Below are positions 1-64,000 of a stretch of DNA of 64,000 bases, piece by piece (position 1 is the first letter of the stretch; each line of letters opens with the position of its first letter). Origin of the DNA: Podarcis erhardii. Its lineage: Eukaryota. The position numbers and the translations under genes were made by a program. The notes below the pieces were generated by a model. It did no database searches. It saw only the letters and a program-made list of their open reading frames with translations, and was not told the DNA's origin. Where the stretch lies: the NCBI GenBank assembly GCA_964252035.1, contig OZ176205.1. One strand, written 5' to 3'.

Positions 1-1704
1 GCATCTTGTCCAGAGTGGTTCCACCCACAGGAAGACCATTTTGATGTTGCTCTTTCAGCAGCAACCTGTTGAAGCCAGGCAGGTCACACATTAATTTCAT
101 ACATTAAATTAATAAAAGTCTAGTAATGTAGCAAACAGCTACATTTATCTTCCACGGTGTGATTAACATTTCTGGCCTGGATTCAGCGTTCTCTGACTTC
201 CAGTGCAAGTGCTGTTGCATTAGTGTGAGGGCAAAAATAAAGGTTGCAGAACATGAAATGTCGCACAACTGTTGCGCTGGTGGGATGATGTTGCGAAGCA
301 TCGGGACTTCTGTTGCACAACCAGTCATGAGAACTCATGGGGCTTTCTGCTCCTTCTCTTGGACAAACCACTCCACTAGCACACTGCTAAGTGACTTTAA
401 ATTAGCACAATGTTGAATTCCTGCCCATGTGTAGAATGTGCTGTGTTAAACATGGAAAATATTTTTGGGGGTGTTGGTTATATGACACAGGAATTGTACT
501 GGTCCTGTCTGGCATGTATGTGGAGAGCACTGATCTTTCGTTTGCCACTCATCATCTATTTTTTGCGTACGTAGACATTTTATTTTCAAACAGAAACACC
601 ACTCTTCTCTTTTCAGAAGGAAATGAAGCCTACAAAGGGCTCCTAACTTGTCATCACTCTGAAAAGAGAAGACCATTATAATAATCATCATCTCATAATG
701 TAATACAGTATTTAATTTAGTTGCCTAATTATTTTGAATCATACTTTATTATTAAATCATTTATCTTTATAATCTTTAATGAAGGATGTAATGAACTCAA
801 TACATACAGTGTGCCATTTTAAAATTAGTTATAATCCCAAATTCTTAGCTCTTCGTCTTAGCATATCTGGCTTCGGGAGAAAAATATGTTCATCATCTAT
901 GCATTTGGGCAAATGTCTACAATTTGGTGAACACTGGTAATCCCAGATGAATTTTGTAAATAGAAGAAAATGCTGTGGTTCATTTTGGTGTATGCACCAG
1001 TGGATCAACACAACATTCACAAGGGGGGCTCTTTTGGATATTTGCAACATTTGCTTGGATTTGGTCAACATTTTCTTGTGAATGTTAACATTAGCAAATA
1101 TTGGACATTCACTGCAATGAAAACATTTATTAGGAAGGTGCATTTCACCATGATCTTACAGGCTACAATTGGAGACCTGAAGATTTGCACAAAAAGCCAT
1201 TCATGAGCTAATGATTTATTTGAGCCACTCTTCAGCCAAAGGTTGCAGAGTGGCTCATAAGAAGTTGGAAACAAAAATGAAAAATCAGTAAAAATACTGG
1301 TTTGGGCAAAGGTTCTCCTGTGGCCTTTGCTAGTGTTATCTCTTTATACTACCAGTATTTAGGAAGCCGAAGACTACTGGATCACTCCCTATAGACAGTA
1401 AATACACTTCAACAAAGCAAACAGCTAAAATAGTTTCCGTGGGTTCAGTATTCGCTTTCTACCAAAGGAAGATCTGAATACATGTTTCATTTTTATTTAT
1501 AAAGTTTATTAATAAACGCAATATGTTCCTCTAAGTAACAACAGACAAATATCAAAGTACAGAGAAGCCTAAAATAAGCAGAACTGGTTCTTAAACATTT
1601 CTTGTTGCAGTTTTTTTTTTTAGATCTTAAGCTTTGCTTCCAACCACTTGCCTGCACCTGTGTTAGCTGGTAAACTTTGATATGGAGCTGCATAAGCCTC
1701 AACA

Positions 1705-1805
1705 TTATGTTGCGGATGAGGGCCAACAGACTGAAGCTGAATTCTGTTAAGACAGAAAAACTAGGGGTAAGTTGTTCCTAGGTTCAAGGATTGGGGAGTT
1801 TGCCT
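1705..1805 (+). mobile_element. L2 LINE fragment
   Basis: Encodes MRANRLKLNSVKTE, resembling the L2 RT C-terminal WM..N.LKLN..KTE motif. Confidence 0.65.
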
Positions 1806-2034
1806 CACCTCCTGAAAACAGGAAAGAGGAGGGACGCACTTGGAGAAGAGGATCAACAGACAAACAAGGTATGTTTCTATGGGAGTAGCTGCTCTTTTAG
1901 GCAGCTTGAATTTCAGATTTCAGTTTGGGTTTTTGGAAATCATTAAATAAAAATATTCTTTTTCATACTTACTATAAAAATCATTAACAAATTAAAACAG
2001 GGGAACTCCCATTTAAGATAGAAATATCATAAAA

Positions 2035-2170
2035 TGTTGGAGAACCTTTGGCCCTCTAAGTATTGTGGGAGTACAACTCTCAGCATCCCTAACCTTTGGC
2101 CATTCTGGTTGGGGGTGATGGAAATTGGGATCCAATAGCATCTGGAGGGCCACACAGGTTTCTCAGCCCT
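2035..2170. mobile_element. Degenerate short hairpin MITE (hAT-like, related to 27496-27631)
   Basis: GGCCCTC..TACAACTC..GATGG..CATCTGGAGGGCC mirror structure. Confidence 0.5.
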
Positions 2171-2408
2171 CATCTATGTGAAGAGAACTGTTTGATGCAT
2201 CATCATGCAGTGAGTGAAGTACAGTAATCACTCATTTACTTCACTGGAACCTAAGCTCAGTCTACTTGAGTTACTTTGCATGGTACTTCTAGAGTTGTGT
2301 GAGCTGACCCTCAGACTCAGAAGAAATCACCTCTTCTGAGCAAACCTTTGAACATCAAATGTATTTCCTGGTTTTATTTAGCTCTGTCAAAAAAGAACTT
2401 ATCACACT

Positions 2409-2436
2409 CACACACACACACACACACACACACACA
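2409..2436. repeat. (CA)n microsatellite
   Basis: Direct reading. Confidence 0.95.
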
Positions 2437-3618
2437 ACCCTTGAAGTAGTTTACCCCTGTCTCCCTTTGTCTGGAAGATTGGCAATGGTCTAGTGGAGCT
2501 GACAATGTACTTTTAAATTAGGCATGGGCTAGTGATAATTGTTAATGATTGAATGTCAATGGACGGGGGAAGTAAAATCCATTGAGAAGCACATGGGTGC
2601 TATTTGCAAGTGCCACTTATGCTGACAAGAGATTTGGATTTTCACATACGAAAGGCGAATTAAATTATGCTAAGTATATGGTTATTTAATTACCGTGAAC
2701 TAAATATCGCATAACATGGGAGTAAATAAAGTTTGCTTTATTGTTTTCTGACTTTAGATAAAAATGTCATTTGCTTCCCCTCCATCAATATTAGTGCGAT
2801 CTAAACTGTGGTTTATGTTGACACTATTGTGTGTTTAATGAACTCCTATCAAATATGCATAGCAAATAAATGCTATGTTCCATGTAAACCCCATTACAAG
2901 CCCTTTCTCACTCACACATACGCACAGTTGCTTGCTGCTCGAGTATATTAAGCACTCTTCAAAATATACTTATATTTGGATCTTTAACGTCCATATCACT
3001 TTAACGTAACTAAATCTTGATCCATTCCCATATCTCCCACTGATGTGAAAGAGAAATCAATATGATTAGAAGTTCTGCTGCTGCGGTAATGGGCAGTGCT
3101 GCTGCTTTTAAAATTCAGCCTAGAACATCACCTGGACTTGTCTGCTGAGAAAGTAGGTTTGTGGCAGAACAGATTAGACCTCTCTAAAAATCCTTGTCTA
3201 ACTACCCAGGCAGAGCCACATGATGACATTGCTTCTGATGGAGCCAAGAGAAATCCAGGCTGGCAGAGGAACCAAACTGCCTCCTTACATTTGCATAACT
3301 AAAGGCATCTTACGGAGGAGAGAGATGCACAGGGCTACATATAAGGAGCATTCCAATTGTATCAAATCATCACCCTGTATCAAATCATCAGGGCTGTTGG
3401 TCTGTGTCAGATGATTGGCATTTGGACTCAGTCGTTGGGCCCAATTCACCACAGATGCTAGAGAGCGGGCATTTTTCAACATGACAGTGCAAATATTTAG
3501 AATGCTAGAATGGTAGAGACAGCCTCTGCTATTAAGGATCATTGTGTTTTCACAAGTAATACTGTAAAAAAATGTTTCCGTCTCTTAGGAATAGGTGAGA
3601 CAGAAAGTGGGAAAGAGG

Positions 3619-3720
3619 CAGGGCTTTTTTCCAGCCAGAACTCACCGGAACCAGCACCACATAAGTGGGCGCCATTGCCAATATAAGAGAACAAGGAAGT
3701 TCCGGCACCTCTTTTTTCTA
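3619..3720 (+). mobile_element. Truncated hAT-like MITE
   Basis: CAGGGCTTTTTTCC start, ..GTTCCGGCACCTCTTTTTTCTAG interior. Confidence 0.4.
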
Positions 3721-5745
3721 GATTTTTTTAAAAATACTAGAAATTTAAATGGAAGGTGGAAGTCAGGGGAGTGACTCAGAAAGGAGTTCCCCCAGTCAGA
3801 TGACCATGATGTGAGTGGAGAACATCATAAGTTTGGGGGCCAGGCAAGATCTTTAAGACAGGGAGAATTCCCTTAACCAGCTTTTACCTACTTTTTATTT
3901 TTGGATGTGGTGCTGGAAGCACTCTTTCTATCTGCTGGAAAAGCCTCTTATCCAGTGAAGAGATCTCACCAGTAGAAAAGAGAAATAGGTGATTTTTGGC
4001 AATTGTCCTTTCCTCCTGTAGCACGTGGCCACTGAGGTTTAGGGGACATCAAGGAACAGTGTGGATGGTGGTGCTGGTAGCTTTAGCAGGGAGGAGAAAC
4101 TGGCCAAAATGCCTTCCCCTTTCTCTTCAACTATCCCAAGTAGTTCTATGCAGGAGACAGCAAACTCTACAACCAATATTTGTAGTGAAATGTAACCCAC
4201 CCTGGTTTACTGTATTCAAAAGCCAGATAACGATCAGCTGAGTAGATTAACACAGCCTTTTTGTTCTTGTGTCTCCTCTCATTAGCTTCAAATGGCCCTT
4301 AAAATAAGGCACTTCAGGGAAAATTGCAGCCCCTGTGAGTGGGGCATAATCTGAAGTGACCAAAAAACACACACATTTGTAACTACTAGCCTTGGATACT
4401 TTCACTTTGCTAGCTGAAGCATTCTGTGTCATTCTGAAGCTGCATGTTTGTTCATATGAATGGGTGCCTGTTCAATAAAAGATATTGACACCCCATCTGT
4501 TTTCTGTTTGTTGATGAATGGAATGGCAACGTTCATTCTAAGGGAGAGAGCAGTTTATAAATTCTCTTCCTCATGCTTCTGCCACGTAAATATATAATAG
4601 ATGAACAGGTCATGAGCTCCTGTTCAACATATCTTTCGCAAGGACTCTTTGATTCACAAGGACTATCACAATAATATTTTGTGGGGGGAGGGGCGTAACC
4701 AAATAAACTGCTGTCCCTTTATTTGTATTTGGTAACCTCAAGAGTTGGGTGAGAAAACACATACAAACAACTGGTTCCTTAGCTCAACAGACTTTGAAAT
4801 GAATACTTGTTTCCTCCCATCTTCAGCTCCGGATATTTTATAAAGCAGTTTTGACTCTAGTCTGCTTCATAATTCAGTATGGAACGTCTTTATACACCGC
4901 TGACAGTAATACAACTCATTTTGGGTGATTAACTTAACCTCCAGTACTACAAGTGCCTGCTTACATTAGCATATCTTTCAAGGAATAGTTGCAATGTGAG
5001 AAAATTGCCCGTAGGATTATTTGCAACTAGGAACCTGTGAAATGTAAAATAAAATTGAAGACTATAAAGTAAAACATCAAAGGCACCTAAAATATTAATA
5101 GCCAGTACTCAAAAAAAAAAAAAAAAAAGTAATTTAGAAGATTGTGTGAAGAAGTGAAAATTACTAATTTAAAAACAGATAGGGTTGGATAAAATAAAGG
5201 ACAAACAATAGATCATGTAGATTTGCTTTGAACATAATATGAAATGAACATAAGCGGTAACAGCAGCCTTATCAGTTGAAAAAGGCTTGAGTTTAATATG
5301 CTGAACCAACATGGCAACCAGATCTGTATTAAGTGCAAAAGCAAAGCAGACTTTGTCTTGTTTATGCTACACAATTGAGGAAAGAAAGAGGATTGGGGGA
5401 GGGTGGGGGAGAGCCATATTCTGCACTCTAATTAAAATGTACCCAGTGCTTGGTGGCAAAGGATATTCCCCCTTTTCTTTTATCAAGACATCTTGCCAAA
5501 TGAAAGTTATTGCAAAGCCTGCTTCCTCTGTTCTTTCTGCACAGCATTATTTCAGAGAAAAGGCAGCCTTAAAAAAAAAAAAAAAAGACTCACTGCCACG
5601 TTTAACAGAAGCTCCTGGATATAAACCAGTCGAGTTCAATTTTGGATTTGTAGTGCAAACTCTTTGCAAGTAAGTCTCCCTAAATTCAATGGGGCTTACT
5701 CTCAAAGTGTGTAACAGAACTGCAGCTGGAAAAAATAAGGCAATA

Positions 5746-6094
5746 CAGTGGTGCCTCGCAAGACGAAATTAATCCGTTCCGTGAGGCTCTTCGTCTAGCG
5801 GTTTTTTCGTCTTGCGAAGCAAGCCCATTGACAGCTTAGCGGATTAGCGCTATTAGCGGTTTAGCGGCTTTTAGTGGATCAGCTGATAAGCGGCTTATCA
5901 GCTGATAAGCGGTTTAGGGCTTAGGAAAAGGGGGGGGGAAAGGAAAAAACCCCCGCAGGAACACGCAATACATTTTCGTCTTGCGAAGCAAGCCCATAGG
6001 GAAATTCGTTTTGCGAAGCGCCTCCAAAACGGAAAACCCTTTCGTCTAGCGGGTTTTCCATCTTGCGAGGCGTTCGTCTTGTGGGGCACCACTG
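5746..6094. mobile_element. Tc1/mariner (pogo/Tigger-like) MITE, 349 bp
   Basis: TIR CAGTGGTGCCTCGCAAGACGAA / TTCGTCTTGTGGGGCACCACTG, TA on both sides, CpG-rich. Confidence 0.9.
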
Positions 6095-9000
6095 TAATGT
6101 CAGTTTGCCTGGGTTATCTATGGGCCAGGTCAAAACTGCTTGGTTCTAGATAAAGGGCATTGCTAGGGGGGCTGTACAGAGAGGTCCATGATGGGTCAGG
6201 TGATAGCACTGTTCTAGCAACACTGTTGAGGACTGGTGTTTCAAAGACAAAATACCACAGCTGTCTTCTCCACCCAGTGGCAGCATTCACTTCTCAAAGA
6301 TGTTGTCCCAAACAATGTTTCACCCTCAGATTTTGGCAGAAAGAGATAGGCCAGATCACATGTACCGACACACAGTAATGTTTCATCAAAGCAGGGTCTT
6401 AAAGTTCTCTGTATCCAATCTCCAACAAGAAATAAATTCTGATGGAAGCTCCTGTGGGGATGAACCCTCTACCTTGTGGTTATGTTGGGTCAAAAGTTGA
6501 GATGAAAGCAACTATTTCTTAAACCACATTATTTCTTACTATGCATTTCTCTCCTAATCATCCAGCGCTCTTCAATATCTATCTATTTATCTATCTAGTT
6601 ACCTAGCAGAGATATATAGCCTGTCAATTGTACCTGCCTATGCTGCAATGCTGCATGCAAACTGTGGGAATCACAACCCTAGTTTTCTTGGTCTGTATTA
6701 TTACTTACTTTATGAGGCCTTCTCAACCGATAAATAGTTGCGACAGGATTCATAAATTCTGGGATGATGTGTAAGAGGGGGAGGGGAGGAGGGGGAGTAA
6801 ACAACACTCTTGCCACTTCGCCCCCACAACTGCATTTTGAATTTAAGGGGGGGGGGTATGGCTCTTTGACAGTGACCCATGTATCAGATGATTAGTGGAA
6901 ACTGACTGGAATGACAAATAATAGAAAGACTTGCTCTCTCAGACATCACATTAAGAGACTATTTGACTGGAGCTGTTTTAATGAATTAGACACTTTTCAC
7001 TCTAAATTAAACTAAAATGTGTAGAGAGAAGGAAACTATTTTTCTACTTAATGCAACATGGCTCAATTCCCTGGTTATACTTTTACATAAGCTATACAGT
7101 TTGATTCTTTGGCTATTTTCTTTTTCAACACATTTTGTGTTTTTCTGCGAGTACCTTGGATCCTGGCCTAATTGAATCCATTGAGGTTAGCACTGTTTTG
7201 CTTTAAAATAGAACATAGGGATTGACAACCTTTTTTTACTGTAATATTTTGTATGTTGTTAACAAGCTATTGCTGTGCATTGTTTCATATTGCTACTGTG
7301 TCATAGTCTTGCTCATTGCATATCATTATCTTATTTGAATATAATAAGTGCAGCATGCAGAATACTCACAAGAGAAAATTGGATGCCAATTACAAATATT
7401 TGACAGTGACCTGTATATCTGTAGTCCTGATGCATGAATGAAAGTTTATAGCATACAAACCTACAAAACAAACTTACCTGTCATCTCATTCCACAAAAGT
7501 TGCATAAAATGCTGCACTTTCAGATTATCAGTGAATATAACTTTATTTGCTTGTTTCTAAAAATAAAATTAAAAAATGTACAAATTTAAGTGTCCCCATC
7601 AGAAGTGACCTCTCGTTTTTTTACCAATAGGAAACTTAGTTCTAGAAGAAAAAGAGGGCTGTGATATGAACATTGTTCTAGCATGAAGAACTGAGAAATG
7701 GACAAATCTTGCTGAAGTCAAAGTTGCCTAGGAAAACCCTATTGCAGATATAAATATTATGCAGTTTGAAGCGACTAGATGCATGGAAACTGACTCCTTT
7801 TGGAAATAAAACATTGTCAAGCCCCGTAAGTTTAATTAAAGCTTTATTTGCAGAACTTTCTTGAAAACAAAATAAAAACATCAAAGATACATTCATATAT
7901 TTCCATAAGACATTTTGCTGCACATTGTGCACAGGCTCAGTATCTTAGAACATATGAAATACTCCAAACAGACCTATAAGCAAAGGTGTCTATCTCTCTA
8001 TAACCTCCATTAGTCTGGAGCTGTTTACCTGGAGAGTCATTTACATCCTTACTCTCACAGAACCTTGGAACAAAGATCTCCAGCCACCACCCTTCCAAGG
8101 TGGCAAATTCAATTCAATACCACTCATGTGATCTAAGGTTAAAAGACCATGCCATTTCTGAGAATAATAACAGTTGATTATCAACCCATCTATGAGCTTG
8201 AATCCAAAGGCACTTTAACATGCAGAGCAGCCCCTCTGAATTCTGTTGACATTCAGCTCATTCGACAGTCCTCCCATGCCTTATCCAACACCTTTCCAGA
8301 AGACCCCTTGACCCTCAGCAAGTTTTGTGGGGAGCAGGGGTCTGTCACAGGGAAGAGAAGCATGTGAAGTCCCAATTGCTTGAGCAGAGTAGCAGACTTC
8401 TGTTTGATCTTCTCTGCATCAACCCTAATGGTTTAATTAACATTTATTGACTTGGCAGTTGACAATATTTTAGACCTTTTTATATATCCCTATGATATAA
8501 TCTTCTGCATGGCTTGAACCATTGCTTCTGAAACAAAAAGCACTTCTTTTGGAACTGACTGCAGAATCTGAGGTTATGTGTCTGATAACAAATTACTGAA
8601 CAAAAAAATCCCTCAGTGTGGAAGCACAGTTAAAAGATTATTTATGTGAATAGCTATATTTTGTTTTTGAATGGGCATGATTTCTAAAGAAGCTTTTAGA
8701 TAGGTAATCTACCTGTGAGGACTTGCTAAGACAACTGGGGAAGGCATTCTTTAGACAATTATCAACACACTCCACTCATAATGGGCTAGTCAACCGGCAT
8801 TCAGCTGTGCCTAGATATAGTTTTCAAAGTTGGTCTTAAATAGGTGGGGCCATTCTTGTTTGGAAATTATTCATTCTGTTGGGATGTGCTTCCACAATTC
8901 AGCAGGGACACTGATCTCTGCATAAAACCAGAGAGTGTCCCCTTCAATTGTATGAAATGGCATTCTATTGATATTTTCATAATCTTCTTAGAATTGCTAT

Positions 9001-9832
9001 TTCTTTCATTTTGTAGATATGAAAAGACCGCAGGGCAATTTTACACCCATAAAATGAGAACGAATTAATCCCTGGCAACATAATATATTCTTAACCAGTT
9101 TTCCAGTGGCTGTGGAAGCCCACAAGTTATTCCTCAGAATTTTCAGCAAAGTGAGATGGCAGTAGCAGTGATTATTGGGATTATTGGCACAATGACACTT
9201 TGGACAGTAGTGTGGGGAAGCACATTGTCACAAAGCTGTTTAGAACTTTACTGCAAGTTTCCTTGGCATTTTTTACATATCAGAATCTGGAGAAGTTATG
9301 ATTCCAAAGTTCCATGTAAAAATTGAGTTCTACCACGTTCCTTCAGTCAGAGTTTGCTCTGAGAGCCGTGGAACATTAACAAGTCCCATCACCTCTAAAG
9401 GGACATGCTCTGCTATAGGCAAAGTTTGTAGCAGCAAGGAGCCTCACATGATAAGAACTCTTGGCTATGAGAGTCTGGACGACCTGTTTTTTTATCTTCT
9501 TAAAAGGTGGCGGGGGGGGGAGGAGGAACCTGTTACTGGGCAGTAGCAGTGCTACAGTCCCCAAACTGCCTTGTAAATATATTTATTTACCTTTCGTATT
9601 GCCAAGTGGATTTTTAAAAATCACCTTAATATCTGTATGGAAATGGGACAGGATAGATTTGGTCCTCTTCTCATGCAGAACTGGGATGGACTGGACTTTA
9701 ATAGGTCCATCTACCATTCCAAGTTATGATCTAGGTTTTACTCAGGACTCTCTCTATCTCTCAATCCCTTTGCCCACAAGCTAGCCCTGCTGAGACAACC
9801 ATAAAAGATTCTGGTAGGTCTCAATATACATA

Positions 9833-10040
9833 CAGTGGTACCTCGGGTTAAGAACTTAATTTGTTCTGGAGGTCCGTTCTTAACCTGAATCTGTTCTTAA
9901 CCTGAGGTACCACTTTAGCTAATGGGGCCTCCTGCTGCCGCCGCGCCGCTGCCATGCGATTTCTGTTCTCATCCTGAAGTAAAGTTCATAACCCGAGGAA
10001 CTATTTCTGGGTCAGTGGAGTCTGTAACCTGAAGCGTCTG
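9833..10040 (+). mobile_element. CAGTGGTACCTCGGGTT-family MITE, right end truncated
   Basis: TA-CAGTGGTACCTCGGGTTAAG start; interior matches the six other copies. Confidence 0.85.
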
Positions 10041-12923
10041 TTTACAGGTCTGCTAACTTCCCTCGGACTTCCTCATTATTGGTTTGGTGACCTTACAAGC
10101 TCCTGCAGTTTCAAAGGTGGCGTCTGAATTGGTGAGCTGACTGCCACTCTTCGTTTTGAGAAATGTTTTAAATTAAAATGGTGGTAGTGGAGTTGCAGCC
10201 CTCACTGCTGTTTCAACACTTCTGTTCCTAGTTCACTGGCCAAGCAGGCAATTGTGTCTGCTCCTTCCCTCCAGCTTGTTGCAGAAGGAAAGAAATATCA
10301 CTGCAGTGGCAGGCAAGTGAGAGAAGGGCAGTGGCTACAGGTGGAAGAGGATCAGCCCTGCTGAACGGAAAGGGTTGACAAATTGGGGCAGTGGTGGCAT
10401 CAGGGTATTGGGGGGTGCACCTCACCTAGGGGAGTCCCTCAAGTCTCACTTGTGGGCAGCCCTCAAACCTGGTAGCACCTCTGTTTGGGAATTTAAATGT
10501 AAAGAAAAAACATGTCAAAAACATTTGAAATATCAGCTGTTATTAGATGCTGTTGCTCAGCAATTTAAAGAATGAAGCCTATCTTTCATATCTAAAAGCT
10601 TGTTTTTCTACTTTTGCAATTTATTGAAGGAAAAGCGAGAATATCTTTTTTCTAAAAACCATCAGTTTAATGGATATAGAGTGTTTCCTGAATTATAAAA
10701 GCATAATTGGTTGTGTTTGTAACCTCTTTTCCCCTCATTTGCATTGAAAAGGTATAAAATCTTGTACATTCTTTTGTTATGTAAGATTTCTGCTTCGGCA
10801 CTTTTCTTCCTTTCTATTTACTTTTATTTATTATAATTACTTAAAAAAAATAACTATGCCTTTGTGAAGGAGTAAATGGAATGAACAGACCATTATACTA
10901 TGTCTAATAAAGCTTTACATCTTTCCTGGCAAAAAGGAGAAAAGAGGTTTATGCAAAGTTATGTGTTGACAACACTTTTGTCAAGCCATAAATGATATGT
11001 ACGGAAAGCTGGGCTACTTCTATACCTGTAACAGCTTAGCGAGAGGTCCTAGCAAATTTCTTTAGGTTGCCTTCTCTGCATCTTGAGCAACTCATTACAT
11101 CTAGCTAAAGTGCCAAATTCTGTAATTATTGCAGGTCCACCCATAGAAGATATTTAATGTTAACTTCACACACACAGTGGGAATATTGTTGATAGGTGTG
11201 AAATTATGACATTCAATAGAACTTGTGACGGCACAAGCTGTGTAAGGATGAGAGGGCGTTTGCACCAGTCCCACCTGCAATTTCCCTGTGCATGTTGGCC
11301 TCCCCCTTAGCCCAACCTTTCATGCATTGAGCATGAAGGTGTGCAGAGCGGTTTTAATGATGTTAGCTGAACAAGGTTAGAATTCTCCACAGAACTCAAC
11401 ACATGGTTTCTGATTGAAGGGAAGATTCTAATCACTTTCAGGTGAGTACACTGAGAATCCTCCACACAACAGGAATACCCACCCTCCTATGCAATTGGGG
11501 TTCATGGTCAAAGGGAAGGTTCTAGCTACGATCAGCTGATGGTTAGAACATGGTCAAAAATCTTCATTCATGTGTTAAAGGCCAGAAGAGGTGGAAAGGT
11601 GGTACACACACAGCCACTCCAGGAATGGCATAGATGGGCATGCAATTTGCAAAACAATATTGTGCCACACAGAGTGGGGAAATATTTTGGCGCAATGGCA
11701 CTGTGTCACCTGTGCTCATCCAAAAACTCCATGGATATACATGGTGTCAATTCAGACTGATTTCCTTATCTTTTCGTTCAGGAGTTTACCCATTTTTAGG
11801 GGGCATCAGGGCTCAGGAAACACCTGAAATGAAACAGGTTTAAAATGTAGGGGGTGGATGGGGAGAAAGGAAAAGAATTTTTTTTAAAAAGCTAACACCA
11901 TCATTTTAAATATGCTCCCCGAAAAACAACTTCAGGGGGGCCCATTTTCAAAGGGCACCAAAACAGCCACCCCCCAAAAAATTCAGCACCTGCAAATGGG
12001 GCAGTGAAGGGAGTGTGTTTTGATCCACCCCTATCAAACAGACTGTTTTTTATATGCTCACTTATCTGGCAATAGACCACTGTGAGATCCCTTGTTCCTT
12101 TCCAAGTCTATCTCTTCCCAATAAACTCACTGCACTATCAGGTCTGCATAAAGAAATCTAAGAAACAAATGAGTTCATGGACAGTTTAAGTCTGATCTTT
12201 CCTGAAAACTAAAGGTGTCAGAATTTAGCTAACCACATACAGAAGAAAATATGAATGAAAATTCAAGTCACAACGAAACAACAATACCTTCAAGCTATGC
12301 CACAGTTCCCAGTTCCCATAATTTACTTTGTAAAAAGTTACATTTGGGCAGTATGGTGTTTCTCTGTGATTATAACAAATTTGCTTTCATCTCCCGTGCC
12401 ACTGCGCCTGTTGTTTCCTTTATCTCTCACACTAAAACATTGCAAAAATAATCTGAATGTTTAATGTAGACTTGCAAAGTAGCATGTAACTAATAATTCA
12501 ACTGTATCAAACAGAACATTTTTAAAACAACTGTGAGGAGCTGACATTTTGCTATGCTCGGTTATCCCACAAGAAATGGAAGACATTGTAGAGTAGTCAT
12601 ATTTGTTGCAGCTACAGAATAAAAAAAAAGTATTTCGTTCCCTCCAAGAGTAACCCATATGTTATGGGGATGAGGTCCTACTTTCTCAAATGCATGAAGT
12701 AATCACTTAAGCGGGCAGTATCAACCATGAAACCTTGCCCCCCCCCCCACCCAAAAGAAGACTTAGAACTGGAATAAGGTGTATATTTATTAACAGGTAA
12801 GAAGTTGGAGGGACTGCAAACACAATGTCCATAACAGGCTGCATTGGAGCAATCCTAACCTTCAATCGCCACTTCTGGTCAGGATTAGGCAGAGGTGTCG
12901 CTCTACTGGCAGAGGAGGACTCT

Positions 12924-13078
12924 CATACCTTCCAACAGTTTTCTGATGAAAATAGGGACATCCTATGCATACCCTCCAACATTTCTCCAATGCAAACAGG
13001 GACATCCTAAAGAAAAGTGGGACATTTCAGGGCCAATCCAGGGACTGCCCCTGGAAAACAGGGACACTTGGAGGGTCT
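12924..13078 (+). mobile_element. CATACCCTCCAACATTTCTC-family repeat (DNA-transposon-like) with duplicated 41-nt terminus
   Basis: The terminal unit occurs twice in tandem; related copies at 18584-18720, 41705-42020 and 63713-63752. Confidence 0.65.
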
Positions 13079-13429
13079 GGACTCTGTCACAGCAGAAGCC
13101 CTATGAAAGTTCAGGCAGCTGCTGCCACTGGTATTCCTACTGGCAGTAGTCTGCCTAAGCATCATAAAATGGAGTGTTATGGGGGAAGTGTGCATGCACA
13201 CAAAAGCTCATACCAATAACTAACTTAGTTGGTCCTACTGGAAAGGTGCTACAGGAAGGAATTTTTTAAAAATTATTTTATTTTGTTAAGAAAACAGAGA
13301 TTGGGTTTCTACCTTCACGTGCTCTGATGTGATTAACTGCACTGTACCAGGATTCAGGGTAAATTCATCTGAAGTGCTGTTTGATGCTTTTAAAACTCCC
13401 ATTCTCCCTCTCTCCACCTCCACCTCCTC

Positions 13430-13468
<39 letters not shown>

Positions 13469-15778
13469 TTCAATATTTTTACATTCTGATAATTTTCACA
13501 TTAAACACACACACACTCCACCCCAAGATGCTTCTGGCCTTGTTTACCTTTGACATCAGGTAAAAATATAGTTTTGTAAACAAAGCTTTGGGAGTATCCA
13601 TTTTTTACAGTTTAATGAGGCAGGTGTTTTAAGATGTTTTGAAATAGGGATATGCAATAAAACTTTTTCACAGCCCCAGTCCAGGTTTGATCTGGGATCC
13701 TGAACTCACATCTCTTCCAGATGAGTGGTGCAGTGGATCATACGGACTTTCTATGCATTCTAATGACAGATGAACTGTCTCAAGCTCAGATCAGAATGAC
13801 TAAAATGAGTTTTGGCTTGATTGGAATTGGTTCATTTTAAGCTTTTCCCAGGTCTCGTTGTCCTCCTGATTACTGGTATATCATTAGTGGTTGAGAAAAT
13901 ATCTTGTGCTTTTCTTGCTGGGTTTTTTTTATGTTCTTGGCCATTTTCATGCAACACTCTGCTATCTTTCCTTCACATTTGCACAGCTGAAACGACCCAC
14001 TTGAAATTCTCTGTGAAAGAAAAAGGTGCATCTTCCTTTGAGTATGATTGAAGAACATCATCTCAGCAAACCCTTGAGGTTCAGTGCTTCGCTGTCACTG
14101 GCCTTTGTTACAGTAAAATTGTATTTTCTATAATAATTCCAGCTTTGCACATTTATTGTAATACTAATTACATGACAGTGTTGTTAGCCAGATAATTGCA
14201 GGGTTTGTGTATTCAAAGCTCATTTAGGTTCAGAAATGAGGCACTTTTAGAAACATACCTGGAGACAAAAAAAAAATCTGCTTTCTGCAAAATCTGTTTT
14301 GTTCATGTTTGGGAGTTTGGTGCATTTGAGTTTTAGAGAATGGAGCTATTAAATATGCTTGGATAGTTCACCAGGAACCATAATAGACTTATGGAGATTT
14401 ACATCTTAATGGATGGATCCAGACTTAGTCATGCTTTGATCAGGACAATTGAAATCTATGGATTTAAGTTAATGATCCTATTGATTTCAGTGGTCGACTC
14501 TAAAGCATGGCTAATTCTGGAGTCAACCTCTTATATACAATTAAAAAAGTATTATTGATGTTTTGGATCATGAAGAATGCAATCTCGCTTTTGAAATTAT
14601 GACACAAAACATGGTAGTGTTTTGTGATGTTTTGTGATAGTAAGTTAGACATCCTGAGAGTTCTCTACTGCAAAGGGTCCTCTCTGGAGGGTACCCTTCA
14701 TGCTGCCAGGTGAATGTGACCCCAATTGACCAACAAAAAAATTATATTGCTGTAGGCCTAGCTTTATTATAGCCCTGGAAATTTAAAAGCCTGTTGTTTT
14801 CTTGGAAATGGACAGGAAGTGAAATAATTGTTGCTCTTTATGTGCTTTGCCATCCGTTGCTTGCGTGACCTTGCTGGGATGAGATGAAAGGAGTGTCACC
14901 CAGCTGAGCACCAAATTTGCAAATGTTTCATCTTGCATGACTTCATCTTTAGAAAGGCCAGCCGGCCAGCAGCCATAGCTGCCTCCCCCCCGCCCTGTCT
15001 TTTCTATCCAATAATGTAAGGTCATGACCCCGCTCCCACCTCCAATTCCTTCCCTGTTCCTGGAGTGTAGCTCAGAAGTCATTACTTAACTCAGGCCCTC
15101 CCCAATGCCCTCCCATCCTGAGATATATGTATGCATATGGCGTGCCAAGGTAATCATTTCTGTCTCAGTGCTGAATCCATCTTCCTTAGCTGACATGTAA
15201 AACCTATACTGTTCACTGCATGAGCAAGAATAATGCTGTGCGTAGGGTGCTGAGCCAGAATGGGTTGTGGGATACACTAACATCTAGTCACAGAGCTGGA
15301 GCAAGAAAGAAAGAGTCCATGTGTGCCCCCTTCTTCCCTTCCTTCCCCTGGTGGGTCAGCTTGGGCTTTTCTGAAGTGGGATGCCATAGGATATGGTTAT
15401 CAGATTTTTTCAATGAATCCAGGGACCCCCCCTTTTTTTTTTTTGAAGCTTGGAAGCAACAGGGAGTCAGTAGTGGCGATGGTGAGGCAAAATACCCTGG
15501 GCCCAAGCACACATGCATATTGTATAAACATGAAAAGCCCTTCTTTCGCACCCTGTGAAACATAAATGTGCAGAGTTTTAAAAAAACTGGGCAACACCCG
15601 CCCACAACTCCTGAGCCTTCCCCGATAAGTCAAAATAAAGGGGGAAGGGGGCAGGAGATCTGTACTGCCGGACGTCCCCAGTTCCCTCTTGGCTGTGGCA
15701 GCGGCAGTCAGCAGCCCGGAGCCAGCCTGGTAGTGCAGTTGGCTCTGGCTGGCTTCAGGAGCTGCTCGCTGCCGTGGC

Positions 15779-16042
15779 TGTTATGTACTGAAGTTCTCAC
15801 CCTGGGCCAGCAGGGGGATACTGTAGATGGTTTTCACTCAGGTCTGCATATGCAAATAAGGGATCGAAAGTGACGTTCAGTGATTGGATAGTTACAGAAA
15901 GTTGTTACAGTTACGTTGTACTGGAGCTCTATATAAGCAGGCTGGCTGAACCCTTCAGTTCAGTTCTGTTCTGACCTGTGAATAAACAAGAGCTGTTTGG
16001 AGAATTGCTGTGTCGTCTGATATGTTCACCTACAACTTAACA
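15779..16042 (+). mobile_element. Short solo LTR (264 bp)
   Basis: TGTTA...TAACA ends, exact 5-bp TSD GTGGC (15774-15778, 16043-16047), TATATAA at about 15930 and AATAAA at 15981-15986. Confidence 0.9.
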
Positions 16043-16630
16043 GTGGCGCCCACCATTTCCCCCCCTGGAAATCACCATATGTTGTGTTGCGCACAAGACC
16101 TATCATATAGGGACTTCCAGCGAGGAAAAATGGCAGGCAGTAATGCAGGGACAGTAATGCAGGAGAGGGTGGGGAAGCACTTGGCCTGAGCGGCCTCTTC
16201 CTCCTCTTTTTCTCACCAGCCTGTGCTCCACCTTTTAGCTCTGATCCACCCCTGTCTCTGATTCTTGCCTCCTGGCTGGTACAGCTCTCCATAAATCACT
16301 GTCCCCCACTTCCGAACCAGACTGCAGCTCTCTCTTTTCCCAGTGCACACTCATCAGTGTCCTGCTAGTCCCTGACATCATGCCCACCACAGACCGCCTC
16401 GAGACATGGGTTTGTTTGTGGAGAGAGAGTTGACTGTGAGATGATGTGACCAGCACATAGTGTGTTCAAGCAACAGGGTGCCTCTAGAGATGAGCAGTTA
16501 GTGAAGGATTAGCCTGTCCTAAGGGGCATTTGTGAAGGATATGTGAATCCCAGAGAAGACATGCATCACCACTCTGAACACCGCATGATAAACCAAGATT
16601 TGGATGGAATATTTTTACTACAAGAATGTA

Positions 16631-16856
16631 CAGTGGTACCTCGGGTTACAGACGCTTCAGGTTACAGACTCCGCTAGTCCAGAAATAGTACCTCAGGTTA
16701 AGAACTTTGCTTCAGGATGAGAACGGAAATCGTGCAGTGGCGGCATGGCTGTAGTGGGAGGTCCTATTAGCTAAAGTGGTACCTCGGGTTAAGAACAGTT
16801 TCAGGTTAAGAACGGACCTCCAGAAAGAATTAAGTTCTTAACCCGAGGTACCACTG
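16631..16856 (-). mobile_element. CAGTGGTACCTCGGGTT-family MITE, complete
   Basis: Both TIRs and TA TSDs present. Confidence 0.9.
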
Positions 16857-17049
16857 TATTAGTGTTATCTTTGTTTGTTTGTTTGTTCTTGGTCATGTTC
16901 ATGAATTTACATATGAAACTTTCTCTTAGTAAACTGCTCTGCATACTTATTTTAGAAGAGTGGGCTATAAATATGAAATAACAAAATACTTAAGGTACCC
17001 CCCCGCCACGCACTTGTCAGTAGATTCCACTAGGGATTCAAGGGTATAC

Positions 17050-17450
17050 CAAGGCTTTAAGTTTGTGCAATTAAAGTGTTGACTTAGCGCAACAAATCCA
17101 CCTAAAAAAATCCCTTCTGACTTTTTGGTGCGTTGTGTTAAAACCTGGGTTAATAAACTGATACTTAATCTCTTGGCAGCAGTAAAGCATCTGATGACCA
17201 AAGTATGGAAAGAGATAAAGGCACCAATCATTGACGCATTTAGAATTTGGAGCTCAGCTTTCTTTCTCAATTAAATTGCCATATTTTGTTCGGGGGCGGA
17301 TGAATTACATTGATAGAACAATGGGGGGAATTTATGAACAGTGTCAAATACTTTCCATAGCAGTTTTGGAACTACAGTGATTATGATTTATGACCTTTCG
17401 GGTGGTCTTTACGTTTCTGGTATTCTCTTTTTGATTTTGATATCCATCCA
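17050..17450 (+). mobile_element. Old L1-like ORF2 C-terminal remnant
   Basis: Translates as NKLILNLLAAVKHLMTKVWKEIKAP, resembling the L1 ORF2 C-terminal L..A...I...WK....P motif; degenerate. Confidence 0.4.
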
Positions 17451-18445
17451 CCCCCTGTTAAATCCAATTTAAAAGAGAAGGGAAGGTCACAGCCTAGTTA
17501 GAAAAATGTCATTGCCATAAAATGCCTCTTCAGCTTCATCCTGATTGGCACAGGGATACCAGAAGAAAATACCACACACACACACACACACACCCCTTAC
17601 CCACTCATCATATTTTCTTCCTATAGGGTGTGTAAACTTGGGACATGGACAGACACATCTGCTCTGCAGCTAACCACAAGATATTTGTATTCAAAGCTGC
17701 AATTCAGCACCTTTCAGAAACACTAAATACAATAATGATATCCTTCTCGATAATTAAGCAATGTCTGTACTGTGAACGATGACTGTTATAGTTGCCATGT
17801 TGAAGCAGTTTGCCTTGTTTTGCATATCCGTAAAGAAAGCAGCTGTTATGTATATTTTCCCCAATTAAATACAAAGCTCTCACAACACACAATACGTCAT
17901 TCAAATGTGTGTCGAATCTCTCTGCCTCTGCTCAACAAAATACTAGTTTTCGGCTCATGAAGAAGGAGTCAATTATCACACATTTGTCGGAAAATAAATA
18001 AATAAATCACTGAGTTCCAAAAAGGATTAGCAGCGGGGAATCACAAGTGTGACCATGCTCCAAAACTTTATGGCAAAGTTCCCACCCAATTCTCTGCATT
18101 AAAACACAGAAGGATTCAAAATGTGTAATTAAAAAAAGGTCAGGATATTGTCACTTGTTATACTGCCACTAGGCCACATGAGACACAGTGTCAGTTAAGG
18201 GCAACTCAGAATATATATTGATGATATAGCTATATAGTTATATACACAAGCATTTTTAATTTAAATATTTGTCAGTTTGTTACACGGCCCCCTTGATGAT
18301 TGAGAGCTGAATTATGAACCGAAATGTGTCATGAAATGTCTGATTCTCCCCCCCCCCTCTTTCTCATATCATGGATTTGGAGGGGTGGAAATGAAAAATC
18401 ATTCTAGGGCTTCAAAGCTTCCCAGCTACTTTCAAAACAATGAAA

Positions 18446-18548
18446 CAGTGGTGGGAGACCTGTGGTCCTCCAGATGTAGTTGACCTCCAGCTCCCGTCAG
18501 CCTCAGACAGCCTGGCCAAATGTCAGGAATGATGGGAGTTGTAGTCTA
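18446..18548. mobile_element. Degenerate short hairpin MITE
   Basis: CCTCCAGATGT..CTCCC..TGATGGGAGTTGTAGTC. Confidence 0.5.
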
Positions 18549-18583
18549 CCCATTCCATAGGGAATAAGAAGGAGCTTGGTCCA

Positions 18584-18720
18584 GACCCCCCCCAAGTGTC
18601 TCTATTTCTCAGGGAGAGTCCTGGATTTACAGAAGCCATCCGGTTTCTGATTTGATCCCAGAATGTGCTGCTTTTCCTTAGGTTGTCCCTATTTTCATCA
18701 GAGAAATGTTGAAGGATATG
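18584..18720 (-). mobile_element. CATACCCTCCAACATTTCTC-family repeat
   Basis: Reverse complement of the 12924 family. Confidence 0.65.
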
Positions 18721-19705
18721 TTGGTCCCTCAAATCCCAACCCAGTCTCAAGCTCCTCAGGCATAGGGTGCAACTAGATATGAGGTAGAGACATCTGTGAT
18801 TAAAAAGAAGAAGAGAAAAGAAGAAACAAGAAAAGGAACCATGGGAAAGAATGATTCAAATTGGAAATATTGGGGGTGGGGCTTAACCTGTTCCTCTCCT
18901 GATACCTTCCCATTGAATTTTACACCTCAGAACTGTTATTTTAATCAGATACCTTCCAGAAAAAATAGCTGGATCAAGGTTTCAATAGGAAATACAATTG
19001 CAATCCATCTATTTTTACATAAAGGTGGGGAAAGGGAGGAGAATCCCAATCATGGGTCTTCAAGGCTCAAATATAACATTACATTTAGCAGGTTTTCAGG
19101 CTTGCTATCTTATCTTGGCTAAGCGGTTCATTTTACATCTTGCATTTTCCCTGGAATTTTTGTTTTGTTTTGTTTTCTTGTTATGATATTGAGGGCAGCT
19201 TTTGGCCCATCTGCTACAATCTATATAATGTTTCATTTTTATGAAGACTCTTTGCTGTTCCCTTTCACCCCTCTGCTCATTAGAGAAATATTTAATGTCT
19301 ATTCTCCGGTGATCTAGCAGTCCCGCTGCTGAAAGGGCTGGGTGCAACGGTCCATCCATTCTGCTATAATTGGGGAATCATCAAAAGAAGAGGAGCATCT
19401 TCCACAAATGCACACTGGGCATGAGAAAACAAAAGGAGCAATATTGAATGACAAACAACTTGGAATAAAATCCTTTGATATTATATGAGAAGGGAAAAAA
19501 TGGTGTTATGTGCCTGTGTTTGTGTGCACGTTTTAAAGTTTCTAAGATCCTCTCATGCAGACATTTATACCAGAAAGACTTTGCCTTTGTTTTTCTTTTC
19601 AACGAGAAAAAAATAAAAACTGTCTATAAAACAGTTTTTATAATGCCCCAATAATTTCATTTTTGCAAACGTTCTGTGTATTTCCATCCCCCTTTCAAAT
19701 AAAAA

Positions 19706-19762
<57 letters not shown>
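19706..19762. repeat. (AAT)19 microsatellite
   Basis: Direct reading; source of the poly-Ile/poly-Leu pseudo-ORFs. Confidence 0.97.
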
Positions 19763-19763
<1 letters not shown>

Positions 19764-20014
19764 CAGGAAGGCTCAGAATAGCAATGCTGAACATGGTTGG
19801 AGGCGTGGGGAGTCCATCCTTGATAATAGAAGGCATCACACATCTGGCAGAATCTGTCCAGGAGAGAAACATGGCATAGATAAGATGGAGAGGTAAGTCA
19901 GTACATCCCAGGGCATGGACTGAAGGGATATGATGTAGCAAGTGTGCTTGAAGCTAAGCAGGTCTGGAAATAGCACCTGAATGGAAGACCACACAGCCCT
20001 ATTCAAGTAGTTGT

Positions 20015-20305
20015 ATACCTGAAGGAGCGTCTCCATCCCCGTTGTTCACCCAGACACCGAGATCTAGCTCCGAGGGCCTTCTGGAAGTTCCCTCACTGCA
20101 AGATGCGAAGTTACAGGAAACCAGGCCTTCTCAGCAGTGGCGCCCACCCTGTGGAACGCCTTCCCATCAGATATCCAGGAGATAAGTAACTATACAACCT
20201 TTAGAAGACACCTGAAGTCCTGCATAGGGAGGGTTTTAATGTTTAATGTTCTATTAAGTTTTTGTACATGCTGGAAGCTGCCCAGAGTCCCTGGGGCAAA
20301 CCAGT
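20015..20305 (+). mobile_element. L2 LINE 3' end, runs into assembly gap
   Basis: AFS..APTLWNAFP..I motif and family 3' UTR GGAAGCTGCCCAGAGT. Confidence 0.85.
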
Positions 20306-20433
20306 NNNNNNNNNNNNNNNNNNNNNNNNNNNNNNNNNNNNNNNNNNNNNNNNNNNNNNNNNNNNNNNNNNNNNNNNNNNNNNNNNNNNNNNNNNNNNNN
20401 NNNNNNNNNNNNNNNNNNNNNNNNNNNNNNNNN
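20306..20433. other. Assembly gap (128 N)
   Basis: Run of N. Confidence 1.
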
Positions 20434-20569
20434 AAAAACCTTGAAGCAACATCTCTGAGTGTGCATGCTCCTCTTCAGACCTTTGCACTTATGATATGAA
20501 TGCCATGATTGTGAGGTGGTTTCTTTTAAAAATTATTGTTGTTGTTGTTGTTGTTGTTAACGCACAATG

Positions 20570-20815
20570 TATTAATTAGTGGGTGGACATAGCAGATGAC
20601 AAAGAGATTTCTCCAAGTAGTTCTTTATAAGTAAGCTGGAACTAAAGTGAACAGCAAACAGCTCAGCTGGCCTGCTTTTATAGGCAGCTGGCTGTCAACA
20701 TCATAACAACAACAACAAACCAGGGTTTCCCGCCTAAAGTAACTGACGTGGACCTGAGTGAAAACTATATACACGATACCCCTGGTGGCCAGGGTGAGAA
20801 CTTCAATACATAACA
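20570..20815 (-). mobile_element. Short solo LTR related to 15779-16042
   Basis: Minus strand begins TGTTATGTATTGAAGTTCTCACCCTGG versus TGTTATGTACTGAAGTTCTCACCCTGG in the other copy. TATAAAA present. 5-bp TSD CAATG (20565-20569, 20816-20820). Terminal CA mutated. Confidence 0.8.
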
Positions 20816-21511
20816 CAATGAAAAAAGCCAAACATCAAAACTGAACAAAAAACAAGTAAAAATAATAATAAACAAAGTAAAAATCATCAACAACAACAAC
20901 AACAACAAAACAAAAAGCAAATAGGTTTTTTGACTATGGACCTGACCTCCCATCTACTCCTTAATTCAATTACCGTACATATAACTTATTGCCAGTAAAA
21001 ACTATTATCATGGTTTAACTGATTCTTAGTTTGATCTCACATCATTCTTGATACTACTACTGAAATTTGTCAAATGCTGCAACAGAGTTTAAACCTCTGT
21101 AATTGTTTTTCAAATATATTTTAAAGACTTCCCATTTTGAAACAAATACGTGTTTTGGTTTGTTTATTTATTTTCAGACAAGTTATCTAACTCCGCATAT
21201 TCAGTCAATTTTTGGATCCAATCTTGCATAGATGGAAGTTTGTCAGATTTCCAATTTCTGAGGCGGTTTCTAAGGGCATTCAACCAACTGCATTCACTTA
21301 GAAACCCACTTCAAAGCTTTATGTTAAATGTGCATGAGATACGGAAGAGGAGCCTGTGCACCTAGGGATGTGAGGGGGAGGGACTGTGTGTTTAGGTGAA
21401 TGTCTGAATAGGGCTCATACAGATTCTACCATTGAATAATAAAGGTAGTGAAGAAATGGTAAATTCTGGGCTCCTTTGAGAGAAAGAGCAGGATTTAGAT
21501 TCAGTAAAAGA

Positions 21512-22071
21512 CACAAGATTTACCCACCCGGGAGGAATGGCAGATGAAGCTGAAGGACTATATGGAATTGGTGGAAATGACTGGCAGAATCCGAGACCAG
21601 GGAGAAGAGTCGGTGGAAGAAGATTGGAAAAAGTTTAAAGATTATCTACAGAAATATTGTAAAATTAATGAATGTTAGAAAAATGATGGAATGAAGTTAT
21701 ATGGCTTTAGCAGAAATGTTATAAGGAATTAGGTACAGACAGATTGTAAATGTATTAAAGGGAAAAAACAAGGTTAGAATATGTTAAGATAAATTACAGG
21801 ATAGAAAACCAGAGGAAGATGGAAAGGAATTGCTGAAACAGTTAATTGAAGTGGAATACAAAAAGGGAGGTGTGAGGAGGTCGCTGAAACAAGTGAACGA
21901 AAGATAAGATTGAAAATATTGGATGTGTTTTTAATTGTTCTTGTTTTGTTTTGTTAATTCAATGTTTTATGTAGTGTTTTTGTATTTGTATTGTATTATA
22001 TTGTTTTGTTTAATTCTTTTTCTTTCCTTTTGTAATCTTTAAACTCTTAATAAATATTATTTTTTAAAAAA
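21512..22071 (+). mobile_element. 5'-truncated L1-type LINE
   Basis: ORF2 C-terminus PTREEWQMKLKDYMEL...EDWKKFKDYL, AT-rich 3' UTR with AATAAA and an A tail; exact 16-bp TSD TAGATTCAGTAAAAGA. Confidence 0.9.
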
Positions 22072-22399
22072 TAGATTCAGTAAAAGAAATAATATATGCA
22101 TTATTGTAGAGGTCTTCGTTTTTTATTTGGAAAATGTAATCAAATTTCCTCAAATTAGTTCATTGTTTTAGCCTTTTTCTTCTGTTGGCAGAACACATGC
22201 AGGAGGTCCTATGTTTCATCAGGATTTTAGGTAGCCTAGCTATGAAAAACATCTGCCTCAGAGTTTGGAGCCTGCTGCCCTGTGAGGCAGACAGTTCAAG
22301 TTCCCCCAACCCTCCGAAGCAGATTCAGGGATGGTGCAGGGCACATGTGGAGAAGAGATGTGGGAAATACCATTGTGTTAGCCTAATCCTTGTGCTAGT

Positions 22400-22646
22400 G
22401 CCAGTGTGATGTAGTGGTTAAGAGTGGTAGACTTGTAGTCTGGTGAACCAGGTTCACGTCTCTGCTCCTCCACCTGCAGCTGCTGAGTGACCTTGGGCTA
22501 ATCACACTTCTCTGAAGTCTCTCAGCCCCACTCACCTCACAGAGTGTTTGTTGGGGGGAGGAAGGGAAAGGAGATTGTTAGCCGCTTTGAGACTCCTTCG
22601 GGTAGTGATAAAGCAGGATATCAAATCCAAACTCTTCTTCTTCTTC
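22400..22646 (+). mobile_element. Squam1/POM-type tRNA-derived SINE
   Basis: Box A-like TGATGTAGTGG, box B-like GGTTCACGTCT, (CTT)n tail. Confidence 0.85.
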
Positions 22647-23833
22647 TATTTAGTTGAATACTGCCTTATAGCTGTAAAAGAGAGAACTCAAGTAGGCTAA
22701 GTGAGGCTAGTGAAACTATTTATTCTTCTTTATTAAAGCCTACATCTTGCAGGTGATATTTTTGATAAATAAATATATGTACTGAATTATGTAGTCTAGG
22801 TTTGCTTGTTTGTTTTTAAAGGTGAGACTAGCTGCACTCTGCTAATCCATAGGTGGTGGCAGCTGGTTATTTTGAGGAGTATTAAGGAAAGTCTGTGCTC
22901 GGTGGCTCAACTGACTGACCGACCTGTTGATGTCTAGAGGCAAAGGCTAGTAAGGGATCCTGCCCTCGAACTGCACATGGGTCAATGGTCAGAGCGTGCA
23001 TGAGACAGCTTTGTGTGTTTACAGGGCTTCTGCCGGTTCCTGAGAACAAGCAGATCAGTTTATCCTTTTCCATTTTGTACAGAATGTGAAGAAAGCAGAC
23101 AAGACCTCCAAAGGCACCTAAGAGTGCAACAACAGAAAACATGGTGCCTGCCTTCACCAGCTATGAAGAAAGAGAGGCGACAGCCACTTCTTCTAGTGAC
23201 TCCTAGCTTATGAGTCAATGCCATCTCCAGTCATCTTCTAAATAGATGGCATGACCTACTTTATCTTGCTTAATTCAAAGGCTACAGCCCGAATGCCTGG
23301 AGCAGCTTTGATTTCTATCGATAGCTGAAGGCTATTGTAGACATAAGTGGCTTCAACTTTCAGATAGTTAGAAAAGGCACAGCAAATAACAATTACTCAT
23401 TTTTGTTAGCAAGCTGCCTTCCAAAACAGTGAAAAGGCACTGTACCATGTCACACTGTGAGCAGATCAATACATTCACTAAAGGACAGTTTATTGCTGAT
23501 ATCTTTTTTTGGAGCAAAAAGAGCAAAAGACCCAACAAAAAGATCACAACAGCAATAGCATCTCGAAGTGGCTAGTTTTAAAGTTGTCATAATATTTGTA
23601 TTAACTTTCTGAAAGAGTCACAATGCACAAAAGCACTCTCTTTTTTGGACTTATATACCACCATTTCTGCATGGGAACCATGTGAGTAATAACAAGACAT
23701 AATTTATAATTGAAACCTAAAATATTGTCAAATTAATTTATATGCAGTATTTCACTACTTATATACATATTTTATTTACAATCATCTTTGTGTTCTGTGC
23801 TGAACCTTAGCTTTTGAATTCATGCCCCATATA

Positions 23834-24436
23834 CACCCTTGTGCAAATTAATTGAAACGAAACATGTTTTCTATCTTACTCATAATCCTGTACTCAAAAC
23901 AAACACAAAAAGTCAGTTGATCATTATGGTGTTGGAAGCCTGCAGCCAGTAGAAGGAATGATGCGCTCGCCACAATATATTGAGGTTCTACGAAGGAGAG
24001 TTATTCCAGAGCTGGAAAAGAGGTATCCTGAGGGTACTGGGATATTGCAGCAGGACCTAGCCTCCTGTCACACATCAAAAGTGGTGAAGAACTTCATGAT
24101 AGAGCAGCAAATACAGGTACTTGATTGGCCAGGGAATTCCCTGGACATAAATCCCATTGAGAATTTGTGAGCTACCGTATATGCAAAAGTCACCTCCATG
24201 CTATAGACTGTACGACTATGGAGAAGCTCATTCAGGGACTGATTCAAGTGTGGTGCTGGGATTCGAAAATCAACAGTGACTGTTTGAAACTAGTAGACTC
24301 CATGCCAAACCATGTTCAAATGCTGCTTAAAAATAGCGGAGGTCATATCCGTTACTAATGTAAAGTTTTGTACATGTTTATGTGAGTTTTGTACAATATA
24401 CTATATTGTTAGTTTCAATTAATTTGCACAAGGGTG
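23834..24436 (+). mobile_element. Internally deleted Tc1 DNA transposon (603 bp)
   Basis: Perfect 25-bp TIRs CACCCTTGTGCAAATTAATTGAAAC (23834-23858 and 24412-24436) flanked by TA on both sides. Confidence 0.95.
23930..24358 (+). pseudogene. C-terminal half of Tc1 DD34E transposase, disrupted
   Basis: QQD-x34-E (..DWPGNSLDINPIENL) followed by a TGA in place of the conserved Trp and a frameshift, then ..VDSMPNHV..KNSGGHIRY*. Confidence 0.92.
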
Positions 24437-26523
24437 TATGTTTAGGTAACTTTTTAACAGGGTTTTATACAACCTCTTGTATGGGACTTAACACAGGCCT
24501 GCAGCAGAATCCCCACCCCCCACCCCAGGCCAAGGGAATAGAGGGTAAAAGAGTCTGGAGGGCAGCACAGTGGAAGAGCACTGGAGATTTATGGTGTCTT
24601 TCTAATATTTCTATATCTGCACAATCACACAAGCAGAGACTACTGAAAGCAGATGGCTACCTACCTCAGGCAGCTAAACCACAAGTGCTGCTATGGGTTC
24701 CCCATAGATCTCCACAGCACCTTAGGCTGCTTCCAGCCCAATTCCAACCTTTTCTGTCAAACACCAGTACTTATATTGCTACTATATCTGAATGGATATC
24801 TATTCATTATCTCAACTTACCTAAAAATGTACTGGTCAGTTCTTCTGTGTCTGTACCTGCTGAATTGGTCAGGGAAAGTTTTTGGAAAATATTTTATCTA
24901 CTGTTACGTACTCCCCATGCCACTACCCCTGTCATCCGACGTTTTTGGCACTTGATTGGGTTCCCCACGTAAGCCTATGTGTGGGAAACTGTTCCCAATT
25001 ACTACAGATATCCACATCAGCCCACACAAAACAGTGTGAGGAGAATGTGGCACGTAACAATATAGATCTCTTGTCAATAACATCCTCTAATCATCTCAGC
25101 TAAGTTGGCTTCATTCTTCAGAATGTGCTCTTGAAATACTTCATTTTGGAGGTGAGAGGAATCTCATAAATCCCTGAATGTGCAATATGTATTCTACAGA
25201 AAGATGGCTATCCTGCTATCTGCATTGTGCCAGTGAGAGAATATCATTTGACACTGCATCTCCTAGCCCCAAAAAATGGAGCCTAGAGGAGTTTGAGAGG
25301 CACTTCAGTCTCCTCAACTGATCACACATTCTTACTGTAGTTTGGAAACTGTGTTTCCAAGTTTAATCAGGTGTCAGGCACACTGACGTTGTGCTGGTTT
25401 TGGGTTTTTTAAGATTATTTTATGAGATGCCAAGGACATCTTTCACTCAGGAAATATGAAATATAAATATTCTTCTGTCAGAAAGTATTGGAAAGTTGAA
25501 AGATATTCGTAGATACAGAGAGGCAAAACCTAGAAGAAGACAGGGTGGTTTCAGAAACACGCCTAAGGACTGTTGTACATTTTATACATCTCTGTGACAC
25601 ACTCATTGACATGGCGATCTGTTTATCCACATAGAGTGTATTTGCACACATTGCCCAAATGTAATGCAAAAAGTAGATAGTAGCAGATGCATTATACAGA
25701 TTAGATGTGATTTATTTTTTTAAAGATGTCTCTGAAGTCTGTGTCTCATATTAACACAATGGATTGTCAGATTTTTCCATTGTTCCACTTCAAAGCATGC
25801 AATTATATTGCCTTAATTGGAAGCAGCGATGTGTTTTCACCAAGGATGTTTACTTGTATTCTGACTACTGGAATATAAATATAGCACCATTTTCTGGTTT
25901 TTGTTTTTTTCTTCCAAACTTCTCTGCTTGCCTGAATCGGGTTCTCCGCATTTAATGTTTGCAAATAAATAAATAAAATGAAATTGCAAAAAGGTATACT
26001 TTCAGTGCAAACTCTAATGAACTCAACCCACATTTTCTATAAATATCCTCTTCAGTCAAATCTCTCTGTTGTAGCTACCAATTTTATAGACTTAAAGAAG
26101 TAGATAACACACAATTTATACGCCTGTTGGAGCATCCTGGCTTTTCATTTTCACTGAAATTCAACAGATTATCCTCATACAAATTGATGCCTTACTTTTC
26201 CTCTATTCTATGGACACTGAGGAAGTTTAAGGGTCAACATGGCCAGGACAGATATTATAAAAGTTTGCCACCATATTGGTGAAAATATATTCATTATCTG
26301 AAAGGTGTTGAATTTTCAGAATGAAAACCTATTATCCCTTTAGGACTTTATTATTATTATTACTTTAAAAATTACCTTCTTACCTACATACCTAGAGTAT
26401 CAGTATTGGATTATTCTCATGTGGAAGTCAGACGGGAAATTATATCTAATCAAACATGATGTTATATCCCACCATAGGTACAATTAACAGAAAAAAATAA
26501 TCAAGCTATAAATGGACAAAGTA

Positions 26524-26749
26524 CAGTGGTACTTCAGGTTACATACGCTTCAGGTTACAGACTCCGCTAACCAAGAAATAGTGCTTCAGGTTAAGAACTT
26601 TGCTTCAGGATGAGAACAGAAATCTGGCTCCAGCGGCGCAGCAGCAGCAGGAGGCCCCATTAGCTAAAGTGGTGCTTCAGGTTAAGAACAGTTTCAGGTT
26701 AAGAACGGACCTCTGGAACGAATTAAGTACTTAACCCGAGGTACCACTG
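26524..26749 (-). mobile_element. CAGTGGTACCTCGGGTT-family MITE, complete
   Basis: Both TIRs and TA TSDs present. Confidence 0.9.
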
Positions 26750-26791
26750 TACACAAATAAGGAAGGGTTAACTGATGACTAGCCTCCAAAC

Positions 26792-26925
26792 CCGGGCTGG
26801 GAAATCTGCAACCCTCAAAATGTTGTTGGACTCCAACTCCCTTCCACCCCAACCAGCATGAGCGGTGGTCATGGATGATGGGGCGATAGTTCAGCAACAT
26901 CTGGAATCCACTGTTTTCCCACCCC
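26792..26925. mobile_element. Degenerate short hairpin MITE
   Basis: TGTTGTTGGACTCCAACTCCC..GATGATGGG..TCAGCAACATCTGGA. Confidence 0.5.
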
Positions 26926-27495
26926 TTCTCTCAACTTATCTGTTTATCTCACCATGGTATCTGCTTTTTATTCTGAGGAATATTGTGCATGGACTAAGGG
27001 TCATTTTACACTTGGGTTTGCTACTGGGTGCACACCCACTCAATAGGCAGCCAAAGTCAAATTAGTACTTGCTAAGAAATCTCCAGATATGATGCATGAG
27101 TTGGAAAACACCAGCTTATCTCATTCACACTTTATTGTTTTGGGTGTCCAAGGACAGTGATGAAATGTAGGTGGGTTCCCATGAGGCAAGACACAGCGAT
27201 AACAGCAAGAACCTTTATTGAACTACATAACTGGGAAACAGGGGCAAAGCAACTGTTTATATACATTCCTGTGAGCCTGAACCACTTCCAACGTGATTGG
27301 CTGTCTAAACTTCCAAGCTGCGAATCACGACTCAGAGTTCAAGGGCCAATGGCAGAGGCCCAAATCCTGAAATGTTCCATGATTGGACATCATGTATCAA
27401 ATCAGAATGCAGGAGCTCAGAATCCTTAGTCCAGACTCAAGCTCAGACAAACACAGACCACTAAATGCATAACAGACAGCATCATGGTTCCACAG

Positions 27496-27631
27496 CAGGC
27501 ATAGGCAAACTTGGCCCTCTAGATGTTTTGGGACTACAACTCCCATCACCCCTAGCTAACAGGACCAGTGGACAGGGATGATGGGAGCTGTAGTCCCAAA
27601 ACATCTGGAGGGCTGAGTTTGCCTATGCCTG
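27496..27631. mobile_element. hAT-type MITE, 136 bp
   Basis: 16-bp TIR CAGGCATAGGCAAACT/AGTTTGCCTATGCCTG; 8-bp TSD TTCCACAG/TTCTACAG. Confidence 0.9.
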
Positions 27632-28831
27632 TTCTACAGCCAGAAATTTTAAGATGGGAAGAATTCCTGAAGAAATAAGGAAGCTATTCCTAGTCTGCGA
27701 TCTTATGAGTTACTGGGAAGGAGGGAGAACAGTCAAGTGGTTGTTGCGTTATTAAAGTGAATGAAAATGGTTGTGCTTCTGGCTCTCTACTGTACCTCTG
27801 TTTGAGCTCTACATGTTGCACTTTTCCATTGTACAAGTGGGAACCTGTAGAGATACAGGTTTAGTGCTTCCTCATTGCTCTCAGTAGGACCTTCCTACCC
27901 TTCCTACCAAAGCACGTACTAGTTCCTGCAGGCTATCATGCTCCAAAACCTTACAGAGAATTTTCTTTGTAGGCTGAGCAAATGGTGTAAAAATGCCAGC
28001 AATATGGCATTGGGAAGGAAGGTTGCCTCACTCATCATCTTGGATGTTCTGAGTCCTGCCAAACAGTTGTCCCTGTGCAAAATCTGCACAGCATCCAAAC
28101 TGCCACAGCCATGTTAGCTGGAGAAATAAGTGCATTTCCCCCCAGCAATAAATTGAAAGTTGGCTAAATGTGATATGCCTGAAAGGGTAAGTTAAGTCTT
28201 TTCTTTCTTTCTTTTCATCAGAAGGCAGCTGGATCCCATGCAGTAAATTAACAACATCTGAACATTGGTTGTACTAATAGTGGAAGTCTGGAAATACTAT
28301 TAGCCTCCTTTTATTGATGGAACAAATCTTGACATCACAACACTTAATTGATTCCACACGAAAATCTGAAAAGAGATAGAAGTGAAAATTTATATTATTA
28401 AAATGCTGAGAGTAATTTGGTATCCATATGTGTATAAAACTATGGGGCTGTATAATAAACAAAATGTAATTCCTTTCTATTGTTCTGTCCTATTTTGAAA
28501 GAAAAGAGCCTTAAAGTGCATAATGATAATTGCTAATATGTGTCTGGTCTGAGTTCAAGGTTTTGTGGATGATGTATGACTTGAAACATAAAAGTACACG
28601 AAGGAAAGCCTATCTTGTTATAGTCCTGCTTATGAACTAAGATCTTCCAGGAAGGCCATTAGGAACTAAACATCAGACTTTTTCTATCTGCGCTTTGGAA
28701 CTCCCCGCCCTTTGAAATGTGGCTGTTGACAGTTATTATTCAGACCCTGCCTGGGTTTTTACGCCAGCTTTTGGAACTATTTCTCATGTTCATCTATATA
28801 TTTTTTGGCATGCTAAGTGCAAAATACAATA

Positions 28832-29062
28832 CAGTCATACCTTGGAAGTCGAACAGAATCTGTTCCGGAAGTCTGTTTGACTTCCAAAACATTCAAAAAC
28901 CAAAGCGCAGCTTTTGATTGGCTGCAGGAAGCTCCTGCAGCCAATCGGAAGCCCAGTCAGACGTTCGGCTTCCAAAAACAGTTCACAAACTGAAACACTC
29001 AATTCCAGGTTGGCGGCATTCGGAAGCCAAAACGTTCAAGAACTAAGCTGTTTGAAAACCAA
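28832..29062 (+). mobile_element. Second pogo/Tigger-like MITE family (CAGTCATACCT end), right TIR missing
   Basis: TA-CAGTCATACCTTGGAAGTCG start; central 14-bp hairpin GATTGGCTGCAGGA/TCCTGCAGCCAATC. Confidence 0.7.
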
Positions 29063-32000
29063 TTGTATTAGCAATACAATAAGATTATAGAAATATATAC
29101 ATGTGTGTTTGTGTGTGTGTAATTCTATAATCTTACTGTTTTGATATTGTTCTTTTTATGAAGTTATGTGACCCGCCTTGAAATCTTTGACTTAATCGTG
29201 AGATATATCATCTAAGTAAATAAGGAAATTATAGTGATAATAATTATAACCATAATGATAAAATGGTATATGTTTCTATATTTCTTTAAAACACACACAA
29301 ACATTTTTGGGTGGATCCATAAATCACCTTAAATAGATGGATAGGCTTCTTCCATCCAGAGAGATCTTTTGATCCTGTGAAAGAATTCTACTGGAGGAAC
29401 ATAAGTTTTGCTGATTCTGCCCTCCTTCTGTAGGTCCAGGGCTAATTCCCACACCGCTCCAGAGTGGGAGGTGGAGTTGCAGAGTGGAGAGAGAGGTAGG
29501 AATTGTCAAAAGCTGCCAAAACCAGTCAGAGAGATGTATGGATCCAATCAACTATTCTTAAACATAAGTTTCTGAAAATTTATTTAAAGACATGGGCCAT
29601 AATGTAGATTCAATAGGCAATAGAGCAACAACTTTTCATTAAAATATTGCTCATTGTCTGATTTATGAATACAGTCCTTACTCTGTAACATGCATTATTA
29701 AGACAAACTTTTAGACAAGACAAGACATGAGATGTCTTGTGATTGTAGCACTGATACCTAAACATTCTTAGGAGATACATTTTAATATTTTAAGAATTTA
29801 ACTATTAGATGAGGGTTGATAATTCATTTTCACAAAGGAAATCCGTGCCATATTTTTATTGATATTATTTATCAAATTTACTTCCAAATCACAAAGGTTG
29901 TGTGATTTCCTTGGAGCAATAAAAGCTTTCATTTTAGCTAAATTTATTAGAGATCATTAGTACAAATTCATTATAAATTATTTCCAGGTTTCATACACGG
30001 TTTACCTATACAACACATTTTCTGTATGAAAAGTTAGCAAAGATAGTATTAATATTAGTTCTGGAAAATGTCCCACAGTTAGTTACACTCTGATATAATC
30101 CCCACCATTTTATATTTACTATTTACTCTTTGTGACTCTTTGTGTTTAAATGTAAGCTTCATCTGCACCTATTAAACCAAGAGGATCAGGTTTTTTTCCT
30201 TGTGAGCTATGCTAATTTGAAGCATAATTTAAAATAGATGGATTGCCATCCTCATACTCCTGTATTAAGTGTCATTAATTATGCTGAAAGGTACATGAAT
30301 TCTTAATAATTACCTAATTATAAGTCACCCTAATGCTTTTTCTATGACAGGATTTTCCCTTAAAATGTAATTTCTGCTTAATGCACATCTTGAACCCTGT
30401 GTTATTGATATATCCATAGTGATTATTGCAAGAAAATTTATACTACAGATTATATTTTCTGTATGACATGGGTTAAGTTAACAAAAGGAGCTCAATTATA
30501 AAGGTGGGGTTTTTTTTGGGGGGGGGGTAGAGAGCAATTAGAGTAAAACTTGAAAGTCAACTATAGTTTCAAAATATCACATACCCACATCAATCAGCAC
30601 TTTCTTTTATTGGCTAAGAACACTTGGTTAATTATTCCACACACTTATAAACACTTTGCAATGAAGGCTTGCAGAGAGGGTTTCACCTGCCCTCTCCAAA
30701 ACTGTGGAATGCCCCTACCCTTGCCAAAATTTAAACATTTTCCAGATGTTTTGTGGGGTATGGCTCTAGGCAACATTATAGCTGGCATATTCATAGACTG
30801 AAAATATATATTCTGAATTTTCAAGGCTGGCAGATTGGGGTGGGGGAGTCTCCAGGATGACACAAAACTAAGATTGTACCGTTGGGGCCAGACCAAGACT
30901 CTCTGCTACCCAAAGTGGACAGAATAGTGCCCCTTTTTTATTACACCCATCCCTCCTTCTATCCGGAATGGCAGTAGGGTCTTACTTTGAGAGTGGTAAC
31001 AGAACAGTGTCCTCTGTTGCAGAGAAGACAACTCTGTCCTCTCTGTTAGAGTTCCTGCTCCATGATTGCAGTCATGGGATTCTTGTCTTTCACATGACGT
31101 TATATGTTTTGACTCCACAGAGTGCGAAGTGATGGAGACAGGATGTTTGTGTTACTGTGTTCCATGAAGTGGGACTATTGTCCTTTGTTCCTTTTCTCTT
31201 TGCTGTCTGATGCTAGAGAGAGAGGGAGCCATGTTACAGTGCTCCGTGTGTGCTTATAAAGTAGATTAGCCAAAATGCCGAGTTGCTGAGGTCTGTCACG
31301 CAAGTTGCGAAGACTCTGCAGATCTCTAAGTGTGCCAATGTCTGCTGGCATCAGTCGCTGTGATGTTCGAGCTGAAGAAAGCTCTTGAAGCTCCCGAACG
31401 AAAGACCAGGAGGGAGAGAACATGCCAGTTGGGCATGTGTCTCTACCAGTGTCCTACTGTCATGCCTCAATGTTCTTCCACACCCGTTAGCATCTGCTGC
31501 ATGAGGCGGCTTCCTCACTCTTACCACTGGTAGGGCCGCCCTTAGCTGCAATCCCCAAACAGTGGGACGTTTCACATGAGCAAAGTTATCTGACAGAAGG
31601 AAGGATTGATTAAGTTGGCCAAGACCCAAGGCCTTTTCATGTCCAAGGTGAAAATTCACATGATGTCTCCCCCATGATGGCAAGTCATGGGGAACAGTAA
31701 ACACAATCCTTGCATTGGAATGTGTGTTGTCTACATACATTGGGAACTTGTCTGTGAAGAGGAAGCCTGACATGTCAGCTGTCCTTCATCCAGCTCATGG
31801 GGGCAACTGACATGCATTTGGCAGGGTTCTTTTCCACAGATGTGACCTCAATTCATGGACAGTATGGGGGTAGCCATGGCAGGCGATGCAGAGCTATGCC
31901 GCCCAGTTCATTAGCCTACCAGGCCTATCAGCGTATCATTCCTGACTAAGCTTCTGCAGCCATGAAGGCTTTGGTGCCTGTGAAACATTTGCCATTACCG

Positions 32001-32754
32001 ATCTAACAGAAGTTGTTTCATTTAAATCTTGTAACGCAGATGGGGAGAATGCAAACTTCGTCTCATCCAGCACGATGGGCCTTTTGTCATCTTGGCATGC
32101 CATATTTGAGAGGAATACTCTTTCAGCTCTCATTTGTGCTGTCATCGGTGTCACTGAAGCAGGCAATTCCCAAGTCGACCATTATCGTTCATTGGCAATT
32201 TATATGGGTAAAATGGGATATATCTATATATTTCTAAGAAACATTTAGGGCACTTTTTGTGGTTTTAGAGAGATGAAAGAGCTGTTAAATTAAAGAATGG
32301 CACATATAGATTTACAGGGAAATAGTGGATAGTGGATAAACAAAACCCAAACTGGTAACACAGCTTTCAGTTTCAGACCACCATTGCTGTTGGTTGTAGC
32401 CACTAATAGCCTTGTACTTGTGCTTCCTTCTGCTCAGCATGAGGTCTGTCCCCCCACAAACCTTGATGCAAACTAATGTTTACATTTCTGTCGGGGACAT
32501 TAGTCCTTAATTCTGCTCCATTTTTATTTTTATCTTTTAAATCAGAATATAGTCCCTAGTTTTTCCCCAGCAAAAGGACAGATTTTAATGGAGGGAGTAC
32601 ATAGTCCAACCCTCAGTTCTGTCCAAGAATGGCTGAAGACCTCTGGAGAGAGGCAGCTCAGTCGTTGGTGATACATATGCATTATTAGGGACACACAAAT
32701 TTGCCCTTTTTTTTTTTTTTTTTGCTTTCTATTAGCTTATCATTTTTTTCCAAT

Positions 32755-33111
32755 TTATATTTCAGTTCTCTACATTTCTGCATCAATTTGTTTTTTTTTA
32801 AATCCCTTAATTTTTTCTCCACCATTAATTTTTTCTCCACGTTTTAGTTTCAATTTCTCCTAATATACATATTTTTATATGCAATTTTGCTAAATATACA
32901 TTTTTTTGGCGTTCAATTTCCCCAAATGCAATACTGTTTTCACTCACATATGCACACTTGCATTTATCTGGCTGGAAAATTTGCATTGCAAAATTCGGAG
33001 AATTGCATATTCTGATGGATGTCCGTGTTTCTGCCTGCATACTGTGTCAGAACATGAAAATTAGGTAGGTTTGCTGAGGTGTGAACTGAATCAGATTTCT
33101 TCCCCATCCCT
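32755..33111 (-). mobile_element. AT-rich interspersed repeat (AGGGATGGGG..GATTCAGTT family)
   Basis: Similar segments at 34901-35345 (opposite strand) and about 37870-38165. Confidence 0.5.
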
Positions 33112-34739
33112 TTGTATAACCCAGTCAGATAACTAACAGTAGCAGCAGCTGGCTGTTCAGGAGGAGTGGAGACCTGGATGTAGTCTTCCCTAGTCTCTTG
33201 CTGCCTACCAGTTGACTAGATGAATAACAACTTATCTGATAGTGCTGAGTGCAAAGAGCTCCTACTACTGCTTGCCCGCACTACTGCACCTTGAATTGAT
33301 GGAGAGGGTGGCGGGTTTTGTATTCCATTCTAAGGCCCAGAGAACTGCTGAGAAGGGAAATTATGTCACTCCCACCATCATTTATTACAGTGTTATTTTG
33401 TTTTATATGCACTATTGGTGTTGTCAAGCAGACAACACCGCTATCTAGATGGATTATATATGTTTTCCATCTTACCCTTATCACCAGGGCTTCAGTGTTC
33501 CTTGCAAGACCTAAACAAAAAACCCCAAACTGATGGTTCATTCGGAGCAGCTTCTTTCCACGTCTTCCTGCCAAACAACAGTGTAGATGTGATTCATCTA
33601 TAGGAAAAACACACACACAGACAGACACATTTAATGCATGCAGACATGTCCAAAGATATAAATTGTGTTCACAATAAGGGGGGCATGGACAACAGAGGGG
33701 ATATAAAGCATGCCAAAATGGAGAAAATAAAGGCATATCCAGAATTAGGAGGGATCTATTCTACAACGCTCCTTCCCCAGGCAAACAATTCTGTTTTTGA
33801 AAGAAGACTTCATTTTTAAAAGTAATATGGGCCAGGATTATCCAAAGTGTGCCTTAGGCCTATGTAATTCTAGGAACATACCTGAACTCCCACATTCTTT
33901 TCTAAATTGTAGATTCCTCTGTCATTTTGCAAACCTGTCTTAAAGGTCTCCCGAGTCTTGGGAATAAGGGATTTTAAGGTGCCCTGTATGCATGATGGAG
34001 GGATTTTAGAATACCTTTTATTGTATGAAGAATCTCCACCTCATGGAGGTTTTCGGCTCCAGCATTGCAATGCACAAAATGCGTTTCTTGAGAACTGGAG
34101 TTTTCACTCGTTGCAAGAGCTATTTTAAGAGCAAACATTAAGAACTGGCAAGTGCTTCTTGGCTTGCTAAATACCAGACAGTACAATCACATCTCATGAA
34201 TGCAGGTCTTTCAGCACATGAAATCCTTTAAAACAGATTTTACCGCGTGCTCAGCTGGGTGGCTTGTAAAAACATGATTTTCATTCACAAATGGATTAGA
34301 GCTGCTTCACACTGGAGTTATGCTGCTGCTTGAAGATGTGATGTGAGTCTCTAAATGTGCAGTGGGCATCTGCCAGAGAGGAACAGCCATTTGGTGCTTT
34401 TGTGGGGTATATCCACTTCATATTTCTGGGTGTTTGGGGATACATGTTGTCCCCTCTGGCACATCATGTATCACATGCCTGCACTATGTATGGTGTTTGC
34501 TGTGCCATATGTTGCATCATTTCTAAGGTTATTTTGACTCTGGGCTCAGCTACATTAGTCAAAAAACAGTGTTTTCAATGTGTTATAAACATGCATCACC
34601 AGATGGTGTTATAGAGCAAAAAAAATTCTTTGTGGTTTTCTATAGCGGTTTTTTTCTTTTGTTATAACAATTTAATTTCTGACTTATTTATAGTGGTTCT
34701 TTCCCATGTGTGTAGATCCCCCCTCCCCCTTCCCCCTCT

Positions 34740-34741
<2 letters not shown>

Positions 34742-34781
<40 letters not shown>
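34742..34781. repeat. (GT)n microsatellite
   Basis: Direct reading. Confidence 0.97.
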
Positions 34782-34783
<2 letters not shown>

Positions 34784-34900
34784 GCATCTTTATCCTTAGA
34801 ATCATGCATTGTATTGCAATGAATCCAAAATATTCAGAATCCTAATTCAAGAGCAGTATGATCACCCATAGGAATGCAGGGAGCTGTCTTATACCAGTAC

Positions 34901-35345
34901 TAGGGATGGGATGGAAAAATTGGATCCAGTCTGCATTTGAAAGTGAAGTTACTTAATCTGTACTTTCTGAAAGAATGCACCAACCAAAACACAGAGGTCC
35001 TATGAAATTCGCAATCCTCTGAATTTTTCAGTTCAGTTCTCCAGCCAAGTAATGTGCACAAAAGTGTATAGAGTGGTACCTCGGGTTACGTACTTAATTC
35101 GTTCCAGAGGTCTGTACTTAACCTGAAACTGTTCTTAACCTGAAGCACCACTTTAGCTAATGGGCCTCCTGCTGCAGCCACACAGCCGGAGCATGATTTC
35201 TGTTCTCATCCTGAAGCAAAGTTCTTAACCTGAAGCACTATTTCTGGGTTAGCAGAGGCTGTAACCTGAAGCATATGTAACCTGAAGCGTATGTAACCCG
35301 AGGTACCACTGTACATTGGGGTAAAGTGTGCATAAGAACAAATAT
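34901..35345 (+). mobile_element. AGGGATGGG-family repeat interrupted by a MITE
   Basis: Starts TAGGGATGGGATGG; the sequence resumes after the MITE at a TA. Confidence 0.5.
35071..35311 (+). mobile_element. CAGTGGTACCTCGGGTT-family MITE nested in an older repeat
   Basis: TIRs and TA flanks; interrupts repeat 34901-35345. Confidence 0.88.
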
Positions 35346-35707
35346 GTTGATGAAGACAACATACCAATGTGTAGTGGGGTGGGTCTGAAGAAGATATTAG
35401 GCCAAAAGGCCAAGAAATAAAAAAATATATAATGTAAAGAAAACTTGAAAATGAGATCTAGTCCAAAGGATAAAATATACAATCAAGGGTGAGTGTGACC
35501 TCCTTCCAAACTTGTGATGATGTGATAAAGTGACATGAAAAATTATGTGATTATTCAGAAAGGGACAACTGCTTTCTGTAGTGAACTGGCCACATCCAGG
35601 CAAGAGAGTGTGAAACATACAAATTAATTATTACTGATTATGTTGATTATGTTGACATTGCAGAAGAAAGAAAGGAGGTCAAATTTTATTGAGCTAGCTT
35701 CTGAATA

Positions 35708-36068
35708 AAGGTAAAGGACCCCTGACAGTTAAGTCCAGTCGCGAAGAACTCTGGGGTTGTGGCGCTCAGCTCGCTTTACTGGCCAAGGGAGCTGATATTT
35801 GTCTGCAGACAGTTTTTCTGAGTCATGTGGCCAGCATGACTAAGCTGCTTCTGGTGAAACCAGAGCAGTGCACAGAAACGCCGTTTACCTTCCCGCCGGA
35901 GCACTACCTAATTATCTACTTGCACTTTGATGTGCTTTCGAACTGCTAGGTTGGCAGGAACTGGGACCGACCAATGGGAGCTCACCCCGTCACGGGGATT
36001 TGAACTGCCGACCTTCCAATTGGCAAGCCCTAGGCTCAGTGGTTTAGACCACAGCACCACCCGCTTCC
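35708..36068 (-). mobile_element. Sauria SINE
   Basis: (ACCTTT)-type tail at left, tRNA-like head at right; 13-bp TSD TAGCTTCTGAATA/TAGCATCTGAATA. Confidence 0.92.
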
Positions 36069-37774
36069 TAGCATCTGAATACTGCAGGCTAAAAAAGAGA
36101 AAAGGACTTAACTGAAACCTGAGATGCAGAAATGTTAGGCAAAAATTGGGGAATGTGCCTTAAGATGACATTTGCCTTGCAGTAACCCAAATTTTAACAT
36201 GCAACATTGCTGTAACCTGTACAAGGCAATTCAGATGCAACACAGACCTCTAGCTAAGCTGTAGGCCATTTCCCCTTTTCAGCTACTTCCATGAAGCCTC
36301 ATTTGCAAGCTTCAGTTCATCCGTTCAGCACAATTCTTTTTTATCGTCTTGATTCTGCATTTCACTGAGAACTGAATCGCTTCTTGTCAAGTCTAGCTCC
36401 TTTCCTTGGGTTCATAATAACAGTTAATTTAGTGCAAAGTAAAATGGTAATTGAAATCAGTTTAAATAATTGTTGCAGTGCATTTAAGTAAGAGAAAATA
36501 TGTTTCACTATGACGGGGGGGGAGGCAATTTTATTCAGGGAATATATAACAATTAACCATAATAGTCCCTCATTTTATTAAATGGATTTCCCTCGAGACG
36601 ACACATTAGGCTCTGACAGTGTGTCAGAATAGTCAAGAATGTAGGGAAATGAGATTTCAGCCTTGATACTCTTGGTTGAGTCCTTTATGGGCTATATCAC
36701 ATTCGACACTCGGACCAAAAGGGTCAAGCCTGAAGAGACGTTATTGCTTGGGATGTATGAAGAAGGAGCATTCTAACTCCTTGAGCATTTCCCCCTTTTT
36801 CTGTTAAATATGCAGTATAATCTCACTTCTTTTGGAATGCCATAGCAGCATGTTGAATTACCTGTGGTCTATTCCTAATTGCAAGTTATTACCACGGATC
36901 TCAAAGAGGGATGACATTGCTCTCCAAGCAGAAGAGAGTGGAATAGATGATGGGGAACTCAAGTCTTCACTTTACATTTCTGTCCCCCCCCCTGTGCATT
37001 TTAAATTACAGCAGAAAGATCAATTGACGCTTTTATCTATTATTAAGAACTTAATGGATCTGCAGCTCTCTGTTGATTATGTTTGAGGTAAGATGAGGGG
37101 ATTTTCAGCAGAAGGTATGTTACTTAACAGCTGTCATTTATTAAAGATTTACTAATGAAAGAAACCCGACATCGTGGTAGCTGACGTGGTTTTCAAGCAG
37201 CTTCTCTTCAGACCTCTAAGCCGCTGGGTTACATTTTAGAAGGGATCTCCAACAGACCCCCCCACCAAATGAAGAAAAGAAAAGCATCATTTTGCATTGT
37301 GGATTACCTTTGGTTTTGTTTCAGTGGAGTCTGCAACAGGGCATCAGTTTCCATCCCAACCCACATCCATCGTGTGCAGTGCTGTTTTCATTCCGCTGAA
37401 TGAAGTTCTGTTTCTGGCAAAAATGATTGTCAGAGAAGCTGAAGGAAGTCCAAAAAGAGATAAATTTGTGAAAATTTGGATAAGATTGTATATTTGTGTT
37501 GAAAATTAATAAAAATATTTTTTTAAAAAATGACATTATTTGACTCACTGTCAGCTATGGTGGACTTTTGTGTTAAGTTATTACATTATCCTACCTCAAT
37601 AGAAAATCTGGTTGCCTGAACTTCGTGCTCTAAAAAAATCAACCCATGGGCGGAGTTATTCCCAGGCTTTAAATGAAGGATCCTCTTAGTGGTGCAGCAA
37701 TCAAACTGTGAACACATTTTTGCAAAAGCTAAGCAAGGTCAGGGTGGTTTCAGATCAGATGGGGAATTACATGC

Positions 37775-37851
37775 TAAGATTCCTGCATTGTAGGGGGTTG
37801 GGCTCAACGACCCTCAGAGAACCTTCCAGCTACAATTCTATGATTCTATGA
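37775..37851 (+). mobile_element. CR1 LINE 3' end
   Basis: Ends in (ATTCTATG)2, the CR1 tail octamer. Confidence 0.75.
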
Positions 37852-38264
37852 AGTATCAATACCCAGGATTCTGTCGATTTCAGTTCTCTATTTTTCTAAT
37901 TTTCCCAGTATTAAGGTCAGTCTCTGCATTTCTGCAGCAATTTTCATGTTAATGAAATCCTCATGTAAACCTCTCTGTATTTTAGTGTAAATTCCTCCTC
38001 ATAAACACGTTTTTGTATGCAGCTTTTTTGTACACATGTTTGTAAGCCATTTCCCCACATGTGTGCCTAAATAGTGTTATTTTAATGAATGGTTGCATTT
38101 TTGAATATTTGCATTTTTGCACATACAAAAATGTATGTACCCTTCAAAATTCACACACCTAATTTTGCAATGATTATATTGTCCTTTAAATATATAAAGC
38201 ACTGCGCATGCTGACTAATCTTTGGTGTTTATGTGTGTGTTTTGTGTTTATTCCATGCATACTA

Positions 38265-38616
38265 AAGGTAAAGGACTGTTAGGTCCAGTCGTGGACGACT
38301 CTGGGGTTGCGGCGCTCATCTCACTTTACTGGCCAAGGGAGCCGGCGTTTGTCCACAGACAGCATCTGGGTCATGTGGCCAGCATGACTAAGCTGCTTCT
38401 GGCAAACCAGAGCAGCGAACGGAAACGCTGTTTACCTTCCCGCTGCAGCAGTACTTATTTATCTACTTGCATTTTGACGTGCTTTCGAACTGCTAGGTTG
38501 GCAGGAGCTGGGACCGAGCAACCGGAGCTCACACCGTCGCAGGGATTCGAACCGCCGACCTTCTGATCGGCAAGCCCAAGGCTCAGTGGTTTAGACCACT
38601 GCACCACCCGCATCCC
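38265..38616 (-). mobile_element. Sauria SINE
   Basis: Intact box B GGTTCGAATCC on the minus strand; exact 14-bp TSD TTCCATGCATACTA. Confidence 0.94.
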
Positions 38617-41600
38617 TTCCATGCATACTAGTAATAAATAAATGTTTGAATCAAGATTCCTTTCCTGCCATTGGGAGCAACCCATCAATAGAGTTCCTTT
38701 GTGGGGATTGTTTCACTGGTAGAGGGAACTTTTGGCAATTCCCCCTTTTCCTCTGTGAACCCCAGCAACACTTCTAGAGCACTTTCTGAAACAGGGTGGA
38801 AGGTGTCGCTGCAGTAAAAGTTGAGTCCCCTTCCACCAGTGGGATCTGCCTTCTGTGAACACAAGGAAGCCTTTCCCTTCATTGACAGTGAAACCTGGAT
38901 CCAGCCCCGTATAACTAAGTCAATTCCTATTTCAGCAAAAGCAGAGGGTTGTAAAGAGGCTCTTGTGTTGGATACCATCACATTTAAATTGTCTTGCAAG
39001 GATCATGGTTCATAGTCTGCTGGTAGGCAGAAGCAGTCAGATTATGTGGACAAAAAGGCCTTGCAAAAGAAAAAAAGGGAAAGAAAGTGGGGGGAGTTCA
39101 ATCTAAACAAGCTGCACTGTATTTTCAACAGGAGGTACATTGATAGGAGAATTCTGAAAGTTTCTTCTCTTTTCTCAGAAGTGAATGGATGTGTTATCCT
39201 CCTGCATCACGTTTCCAAATTATTTTTCACAGCTGTGCGCACATGTCTTCTAAAAGTAAAGTAGAGAGAGGTCTTAAGTGTCCTTCTGCAAAGACAAGGC
39301 TACATTTGTGCCTTGATTAAAGTCTCCTTGCGAACGCTCCCCATGTGGCTTTGATCAACCAACATATTAAGATGGATGTGAGAAATTTTCTGAAATATGT
39401 GAGAAAAGGTAAATTAGCAACCAACCGGTGATCCATGTGCGTTTAATACCTTTGGAACTTGCTCGACTGACTGGGGAATTGGTGTATCTAGGGAATTGGT
39501 GTGCAGAGATGTTTCAACTGATTCACAAGTTACCCTTCCACACATATTCGAACTGCTTCTCAACCTTTTCTTAATGCAGGCTTGGGAAGGAAATATGAGA
39601 ACAGCCCTAATCGTGGTGACATTTCCTTGCAAAATCTAATTATAGACATTCCTCCTAAGGTTGAATGATTCAAAGCTACAGAGGGGATCTAGTTATTCAT
39701 ACTACTAAACTGTAGAAACAGGAAAATCAAGATTCCAAGTAGCTTTTGAAAATAACCCATCCTCTAGTTAGACTTAGAGGTATTCATGGTTTGTATGTGT
39801 CTTTGGAAAAAATGGTTAAAAATTAATTTTACAGCTGTTTGTTCTGAACCAAAGAGACAATCTTGTGCAAAATGTCAAAGGAGCCCTTTGATGTGGAACA
39901 AACACCTCCTGCCCTATTCAAAAGATATTTTATAGCTTCTCTTCATTCTCCCCTTTATCATCCCTCATTAGGCATCTTTAGTTGGAGTCAGTCTGTGAAA
40001 TGAATTTTTTCTTATTCCAATGTAATCTTTTGTGTCTCCAGCCATTTGTTGTAAATATAACATTCTCTGCCCTCCTCTTATTTACTTTCCCTTTGGACTT
40101 CAGCAGGGCCATTAAGCACTTCACCAAAAGAAAAGGCTGGTCTGGGCCTTGCAAACAAATTTCAGAAGCTGTTTGATGCCAGTCAAATTCATCTCTCTTT
40201 TCATTTGTTTGCATGTAAGTATTGTTCTCCTGTTCAAGCTCATTGCAAGCCTGCCCATTACAGTACAATGTCTTGTATGAACCAGGAAATTAAATTAATC
40301 TATAAATTCTCATAAACTAATTTTAAAAAGCAATTTGAAAAGATTGTCCATACAAGGCATGCAGGAGAAACAAAGCCAGCATCTAATTTGGACCCTGATT
40401 GTCTCGTCCTCATTCTCTCTCTTTGAAGACTGGTTCACATCATCTTTTGCCAATTTTCCCAGATTGAATTATGTCAAAATGGGAGGTTTCCAGGCTGTCA
40501 GGTTAGCAACTGACTAGGGGCACAGTTTGCTGGAACATTATCCTGCACAATCATAAGAAAAGTCAGGTTTCACAATACTCAGAATTAGATTATGTTCCTT
40601 TTTCTCTTTTTCACCTTCAAAGGTTCAGTCAACAAGTAGAGATGATTATGATAATCTCAGATGGTGACCAAGCTTCCACCCTGCAGACACACACACATTA
40701 TTAGTCTAATTTATACTGCATCCCTTATGATTTTCCTGTAGAAAATATTACCCAATCCAATGCATTAGATCATGTGGTGTTTTGCCCATATTGTAGTGTT
40801 ATGAAAGTGCCACAGGCAAAAATACTATTGAAGAGCAGACACCTGAATAGGACACAGGTTAGCAGCATTAAATTCTTCCTGGTGCTTGTCACTGTCTGAC
40901 GTACATAACTTTCTTTTCAAAAGGCAGCAAAACTGGGACATCCATCTTTTCCTTGAAGATGATAAATGGGTTAGCTCTCCATATTGTCTTCTTCAGTAGG
41001 AGAGAAAGTAACAGGAGAGAGGAATCCCAGTGCTCCCTCTGTCTTCTGGTCCCTCTTCATCTTTTGAGTTGGAATTTGCTTACAATGGCCCACTCCTCTG
41101 CCTCATTCATTCGCCCCGCTTCAGAACGCCCACTTCCCTGATCACTGCCACGGGAAGTGGTGACAGCAAAAAGTAACTAATGTTATATTAAGGAATGGAG
41201 ATTGTGTTTATTTGAAGTGAATGATGCCTTGCTGAGCTTATTTTCACTTATGCATCTGGTTGAAAATCATCACCAGATGTAAAACAGGCCTCCTTTAATA
41301 TAAGAAAGGATTTTAAACTTATGGCACATGGGGTGCATAGTCCTTCCCTGAAGTCATCCTAAAAACAGAGGTGATTACCCCACAGAAGGGAAATTATGGG
41401 TCATTATCCCCCCCAAATGAACATAATTACTTTGTCTTAAAATAAATTCTGGTTTTGTTTTTATTATGTATTTTCTTTAACCCCCCCCCAATTTGTTCTT
41501 TTAATATGAAATCTCTAGGTCCATTCAAAAATCTGGAGGCAGAACTTGCACAACGCTGGAAAGATGTCGCCCTCATAGTCTCAACCTGTAGCTGAATCCA

Positions 41601-41704
41601 GAGCTTAAAGCTTTAGAAATGTCTTGCTTCTGACCCAAGGTGAAAATTATTTCCATTATTCCACATGGGGAGAAGGGGGGGGGGAGAGAAATGCAGACCT
41701 TCAA

Positions 41705-42020
41705 TGTTTCCCTATTTTCCAGGGGCATCCCTGATTTAAAGAAGCCATCCCAGTTTCTGATTTGATCCTGGAATGTCCCCCTTTTCCTTAGGATGTCCCT
41801 CTTTTCATTGGAGAAATGCTGGAGGGTATGTTATCCAACCACCGAGCTGTCTGAAGGCAATCCTTCAAATGTTTAATGTTTCATTGTGTTTTTATATATG
41901 TTGGAAGCTGCCCAGAGTAGCTGGGACAACCCAGTAAGATGGGTGTGGGGTATAAATAGTAAAATTATCGTTATGGAATGGGACATCCCTATTTTCATTG
42001 GATAAATATTGGAGAGTATG
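41705..42020 (-). mobile_element. CATACCCTCC-family repeat containing an L2 3' tail (about 41850-41965)
   Basis: Two family termini enclose GGAAGCTGCCCAGAGT..GGGTATAAATA, which matches the L2 3' UTR. Confidence 0.6.
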
Positions 42021-43671
42021 GAAATGTCAGGCCTTGTGAGAGGCAAATGCCTGTCTCCTAGCAAGGCCCCTTAAGGTCACTGGAGAACAGAAGATTGCAC
42101 TGTGCACAGTAACGGTCAGGATGGGCCTGAAAGCTCCAAATGTCCCACATCAGATCTTAACCAAAGTAATGCAAGGCTTCATCTTCAGTTAGTAGACTCT
42201 GACATTGTCCATTAGGGTTAGAAGCAATTGGCCACATTTCCAAATGCCCCACTCAATAAAGACTTCATGGTATGCGCAATCTGAGAGCCTAACTTGAGGA
42301 AGGAGAATGGTTTCTTATAACAGTGTTTTTGAGGAAGCTTTTAGGGAATGTTTTTCATCAGGTAGGTCTGTGTCTGCAGGTTTTTCCTTCAAGCTCTTGA
42401 ATCAGGCTACTAGTCACAGTAGCCAAGGCAGCAGGAAAATTGCCTTGGATTATTCTCATCACTAGAGAGTCAGTTCCAGTTGACAAACTAAAAGGGCCTA
42501 GTAATTGAATATAAAACTGAATTACTGCACATTTCCTAGCTTTATCTGACACAGACGTTTTTAAAGGAAATTTAATAGTACTGACAGAGTGTATTGGAAT
42601 ACTCAATATGTTTTACTGTTTCATTTGTACTGTTAAAAGAGATTTATGAGAGCTTTTTTGCCAGTGTGTGTTTATAAAGAAAGCTACCTTATCAAAAATT
42701 TAAAATAAGTGTTTTATTCTTAAAAAATGCTAAAAGAAAGCAGTGTTAAATAAACATGAACCTTGGTTATCGAAAAATATTTCAAAGTTCTAATGCACCA
42801 GGTGCCTCTTCTGTCTATTATTTCCCAGAATCCACAATGGAACTTGTTTGAAATGCAATTAGTGAGCGAAGTTTGAAAGGAGAGGCTGACAATTCTGCTC
42901 AATGGAAATATATATATAGCTATTATTATGGTGGTCTGAGAATGTCATGATTCTTTCCTCTGGGGCTCAGAATTACACTTTAGTATCCTGATAGATCATA
43001 GATGTTAGGTTATTATAAAATGCTGACAGATAAGGCTGTGATTTGTGAAGGCTCCATCCAAATTCTTACCTTTAATTTCTGTTAACATTTGACAGAGCGT
43101 CATGATGCTGAAAACCCCAAAAGTTCATTGAAATTCAGCATGAGGCCAACTGCCTTGCATACATTTCACATTTGCAGATAACACTCGTACATCTCCTGAC
43201 ACAGGGTTTCAAAATGAATATCTCATCAAAAGGTATAGGAAAGGTATATATGCTTTGATTTCACAATAAACTTCAATGCGTCAAAATGGGACTGTGTGCT
43301 GAGAAATAATTTAAGCTGAGCAAAGGGGAGGTTGTTGGCTTTTTTAAATGATACTATAAAGGAAATGATCATCTGTTTGGGCAATATTCTGTTTAATACA
43401 TTTAAAAATAAATCACATTTATTTAAAAATAAATCACAGAATGCCCCAAGGCAGTTTTGTTGTCTCTGAATAACTATTATTAAAATCTCTGAATAACTAT
43501 TATTAAAATCACCAACAGATGCAATCTTTGGGGAGGGGAGGTGTTCCATTGTGATTTTTTTTTACTGAGAGACATGGGTATAGAATATAGCTAAGCAAGT
43601 GACCCAGGAGCTGGATCCAAGTTCAAATCATGACTGAGACATAAACTTGTGAGCTTGTACATTCACAGCTC

Positions 43672-44224
43672 CCATCTGCACAATATATGTAAACTAGTAC
43701 AGTGGTACCTCGGGTTACAGACGCTTCAGTTTACAGACTCTTCAGGTTACAGACTCCACTAACCCAGAAATAGTACCTTGGGTTAAGAACTTTGCTTCAG
43801 GATGAGAACAGAAATTGCGCAGCAGCGGTGCGGCAGCAGCGGGAGGCCCCATTAGCTAAAGTGGTACCTCAGGTTAAGAACAGTTTCAGGTTAAGAACGG
43901 ACCTCCAGAACGAATTAAGTTCTTAACCCGAGGTACCACTGTATCATGTCTTTAAACAGTCATGGCTTCCCCCAAAGAATCATAGGAAGTGTAGTTGTGC
44001 TAAGAGTTGTTAGGAGACCCCTATTTCCGTCACAGAGCTACATTTCCCAGAATTCCCTGGGAAGGGGGATGGATCATTAAACCACTCTGAAAATAATAGT
44101 TCTGTGAGGAGGTTTCCTAACAACTCTCAGCCCCCTTCACAAACTACAGTTTCCAGGATTCTTTGGGATGAGCCATGACCACTTAGTGGTATAATGATGC
44201 TTTAAATGTACTGTGCAGATGAGG
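43672..44224. mobile_element. Long imperfect inverted-repeat (foldback) element
   Basis: Termini CATCTGCAC/GTGCAGATG; inner arms CATGGCT..CAAAGAAT..TAAGAGTTGTTAGGA mirrored at right. Relatives at about 54745-55010 and 58795-59005. Confidence 0.7.
43700..43941 (-). mobile_element. CAGTGGTACCTCGGGTT-family MITE nested in an inverted-repeat element
   Basis: TIRs and TA flanks; interrupts the left arm of 43672-44224. Confidence 0.9.
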
Positions 44225-44227
44225 CCA

Positions 44228-44345
44228 TAGTATTGGAAGAGACCTGAGATGCCATCTAGTCCAAGCCCCCAGCAGATCCACTACTACAAGCATCCCTGAA
44301 AAGTGATCATCCAATCTCCACTTAAAATGTCTAACAAAAGAGAGC
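44228..44345 (-). mobile_element. Old CR1 3' fragment
   Basis: TTGGAAGAGACC..CATCTAGTCCAA..GCATCCCTGA resembles the antisense CR1 3' consensus. Confidence 0.5.
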
Positions 44346-45419
44346 CTCCCTATAGCTCGTACCCTTACACTTTCCTGTCCAAATTTACCTGGCAATGGCC
44401 ATGGCAGTGCCAGGAAGACCTTATTTTCCTCAACATCTGCCCCAAATCCATTTGCTGCTCCATGCCTTTCTCTCAAAATGAACGTTGGAGTTCCCCCCTG
44501 CAACAATTATGAACAAGGCTCCAGAGGATGACATCACAGAGAGCACAATGAGGTCCAAACAACAATATATGACCAGGGAATACTTACTTCTACTTCCTCT
44601 TCTCATATTTTCCTGGGGCCTTTCTGAAGTAAGCCAAGGATAACTTGTCAGCACCAGTTAAGAAATATGAACAGGCCCATCTGTTCCAGTATCCTATTTT
44701 CACGACAGCCAACCACACTCCTATGGAATGTCCATAAGTAGGACATGAGTGGAAGAGTTCTCTCCCTATGTGTGATCCTCAGATGGTGGTATTGGAACTA
44801 CCATGGCTAGTTAAAGCCCATTCCAATGGCAAATGAATGATGCCAAGATTATACTGGTGTCATCTATTGACCTCTCTCTATCTGAAATATTATCAACACA
44901 CCTGCAAAAAATGCCCTAGATCAACTAGTATATGAAATACTTCCAATAATTTAATTCCTGGACTCAATTCCACACTTCCACTGGCATCCTAATATCAACA
45001 TTGTAAATCCATATAACAGTTGCATCATCTTTACAACATTTTTTCCTCCTTTGGTTAATTATCACCTTGATGCAGCCAGAGGCAAGAACACTATTTTCAC
45101 CTACCTGGGTGGGATGAAGTTAAGCGCAGCCTTGCCACCCTTTTAATATGTGAAGACATTACACAGCTGGCTCTCAGATCATAGCAGAAGGCATTTAGCA
45201 GGAAATGTTTGTCAAATTTGATTTATTTTGTATTATTCAGATTTACAACTTGAAGGCTTTTAAGCTGATATGTGTGAATCCTAGAGAGACATTTAAATAC
45301 CTTCCTCCTGTTTGGAATACTTGTGCTTATGTTCAACTCTGCTTTGGGGAGATCTAGTCTGTAATGTTTTGTTGCTTACACCGTGGACAGTTGTCTTTAA
45401 CAAAATAAGGATATCATGT

Positions 45420-46173
45420 TGTCAGAGCCACCCGAGGTCCCAGCTCACAAGAGACCAAAGTCCAGTCCAAGTTATGTACAAAAGGATTTATTGAAGATCA
45501 TTGTAGCCATTACATCCCAACTCCGTGGCTCCGCATCTGTTACCCTTAGATGTTAGAAGTCCCCTCTGAGTCCGTCCCTCCCCTGCACCAATTTAAGAGG
45601 CTTGTACTGCTCCACCTTTTCCTCTCTTTCCTTTTCCGCAGGGTCTTCCTGCCCCCCTGTCTTCCCTCTTTCCGGGACTCCCCAGAGGCTGAGTCTTCTC
45701 CCGCCTGCTCCCCCCTCCTTCGTGCTTTGGCACCAGGCTCCTCCTCAGAGCTCTCCTCATTTCCGCGCGCCTCTATATTTGAACTTGGCGCGCGTACGTT
45801 GCCTCTGACCTTCCTTTCTACAGTTACGCTGCTCTCGGTACTACACTCCTCCCTTTCAGGCAGGACGTCTTGCTCCGAACTCCTCCCCCTTCCTCCTTCC
45901 TGTCCTGCTCTTTCTGACACACTGGCAACTCCCCCCCCTCCACTCCTTTCCGACGGGGGAGCTGGTCCCGCTTTGCCACTCCCACTGAGGATTCCCTCTT
46001 CGTTCCCCTCTTTCTGACTGCTTCCCTCTATATTGCCCCTTGGCCTGACCAGGGGGGCTCCCTTCTGGGAATCCTCTGATTCGCTAGACGGACTTTGGGA
46101 CAACCTCGGCTCGTTGTCGTCCTCTTCCTCCTCGCCCTCGCTCTCTGTCTCCTCTCTCCCTAAAACCCTGACA
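45420..46173 (-). repeat. 3' LTR (754 bp), U3 read through by pol
   Basis: Preceded on the element strand by a polypurine tract. AATAAA at 45492-45487 (minus). The pol stop TAA at 45548-45546 lies inside it. Confidence 0.97.
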
Positions 46174-49100
46174 TCCATCCCCCCCTCGAAGCCCCCCCTT
46201 CCCCCCTTCCGCTCATCGGGTGCAGGTTGTGGAAGCTGCCGCTCTTCGGAGGCGGACGCAGGATACAGATTCTGCACCTCCATCTCCTCTGTTTGCAGTT
46301 CGTTGTACGAGTGTTCGAATTCGGGTTCTTGACCCAAGGTGTTCTCTTCTCCCTCCTCCATTGGTACCTGGTCCGGTGCTGCCTGCCAAGGTCCCGTCAG
46401 CCATTTCCTGCGCCAGTCCTCCTCTGGTTGCTCGTCCCACCAATAAGAGGGTTCTGTGTCCACCCCCGAACACGATCCCCTGGGCGAGTTGGAGTCCGGC
46501 GACCTTTCTTCGGCTGAAGAAAAGCCGTGGAAAGTGCTGCCTGAACATGTGGGCGTAAAGAGCCAGTCATCAAAGTACTCGGCTGGCATGGGTCTATGAG
46601 GGAAAAGGGCATGGAACTCGTCTTTTAAAAGAGGTTCGTCTAAGGCGTAGCCCGGCACCCAACCATTGGCACTGACTGGGGCACCCTCTCTGACTAGAAA
46701 ATATTCTACTCCCTCTTGCCCCCATCTCGAGTCCAGGATCTCTGTGACCTCGTTGAGTGGTTCGGCCCTAGGCGCCCTCTCCCTCTCCTGTGACTTAGTG
46801 TGTTGTTGCGTGACTGTGTCAGACTCCTGAAACCTGTGCGGTGCCTTGTAGGGAGTGAGCACCGATCTATGAAAGACCGGGTGCACTCTGGAACCTTCGG
46901 GGAGGGCTAGTCGAAAGGCTACAGGGTTGATTTTAGCCTCCACCTGGTACGGCCCTAACTGCCTGTGCCCCAGCTTCTTCTTGGCCAACGACTTGGCTGG
47001 CATCGCTTGGGCCGCTAACCACACCCAGTCCCCCACCTGGATCTCCTCTCCCTCTCTCCTGTTTTTGTCAGCCTGCACCTTATATGCTTGCTTGGCCAGC
47101 TCTAAATGTCTCCGCAACTCTTCGTGCACCTCCTGCAGCTCCGCTGCAAACTGGTCGGCTCCTTGCGGCACCCCCTCTCCCGGTGCCACGAACCCCGGGA
47201 AGGTTCTGGGATGACGACCATTGTTCGCGAAAAACGGCGTCACCCCCGTGGACGCGTGCTTCGTGTTGTTATAGGCAAACTCTGCCATCGGCAGGTAGTC
47301 CACCCAAACTGCTGGTCGCTGGTTGGCGTAACATCTCAGGTACTGCTGCATGATCGCGTTGACCCTCTCAGCTTGGCCGTTGGTTTGTGGGTGTCTCGCC
47401 GACGTGAGGTTGATCTTGACGTTCAGGATACCTAAAAGCTTCTGCCAAAAATTGGAAACAAACTGGCGCCCCCTGTCGGACAGGATGGACTGCGGCAGCC
47501 CATGCACCTTGAACACGTGATCGATGAAGAGTTTGGCAGTCTGTTCCGCCGTCGCCACCTTTGCGCATGGAATGAAGTGCGCCATCTTGGTGAACAGGTC
47601 CACAACCACCAGTACCGCCGTCTTCCCCCTGGAGCTGGGCAGGTCAGTAACGAAGTCCAGAGCTACCCTCTCCCACGGTTGCTGTGGCGTTTCCAGCGGT
47701 TCCAACAGCCCCGCTGGCTTCTGGTGTACTGGCTTGAACCTCTGACAAGTGTCACACCTGGCGACGTAATCCGCTACCTCTCCACGCATCCGGGGCCACC
47801 AAAAGTCTCTTGCCACCAGTTCTATTGTCTTCTCCTTACCGAAGTGGCCCGCACTGGGGGCGTCGTGCAACTGCTGCAGAACCTTTGCGCGAAGCTCGTC
47901 GCTTGGCACGTAGAGGGCACCTTTGCGAGTTAGCAGCCCGTCGCGTAGTTGGAACTCTTCGCCACTCTGCACACCTCTGCGCAATTCCTCCATCTTGGAC
48001 TGTGCGAACTGATCCACTTGCAACGCGCGTCGCACCGCGTCCAGATCTACTGTGGCGGCAGCGCACGACCACGCCTGCGGTGCGAAAATGTGCTTGGCTG
48101 CTACAGGCGCCGCTTCATCGAGATATTGCGGTTTCCTGGATAGCGCATCGGCTATAACGTTGGAATCTCCTGGGACGTACTCTATCTGAAAGTCGAAATC
48201 CGCGAAGAATTCCGCCCAGCGCATGTGCCTCTGGCTTTGGAGCTTCGCCGTGCGCCAATACTCTAGGTTCTTGTGATCCGTGCGGACCTGTACTGTGTGC
48301 TTGGCTCCTATGAGGAAGTGTCGCCACGCTTTGAAAGCTGCGTGAATGGCTAACAGCTCCCTGTCCCATATGGTGTAGTTTTGCTCCGCTTTGCTGAGCT
48401 TTCTGGAGTAAAAGGCACCGGGTCTCCAGTTGCCATGTGGATCTTCTTGCAGGAGTACGGCTCCAACTGCTCTGTCTGACGCGTCGGTCTCTACTCGCAT
48501 GGGCTTGCCTGGATTCACGTGCAGCAGCTGCTCCTCGGAGGCGAAAAGGCTTTTAAGCTTCCGAAAAGAGCGCTCTGCCTGTTCCGTCCACACGAACCTC
48601 TTCTTCTTGGAACTCAGAGTGTCCGTGATCGCTGCCGTCTCCTTTGCAAAACCTCTGATGAATTTGCGGTAGAAGTTGGCGAAGCCGATGAATCTCTGGA
48701 CTTCCTTCCGATTGCGGGGGCTCTTCCAGTCCAACACCGCGCGGACCTTGGCGCTGTCCATGGCCAGCCCCTTGTCGGACAGCTTGTAGCCTAGGAAATC
48801 CACCTCCGTCACATCAAACTGGCACTTCTCTAACTTGGCGTAGAGCCTGTTCTCCCGTAGTCTTTGCAGGACTTCCTTTACGTCCTTCTCATGGGCCTCC
48901 TCCGTTTCCGAAAAGATCAGGATGTCGTCGAGGAAACACACGCATTTCTTGTAGAGAAGTCCCGCTAGCACGTGATGCATAAAGGCTTGGAAGACGTGAG
49001 ATCCATTTTGGAGACCAAATGGCATAACTCTGTATTCATACGTGCCCAGAGGCGTGAACATGGCCGTCTTCCACTCATCGCCCTCCCGGATGCGTATGAG

Positions 49101-50057
49101 GTTATACGCTCCACGCAGATCCAACTTGGTGAAGATCTTCCCCTTCCTTACGGTTGCCAGGAGATCATCTATCTTGGGCATGGGGAAGGCCTTGGGCTTG
49201 GTCATACTGTTTATGGACCTATAGTCCACAATAAGTCTTTTTTGGGGCGTGTCCTTTTTCTTTACAAAGAAAACAGGACTGCCCCCCACCGCTTTCGATT
49301 CCCGGATGAATCCGCGCTGCAAATTGTGCTCTATGAACTCCCTGAGCTCTTGCATCTCGTCCTCAGACATGGAATACAGCTTTGCAGTCGGCAACTGCGC
49401 CCCTGGCACCAGGTCGATGGCACAATCATAGGGTCTGTGGGGCGGCAACTGGTCAGCTTCCTTCTCGCAGAAAACCTCCAGGAACCCTTCGTACTTGCTA
49501 GGTACTGCCTGCACCATGCCCAGTCGCAGCTGCTGCTCAGCCCCCTCCTCCTGGCACGACTGGATGCAGTTTTGAGCACAGTACGATGAGCAAAAGGTGA
49601 TCTGGCGTTGGTACCACGCTACAGCAGGACTGTGTCTCTCCAGCCAACTCATGCCCAATACTATAGGCGTGTCAGACAGGTGGGTGACATTGAAGCTAAT
49701 GACTTCCCGGTGATCTCCAATCCGCATCACCATGGGAGGCGTCTGATGCACCACTTGCCCTCCAAGCAATTTCCTGCCATCCACCGTGACTACGTTCAGA
49801 GGTGTTGTGGCTGGCAGAAGCGCTATGCGATGCTGCTTGACAAATTGCATCCCCACGAAATCGGCGTTGCTCCCGGAATCGATCGTGAGGGGCACTTCTA
49901 TGGGGGTCCCATCTGGCAACTGCAGTGTTGCGGTGAGCTGCACTGCTGGCTTGGGTGGTAAAGGGTCTGTAGGTTGCAAAAATGCTGAGGACTGTTCTAC
50001 AGATCCGCCTGGCTGAGCCCCAGCATTTGTGCTTCCAGCCAGGCATTGCCGTTTCCC
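45546..50057 (-). CDS. pol: Pol polyprotein (protease, RT, RNase H, integrase, chromodomain, long acidic C-terminal tail), expressed by -1 frameshift
   Basis: No internal stops in the ORF track (45546-50174). Motifs: IDSGS protease, KLDLRGAY and FLDD RT, ETDAS RNase H, H-x6-H..C-x2-C zinc finger, LDF/SDRG/QAER DDE, GPY, and chromodomain EVTEILDSR...W.P. Confidence 0.96.
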   Translation of the reverse strand, partial: GKRQCLAGSTNAGAQPGGSVEQSSAFLQPTDPLPPKPAVQLTATLQLPDGTPIEVPLTIDSGSNADFVGMQFVKQHRIALLPATTPLNVVTVDGRKLLGGQVVHQTPPMVMRIGDHREVISFNVTHLSDTPIVLGMSWLERHSPAVAWYQRQITFCSSYCAQNCIQSCQEEGAEQQLRLGMVQAVPSKYEGFLEVFCEKEADQLPPHRPYDCAIDLVPGAQLPTAKLYSMSEDEMQELREFIEHNLQRGFIRESKAVGGSPVFFVKKKDTPQKRLIVDYRSINSMTKPKAFPMPKIDDLLATVRKGKIFTKLDLRGAYNLIRIREGDEWKTAMFTPLGTYEYRVMPFGLQNGSHVFQAFMHHVLAGLLYKKCVCFLDDILIFSETEEAHEKDVKEVLQRLRENRLYAKLEKCQFDVTEVDFLGYKLSDKGLAMDSAKVRAVLDWKSPRNRKEVQRFIGFANFYRKFIRGFAKETAAITDTLSSKKKRFVWTEQAERSFRKLKSLFASEEQLLHVNPGKPMRVETDASDRAVGAVLLQEDPHGNWRPGAFYSRKLSKAEQNYTIWDRELLAIHAAFKAWRHFLIGAKHTVQVRTDHKNLEYWRTAKLQSQRHMRWAEFFADFDFQIEYVPGDSNVIADALSRKPQYLDEAAPVAAKHIFAPQAWSCAAATVDLDAVRRALQVDQFAQSKMEELRRGVQSGEEFQLRDGLLTRKGALYVPSDELRAKVLQQLHDAPSAGHFGKEKTIELVARDFWWPRMRGEVADYVARCDTCQRFKPVHQKPAGLLEPLETPQQPWERVALDFVTDLPSSRGKTAVLVVVDLFTKMAHFIPCAKVATAEQTAKLFIDHVFKVHGLPQSILSDRGRQFVSNFWQKLLGILNVKINLTSARHPQTNGQAERVNAIMQQYLRCYANQRPAVWVDYLPMAEFAYNNTKHASTGVTPFFANNGRHPRTFPGFVAPGEGVPQGADQFAAELQEVHEELRRHLELAKQAYKVQADKNRREGEEIQVGDWVWLAAQAMPAKSLAKKKLGHRQLGPYQVEAKINPVAFRLALPEGSRVHPVFHRSVLTPYKAPHRFQESDTVTQQHTKSQERERAPRAEPLNEVTEILDSRWGQEGVEYFLVREGAPVSANGWVPGYALDEPLLKDEFHALFPHRPMPAEYFDDWLFTPTCSGSTFHGFSSAEERSPDSNSPRGSCSGVDTEPSYWWDEQPEEDWRRKWLTGPWQAAPDQVPMEEGEENTLGQEPEFEHSYNELQTEEMEVQNLYPASASEERQLPQPAPDERKGGRGGFEGGMDVRVLGREETESEGEEEEDDNEPRLSQSPSSESEDSQKGAPLVRPRGNIEGSSQKEGNEEGILSGSGKAGPAPPSERSGGGGVASVSERAGQEGGRGRSSEQDVLPEREECSTESSVTVERKVRGNVRAPSSNIEARGNEESSEEEPGAKARRRGEQAGEDSASGESRKEGRQGGRKTLRKRKERKRWSSTSLLNWCRGGTDSEGTSNI
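46174..46187 (-). promoter_or_regulatory. Polypurine tract
   Basis: GAGGGGGGGATGGA immediately precedes TGTCAG of the 3' LTR on the element strand, with further G/A tracts upstream. Confidence 0.85.
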
Positions 50058-50815
50058 TGAGGCTCCTCTTCTTGGGTCACTTCTGCTGCTACCGTTGCTA
50101 AAGCTGCAGTGTGCTTCTGGAGCCTCTGGGGACACTCTTTCGCCATGTGCAGTGCACTGTCGCAGATGTAACACTTCCTGGTCCCTCTAGGAGGCTTCGC
50201 CTTCACTGCACCGGAAGCCGGGGCTCTGGCTGTTGCTTGAGCCTTAGCACCACCAAGTTCCATCGGCTCCTCCCCCTGCCTGCCCAGCGGCGAGGGATGT
50301 GACTGACTGAACTCCCTGGGGATGAAAGAAGACGTCCTCGCTGGTGGACGCACCTGCCGTTCTTCCTCATTGTGCCAAAGACGCCCCTCGTGCCTTATCC
50401 CAATCGATAAAGCCCTCTGCACAAGTTCCTCCAGGGTCTGAGGTCTGTCTCCCCTGGCAAGTTCATTCTTAATGGGACCGCTGAGACCCTCCCAGAACAA
50501 ATCCCTCACTTTCTCCTCCTCATCTTTAAAGTCATGACGAAGCAAGTGCAATGCATACAAAACGTCTGCTTTGAAACTGGGATAATGCTTCAGGTTCCCA
50601 TCGAAGTGGGTGACTAGGCTGCCCCCCCTCCTTCCAAGTCCAATTCCCTCTGATCTGGACCCTGGGAACCCTTCCCTGCTTGCACGCTCCCACCTTGTTT
50701 GCAGGTCTTGGCAGCGCTTCTCCATTTCGTCATGCTTCTTCTGAGACGCAAGGACTGCAGCTGTGAGTTCGGACACTGTATTCCGCAGCGCTGTCAGCTG
50801 ATCCTCCGCACTCAT
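49997..50815 (-). CDS. gag: Gag (coiled-coil N-terminus, partial capsid, CCHC zinc knuckle); probably internally deleted
   Basis: ATG at 50815 in a GCC-ATG context (the track starts at an upstream TTG). Contains FDGN..F motif, FWEGLS, PMELG and zinc knuckle CYICDSALHMAKEC, all typical of sushi/PEG10-like Gag. Confidence 0.92.
   Translation of the reverse strand: MSAEDQLTALRNTVSELTAAVLASQKKHDEMEKRCQDLQTRWERASREGFPGSRSEGIGLGRRGGSLVTHFDGNLKHYPSFKADVLYALHLLRHDFKDEEEKVRDLFWEGLSGPIKNELARGDRPQTLEELVQRALSIGIRHEGRLWHNEEERQVRPPARTSSFIPREFSQSHPSPLGRQGEEPMELGGAKAQATARAPASGAVKAKPPRGTRKCYICDSALHMAKECPQRLQKHTAALATVAAEVTQEEEPQGNGNAWLEAQMLGLSQADL
50007..50057 (-). promoter_or_regulatory. Programmed -1 ribosomal frameshift signal (G GGA AAC plus downstream stem-loop)
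   Basis: Slippery heptamer at 50057-50051 in gag phase, with pol in the -1 frame. A 9-bp perfect stem GCCTGGCTG (50044-50036) / CAGCCAGGC (50015-50007) begins 6 nt downstream. Confidence 0.88.
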
Positions 50816-50867
50816 GGCCGTTACCGTTTGTGAGCTTTGCAAAAAAAAAAAAAATTTGCGTTCTGTG

Positions 50868-50879
50868 GAGGGGACTTTC
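50868..50879 (-). promoter_or_regulatory. Primer-binding site, self-priming type
   Basis: Element strand reads LTR..CA|GA AAGTCCCCTC with no TGG tRNA-type start. It is complementary to GAGGGGACTT in the LTR (51026-51017). Confidence 0.8.
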
Positions 50880-51634
50880 TGTCAGAGCCACCCGAGGTCC
50901 CAGCTCACAAGAGACCAAAGTCCAGTCCAAGTTATGTACAAAAGGATTTATTGAAGATCATTGTAGCCATTACATCCCAACTCCGTGGCTCCGCATCTGT
51001 TACCCTTAGATGTTAGAAGTCCCCTCTGAGTCCGTCCCTCCCCTGCACCAATTTAAGAGGCTTGTACTGCTCCACCTTTTCCTCTCTTTCCTTTTCCGCA
51101 GGGTCTTCCTGCCCCCCTGTCTTCCCTCTTTCCGGGACTCCCCAGAGGCTGAGTCTTCTCCCGCCTGCTCCCCCCTCCTTCGTGCTTTGGCACCAGGCTC
51201 CTCCTCAGAGCTCTCCTCATTTCCGCGCGCCTCTATATTTGAACTTGGCGCGCGTACGTTGCCTCTGACCTTCCTTTCTACAGTTACGCTGCTCTCGGTA
51301 CTACACTCCTCCCTTTCAGGCAGGACGTCTTGCTCCGAACTCCTCCCCCTTCCTCCTTCCTGTCCTGCTCTTTCTGACACACTGGCAACTCCCCCCCCCT
51401 CCACTCCTTTCCGACGGGGGAGCTGGTCCCGCTTTGCCACTCCCACTGGGGATTCCCTCTTCGTTCCCCTCTTTCTGACTGCTTCCCTCTCTATTGCCCC
51501 TTGGCCTGACCAGGGGGGCTCCCTTCTGGGAATCCTCTGATTCGCTAGACGGACTTTGGGACAACCTCGGCTCGTTGTCGTCCTCTTCCTCCTCGCCCTC
51601 GCTCTCTGTCTCCTCTCTCCCTAAAACCCTGACA
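50880..51634 (-). repeat. 5' LTR (755 bp)
   Basis: TG...CA ends with 6-bp inverted repeat, adjacent to the PBS and gag start. Differs from the 3' LTR by one extra C in a C-run near 51391-51399 and substitutions at 51449 and 51491. Confidence 0.97.
50947..51056 (-). promoter_or_regulatory. LTR core promoter/R region: TATA-like TTAAAT, predicted TSS about 51026, AATAAA
   Basis: TTAAAT at 51056-51051 lies 25-30 nt upstream of the self-priming sequence. AATAAA at 50952-50947. Confidence 0.6.
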
Positions 51635-51923
51635 CATGTGAAACAAACAAATTTCCTGCAGTGCATTTATATCTATTTTCATATTAGAATACATTTGTCA
51701 TTATTAAGCGTTATCATTTGAAAGCTAAAGTTAACATATTATAGGTGTTAGACGAGAATCTGATTTGACAGAACAAAACAAAAAAACTTGCCATCAAATC
51801 TGTGGTGGCACCTTTCCACTCTTTTATTTTAAAAAATAAATCTGTACCCCAAATTTCAGCTGCAGGGGTGGGGAGAAACATGTCCCAATGTGTCTTATTT
51901 CCATAAAGCAAAAAGAAGGAATA

Positions 51924-52143
51924 TAGTGGTACCTCGGGTTAAGAACTTAATTTGTTCTGGATGTCTTAACCTGAAATTGTTCTTAACCTGAAGCACCACT
52001 TTAGCTAACAGGCCTCCTGCTGCCGCTGCGCCGCTGCTGCACGATTTCTGTTCTCATCCTGAAGCAAAGTTCTTAACCCGAGGTACTATTTCTGGGTTAG
52101 CGGAGTCTGTAACCTGAAGTGTATGTAACCCGAGGTACTACCG
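51924..52143 (+). mobile_element. CAGTGGTACCTCGGGTT-family MITE
   Basis: Slightly mutated TIRs, TA flanks, same interior as the other copies. Confidence 0.88.
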
Positions 52144-52743
52144 TAAATGAAATACAACAAAAACAATGAAAAAGTGGGTAAATGTGGCACCAGCTATCAA
52201 CCAGCATGCCATCATAACAGATCAATCTTATGTTGAGTGTGTACATAGCTCTAGGGAGAGAATTCCAAAGATACGGGGCCAACAGTGAAAAGGCTATGTG
52301 TGAGGGTAAAAAATTAGCTGGGGAATAAAGTTTCATCACCTTTTACACCCCTGCTGTGTGAATGTGTGTGCATGTTTTTGAAGATCATGAAAGTCACACA
52401 TTTACATGGTCTCCCCTTGCACCTCACAGGTCGGTTTCCACTTTGTTTTCTTAGTCCTAACTATAGTTCATGGTGTTTTCCAAGCTATTCCCCCTCCAAA
52501 TGGCTTTGCTTCCAATTCTCCAAGCCATGCTTTGGAGTGTTGTCTGAATTGTGCCAGTGTCTGAGTTGGCAAATACAACATGCTCAGCAAGAAGAATATA
52601 GACACCTCTTTTATCTACAGATGTTTAGAGATATGACACAGGTTTGAAAGTGAGGAGTGCCTTACATAGCAGAGGCTGAGATGTGCAGTAGCGTGAGGAG
52701 AAGAAAAGGGTTTCAAGAAAACAGGAAAAGTCAGAAAATGCAT

Positions 52744-53180
52744 TGTAATGGGGTTGGGGGTTGCTTGTGCGTAAGGCGCAAACTGCTCCAAGCTGAGTAG
52801 TTTGGTTAAAACTTTCCCCTGGCTGGACAGTCAGTACTCCGTGACTGTCTCAAACACTGGCAGAATCCGTCAGTGGGCGTTTCCTGAATTTCCTCCAACA
52901 TAAAAGTTCTTTGACACCAAGTCGTCGCCTAGCTTCCCTGCGCGGAAGCTTTCTGCGCAGAGTGGGCGTCCCAAGGGGAGGTCCTGTGCTCTCCCCGCTG
53001 GTCTCGCTGGAACAGTCCCAGAGCCTTTCCTCCGAAGCTCCCTCAGCCCCCTCTTTCTCCCTGGCATCACGTCTATTTCCTTCCCCAGCGGAAGCTCTCC
53101 CTCTCTCCTTGCTGGTTCCCTCTCCAGCATCATTGGGGAGCCTTACCACCACCCTTGGCTCCGATGGCAGTTCCCTGACA
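52744..53180 (-). mobile_element. Solo LTR of a related but divergent Gypsy family (437 bp)
   Basis: TG...CA ends, with the element strand starting TGTCAGGG as in the full element. Near-perfect 5-bp TSD TGCAT (52739-52743) / TGCAC (53181-53185). Purine-rich U3. Confidence 0.85.
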
Positions 53181-53290
53181 TGCACAATATCATTTAGATA
53201 AATATCTGGATAGAGAAGTTACGGAGCCATTAGGCCCCCAGACCTGAGGTTCTCCACTCCTGGTTTAATTCTGTCTTATATTCATTTTCA

Positions 53291-53981
53291 GAGGGGCAGA
53301 TAGGGCTCATCAACCTGGGAAGGTAGCCCATCTAGGAGAAGAAAAACTCTGATCCTAAACCTCTGCTGCCTTGTAGGATATCTTCAGGAGAAGAAAAGGC
53401 TAAGGAGTAAACCCCACACAAATCTGGAGTAGAGTTTCTAAGATGGTTGGATGACACCTTGTACTCATCCCGTCAACGTCTGTAACCAAGCTGTTCCCAG
53501 ATGTATTGCTCTGCTTTCCCTTGGACCACATCAGTGAGGCTGAGAGCAGGGACATAGAAAGGGGGGTGCAGTGGAGGCGACCAGCCCCAGGTGTCATCTC
53601 AGAGAGGGGTGACCAAATCTCCACTGCACGGATTGCCACAGTGCCGTGATCAGCCTGGGCGGATTGCGCCGCCGACATGTGAATGGCCCCTGGGATGGAT
53701 TGTGCAGCCACGCCGATCGCCCACGTGAGTGGATTACCCTGCCCCTTGGCAGATTGCCCAACCCCCATGGTGCATGGCATGTGCACCACTCCGGGTGCCC
53801 GAGCGGCTAGCTCTGCCACTGGCTGAGAGGGGGTCTTATTATCTGGGCAGCCTCGGACCTCCAGACACACTGCCCAAGCTTGCTCCCTGAGGAGCTCATT
53901 TCAGTGTTGCTAATGCAGCGGTTTGACTTCACCCCTGGAGGCACACTCCATTGTCTCTCAAAACAGATGGATGCCAAGAAC
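53291..53981. mobile_element. Interspersed repeat, probably non-LTR-retrotransposon-derived (RTE/Vingi-like), host of the hAT insertion
   Basis: Recognised from memory of a lizard repeat consensus in which the two flanks are contiguous once the insertion and one TSD copy are removed. Family assignment uncertain. Confidence 0.45.
53547..53821. mobile_element. hAT-type non-autonomous element nested in another repeat
   Basis: Exact 8-bp TSD GCTGAGAG (53539-53546, 53822-53829); imperfect CAG-G-CA-AG termini; GC-rich interior. Confidence 0.75.
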
Positions 53982-54744
53982 ATTCACCTCTCAACTTCTT
54001 TTCCACCACCCAGTGCACATTTTTAAGAGAGTTATTGCTGTAAATTCTTCAATTAAAGCAAATAGCTCCTTCTGCATCAAAGTTGTAGTTCTGTAAAATG
54101 TACAGTTCCATTTTCATTGGCTATATAGCGCTCCAGAGAGACATGTACCCTGTTGCTTGCACTTAGTCATGCCTTAGGAACCCAGAAGCAACAGCATTAT
54201 CATCAGGCAAGTTGGTAATTAAACCTGCAACTTCAGTGGGGTACAAACTTTGTCATGCCCCACGATAATGGCATTGGGGTGAATCATGTCGTTTCAAAAG
54301 AAAAGCTTCTGGAGTAGATTGAGTTCTAAAATAATATGACTGTGACTTCAGGGCCAATGTGCAGGTTATTTTATTGTAGCCAGAAGTAGCAAAACAGAAT
54401 TCAGTTACACTGTCGGCTGCTGGACAAAGAAACAATAAAGACCATTCCCCTATTTTTTTTAGAAATCATAAAATCTAGCAGGTTCGTACTATGAAAGCCA
54501 GTTTATGAACTCTACCTAGTAGTTTCCTTCCAGCCTTTCTCTGCTTCAGTGCTGTCATCTAGAGCCGAGACATTTTTTCAGAAAGAATTTTTGTTCCTGA
54601 TAAAATGTCTGAGCTTTTCCTTTTCCTCACTCCCTTAGAAAAAGAAGGCGACTTTGCAGAATTGTCTCCAACTATTTCCCACCATTTTCCCCCCTGAAGC
54701 AGTTGCTATATCCCCCTCAGTGCCATGTAATTAATGTAAGGCCA

Positions 54745-55010
54745 CACTCACGCAATACATTGAAAGCGCTATGGTACCACATTAACAGTCATGGCTTACC
54801 CCAGAAAATTCTGGGAGCTGTCATTTGCTAACAGTACTGAAAGTTGCTAGGAGGTCCCTGTTCCCCTCACAGAGCTATGGTTCCCAGAGTGGTTTAACAA
54901 CAAATTTCTCTTCCTCAGGGAGTTTGGGAATTCTAGCTCTGTGAGGGGAATAGGGGGCCTCCTAACAACTCTCAGTCCTCATAACCAACAACAGCTCCCA
55001 GAATTCTCTG
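54745..55010. mobile_element. Foldback family copy, right side broken next to a Sauria SINE
   Basis: ACAGTCATGGCTT..AGTTGCTAGGAG..CACAGAGCTA matches 43672-44224. Confidence 0.65.
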
Positions 55011-55032
55011 GGAATTCTGTTGACTGGTTATA

Positions 55033-55383
55033 AAGGTAAAGGGACCCCTGACCATTAGGTCCAGTTGTGGCTGACTCTGGTGTTGCGGCGCTTATCTCAC
55101 TTTATTGGCCGAGAGAGCCGGCGTACATCTTCTGGGTCATGTGGCCAGCATGACTAAGCCGCTTCTGGCGAACCAGAGCAGCGCACGGAAACACCGTTTA
55201 CCTTCCCACCGGAGTGGTACCTATTTATCTACTTGCACTTTGACGTGCTTTCGAACTGCTAGGTTGGCAGGAGCAGGGACTAAGCAACGGGAGCTCACAC
55301 CCTTGCGGGGATTCGAACTGCCGACCTTCTGATCGGCAAGTCCTAGGCCCTGTGGTTTAACCCACAGCGCCACCCGCATCCCT
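55033..55383 (-). mobile_element. Sauria SINE
   Basis: Same structure; 13-bp TSD TTGACTGGTTATA. Confidence 0.94.
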
Positions 55384-56060
55384 TTGACTGGTTATAGTAG
55401 TAGTTTAAATGTATGGCGTGAATGTGACCTAGGTCTGGGGCATTGTGGAAGATACAAAATGGAGTCCAGAATTTCAACACAGCTGCTGCTGCTATCTCTT
55501 GATGTGACAGCAAAAACAAAGCTGGAGGGGAGTTTAAGAAAAATCTGTGTTACTACCACTGCTAAGGGGTGGGGGGTGGGGGGGTGGGAGCCCCACTGCC
55601 ATGAAACTGTTAAAGCATTATTCCTCACCTTGAGAAATTCAGTGAGATGGGCACCCACCAGTTTCTCTGACGGCAAATAGGGTGAAGAATTTTAAGAGGC
55701 CATCTGCACATGGCTCTATTATAAACACACTCTAGGTTGACATCAAGAACATGTATTTAACAAAGTTGACGCGACTCCCAGTCGTAAGAGCCGCTAGTTC
55801 AGTGATGGCCTTTGGCTGTCATCATCTTCAATTGTTATCGAATATCTATGCAAATAGAATGGAGGCTTATCAGTAAGAAATATTCTTTAAAGGACAAGCA
55901 TCTAGAGTTTCTTCATGTATGTGTGTGTGGGGGAGGTGCATGGAGGTCCTTTTTTTGTTCTCTGGATACTGTTCTGTTCAAATCCATCACAGGCTGCCAC
56001 TGGATCAAGGGATGATTCACTGCAGGATACTAAGTGGTACAAAATTGCCCAGGCTCCTTT

Positions 56061-56062
<2 letters not shown>

Positions 56063-56099
<37 letters not shown>
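56063..56099. repeat. (AC)n microsatellite
   Basis: Direct reading. Confidence 0.97.
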
Positions 56100-56102
<3 letters not shown>

Positions 56103-57743
56103 CCCTCTGTGGATGGGGAAATAAACCACAGGCTAAATATCAGTAGGGGATCCATTCAAAGTAATAACAAACCAGTTCATATTCGAAGAGGGAAGGGAAG
56201 GACACTATTTGTGAAGCTTGTGTGCTTCTTAATTCTTTTTTATCTATAATCTGTTTACCTTAAGACTCTTAAAAGTTAGCTCTCTCCACGGACTAGTTAC
56301 TGGTAGTCTTATAGATGGGACTCCTTTGCTGAGCATTGTTAGTTTAGTCGTCTTTCCCTGGAGAATTTTTTTTATCCTTTGTTTGTACACATGCAATTTC
56401 AGTGCTCTGTGTTTCATTTCCTTAAGTTTTTCCTCAAGTTTCACCAGAGTCTTTTTCATCCGCCTCTACCTCAGAAAGGAATGAACGAGAGCTGCCCCTG
56501 AATTTCTAACACCTGAACTGAAATGTCAAGGCACATTTGTTAGTTCTTTCTTGGACCAGGAATATATTGAGGCAGCCAAAGTAAGTAAGACCCAAAGTAA
56601 GCATGATGTCCAATACGTTCTTTTCAAAAAATGCATTTAATATGAAGCCTTTAAAAAAGAAAAAGTAAATAGCATTAACTTGGGAGAGGGGGCTGATAAT
56701 TATTAGGACCACAGCAGGAGTGGAGGGGTAAAATAACCCTTTATTCTCCAACTTTCCCCTGCCCAGTGAGTTTCATGGCAGATGAAATTCTGAATTCAAA
56801 GGGTTTTAGTAAGTGAAGTTAGGGTTGTAGCCTTAATCTGCTTGCTGCTATGAACTTTAAAAGCCAATAAAATGAATTGTTCATTGCATGTATTATTCTT
56901 TTCATATAGAAATAAACGGTCTATTTATCTGGGCTCATCAGCTAACATCACAACCTCTTTGTCAAATAGGAGAGAACCATCTGGAGTTCACTGCTCAGTT
57001 TTGACCATCCATCACCCAAATCTTTGTTTTAAAATCTTGTTTTAAAAAAAATCATTTAAAACATAAATTAAGTCGAGCATTTTGTCTCAACTCCCCCTCC
57101 CCCCACATCACCATTTACCTAGTGTCTTCCTTAAGAGGCAGGGAAATCTTTGGAATTTGATAGAACTTTAGGTATTACATGCACACAGATTTATAAAACA
57201 ACAGAGTGGGGAGACACCTAAGCAACTGAAATCTGTAGCTCTGTGATCATTCTTCCCTCCCAGGGCTTATAGAGAGTGAGTCTATAATAGCAGGCGGGCA
57301 GAAGATGAAAAGGCGATAATCAAATTAGAACCAAAAGCAGTATAGGCTGTATCTAACTTGATCAAATAGAAATGTAAGCAATTAACAAGGGTACCCTTTG
57401 ATAAACAGAGCAATGTTGATCAAACTAAAGATTTTCTTTTTCTTTTTCTTATTATTATAAAAAATAACTGCCTGCCTGCAGTGTGGGGTGGTCTGTGTTT
57501 TCAAGTGGTGCTGTCAAGCAGATGGCAGATGTTGAATCCATTGTAAAAAAAAAAAAAGTAAAGGGGGGGGGGAATACTTCATTCTTTCATGTGGTTACTT
57601 ACTCCAGTTCTGAGACTTACTCTTTGAAACAACCATGTGAGTAGTCCCAAGCTTTACCTGGTGATAAGATAGCCATTGCCTGGCGGCATAATCTAAATTA
57701 CAAATCAATTTGCTTGGAGCTAGGCTTCCCTGATGCCAAGCAG

Positions 57744-57803
57744 ACACACACACACACACACACACACGAGAGAGAGAGAGAGAGAGAGCGCGCGCGCGCG
57801 CGC
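57744..57803. repeat. Compound microsatellite (AC)n(GA)n(CG)7
   Basis: Direct reading. Confidence 0.97.
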
Positions 57804-58794
57804 AGGGGAGGGGTCTGCCTTCTGGAAGAACAAAGAACCAGCTCTCTAAGAGAAATTGCCATTAAATAAAGTCCAACAAATGATGCCAATGAACAAGTTT
57901 TCAATTATCGGCCGCCATTCACGCAGCCAAAAAAGTAGCTGCTAAAAGCTGTAATCACAAACAACTCAGCAATGCCCACTTCAAGCTGTACAGCAACATG
58001 TAATATTTTGAGGCTGGGAAAAGATCACACAGAACAGAGTATTTAAGAAAATTGCAACCTGCAACGGTGGGTGGGGGAGAAACACAACAACAAGCCTAAG
58101 TGCCTTTTATTTTAGAGTGTAGGTCTACGTTTAGCTGCACTTCAGGTGAGTTACATCTCAGAATCATGCACAAGTTATCTACTTGCATCCATTATTTGAT
58201 ACAGTTATGGCTTCCTGTCCTTGACGCTGCCTGGGATCAGATGGCTGAGGAATGGCAATCGGGTTAAATTTGCCATGAAGATTTGCTCAGCTTTGTAAAT
58301 GGGCTCACCTCAGCCACCTTAAACCCATTTGATATTCTGCATACATTTGTGAACCTGGGTTTAGCAGGCACAAAGAAATAACTTGAAGGGGAAAAATAAA
58401 ATCAGGGGGATAGGGTTATCCTTAAATATAAAACCTACAGGTAGAATAGTGAAGGGGATTGGGGTTGGCCATGCTCCATATGTCAAAGAGAGCATAGAGG
58501 AGACTTGCAAATCGGAAAGTTTACAAAGAATTAAACACAGAATTGCTGTGTCTGAAATTATAATGCTCCCCCAAAGTAATAGGGGACTGGGGACACACTC
58601 TGTCACCACCTGCTGCAATTCCCCTAGATCAAAAATAGGAAGGTTATCTTGAAATGGAGAAAGAAATTAGGAAGGCAGCTGAAAGGAGGGAAATGGTATA
58701 ATGATAGGTAATGTCACCTTCTGCTTGCAAGGCCTGGATAAATACAGGATTTCTAGATAAATGAGACTATGCTTCATGGAGTCAAGTAGATGGA

Positions 58795-59005
58795 AGGGAA
58801 CCCTTGATTCAACTGCCCCAGAGTTCCCTGGGAAGAGGGAGTGGTGGTTCAACCGCTCTGAGAATTGTAGCTTCATTGGGGAACAGGAGTCTCCGAACAA
58901 CTATCAGCATCCTTAACAAACTACAGTTCCCAAGGTTCTTTGAAGAAGCCATGACTGTTTGAAGTGACACGATACCACTTTAAACGTTTAGTGCAGGTAG
59001 GGCTC
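58795..59005. mobile_element. Foldback family, right half
   Basis: AACAACTATCAGCATCCTTAACAAACTACAGTTCCCAAGG..AGCCATGACTGT matches the family right arm. Confidence 0.6.
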
Positions 59006-60237
59006 ATGTAAATGCATGGTTAATGACGAGAACTGTTTGAATGAATCTTGAATAAGATATTCTCCAGTCACCTTGTGCAGGGAAATTCAAGTGCAATAAT
59101 ATCTGTGCAAAGTGGAGTCAGAAGGGGGATGATTTGCAGCAGATAAGCTGGAGGTGGGCTTGGGTATGCTTAACCCTTTCCCTGCTTGCCATTTCCCCTT
59201 GCAACTCTTCCCCGGTCATTTTTCACCAAACCAGAGTTTCAGATTTGTATTTGCAATGGACAATCTGGCAAGACCATTTCAAAGTCAAGTCATGTCTATA
59301 GTATAAGCCATCTGCAAACTCTTCTGTTTTTGCAAACTACAAATCACCTGTTGCCTTTGCCTTTTTGTTTTCTGGCCTCTTCTTCCTTGTCTCCTCCTGC
59401 CCTTTGCCCATCTTGTCTGGAACCAAGTCCAACAGCCCCATGTATATTTCTCTAAGGTTATTGGAGGGTGTATGGAATACAAAGGTGACAAACAAAAGTA
59501 GCTTCTTGGGTGGTGTGGAATACAAAAACGAAAACTAATAAATATTTTTCCATATGCTACTGATGAAATGGTTTTTCTTCTCCACTCAGCTTCTCATACC
59601 AGAGTACTATACATGAGTTGGGTAAATCATTTTCTTCTGAAGGCCCTCTGGTGGCCTAGGCAAAGTGAGTGGTTTCAGTTCAGCACACAGATTCTTCTGT
59701 GCTGGCAAACCCGCCTTTCTATCAGTAGATAGTAATTTCAGCAGACAAATCAAGGCCTGAACATGCACTATCCTCTGACTCTCTGCATGTTATGATTTCG
59801 GGAGGAGTTAGAGCGAAGAGTTGAATTGCTGCCCAGTTTTTTCATGGTGAGTGGAAAAGCAGAGCAGATGAGTCTCCAGCAATATTGATCTGGCACTAAA
59901 TTAAAGAAAAAGCCTCTAGCATTTCACTGCTCCCTCTTCGCTCAAATATCCATCATTTTGTTGACTCTGCCTCTGTACCTCTTGGCATGCCACACATTCT
60001 GCCAAACCAGCTTGCCTTCATGTCTGCTCTCAGTCTCTTCCTATTTCTCCCTCCTCTTGATAATTCCACCTCTTCTGTTATGCTACCATTGTTCTTGTGG
60101 GTCCAGCAGCTTCATTCACAGTTCTCACCATCCCCATATTTCATCCGTATCTCATTTGCCATTGATGCCTCATGATAATGGTGGAGTTTCATCATCATTA
60201 TTAATCCCTGTCACTGAACAATAAATTCTGTATGACA

Positions 60238-60362
60238 AGGGTAGGGAAACCTGTGAGCCTCCAGTCTCCCATCAGTCTCTCTCATCGCCCCTGGCCAGTT
60301 GTCAGGGACGATGAGAACTGTAGTCTAGCATATCTAGAGGGTCACAGGTTCCTCCCATTCCT
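60238..60362. mobile_element. Degenerate short hairpin MITE
   Basis: GGAAACCTGTG..CCTCCAG / CTAGAGGGTCACAGGTT termini. Confidence 0.5.
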
Positions 60363-60714
60363 GCTTTTTAACACAATGCATATAATCATAAGTAGCTTGA
60401 TATAGCACCTCACTATTCCACCATCCTTACAGACTTGAGTTCCTTATAGGGTTGCAAGGTGTCTTCTCTTTCCAGAACATACCCACTTTTTCAGGGGTAA
60501 AATTTCTGTCCGGGTGGACTTTTTAAATTTGCCAAAATGTCTCTGGCTATACTTTCTGGATGACACATAGACATAACTGGTGGTTGAAGAACCTGCTTTC
60601 CTCTTCTCTTCTCCTGCCTGCTTCAGCAATATATCACACCTTCTGTAGTCTACATATAGTAGGGGTGTTTAAAATGAGAGTTATCATCCACTTTTTTGCT
60701 GTCAAAATATGGCA

Positions 60715-61045
60715 AGTAATAATAATAAATGCCACCAATCTGACTGGGTTGCCCCAGCCATTCTGGGTGGCTTCCAACAAATTAAAAGCCCAATGCAGCA
60801 AAACATCAAACATTAAAAACTCCCCTCTGCAGGGCTGCCTTCAGATGTCTTCTAAAAGTCAAATAGTTGTTTATTTCCTTGACATCTGATGGGAGGGTGT
60901 TCCACAGGGCAGGCATGACTACTGAGAAGGCCCTTTGTCTGGTTCCCTGTAACCTCATTTCTTGCAATGAGGGAACTGCCAGAAGGTCCTTAGAGCTGGA
61001 CCTCAGTGTCTAGGCTGAATGATGCAGGTGGAGATGTTCCTTGGG
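60715..61045 (-). mobile_element. L2 LINE 3' end
   Basis: Reverse complement matches the 20015-20305 copy; (ATT)-rich tail. Confidence 0.85.
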
Positions 61046-63496
61046 CATAAAAATGAAGATACCACTTCAACGGCAAGGTGTGATTTCGTTTGGTGTTTTG
61101 ATACCTGAATTTCATGGATGGCATTAGAATCTTTTAGACGACACCTTATCTATATATCTATATCCAGCCAATGCATGTAGCTGCCAGCGGGGTCAGTCCG
61201 CACTGCCCTTGAGATTTGTGAGCCCCATGTCCACACATTTGGCACAGCATCTGAAAAAAACTACCCTTAGAGCTAAAGCTGAGTAGCTACCTCATTCCTA
61301 AATACAGCTGTATGCATGAAGGAAACTTTTCTGGATAGCCCTGTTGTGTTGGGTCAAGTAATCTGTCTTGCCTTTGAGAAAATGCAAAGCTTCACCCACT
61401 CTTCCCAAATAACAGAATATGGGTAAAAGAAGGTGGGTTGGTTCGCATTAAACAGTAAATCAACCCTCTGTTTAGGGAGGGCATGCATGGGCTTGTTCTC
61501 TGGTCCATTTCACTCTTGCACCAAGCTCAGGTTTGGCTTAGTTTGCCACCTGAACTAGGAACTCATGGTTAAAGTATTGGCTGCACGTCACATTTGGGGA
61601 GGAAAGAGTTCAGCCATGTATCCTGGTTCAGACAACATGCTAAGGCTTGGAGTACAAACCGACTTATTGTGGGGCAAGACAATTGCAGAGCAAGGAATCT
61701 GCAGAACAAGGAATTTTCCCCCTGATGGCGAATTAGAATGTCATATAACTCAGAGGGATATAACTCAGAGGAGGCAGAAAAGAGCAGTCTTTTCCTTTGG
61801 GTGCCAGACTTCATGGGATGAGTCTTCAGGAGCACCTACATCTAGGGACAGATAATTTCTTCTGCACCCTGCGTGACTATGTCTAAACATATATATTAAG
61901 TATGCATGCCAAAGGCATAAGAAGAATGAAGTGATAACACTTGCTATAGTTGTTCTGAGGTATAAATAGTAACCACAACAAATGCTTTTAAAATATACTC
62001 TTTGTGCGTGCGTGCAATATATTAATAAGTGTATGCAAAGCATGCCTTTGAAGTTTGCGGCAGATTCTTGCTCCCTGTAATCTCCTTCTTTCCCCAACCT
62101 TCCAAGCTCTGAAATAGTTCCCCTGCAACTACAATATTAAGATGAGGAGATGAGTCAGTTCTCTGCCCTATGCTTGGCTCATTTTCAGAATAGAGTTGCA
62201 TTCAGAGGTGGGGTTTATTGTGTTATTTTTTACTGGTTATAATTCTAGGCCTTCTGTGCCGATTTCAAAATTCCCATTTACACTATTTCAGTATGGAACA
62301 GTGGCTTTCTTTTGGTAGATGTACTGCCATGTTTCACTAAATTTTAAATGGTGGAAAAGAACTGCATGCTGGGATACCACCCCAAATTTTGTCAAGTGAA
62401 ACTACAGTGCAAAACTCCTGTGATTTTCCATGTTACAATGTGGAAATTATCAGGTAAGGAAACATCAGGAAAACAGAATAAAGTGATTCTGTGCTTGGCT
62501 TATTAAGCCACAAGTTGTGTACTCTGTGAATGGGGCAATCCTTAAGTAATGTTAAGTTGCTCAGAATACTCCTCTGGCATTGCCCTTTGGGCTAGATATA
62601 CTGGGGTGATTTGGGTGATTTCTTCCCTTGCTTTACTGCTCTCTCTGTGGAATAAATAATCTCACACCCCCTCCCGAACCTTGGAAGCTATAAAGGCTGC
62701 ACAAGGCCATTGAAAACAGTTGCAATTTAGAAAGGCTTTTTTAGTTAACAGTGTGGTTCTGTTGGGGGGGGGAGTAAAGATAGCTTTTAAGCGAGAAGCA
62801 CTATTTCCCCCTCACCCACCTCACATTCCCCTGTCCTCTACCCCAAACTATGTTATGGCAATTTGCAAAGGTCTCTCTTAACTGTGGCTGCACTGGAGTC
62901 AGCCATAATGCATTTCTGTTGCTATTAAGCTGTTGGAAGTTGTAATGCTCATTAAGAGAAATGTGCTCAAGTCTAGCTATGGGGGTTGGGGGTTGGGGAT
63001 GGGGTGATAAAGTCAGGGTCATCTCCCGAGATGGAGTCATAGTTCAACATTTTTAGATTGTATTACCTCCTCTAATTTGTCAGACAATGAAGCTTCAGAG
63101 CATTTGGAGGCCAAGCCCTGCAGCAGTTGCTGCTACAGAATAGTGCGGAAGGCACATTAATGTTGACACTGAAATGATGAGTTAACAGTACAAATGGCTC
63201 TCCGTAGACTAGCCTAAGCACGGCCAGACAGTCAGACCCTCATCATCTGTAAATGATCCAGTCAGTCATCTGCTCCTTTCCCATTTCTGGACAATGAAGA
63301 AGCAAAGTCATAATCAGTTCACTTGTATGGAATTTTTAGATGTAATTCTCCTTACCAGTTTAGCTGGGTGAAAATCAGTAGAAACAGCAACATCTTAATC
63401 GGGTTGCAAATTGCAAGAGTTAACCTCGAAGAGTTTCCCCCAAATCAGACTTTTTCTGGCATTTTTCTAAGGAGCTTCTTCCTCCCACCACTACGT

Positions 63497-63498
<2 letters not shown>

Positions 63499-63546
<48 letters not shown>
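63499..63546. repeat. (TC)n microsatellite
   Basis: Direct reading. Confidence 0.97.
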
Positions 63547-63549
<3 letters not shown>

Positions 63550-63777
63550 CTTATCTGATTCCAGAGAGAAGCAATGAACTGGATGTGGGCAAGAAAGTGA
63601 AGTTTAATCAATGGAAGTACTTTGGGAAAGGGGATCTGTTGAGTCTGATTCTGGGATTCAGTCTGTTTGTGGTAGGATTGTACTCCCCTTTAAGAATCAG
63701 GTTCACAGTTTGCATACCCTCCAACATTTCTCTGATGAAAATAGGGACATCCCATTCCATAATGATAATTTTTGCTA

Positions 63778-63963
63778 CAGTGGTACCTTGGGTTAAGTAC
63801 TTAATTCGTTCCTGAGGTCTGTTCTTAACCTGAAACTGTTCTTAACCTGAACTTTGGCTAATGGGGCCTCTCGCTGCCGCCACACTGGAGCACAATTTCT
63901 GTTCTCATCCTGAAGCAAAGTTTTTAACCTGAGGTACTATTTCTGAGTTGGCGGAGTCTGTAA
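63778..63963 (+). mobile_element. CAGTGGTACCTCGGGTT-family MITE, right end truncated
   Basis: TA-CAGTGGTACCTTGGGTTAAG start and family interior. Confidence 0.85.
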
Positions 63964-64000
63964 CTATATATATATGCAGGTTTTGGTGTCCTCGGGTGTC

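What the first reader, a model, noticed from the sequence alone, without database searches (positions are those of the whole stretch)
45546..46590. Pol reads about 345 codons beyond the chromodomain, through the PPT and about 209 codons into the 3' LTR
Seen: no stop occurs between the chromodomain (ends about 46590) and TAA at 45548-45546 inside the R region, which lies upstream of the AATAAA so the whole tail would be on the mRNA. The tail is E/S/G/R-rich and looks disordered, with acidic blocks (ETESEGEEEEDDNE) and a basic end (RKTLRKRKERKRW). Established: chromovirus Pol usually terminates shortly after the chromodomain, before the PPT, and C-terminal integrase tails of Ty1, Ty5 and MLV carry NLS or host-tethering motifs. 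Inference: this is an integrase fused to an LTR-encoded intrinsically disordered tail that may handle nuclear import or targeting, so U3 would be both promoter/enhancer and coding sequence.
Basis: partly seen in the sequence, partly recalled or inferred. Interest (0 to 1): 0.75.

Follow-up and report, generated by a model that had tools for sequence, protein, structure and literature searches.

The report
LTR-encoded tail on lizard chromovirus integrase
In a young lizard retrotransposon the pol gene runs past its chromodomain, through the polypurine tract and 208 codons into the 3' LTR, and related copies show this tail is a selected protein, a layout known from plant centromeric retrotransposons but which I did not find described in vertebrates.

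Summary
A full-length Ty3/gypsy chromovirus lies on the minus strand at 45420-51634. Its LTRs are 754 and 755 bp and differ at three places; the target-site duplication is ACATG. The pol frame stays open for 347 codons after a degenerate chromodomain, crosses the polypurine tract, and reads 208 codons into the 3' LTR. It stops at 45546-45548, 54 nt before a conserved AATAAA.

This is neither chance (shuffles P <= 5e-5) nor a private read-through. Thirteen Podarcis proteins from three subfamilies, 46-71% identical to this tail, run to the same last residues. All aligned LTRs have the stop at the same place.

On frame-blind DNA alignments the LTR-encoded part has dN/dS of 0.20-0.40, with confidence intervals below 1. 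The other two sense frames give 0.7-2.5. Indels between intact copies keep the frame. So most of the LTR, including all of U3, also encodes protein.

Two other squamate families also read into the LTR: an element in Rhineura (87 codons) and a solo LTR in this window (111 codons). The function of the tail (nuclear import or chromatin tethering) is only inferred, and the U3/R boundary is unmapped.

The scan reached the same reading before, on another piece of this genome (s1-224428). Verdict: new variant of a known kind.

The parts
45420..51634 (-). Full-length Ty3/gypsy chromovirus-type LTR retrotransposon, flanked by the 5-bp duplication ACATG (45415-45419 and 51635-51639)
   Evidence: LTR alignment and flanks. 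Pfam domain order is RVP_2, RVT_1, RT_RNaseH, Integrase_H2C2, rve, SH3_Tf2-1.
50880..51634 (-). 5' LTR, 755 bp, TGTCAGGG...CTCTGACA. Relative to the 3' LTR it carries one extra G in a poly-G run.
   Evidence: A very high-depth public contig matches the 3' LTR without any indel over 45670-46173.
45420..46173 (-). 3' LTR, 754 bp. Its first 625 nt (46173 down to 45549), 83% of the LTR, are read in the pol frame.
49997..50842 (-). gag-like ORF. It overlaps the start of the pol frame by 178 nt, and pol is in the -1 frame relative to it.
   Evidence: weak zf-CCHC match; the frame relation follows from the coordinates.
45546..50174 (-). pol ORF, 1542 codons plus the stop
46611..46751 (-). Degenerate chromodomain. 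It aligns to the chromodomains of related families but lacks all three aromatic cage residues.
   Evidence: Pfam Chromo E 0.014, below the cut-off; alignment A4.
46174..46589 (-). Part of the tail before the LTR (139 codons). Invariant aromatic motifs include FDDWLFTPT and SYWWD..PEE.WR.
   Evidence: Alignment A2; dN/dS 0.27-0.38 with confidence intervals below 1.
46174..46210 (-). Polypurine tract, translated as a Gly/Arg-rich peptide ending in GGMD
   Evidence: It sits directly upstream of the LTR start in all 3' copies.
45549..46173 (-). LTR-encoded part of the tail (208 codons)
   Evidence: dN/dS 0.20-0.40 in the pol frame against 0.66-2.8 in the other two sense frames. Differences at third positions exceed those at first and second positions in every block except the first 12 codons.
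46053..46091 (-). Acidic serine motif PSSESEDSQKGAP, the most strongly protein-constrained block of the LTR part
   Evidence: Differences at codon positions 1+2 are 0.02 against 0.47 at position 3. The tail has 16 [ST]xx[DE] sites against about 3 expected from the core.
45612..45650 (-). Basic cluster RKTLRKRKERKRW, followed by the conserved LL.WC..G.DS motif near the C-terminus
45546..45548 (-). pol stop codon TAA, at the same aligned LTR position in all subfamilies
45487..45492 (-). AATAAA poly(A) signal, conserved in all aligned LTRs, 54 nt downstream of the stop
45931..45938 (-). Poly-G run of 8 G here and 9 G in the 5' LTR. It is a frameshift-prone homopolymer inside the coding part.

Best explanation
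This is a young, structurally complete chromovirus of a lacertid lizard; its closest relatives are in Podarcis. Its Pol (integrase end) carries a C-terminal extension of about 350 residues. The extension is low in hydrophobic residues and rich in Glu, Ser, Gly and Arg. It starts right after a chromodomain that has lost its aromatic cage. It is translated straight through the polypurine tract and across 83% of the 3' LTR, and it stops 54 nt before the poly(A) signal. Whatever part of the LTR upstream of the stop is U3 is therefore promoter DNA and coding sequence at once.

Shown: the layout; its conservation across at least three subfamilies and two or more Podarcis species; and purifying selection on the encoded protein.

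Inferred: the whole frame lies on the genomic RNA, because the 3' LTR is transcribed as far as the conserved AATAAA. The tail stays attached to integrase and works through short linear motifs: aromatic blocks, an acidic serine cluster, and a terminal basic cluster followed by LL.WC. These would serve nuclear import and/or chromatin tethering, perhaps making up for the lost methyl-lysine cage. I put about 0.9 on 'selected, LTR-encoded Pol tail' and about 0.4 on the import/tethering function.
For: Anatomy.

Not chance: shuffles give P <= 5e-5 for the whole tail and 2.5e-4 for the LTR part.

Not private to this copy: 13 of 27 Podarcis proteins that contain the start of the tail align along its whole length, or to within two residues of its end, and finish at their own C-terminus. 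They are 46-49% (clusters 1 and 3) and about 70% (cluster 2) identical to this tail.

DNA copies: all 12 aligned LTRs start with TGTCAGGG, and the stop is at the same aligned position wherever that part of the LTR is present. The frame is intact in 5 of 10 complete LTRs; the others are broken by 1-2 nt indels, mostly in G runs.

Selection: dN/dS is 0.055-0.09 in the core. In the LTR part it is 0.20-0.40, with bootstrap intervals of 0.13-0.65. In the part before the LTR it is 0.27-0.38. The other two sense frames of the same frame-blind alignments give 0.66-2.8. Third-position excess is seen, for example 28/43/79 differences by codon position. For the SSESEDSQKGA block, differences are 0.02 at positions 1+2 against 0.47 at position 3.

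Indels: none in 209 codons among three subfamilies up to about 24% divergent. Against a copy with 87% identity the indels are 3, 15 and 15 nt.

Independent families with the same layout and the same codon phase at the LTR start: a Rhineura element with both LTRs, reading 87 codons into the LTR, and the solo LTR at 52850-53180 that matches the tail of P0052.

Composition lies on the disordered side of the charge-hydropathy boundary (mean normalised hydropathy 0.350 against a boundary of 0.443), whereas the core lies on the folded side.
Against: There is no transcript, ribosome-profiling or peptide evidence: no RNA run holds the stretch, and the laid runs are contigs only. The U3/R boundary is unknown.

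The AlphaFold model has pLDDT 40.6 and did not fold even the chromodomain, so it says nothing about disorder.

The antisense frame that shares wobble positions also shows low dN/dS (0.24-0.54) and few stops.

All six differences between this 3' LTR and the abundant public contig fall on codon positions 1 or 2. That fits neutral decay after insertion, but it gives no support for selection within the subfamily.

The basic cluster does not match the strict K[KR]x[KR] pattern for a nuclear localisation signal. No Pfam family or solved relative exists for the tail.
Confidence: 0.8

Rival explanations
1. The tail is an accessory protein rather than a working part of integrase. It would be released from Pol by the element's protease, or made from a subgenomic or spliced RNA, in the way retroviral accessory genes overlap U3.
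For: The selection tests show that a protein is maintained, not that it stays attached to integrase. A Met-Pro pair is invariant at the start of the tail, and a Met is invariant at the junction of the polypurine tract and the LTR. The tail evolves about five times faster than the core, as accessory modules often do.
Against: The frame is continuous with pol in every intact copy, with no intervening stop. The invariant Met at the junction sits in DNA that is constrained as polypurine tract and LTR terminus: positions 1+2 differ by 0.12 and position 3 by 0.14. No splice or cleavage evidence was obtainable.
Confidence: 0.15
2. The conserved open frame reflects an antisense gene on the + strand (ORF 45550-46017 and its equivalents), and the pol-sense frame is merely its mirror.
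For: The wobble-matched antisense frame has dN/dS 0.24-0.54 and 0-1 stops per LTR coding part in the copies with an intact sense frame. For the closest pair its dN/dS (0.236) is as low as the sense value (0.249).
Against: The sense frame has no stop in all intact copies, while the antisense frame has a stop in the 3' LTR of this window and in three other copies. Sense dN/dS is lower in 3 of 4 pairs (0.20/0.21/0.34 against 0.33/0.29/0.54). The sense frame is continuous with pol, shares its stop position across subfamilies, and shows the same signature in the 139 codons before the LTR. A mirror signal in this antisense frame is expected for any sense ORF.
Confidence: 0.04
3. The frame is a chance or copy-specific read-through in purine-rich LTR DNA that has few stop codons, or it is kept open only by DNA-level constraints (promoter or enhancer).
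For: The sense strand has only 13.5% T, and other frames reach open runs of 117-155 codons. Half of the LTR copies carry frameshifts.
Against: Shuffles give P <= 5e-5. The same frame and stop are kept in subfamilies with only 46-49% identity in the tail. Third-position excess and dN/dS of 0.2-0.4 are seen only in the pol phase and its antisense mirror. Indels keep the frame.
Confidence: 0.02

Closest known systems
Plant CRM-clade chromoviruses (group A, CR motif) and the Beta vulgaris Beetle/Bingo elements
   Same: The gag-pol ORF runs through the polypurine tract into the 3' LTR, so the LTR encodes the C-terminal putative targeting module of integrase (PMC3605345 sections 5, 7 and 15; PMC3059260 figure 4).
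   Different: In CRM the chromodomain-derived CR motif itself lies downstream of the polypurine tract. Here the chromodomain lies 139 codons upstream of it, and the LTR encodes an unrelated low-complexity tail of 208 codons. The host is a lizard, and the nearest Pol relatives are vertebrate chromoviruses.
Other squamate chromovirus families found here (Rhineura floridana element L006; the Podarcis P0052/P0053 family and the solo LTR at 52850-53180; probably Anolis P0063/P0071, Podarcis P0064 and contig L004)
   Same: Pol reads through a G-rich polypurine tract into an LTR that starts TGTCA, in the same codon phase. The tail has an acidic Ser/Asp/Glu cluster near the LTR start and a basic C-terminus.
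   Different: Those tails have about 15 codons between the chromodomain and the polypurine tract and 87-115 codons in the LTR, and most keep cage aromatics in the chromodomain. Profile comparison of the tails is not significant (hhalign E 0.047, probability 1%), so homology of the tails is not established.
C-terminal integrase tails of Ty1, Ty5 and MLV (nuclear localisation signal or host-tethering motifs)
   Same: A C-terminal extension that looks disordered (by composition only), with short conserved motifs and a basic cluster, downstream of the catalytic core and SH3-like domain. This comparison rests on my own knowledge of those systems.
   Different: Those tails are encoded upstream of the 3' LTR. 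No sequence similarity was found and no binding partner was tested.
Retroviral genes that overlap U3 of the 3' LTR (HIV nef, MMTV sag, foamy virus bel/bet)
   Same: U3 is both regulatory DNA and coding sequence (my own knowledge).
   Different: Those are separate ORFs expressed from spliced or internal-promoter RNAs. Here the frame is the end of pol itself.

Membership tests
Chromovirus (Ty3/gypsy, Metaviridae) | LTRs with TG...CA ends and a target-site duplication | tested here: met
   LTRs of 754 and 755 bp, TGTCAGGG...CTCTGACA, duplication ACATG
Chromovirus (Ty3/gypsy, Metaviridae) | Domain order PR-RT-RNase H-IN, with the Tf2-type SH3 domain | tested here: met
   Pfam RVP_2, RVT_1, RT_RNaseH, Integrase_H2C2, rve and SH3_Tf2-1, all above their cut-offs
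Chromovirus (Ty3/gypsy, Metaviridae) | Chromodomain at the C-terminus of integrase | tested here: inconclusive
   Pfam Chromo scores 15.7 bits against a cut-off of 25.1. The segment aligns column by column with the chromodomains of related families, whose proteins carry precomputed PF00385 hits, but all three cage positions are non-aromatic. The AlphaFold model is too poor to test the fold.
CRM-type LTR-encoded targeting domain (plants) | The polyprotein ORF passes the polypurine tract and ends inside the 3' LTR | tested here: met
   208 codons inside the LTR
CRM-type LTR-encoded targeting domain (plants) | The CR motif or chromodomain lies downstream of the polypurine tract, inside the LTR | tested here: not met
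   The chromodomain ends 139 codons upstream of the polypurine tract
CRM-type LTR-encoded targeting domain (plants) | Membership of the plant CRM RT/IN clade | tested here: not met
   The best hits for the integrase region are Podarcis, then Festucalex, Rhineura, Anolis and frogs. Plant hits are 36-37% identical. No tree was built.
Integrase tails with a nuclear localisation signal or tethering motif (Ty1, Ty5, MLV) | A defined motif that binds importin or a chromatin factor | not testable with these tools
   A basic cluster is present, but the strict K[KR]x[KR] pattern is absent. No vertebrate partner can be submitted to the complex predictor.
Accessory ORFs overlapping U3 (nef, sag, bel type) | A separate ORF with its own start and its own RNA | tested here: not met
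   The frame is continuous with pol, without a stop, in all intact copies. RNA species were not testable.

The most novel reading that the evidence does not exclude
In a whole clade of squamate (possibly tetrapod) chromoviruses, the LTR is a dual-use module. Its U3 is a promoter and also encodes a fast-evolving, disordered integrase tail made of exchangeable chromatin-tethering and import motifs. Some neighbouring families even end in an HMGN-like RRSAR(L/I) nucleosome-binding motif. In the family found in this window, that tail has grown to 347 residues and has taken over targeting from a chromodomain that lost its methyl-lysine cage. Promoter and targeting specificity would then be inherited and would diversify together, and every solo LTR would scatter a ready-made ORF across the genome.
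Probability: 0.3. Interest if true: 0.75.

Novelty: new variant of a known kind. Interest (0 to 1): 0.55.

Why it matters
The finding shows that a stretch of about 625 nt can be held under two constraints at once: LTR promoter function and a selected protein. This occurs in a vertebrate retrotransposon family that is young and very abundant.

It offers a concrete candidate for how these elements choose where to integrate. The candidate is a set of short conserved motifs in a fast-evolving tail, in a family whose chromodomain can no longer read methyl-lysine in the usual way.

It also bears on annotation. Pol models that are cut off at the LTR boundary miss a quarter of the integrase region, and solo LTRs of these families will appear as orphan ORFs in lizard gene sets. 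Several Podarcis 'hypothetical proteins' found here are exactly that.

Tried and rejected
- Chance or composition: rejected by shuffles and by stop counts in the other frames.
- DNA-only constraint: rejected by the codon-position pattern.
- Antisense gene: considered and judged to be a mirror signal.
- Other copies in the window: blastn and tblastn with this element found none. The solo LTR at 52850-53180 appeared only when the tails of sister-family proteins were used as queries.
- DNA for P0001: not on record.
- Pfam on the tail and on four other tails: nothing.
- Profile search of 1.84 billion representative proteins: 5 hits, all Podarcis or unnamed Logan contigs, so no host-gene origin is detectable.
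- AlphaFold on chromodomain plus tail with 10 sequences: pLDDT 40.6, uninformative. I therefore ran no fold search.
- RNA evidence: no RNA run found. The laid runs were contigs and could show neither starts nor ends.
- Homology between the tails of the two Podarcis families: not significant.
- Rhineura protein P0066: the protein model is truncated before the chromodomain, but its locus settled the question.
- Literature: three searches found no description of pol reading into the LTR in vertebrate chromoviruses. That is a limit of the library, not proof of absence.
- Complex prediction: not run, because no vertebrate partner can be supplied.
Full report
**The element.** The window holds one full-length LTR retrotransposon on the minus strand, at 45420-51634 (6215 bp). 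Its LTRs are at 45420-46173 (3') and 50880-51634 (5'). Both start TGTCAGGG and end CTCTGACA, and they are flanked by the 5-bp duplication ACATG. The LTRs differ by two substitutions and by one G in a poly-G run, so the insertion is young. Pfam finds protease, RT, RNase H, integrase zinc finger, integrase core and the Tf2-type SH3 domain in the 1542-codon pol frame. A gag-like ORF overlaps the start of that frame in the 0/-1 arrangement. The element has 52-58% G+C in a genome of about 40%.

**The observation.** It holds in every detail that can be checked.
- After a weak chromodomain (Pfam Chromo E 0.014, below the cut-off), the pol frame stays open for 347 more codons.
- The first 139 of these lie before the LTR and include the polypurine tract at 46174-46210. 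The last 208 lie inside the 3' LTR.
- The stop is at 45546-45548, and AATAAA follows at 45487-45492.
- The other two sense frames of the same stretch have 9 and 7 stops.
- In dinucleotide-preserving shuffles the frame stayed open this long in at most 1 of 20000 trials for the whole tail and 5 of 20000 for the LTR part.
- I could not check that the stop lies in R. No RNA run holds the stretch, and the public runs I could lay were contigs.

**Is it ancestral or a private read-through?** I compared copies one by one and built no consensus.
- A word-based protein search with the tail found four clusters of Podarcis muralis 'Gypsy retrotransposon integrase-like' proteins. Their members include Podarcis lilfordi proteins.
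- Of the 27 proteins that contain the start of the tail, none stops directly after the chromodomain. Thirteen align along the whole tail, or to within two residues of its end, and finish at their own C-terminus. They are 46-49% identical (clusters 1 and 3) or about 70% identical (cluster 2), while their integrase cores are 82-90% identical to this copy.
- Two genomic loci gave DNA for several nested elements: Podarcis muralis OZ076972.1 and Podarcis lilfordi OX395130.1.
- All 12 aligned LTRs begin with TGTCAGGG, and the pol stop is at the same aligned position wherever that part of the LTR is present.
- The pol-phase frame is intact in 5 of 10 complete LTRs. In the rest it is broken by 1-2 nt indels, mostly in G runs.
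- A 504-nt public contig of very high depth covers 45670-46173 with six substitutions and no indel, so the frame of the 3' LTR is the abundant state. Both substitutions between the two LTRs of this copy are private to the 3' LTR, and the extra G is private to the 5' LTR.

**Is the frame selected as protein?** I used pairwise DNA alignments made without regard to frame.
- The LTR-encoded part gives Nei-Gojobori dN/dS of 0.20, 0.21 and 0.25 among three subfamilies, and 0.40 against a copy with 87% identity. Bootstrap 95% intervals run from 0.13 to 0.65.
- The other two sense frames of the same alignments give 0.66-2.8.
- Differences pile up on third codon positions, for example 28/43/79 by position.
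- In 12-codon blocks, the SSESEDSQKGA block differs by 0.02 at positions 1+2 and by 0.47 at position 3. Similar contrasts hold for SGPA.PPE, EPGPKARR and the C-terminal LL.WC..G.DS block.
- Only the first 12 LTR codons are equally conserved at all positions, as expected for the LTR terminus.
- The 139 codons before the LTR give 0.27-0.38. The enzymatic core gives 0.055-0.09.
- There is no indel in 209 codons among subfamilies up to about 24% divergent. Against the 87% copy the indels are 3, 15 and 15 nt.
- The + strand ORF at 45550-46017 lies in the antisense frame that shares wobble positions with pol. It therefore mirrors the signal (dN/dS 0.24-0.54). It has stops in four copies and a higher dN/dS in three of four pairs, so I read it as a mirror.

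**How far does the layout extend?**
- A profile of the tail, searched against 1.84 billion representative proteins, returned only five hits. All are Podarcis or unnamed short contigs, and none resembles a host gene.
- Among 87 more distant chromovirus Pols that reach the end of the chromodomain, the median number of residues after it is 14. Squamate and some amphibian relatives, however, carry tails of 55-194 residues.
- Two of these could be checked on DNA. In a Rhineura floridana element with both LTRs (573 bp, 98.4% identical), an uninterrupted pol frame passes a G-rich polypurine tract and reads 87 codons into an LTR that starts TGTCATGG.
- In this window, 52850-53180 (minus strand) is an LTR of a sister Podarcis family. 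It starts TGTCAGGG directly after AT-rich sequence that is not a polypurine tract. It keeps a 111-codon frame that matches the last 116 residues of P0052 at 48% identity (E 5.6e-21).
- In all three families the first T of the LTR is the third base of a codon.
- The tails share an architecture: a Gly/Arg peptide from the polypurine tract, an acidic Ser/Asp/Glu cluster, a variable middle and a basic end. Profile comparison of the two Podarcis tails is not significant, however.

**What is special about this family.** It has 139 extra codons between the chromodomain and the polypurine tract, the longest LTR-encoded part (208 codons, 83% of the LTR), and a chromodomain in which all three positions that are aromatic in relatives are Asn, Arg/Lys and Ala/Thr/Phe. 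That these three positions form the methyl-lysine cage is established knowledge about chromodomains; I did not test it here.

**Mechanism.** The coding layout and the selection on it are shown. The rest is inferred. The whole frame should be on the genomic RNA, because the conserved AATAAA lies downstream of the stop. The tail looks disordered by composition, with mean hydropathy 0.350 against a boundary of 0.443, whereas the core falls on the folded side. The AlphaFold model is too poor to add anything. The conserved blocks look like short linear motifs. The 9-basic-of-13 cluster near the end is like a nuclear localisation signal but does not fit the strict pattern. By analogy with the integrase tails of Ty1, Ty5 and MLV (my own knowledge), I favour nuclear import and/or chromatin tethering, at about 0.4. 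A separately acting accessory protein remains possible, at about 0.15.

**Comparison with what is known.** Pol reading through the polypurine tract into the 3' LTR is described for plant CRM group A elements, whose CR motif is LTR-encoded, and for Beetle and Bingo elements of Beta vulgaris (PMC3605345, PMC3059260). This element works like those but is not a member of that clade. Its chromodomain is upstream of the polypurine tract, and its relatives are vertebrate chromoviruses. Three literature searches found no description of this layout in vertebrates. An earlier follow-up in this scan, on another piece of the same genome, reached the same reading (s1-224428). My tests were made independently on this window and agree with it.

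**Verdict.** This is a new variant of a known kind, of moderate interest.

Noticed in passing
window 52850-53180 (minus strand): An LTR, solo or 5', of a sister chromovirus family. It starts TGTCAGGG at 53180 after AT-rich flank and keeps a 111-codon frame in the pol-equivalent phase. That frame matches the C-terminal 116 residues of the Podarcis muralis protein P0052 (48% identity, E 5.6e-21). I did not determine where this LTR ends or its target-site duplication.
   Followed up: partly
P0064 (Podarcis) and P0063/P0071 (Anolis carolinensis), C-termini: The tails after the chromodomain in these families end in PRRSARLKA and SRRSARIAAK. These resemble the HMGN nucleosome-binding core RRSARLSA (PMC12487698). 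Pfam finds nothing there. This is a lead that LTR-encoded tails may carry motifs that bind the nucleosome acidic patch.
   Followed up: partly
L006:9593-15120 (Rhineura floridana CM057609.1): A chromovirus with 573-bp LTRs (98.4% identical), a canonical chromodomain and an uninterrupted pol frame that ends 87 codons inside the 3' LTR with a basic C-terminus. It lies inside a locus whose other called gene carries an FGF domain.
   Followed up: partly
L004:4400-4738 (Logan contig of SRR6291288): Another chromovirus contig in which a tract resembling the polypurine tract (ending GGGGGGATGG) is followed by TGTTGTGG, and the pol frame runs on for 104 codons to a basic RRRW-type end. The LTR boundary is only inferred, because the contig has no second LTR.
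   Followed up: partly
window 45550-46017 (+ strand): A 155-codon ORF antisense to the LTR-encoded tail, in the frame that shares wobble positions with pol. I read it as a mirror of the sense ORF.
   Followed up: yes
L001 (Podarcis muralis OZ076972.1), whole locus: A nest of at least four elements or LTRs of this family within 21 kb. It includes an element interrupted inside its chromodomain by an inverted LTR of the same family (about 8338-8927), and an NCBI gene model (XP_077779006.1) stitched from element pieces.
   Followed up: partly
window 20306-20433: A run of 128 N (assembly gap or masked). I left it untouched.
   Followed up: no
window 51635-54000: The flank upstream of the element has about 50% G+C against about 40% for the rest of the window. 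It contains the sister-family LTR and a 156-codon ORF at 53400-53870 (minus strand) of unknown nature.
   Followed up: no

What the first reader, a model, noticed from the sequence alone, without database searches (positions are those of the whole stretch)
52850..53180. Divergent solo LTR preserves a same-phase U3 reading frame with synonymous divergence: evidence for a conserved LTR-encoded protein module
Seen: the solo LTR is open on the element strand from its first base (x-AT GTC AGG, the same phase as GAT GTC AGG = DVR in pol) for 110 codons. It ends TLRRKLPRREARRRLGVKELLCWRKFRKRPLTDSASV*, while the full element ends TLRKRKERKRWSSTSLLNWCRGGTDSEGTSNI*. Of the nine shared residues (TLR, LL-W, TDS), five differ only at the third codon position: ACC/ACT, CGG/CGC, CTC/CTT, GAC/GAT, TCA/TCT. 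Both spacing differences are 4-codon, frame-preserving indels. The two U3s otherwise differ greatly in length and sequence. Inference: purifying selection acts on a peptide encoded in U3 (acidic linker plus basic, NLS-like LLxW motif) across at least two Gypsy families. Established analogies are HIV nef and MMTV sag in U3, but those are separate ORFs rather than fusions to integrase. Caveats: the alignment was made by eye, the strand is T-poor so open frames arise easily (an 87-codon ORF exists in another frame), and LLxW overlaps the TATA-like box.
Basis: partly seen in the sequence, partly recalled or inferred. Interest (0 to 1): 0.8.

Follow-up and report, generated by a model that had tools for sequence, protein, structure and literature searches.

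The report
LTR-encoded integrase tail, fossil copy
The open frame in this solo LTR is a young, untranslated relic of a real feature of two lizard Gypsy families, in which pol reads on through the promoter part of the 3' LTR to give integrase a selected C-terminal tail; plant centromeric retrotransposons are known to do this, and I found no account of it in vertebrates.

Summary
The solo LTR (52744-53180, minus strand) is open for 109 codons in the same phase as pol of the neighbouring intact Gypsy element.

- **Family of the solo LTR.** Its only look-alike among 1.84 billion proteins is an integrase-chromodomain fragment. That ORF crosses the polypurine tract, enters a homologous LTR in the same phase and stops at the same codon (56% aa identity). 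dN/dS is 0.37, against 0.5-1.15 in the other five frames. Over the last 49 codons it is 0.14.
- **Family of the full element.** Against a Podarcis muralis copy, the 198 LTR-encoded codons give dN/dS 0.21, with differences of 57/68/110 by codon position.
- **Shared motif between families.** It is not significant (P 0.04-0.2). It also overlaps the TATA-like box and a Tf1-like self-primer.
It is circular.
- **The solo LTR itself.** It is not under selection. It is a recent insertion, absent from three related species.

An earlier agent of this scan reported the same layout on other DNA of this genome. Tail function (nuclear import or chromatin targeting) is inferred, not shown.

The parts
52744..53180 (-). 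Solo LTR (437 bp, TG...CA), called family B here
   Evidence: No PPT upstream and no PBS downstream. Contigs of three other species show an empty site that skips exactly 442 bp (437 + 5).
53181..53185 (-). Target-site duplication, upstream copy (GTGCA)
   Evidence: The joint has 5 letters that fit both sides.
52739..52743 (-). Target-site duplication, downstream copy (ATGCA, 4/5 match)
52850..53179 (-). Relic of the LTR-encoded pol tail: 109 codons in pol phase plus the TGA stop. Not translated here, because no pol lies upstream.
   Evidence: Homologous to the C-terminus of P0006 (E 4.5e-19, 56% identity). dN/dS 0.37.
52853..52999 (-). Conserved C-terminal block (49 codons): SGES...basic run...LLCW...TDSASV
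   Evidence: Gap-free against L001. dN/dS 0.14, against 0.31-2.4 in the other five frames. Neutral simulation P<0.0002.
52900..52905 (-). A/T box TTTTAT (TATA-like), inside the LL-C-W codons, 53 nt before the stop
   Evidence: Its promoter role is inferred.
45420..51634 (-). Full-length Gypsy element (family A): perfect 5-bp duplication ACATG; LTRs differ by 2 substitutions and 1 indel
   Evidence: Pfam finds PR, RT, RNase H, integrase zinc finger, integrase core and SH3_Tf2-1.
45420..46173 (-). 3' LTR of the full element (754 bp)
50880..51634 (-). 5' LTR of the full element (755 bp, one extra G in a G run)
45546..50174 (-). pol ORF (1542 aa) that runs through the PPT and 208 codons into the 3' LTR
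45549..46172 (-). LTR-encoded integrase tail of family A (208 codons): an acidic, Ser/Gly-rich stretch, then a basic end with RWS..LLNWC
   Evidence: Against P. muralis L002: dN/dS 0.21, differences 57/68/110 by codon position, simulation P<0.0003. At least 10 P. muralis proteins keep the same end.
46174..46216 (-). Polypurine tract region, translated in frame as a Gly/Glu-rich stretch (...GGRGGFEGGMD)
45591..45596 (-). A/T box TTAAAT, inside the LL-N-W codons, 48 nt before the stop
45557..45566 (-). Self-primer GAGGGGACTT (inferred start of R), inside the last codons of pol (DSEGTS). The same sequence is at 51017-51026 in the 5' LTR.
   Evidence: Complementary to the PBS. The homologous site in L002 pairs with a changed PBS.
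50858..50879 (-). Primer binding site of the self-priming type (no tRNA 3' end match seen by eye)
49997..50842 (-). gag ORF (281 aa, weak CCHC knuckle). It overlaps pol in another frame.

Best explanation
In at least two related lizard Gypsy families with Tf1/sushi-like features, the pol ORF does not stop before the polypurine tract.

**How the tail is made.**
- On the genomic RNA, translation runs on through the PPT, which reads as a Gly/Glu-rich stretch.
- It crosses the LTR boundary in a fixed phase (GAT GTC AGG = DVR) and covers all of U3.
- It stops about 50 nt after the TATA-like box. In family A that is about 18 nt inside R.
- Integrase therefore carries, after its SH3 and chromodomain(-like) parts, a tail encoded by the LTR: 109 aa in the solo LTR's family and 208 aa in the full element's family.

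**What the tail looks like.**
- It has a variable acidic, Ser/Gly-rich stretch followed by a conserved basic end containing Trp.
- Its amino-acid sequence is under purifying selection, so U3 serves as promoter and as coding sequence at once.

**What the solo LTR is.** It is the remnant of one recent insertion of such an element. Its frame is open because it is young. Nothing lies upstream to translate it.

**Inferred, not shown.** The basic end acts as a nuclear-import or chromatin/DNA-tethering module of integrase, like the C-terminal tails of other integrases. The acidic part is a flexible linker.
For: **Family B (the solo LTR's family).**
- The solo peptide has a single hit among 1.84 billion representatives: P0006, E 4.5e-19. 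Query residues 1-108 match its last 101 residues.
- P0006 has an SH3_Tf2-1 domain and a Pfam Chromo domain (E 3.4e-11).
- It reads ...GGEGGPGEEVDVRELPSE... and ends ...LLCWKRFKRRPLSDSASD*.
- Its DNA (L001) aligns with the solo LTR from the TGTCAGGG start. There is one 21-bp indel, and the stop is at the same codon. The first indel not divisible by 3 comes 8 nt after the stop.
- dN/dS is 0.37 in the pol frame, against 0.5-1.15 in the other five frames. Neutral simulation gives P 0.002.
- The last 49 codons give 0.14, with 23.5 synonymous and 19.5 nonsynonymous differences (P<0.0002).

**Family A (the full element's family).**
- Many P. muralis proteins keep the whole tail and the same end.
- Against L002, the 198 aligned LTR codons give dN/dS 0.21. 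That equals the pre-LTR linker (0.22).
- Differences by codon position are 57/68/110. There are no stops, where neutral simulation gives P(no stop) 0.009.
- In the nucleotide alignment, gaps in the coding part are 15, 12, 3 and 2+19 nt. After the stop they are 1 and 2 nt.

**Age of the solo LTR.** An empty site skipping 442 bp is present in three other species, whose flanks differ by 1.3-2.9%.

**End of the ORF in family A.** The PBS pairs with LTR nt 608-617, 30 nt after the A/T box. The pairing covaries in L002.
Against: - Family B rests on a single pol-bearing contig. It is a short Logan assembly of unknown species, and a chimera cannot be fully excluded.
- The 24 best-supported variants among family B copies show no codon-position bias: 7/10/7 by position, 8 synonymous, 15 nonsynonymous, 1 apparent stop.
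- The middle of the family B tail evolves neutrally (dN/dS about 1).
- The strand is T-poor, so open frames are easy to get: 41% of shuffles give one in some frame.
- No RNA, ribosome or protein data were examined, so translation of the tail is inferred.
- The AlphaFold model was uninformative (pLDDT 40).
- Nothing tested here bears on what the tail does.
Confidence: 0.85

Rival explanations
1. Composition artefact. The element strand is purine-rich and T-poor, so stop codons are rare. The in-phase open frame of the solo LTR is then chance, and nothing in U3 is coding.
For: - An ORF of 109 codons or more in some frame occurs in 41% of dinucleotide shuffles.
- Three of the six frames of the solo LTR are open for 87-111 codons.
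- Antisense ORFs of 155-318 aa cross the family A LTRs.
- Variants among family copies show no codon bias.
Against: - The exact phase from base 1 occurs in only 2% of shuffles.
- A 67%-identical relative keeps the same frame and the same stop, joined to integrase.
- dN/dS is lowest in this frame among six, in two families.
- The antisense frame with low dN/dS is the one that shares wobble positions with the pol frame. It carries stops.
Confidence: 0.04
2. What the two families share (basic run, LLxW, TDS, same phase) comes from shared cis-acting DNA/RNA signals and common descent of the layout, not from a conserved peptide module. The signals are the LTR end TGTCAGGG, the TATA-like box and the transcription start or self-primer. 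Each family's tail is selected, but on its own sequence.
For: - The cross-family peptide similarity is not significant: hhalign E 0.097; HMM against shuffles P 0.08 and 0.2; Smith-Waterman P 0.04-0.06.
- The LLxW codons are the A/T box itself: CTC TTA AAT TGG, CTT TTA TGT TGG, ATA TTA AGT TGG.
- In family A the DS(E/D)G(T/A)S codons are the self-primer, and they change together with the PBS.
- A 16-nt stretch coding RKRWS is identical at DNA level between family A subfamilies.
Against: - Every aligner's best local alignment puts the basic run and LLxW in register without gaps.
- Both tails share the same overall build.
- An earlier agent of this scan reported a shared basic motif in other families of this genome. 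I did not check that.
Confidence: 0.55
3. The U3 frame is a separate accessory gene, like nef or sag, expressed from its own messenger rather than as a tail of integrase.
For: The ORF list shows a GTG 5 nt upstream of the solo LTR.
Against: - In both families the frame is continuous with integrase, with no stop between them.
- The linker before the LTR has the same dN/dS as the LTR part (0.22 against 0.21).
- That GTG lies in flanking host DNA.
Confidence: 0.03
4. The solo LTR's ORF has been taken over by the host and is kept open by selection at this locus.
For: None beyond the open frame itself.
Against: - The insertion is absent at the orthologous site in three related species.
- No pol or promoter lies upstream.
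- The last codon differs from nearly all other copies (place 52854).
Confidence: 0.01

Closest known systems
Plant CRM-clade chromoviruses, group A (centromeric retrotransposons) and Beta vulgaris Beetle/Bingo elements
   Same: [quoted passage not shown] Sources: PMC3059260, Figure 4 legend; PMC3605345.
   Different: - In the plants, the chromodomain-position module itself lies downstream of the PPT.
- Here, the chromodomain (family B) or a degenerate version of it (family A) lies upstream of the PPT. The LTR encodes an extra, mostly low-complexity tail of 109-208 aa that covers the whole of U3.
- No sequence similarity to the CR motif was tested or is claimed.
- The hosts are lizards, not plants.
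Tf1/sushi group of Ty3/Gypsy elements (self-priming chromoviruses of fungi and vertebrates)
   Same: - An SH3_Tf2-1 domain and a chromodomain at the integrase C-terminus.
- The PBS is complementary to the inferred 5' end of R rather than to a tRNA, with covariation between subfamilies.
   Different: From my own knowledge, not checked in a paper here: Tf1's ORF ends before the PPT. I found no description of an LTR-encoded tail for this group in the library searched.
C-terminal integrase tails that carry import or targeting signals (Ty1 nuclear-localisation and Pol III-binding tail, Ty5 targeting domain, MLV BET-binding tail)
   Same: A short basic or aromatic module at the far C-terminus of integrase, after a flexible stretch. 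This is the model for the function I infer. It rests on my own knowledge and was not tested.
   Different: Those tails are not encoded by U3. No sequence relation was shown here.
Retroviral genes that overlap U3 (HIV nef, MMTV sag)
   Same: Coding sequence and U3 promoter share the same DNA.
   Different: Those are separate ORFs made from their own messengers. Here the frame is a direct continuation of pol.

Membership tests
Ty3/Gypsy LTR retrotransposon (full element 45420-51634) | Domain order PR-RT-RNase H-IN, flanked by LTRs with a target-site duplication | tested here: met
   Pfam finds RVP_2, RVT_1, RT_RNaseH, Integrase_H2C2, rve and SH3_Tf2-1 in that order. The LTRs are 754/755 bp and the duplication ACATG is perfect.
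Chromovirus (chromodomain-bearing Gypsy) | Chromodomain at the integrase C-terminus | tested here: inconclusive
   The family B relative P0006 has a Pfam Chromo hit at E 3.4e-11, above the cut-off. The window's family A pol has no Chromo hit even at E<=1, although the segment aligns with P0006 at 47% identity.
Tf1/sushi group | Self-priming: the PBS is complementary to the first bases of the transcript (R) | tested here: met
   A 10-nt match in the window (shuffle P 0.03) and an 11-nt match in L002 (P 0.0055), at homologous LTR positions 608 and 611, 30 nt after the A/T box, with three compensated changes. The transcription start itself was not mapped. Family B could not be tested because no PBS is available.
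Elements with an LTR-encoded integrase C-terminus (layout of plant CRM group A) | The pol ORF crosses the PPT and ends inside the 3' LTR | tested here: met
   Family A. Family B.
Elements with an LTR-encoded integrase C-terminus (layout of plant CRM group A) | The LTR-encoded part is selected as protein | tested here: met
   dN/dS is 0.21 (family A) and 0.37, or 0.14 for the C-terminal block (family B). It is lowest among the six frames.
Plant CRM clade | CR motif sequence and CRM-clade RT phylogeny | not tested
   No comparison with CR motif sequences or RT trees was made. The host and the upstream chromodomain make membership unlikely. Only the layout is alike.
Solo LTR | A single LTR flanked by a target-site duplication, with no internal sequence, and an empty site known | tested here: met
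   TG...CA ends, a 4/5 duplication, no PPT or PBS beside it. An empty allele skipping 442 bp occurs in three species.

The most novel reading that the evidence does not exclude
In lizard Tf1/sushi-like Gypsy elements, all of U3 and the first bases of R do three jobs at once: promoter, self-primer and coding sequence for an integrase tail. On this reading, the basic Trp-containing end of that tail is an integration-targeting or chromatin-tethering module. It would be a vertebrate counterpart of the plant CR motif, shaping where these young, still intact-looking elements land.
Probability: 0.25. Interest if true: 0.7.

Novelty: new variant of a known kind. Interest (0 to 1): 0.5.

Why it matters
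**For annotation.** It would show that a vertebrate LTR promoter can also be protein-coding along its whole length. LTR 'non-coding' sequence in these families then evolves under codon constraint, so LTR-based dating and neutral-rate estimates would be biased. Solo LTRs carrying such frames should not be called genes.

**For biology.** It offers a candidate integrase targeting or import module in an apparently recently active reptile retroelement. It also parallels plant centromeric retrotransposons, where the LTR-encoded integrase end is thought to direct insertion.

**A limit on significance.** An earlier agent of this scan already reported the layout on other DNA of this genome, so this window adds an independent confirmation rather than a first sighting.

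Tried and rejected
- **Direct comparison of the two LTRs.** Neither DNA nor peptide comparison was significant.
- **Profile comparisons of the two tails.** hhalign gave E 0.097. A family A HMM against shuffled family B ends gave P 0.08-0.5. I therefore do not claim a shared motif.
- **Other copies in the window.** There are none of either LTR.
- **Word-index protein searches.** Searches with the P0006 tail and with the solo peptide found nothing new.
- **DNA for P0001.** It is not on record. I reached family A DNA through P0007 instead.
- **Variants among family B contigs.** There is no codon periodicity. This is uninformative rather than contrary: only 24 of 109 variants were listed, copies decay neutrally after insertion, and linkage is unknown. 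The apparent W-to-stop change at 53018 may pair with the change at 53020 to give Arg.
- **AlphaFold2 on the family A C-terminus (alignment A4).** Mean pLDDT was 40, and even the chromodomain-like part did not fold. It says nothing about disorder. The only feature is a weak helix over STSLLNWC.
- **Rfam and tRNA scans around the elements.** Nothing was found.
- **Literature.** I found no vertebrate description in the held library. That library lacks most subscription journals, so the blank is weak.
- **RNA evidence.** Not examined. The one run search and the one read-laying run went to DNA.

Full report
**Anatomy**

Everything described here lies on the minus strand.

- **Full element.** A full-length Gypsy element occupies 45420-51634. 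It has a perfect 5-bp target-site duplication (ACATG). Its LTRs are 754 and 755 bp and differ by two substitutions and one G-run indel.
- **Its genes.** Pfam finds protease, RT, RNase H, integrase zinc finger, integrase core and a Tf2-1-type SH3 domain in the 1542-aa pol ORF at 45546-50174. gag is at 49997-50842.
- **Read-through.** The pol ORF does not end before the polypurine tract. It reads ...GGRGGFEGGMDVR..., crosses the LTR start (TGTCAGGG) and runs 208 codons into the 3' LTR.
- **Solo LTR.** About 1.1 kb away lies an unrelated-looking 437-bp LTR at 52744-53180. It has TG...CA ends and starts with the same TGTCAGGG. Its flanks are GTGCA/ATGCA, and there is no PPT or PBS beside it.

**The observation**

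The solo LTR is open for 109 codons in the same phase as pol of the neighbour, and both peptide ends read as quoted.
- Taken alone this is weak. An open frame of that length in some frame appears in 41% of dinucleotide shuffles. In that exact phase from base 1 it appears in 2%.
- Two other frames of the solo LTR are open for 87 and 96 codons.
- The two LTRs are not significantly similar as DNA (P 0.2). As peptides they are only marginally similar (P 0.06, or 0.04 for the ends).
Residues chosen because they are identical can only differ synonymously.

**The decisive check for the solo LTR's family**

- I searched the 109-aa peptide against 1.84 billion representative proteins. There was one hit: P0006, 474 aa, E 4.5e-19, 56% identity. 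The query's residues 1-108 match its last 101 residues.
- P0006 is the C-terminal part of a Gypsy integrase, with an SH3_Tf2-1 domain and a Pfam Chromo domain (E 3.4e-11). It is 47% identical to the window's pol over that part.
- After an acidic linker it reads ...GGEGGPGEEVDVRELPSE... and ends ...RRRLGVKQLLCWKRFKRRPLSDSASD*.
- Its DNA is a 1528-bp Logan contig, L001. It aligns with the solo LTR from the TGTCAGGG start at 67% identity. There is a single 21-bp indel, and the stop is at the same codon. The first indel not divisible by three falls 8 nt after the stop.
- So a pol-bearing relative of this LTR family reads into the LTR in this phase.

**Selection in family B**

| Region (solo LTR against L001) | dN/dS in pol frame | Other frames | Neutral simulation |
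|---|---|---|---|
| All 102 aligned codons | 0.37 | 1.15, 0.68 (sense); 0.79, 0.53, 1.05 (antisense) | mean 0.79, P 0.002 |
| First 24 codons | 0.46 | n/a | n/a |
| Codons 32-60 | about 1.07 | n/a | n/a |
| Last 49 codons (gap-free) | 0.14 | 0.31 to 2.4 | P<0.0002 |

- These figures are Nei-Gojobori estimates.
- The signal is uneven along the tail.
- The last 49 codons carry 23.5 synonymous and 19.5 nonsynonymous differences.
- The antisense frame with the next-lowest value is the one that shares wobble positions with the pol frame. I read it as a shadow of the pol frame.

**Selection in family A**

- The pol tail finds Podarcis muralis proteins at about 51% identity that stay colinear to the very end.
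- At least ten independent P. muralis entries end ...RRKRWS.AR(I/V)LSWCT.GGDSDGASP..
- Through a truncated NCBI model (P0007) I obtained P. muralis DNA, L002. It carries an integrase-to-LTR ORF at 4990-6159.
- Against the window, the 198 aligned LTR-encoded codons give dN/dS 0.21. The other sense frames give 1.71 and 0.77. Differences by codon position are 57/68/110, and no stops occur. Neutral simulation gives P<0.0003 for the ratio and P(no stop) 0.009.
- The linker before the LTR gives 0.22, so selection does not change at the LTR border.
- In a plain nucleotide alignment, the gaps in the coding part are 15, 12, 3 and 2+19 nt. After the stop they are 1 and 2 nt.

**The solo LTR is young**

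- Contigs of four species were laid on 52500-53400.
- Three of them (organisms G, A and D) have a contig that joins 52737 to 53180, skipping 442 bp. That is the LTR plus one duplication copy, with five letters fitting both sides. Their flanks differ by 1.3-2.9%.
- In the fourth run (organism F) the contigs match the flanks without a difference and break at the LTR borders.
- The insertion is therefore recent, and its open frame is inherited rather than kept by selection at this locus.
- The family has thousands of contigs at 80% likeness or more in all four species. The stretch 52841-52902, which holds the end of the ORF and its stop, is about ten times deeper than the rest.
- The 24 variants listed show no codon bias. 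I take that as uninformative, for the reasons given under what was tried.

**Is there a module shared by both families?**

- **What is shared.** The layout is shared: the phase at the LTR border, the PPT read as Gly/Glu, an acidic Ser/Gly-rich stretch followed by a basic end (net charge +8 and +11 over the last 37-38 residues), and a stop 48-53 nt after an A/T box. Since the integrases are homologous, common descent of the layout is the simplest reading.
- **What is not shown.** Sequence similarity of the tails is not significant. hhalign gives E 0.097. An HMM of five family A ends scores the family B ends at P 0.08 and 0.2 against shuffles.
- **Overlap with cis signals.**
  - The LLxW codons are the A/T box itself: CTC TTA AAT TGG, CTT TTA TGT TGG, and in P. 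muralis ATA TTA AGT TGG.
  - In family A, the 22 nt after the 5' LTR are complementary to LTR nt 608-617, 30 nt after that box.
  - In L002 a different PBS pairs with the homologous position 611 through three compensated changes. Shuffle P is 0.03 and 0.0055.
  - This is the Tf1-type self-priming arrangement. It puts the inferred start of R inside the codons for DSEGTS (window) and DSDGAS (L002).
- **Conclusion.** Part of what the two ends share may be promoter and primer sequence read in a shared phase.

**Mechanism**

*Shown:*
- ORF continuity from integrase into the LTR in two families.
- Frame-specific purifying selection on the LTR-encoded residues.
- The solo LTR's recent origin.
- PBS complementarity to the LTR in family A.

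*Inferred:*
- The tail is translated.
- The A/T box is the TATA box, and the self-primer marks the start of R.
- The acidic part is a flexible linker.
- The basic Trp-containing end serves nuclear import or tethering of integrase to chromatin or DNA. I put this function at roughly one in three. It rests only on analogy with other integrase tails.

**Comparison with what is known**

- The same is reported for Beetle and some Bingo chromoviruses of beet (PMC3605345).
- The lizard case differs in three ways. The chromodomain lies upstream of the PPT. The LTR adds an extra low-complexity tail across the whole of U3. The ORF ends inside the self-primer.
- I found no vertebrate description in the library available, which is a weak negative.
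- Two earlier notes of this scan on other DNA of the same genome describe the same layout. One was followed up by another agent with the same conclusion. I used that note as a lead to the plant papers and tested the claim independently here.

**Verdict**

- The core idea, a selected U3-encoded peptide fused to integrase, is supported in each family.
- A conserved cross-family motif is not shown.
- The solo LTR itself is an ordinary young relic.
- This is a new variant of a known kind, of moderate interest.

The full element is described as found.

Noticed in passing
window 50858-50879 with 45557-45566 / 51017-51026; L002 13009-13030 with LTR nt 611: The family A element has no tRNA-type primer site. 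The bases after the 5' LTR pair with the LTR about 30 nt after the A/T box. The pairing covaries in a P. muralis copy, as in Tf1-like self-priming.
   Followed up: partly
window 45550-46017 (+), 51010-51540 (+); L002 5034-5990 (-): Long antisense ORFs (155-318 aa) run across the family A LTRs. The frame shares wobble positions with pol (dN/dS 0.39, carries stops), so I read it as a shadow of the pol frame on a strand poor in A.
   Followed up: partly
window 53290-53400: A very high-copy repeat next to the solo LTR: more than 128 contigs in each of four species, with many joints. No tRNA or Rfam match.
   Followed up: no
window 50880-51634 against 45420-46173: The only indel between the two LTRs (an extra G in a G run, about LTR nt 236) sits in the 5' copy, which is not translated. 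In the 3' copy it would shift the pol tail's frame. This is a single event and carries no weight.
   Followed up: no
window 50845-50858: A run of 14 T directly after the primer binding site, before gag.
   Followed up: no
window 44107-44168 and 54952-55013: A 62-nt direct repeat (79% alike) on either side of the two insertions. It is probably part of another dispersed repeat.
   Followed up: no
L002 4200-4958 (-) inside the element at 1595-6285 (+): In P. muralis, a second LTR of the same subfamily (98% alike) is inserted in reverse inside the integrase region of a family A copy. A further copy lies tail-to-tail at 7225-13349.
   Followed up: no
window 52854: The solo LTR's last codon (GTT, Val) differs from nearly all other copies in four species and from P0006 (GAT/GAC, Asp).
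   Followed up: partly
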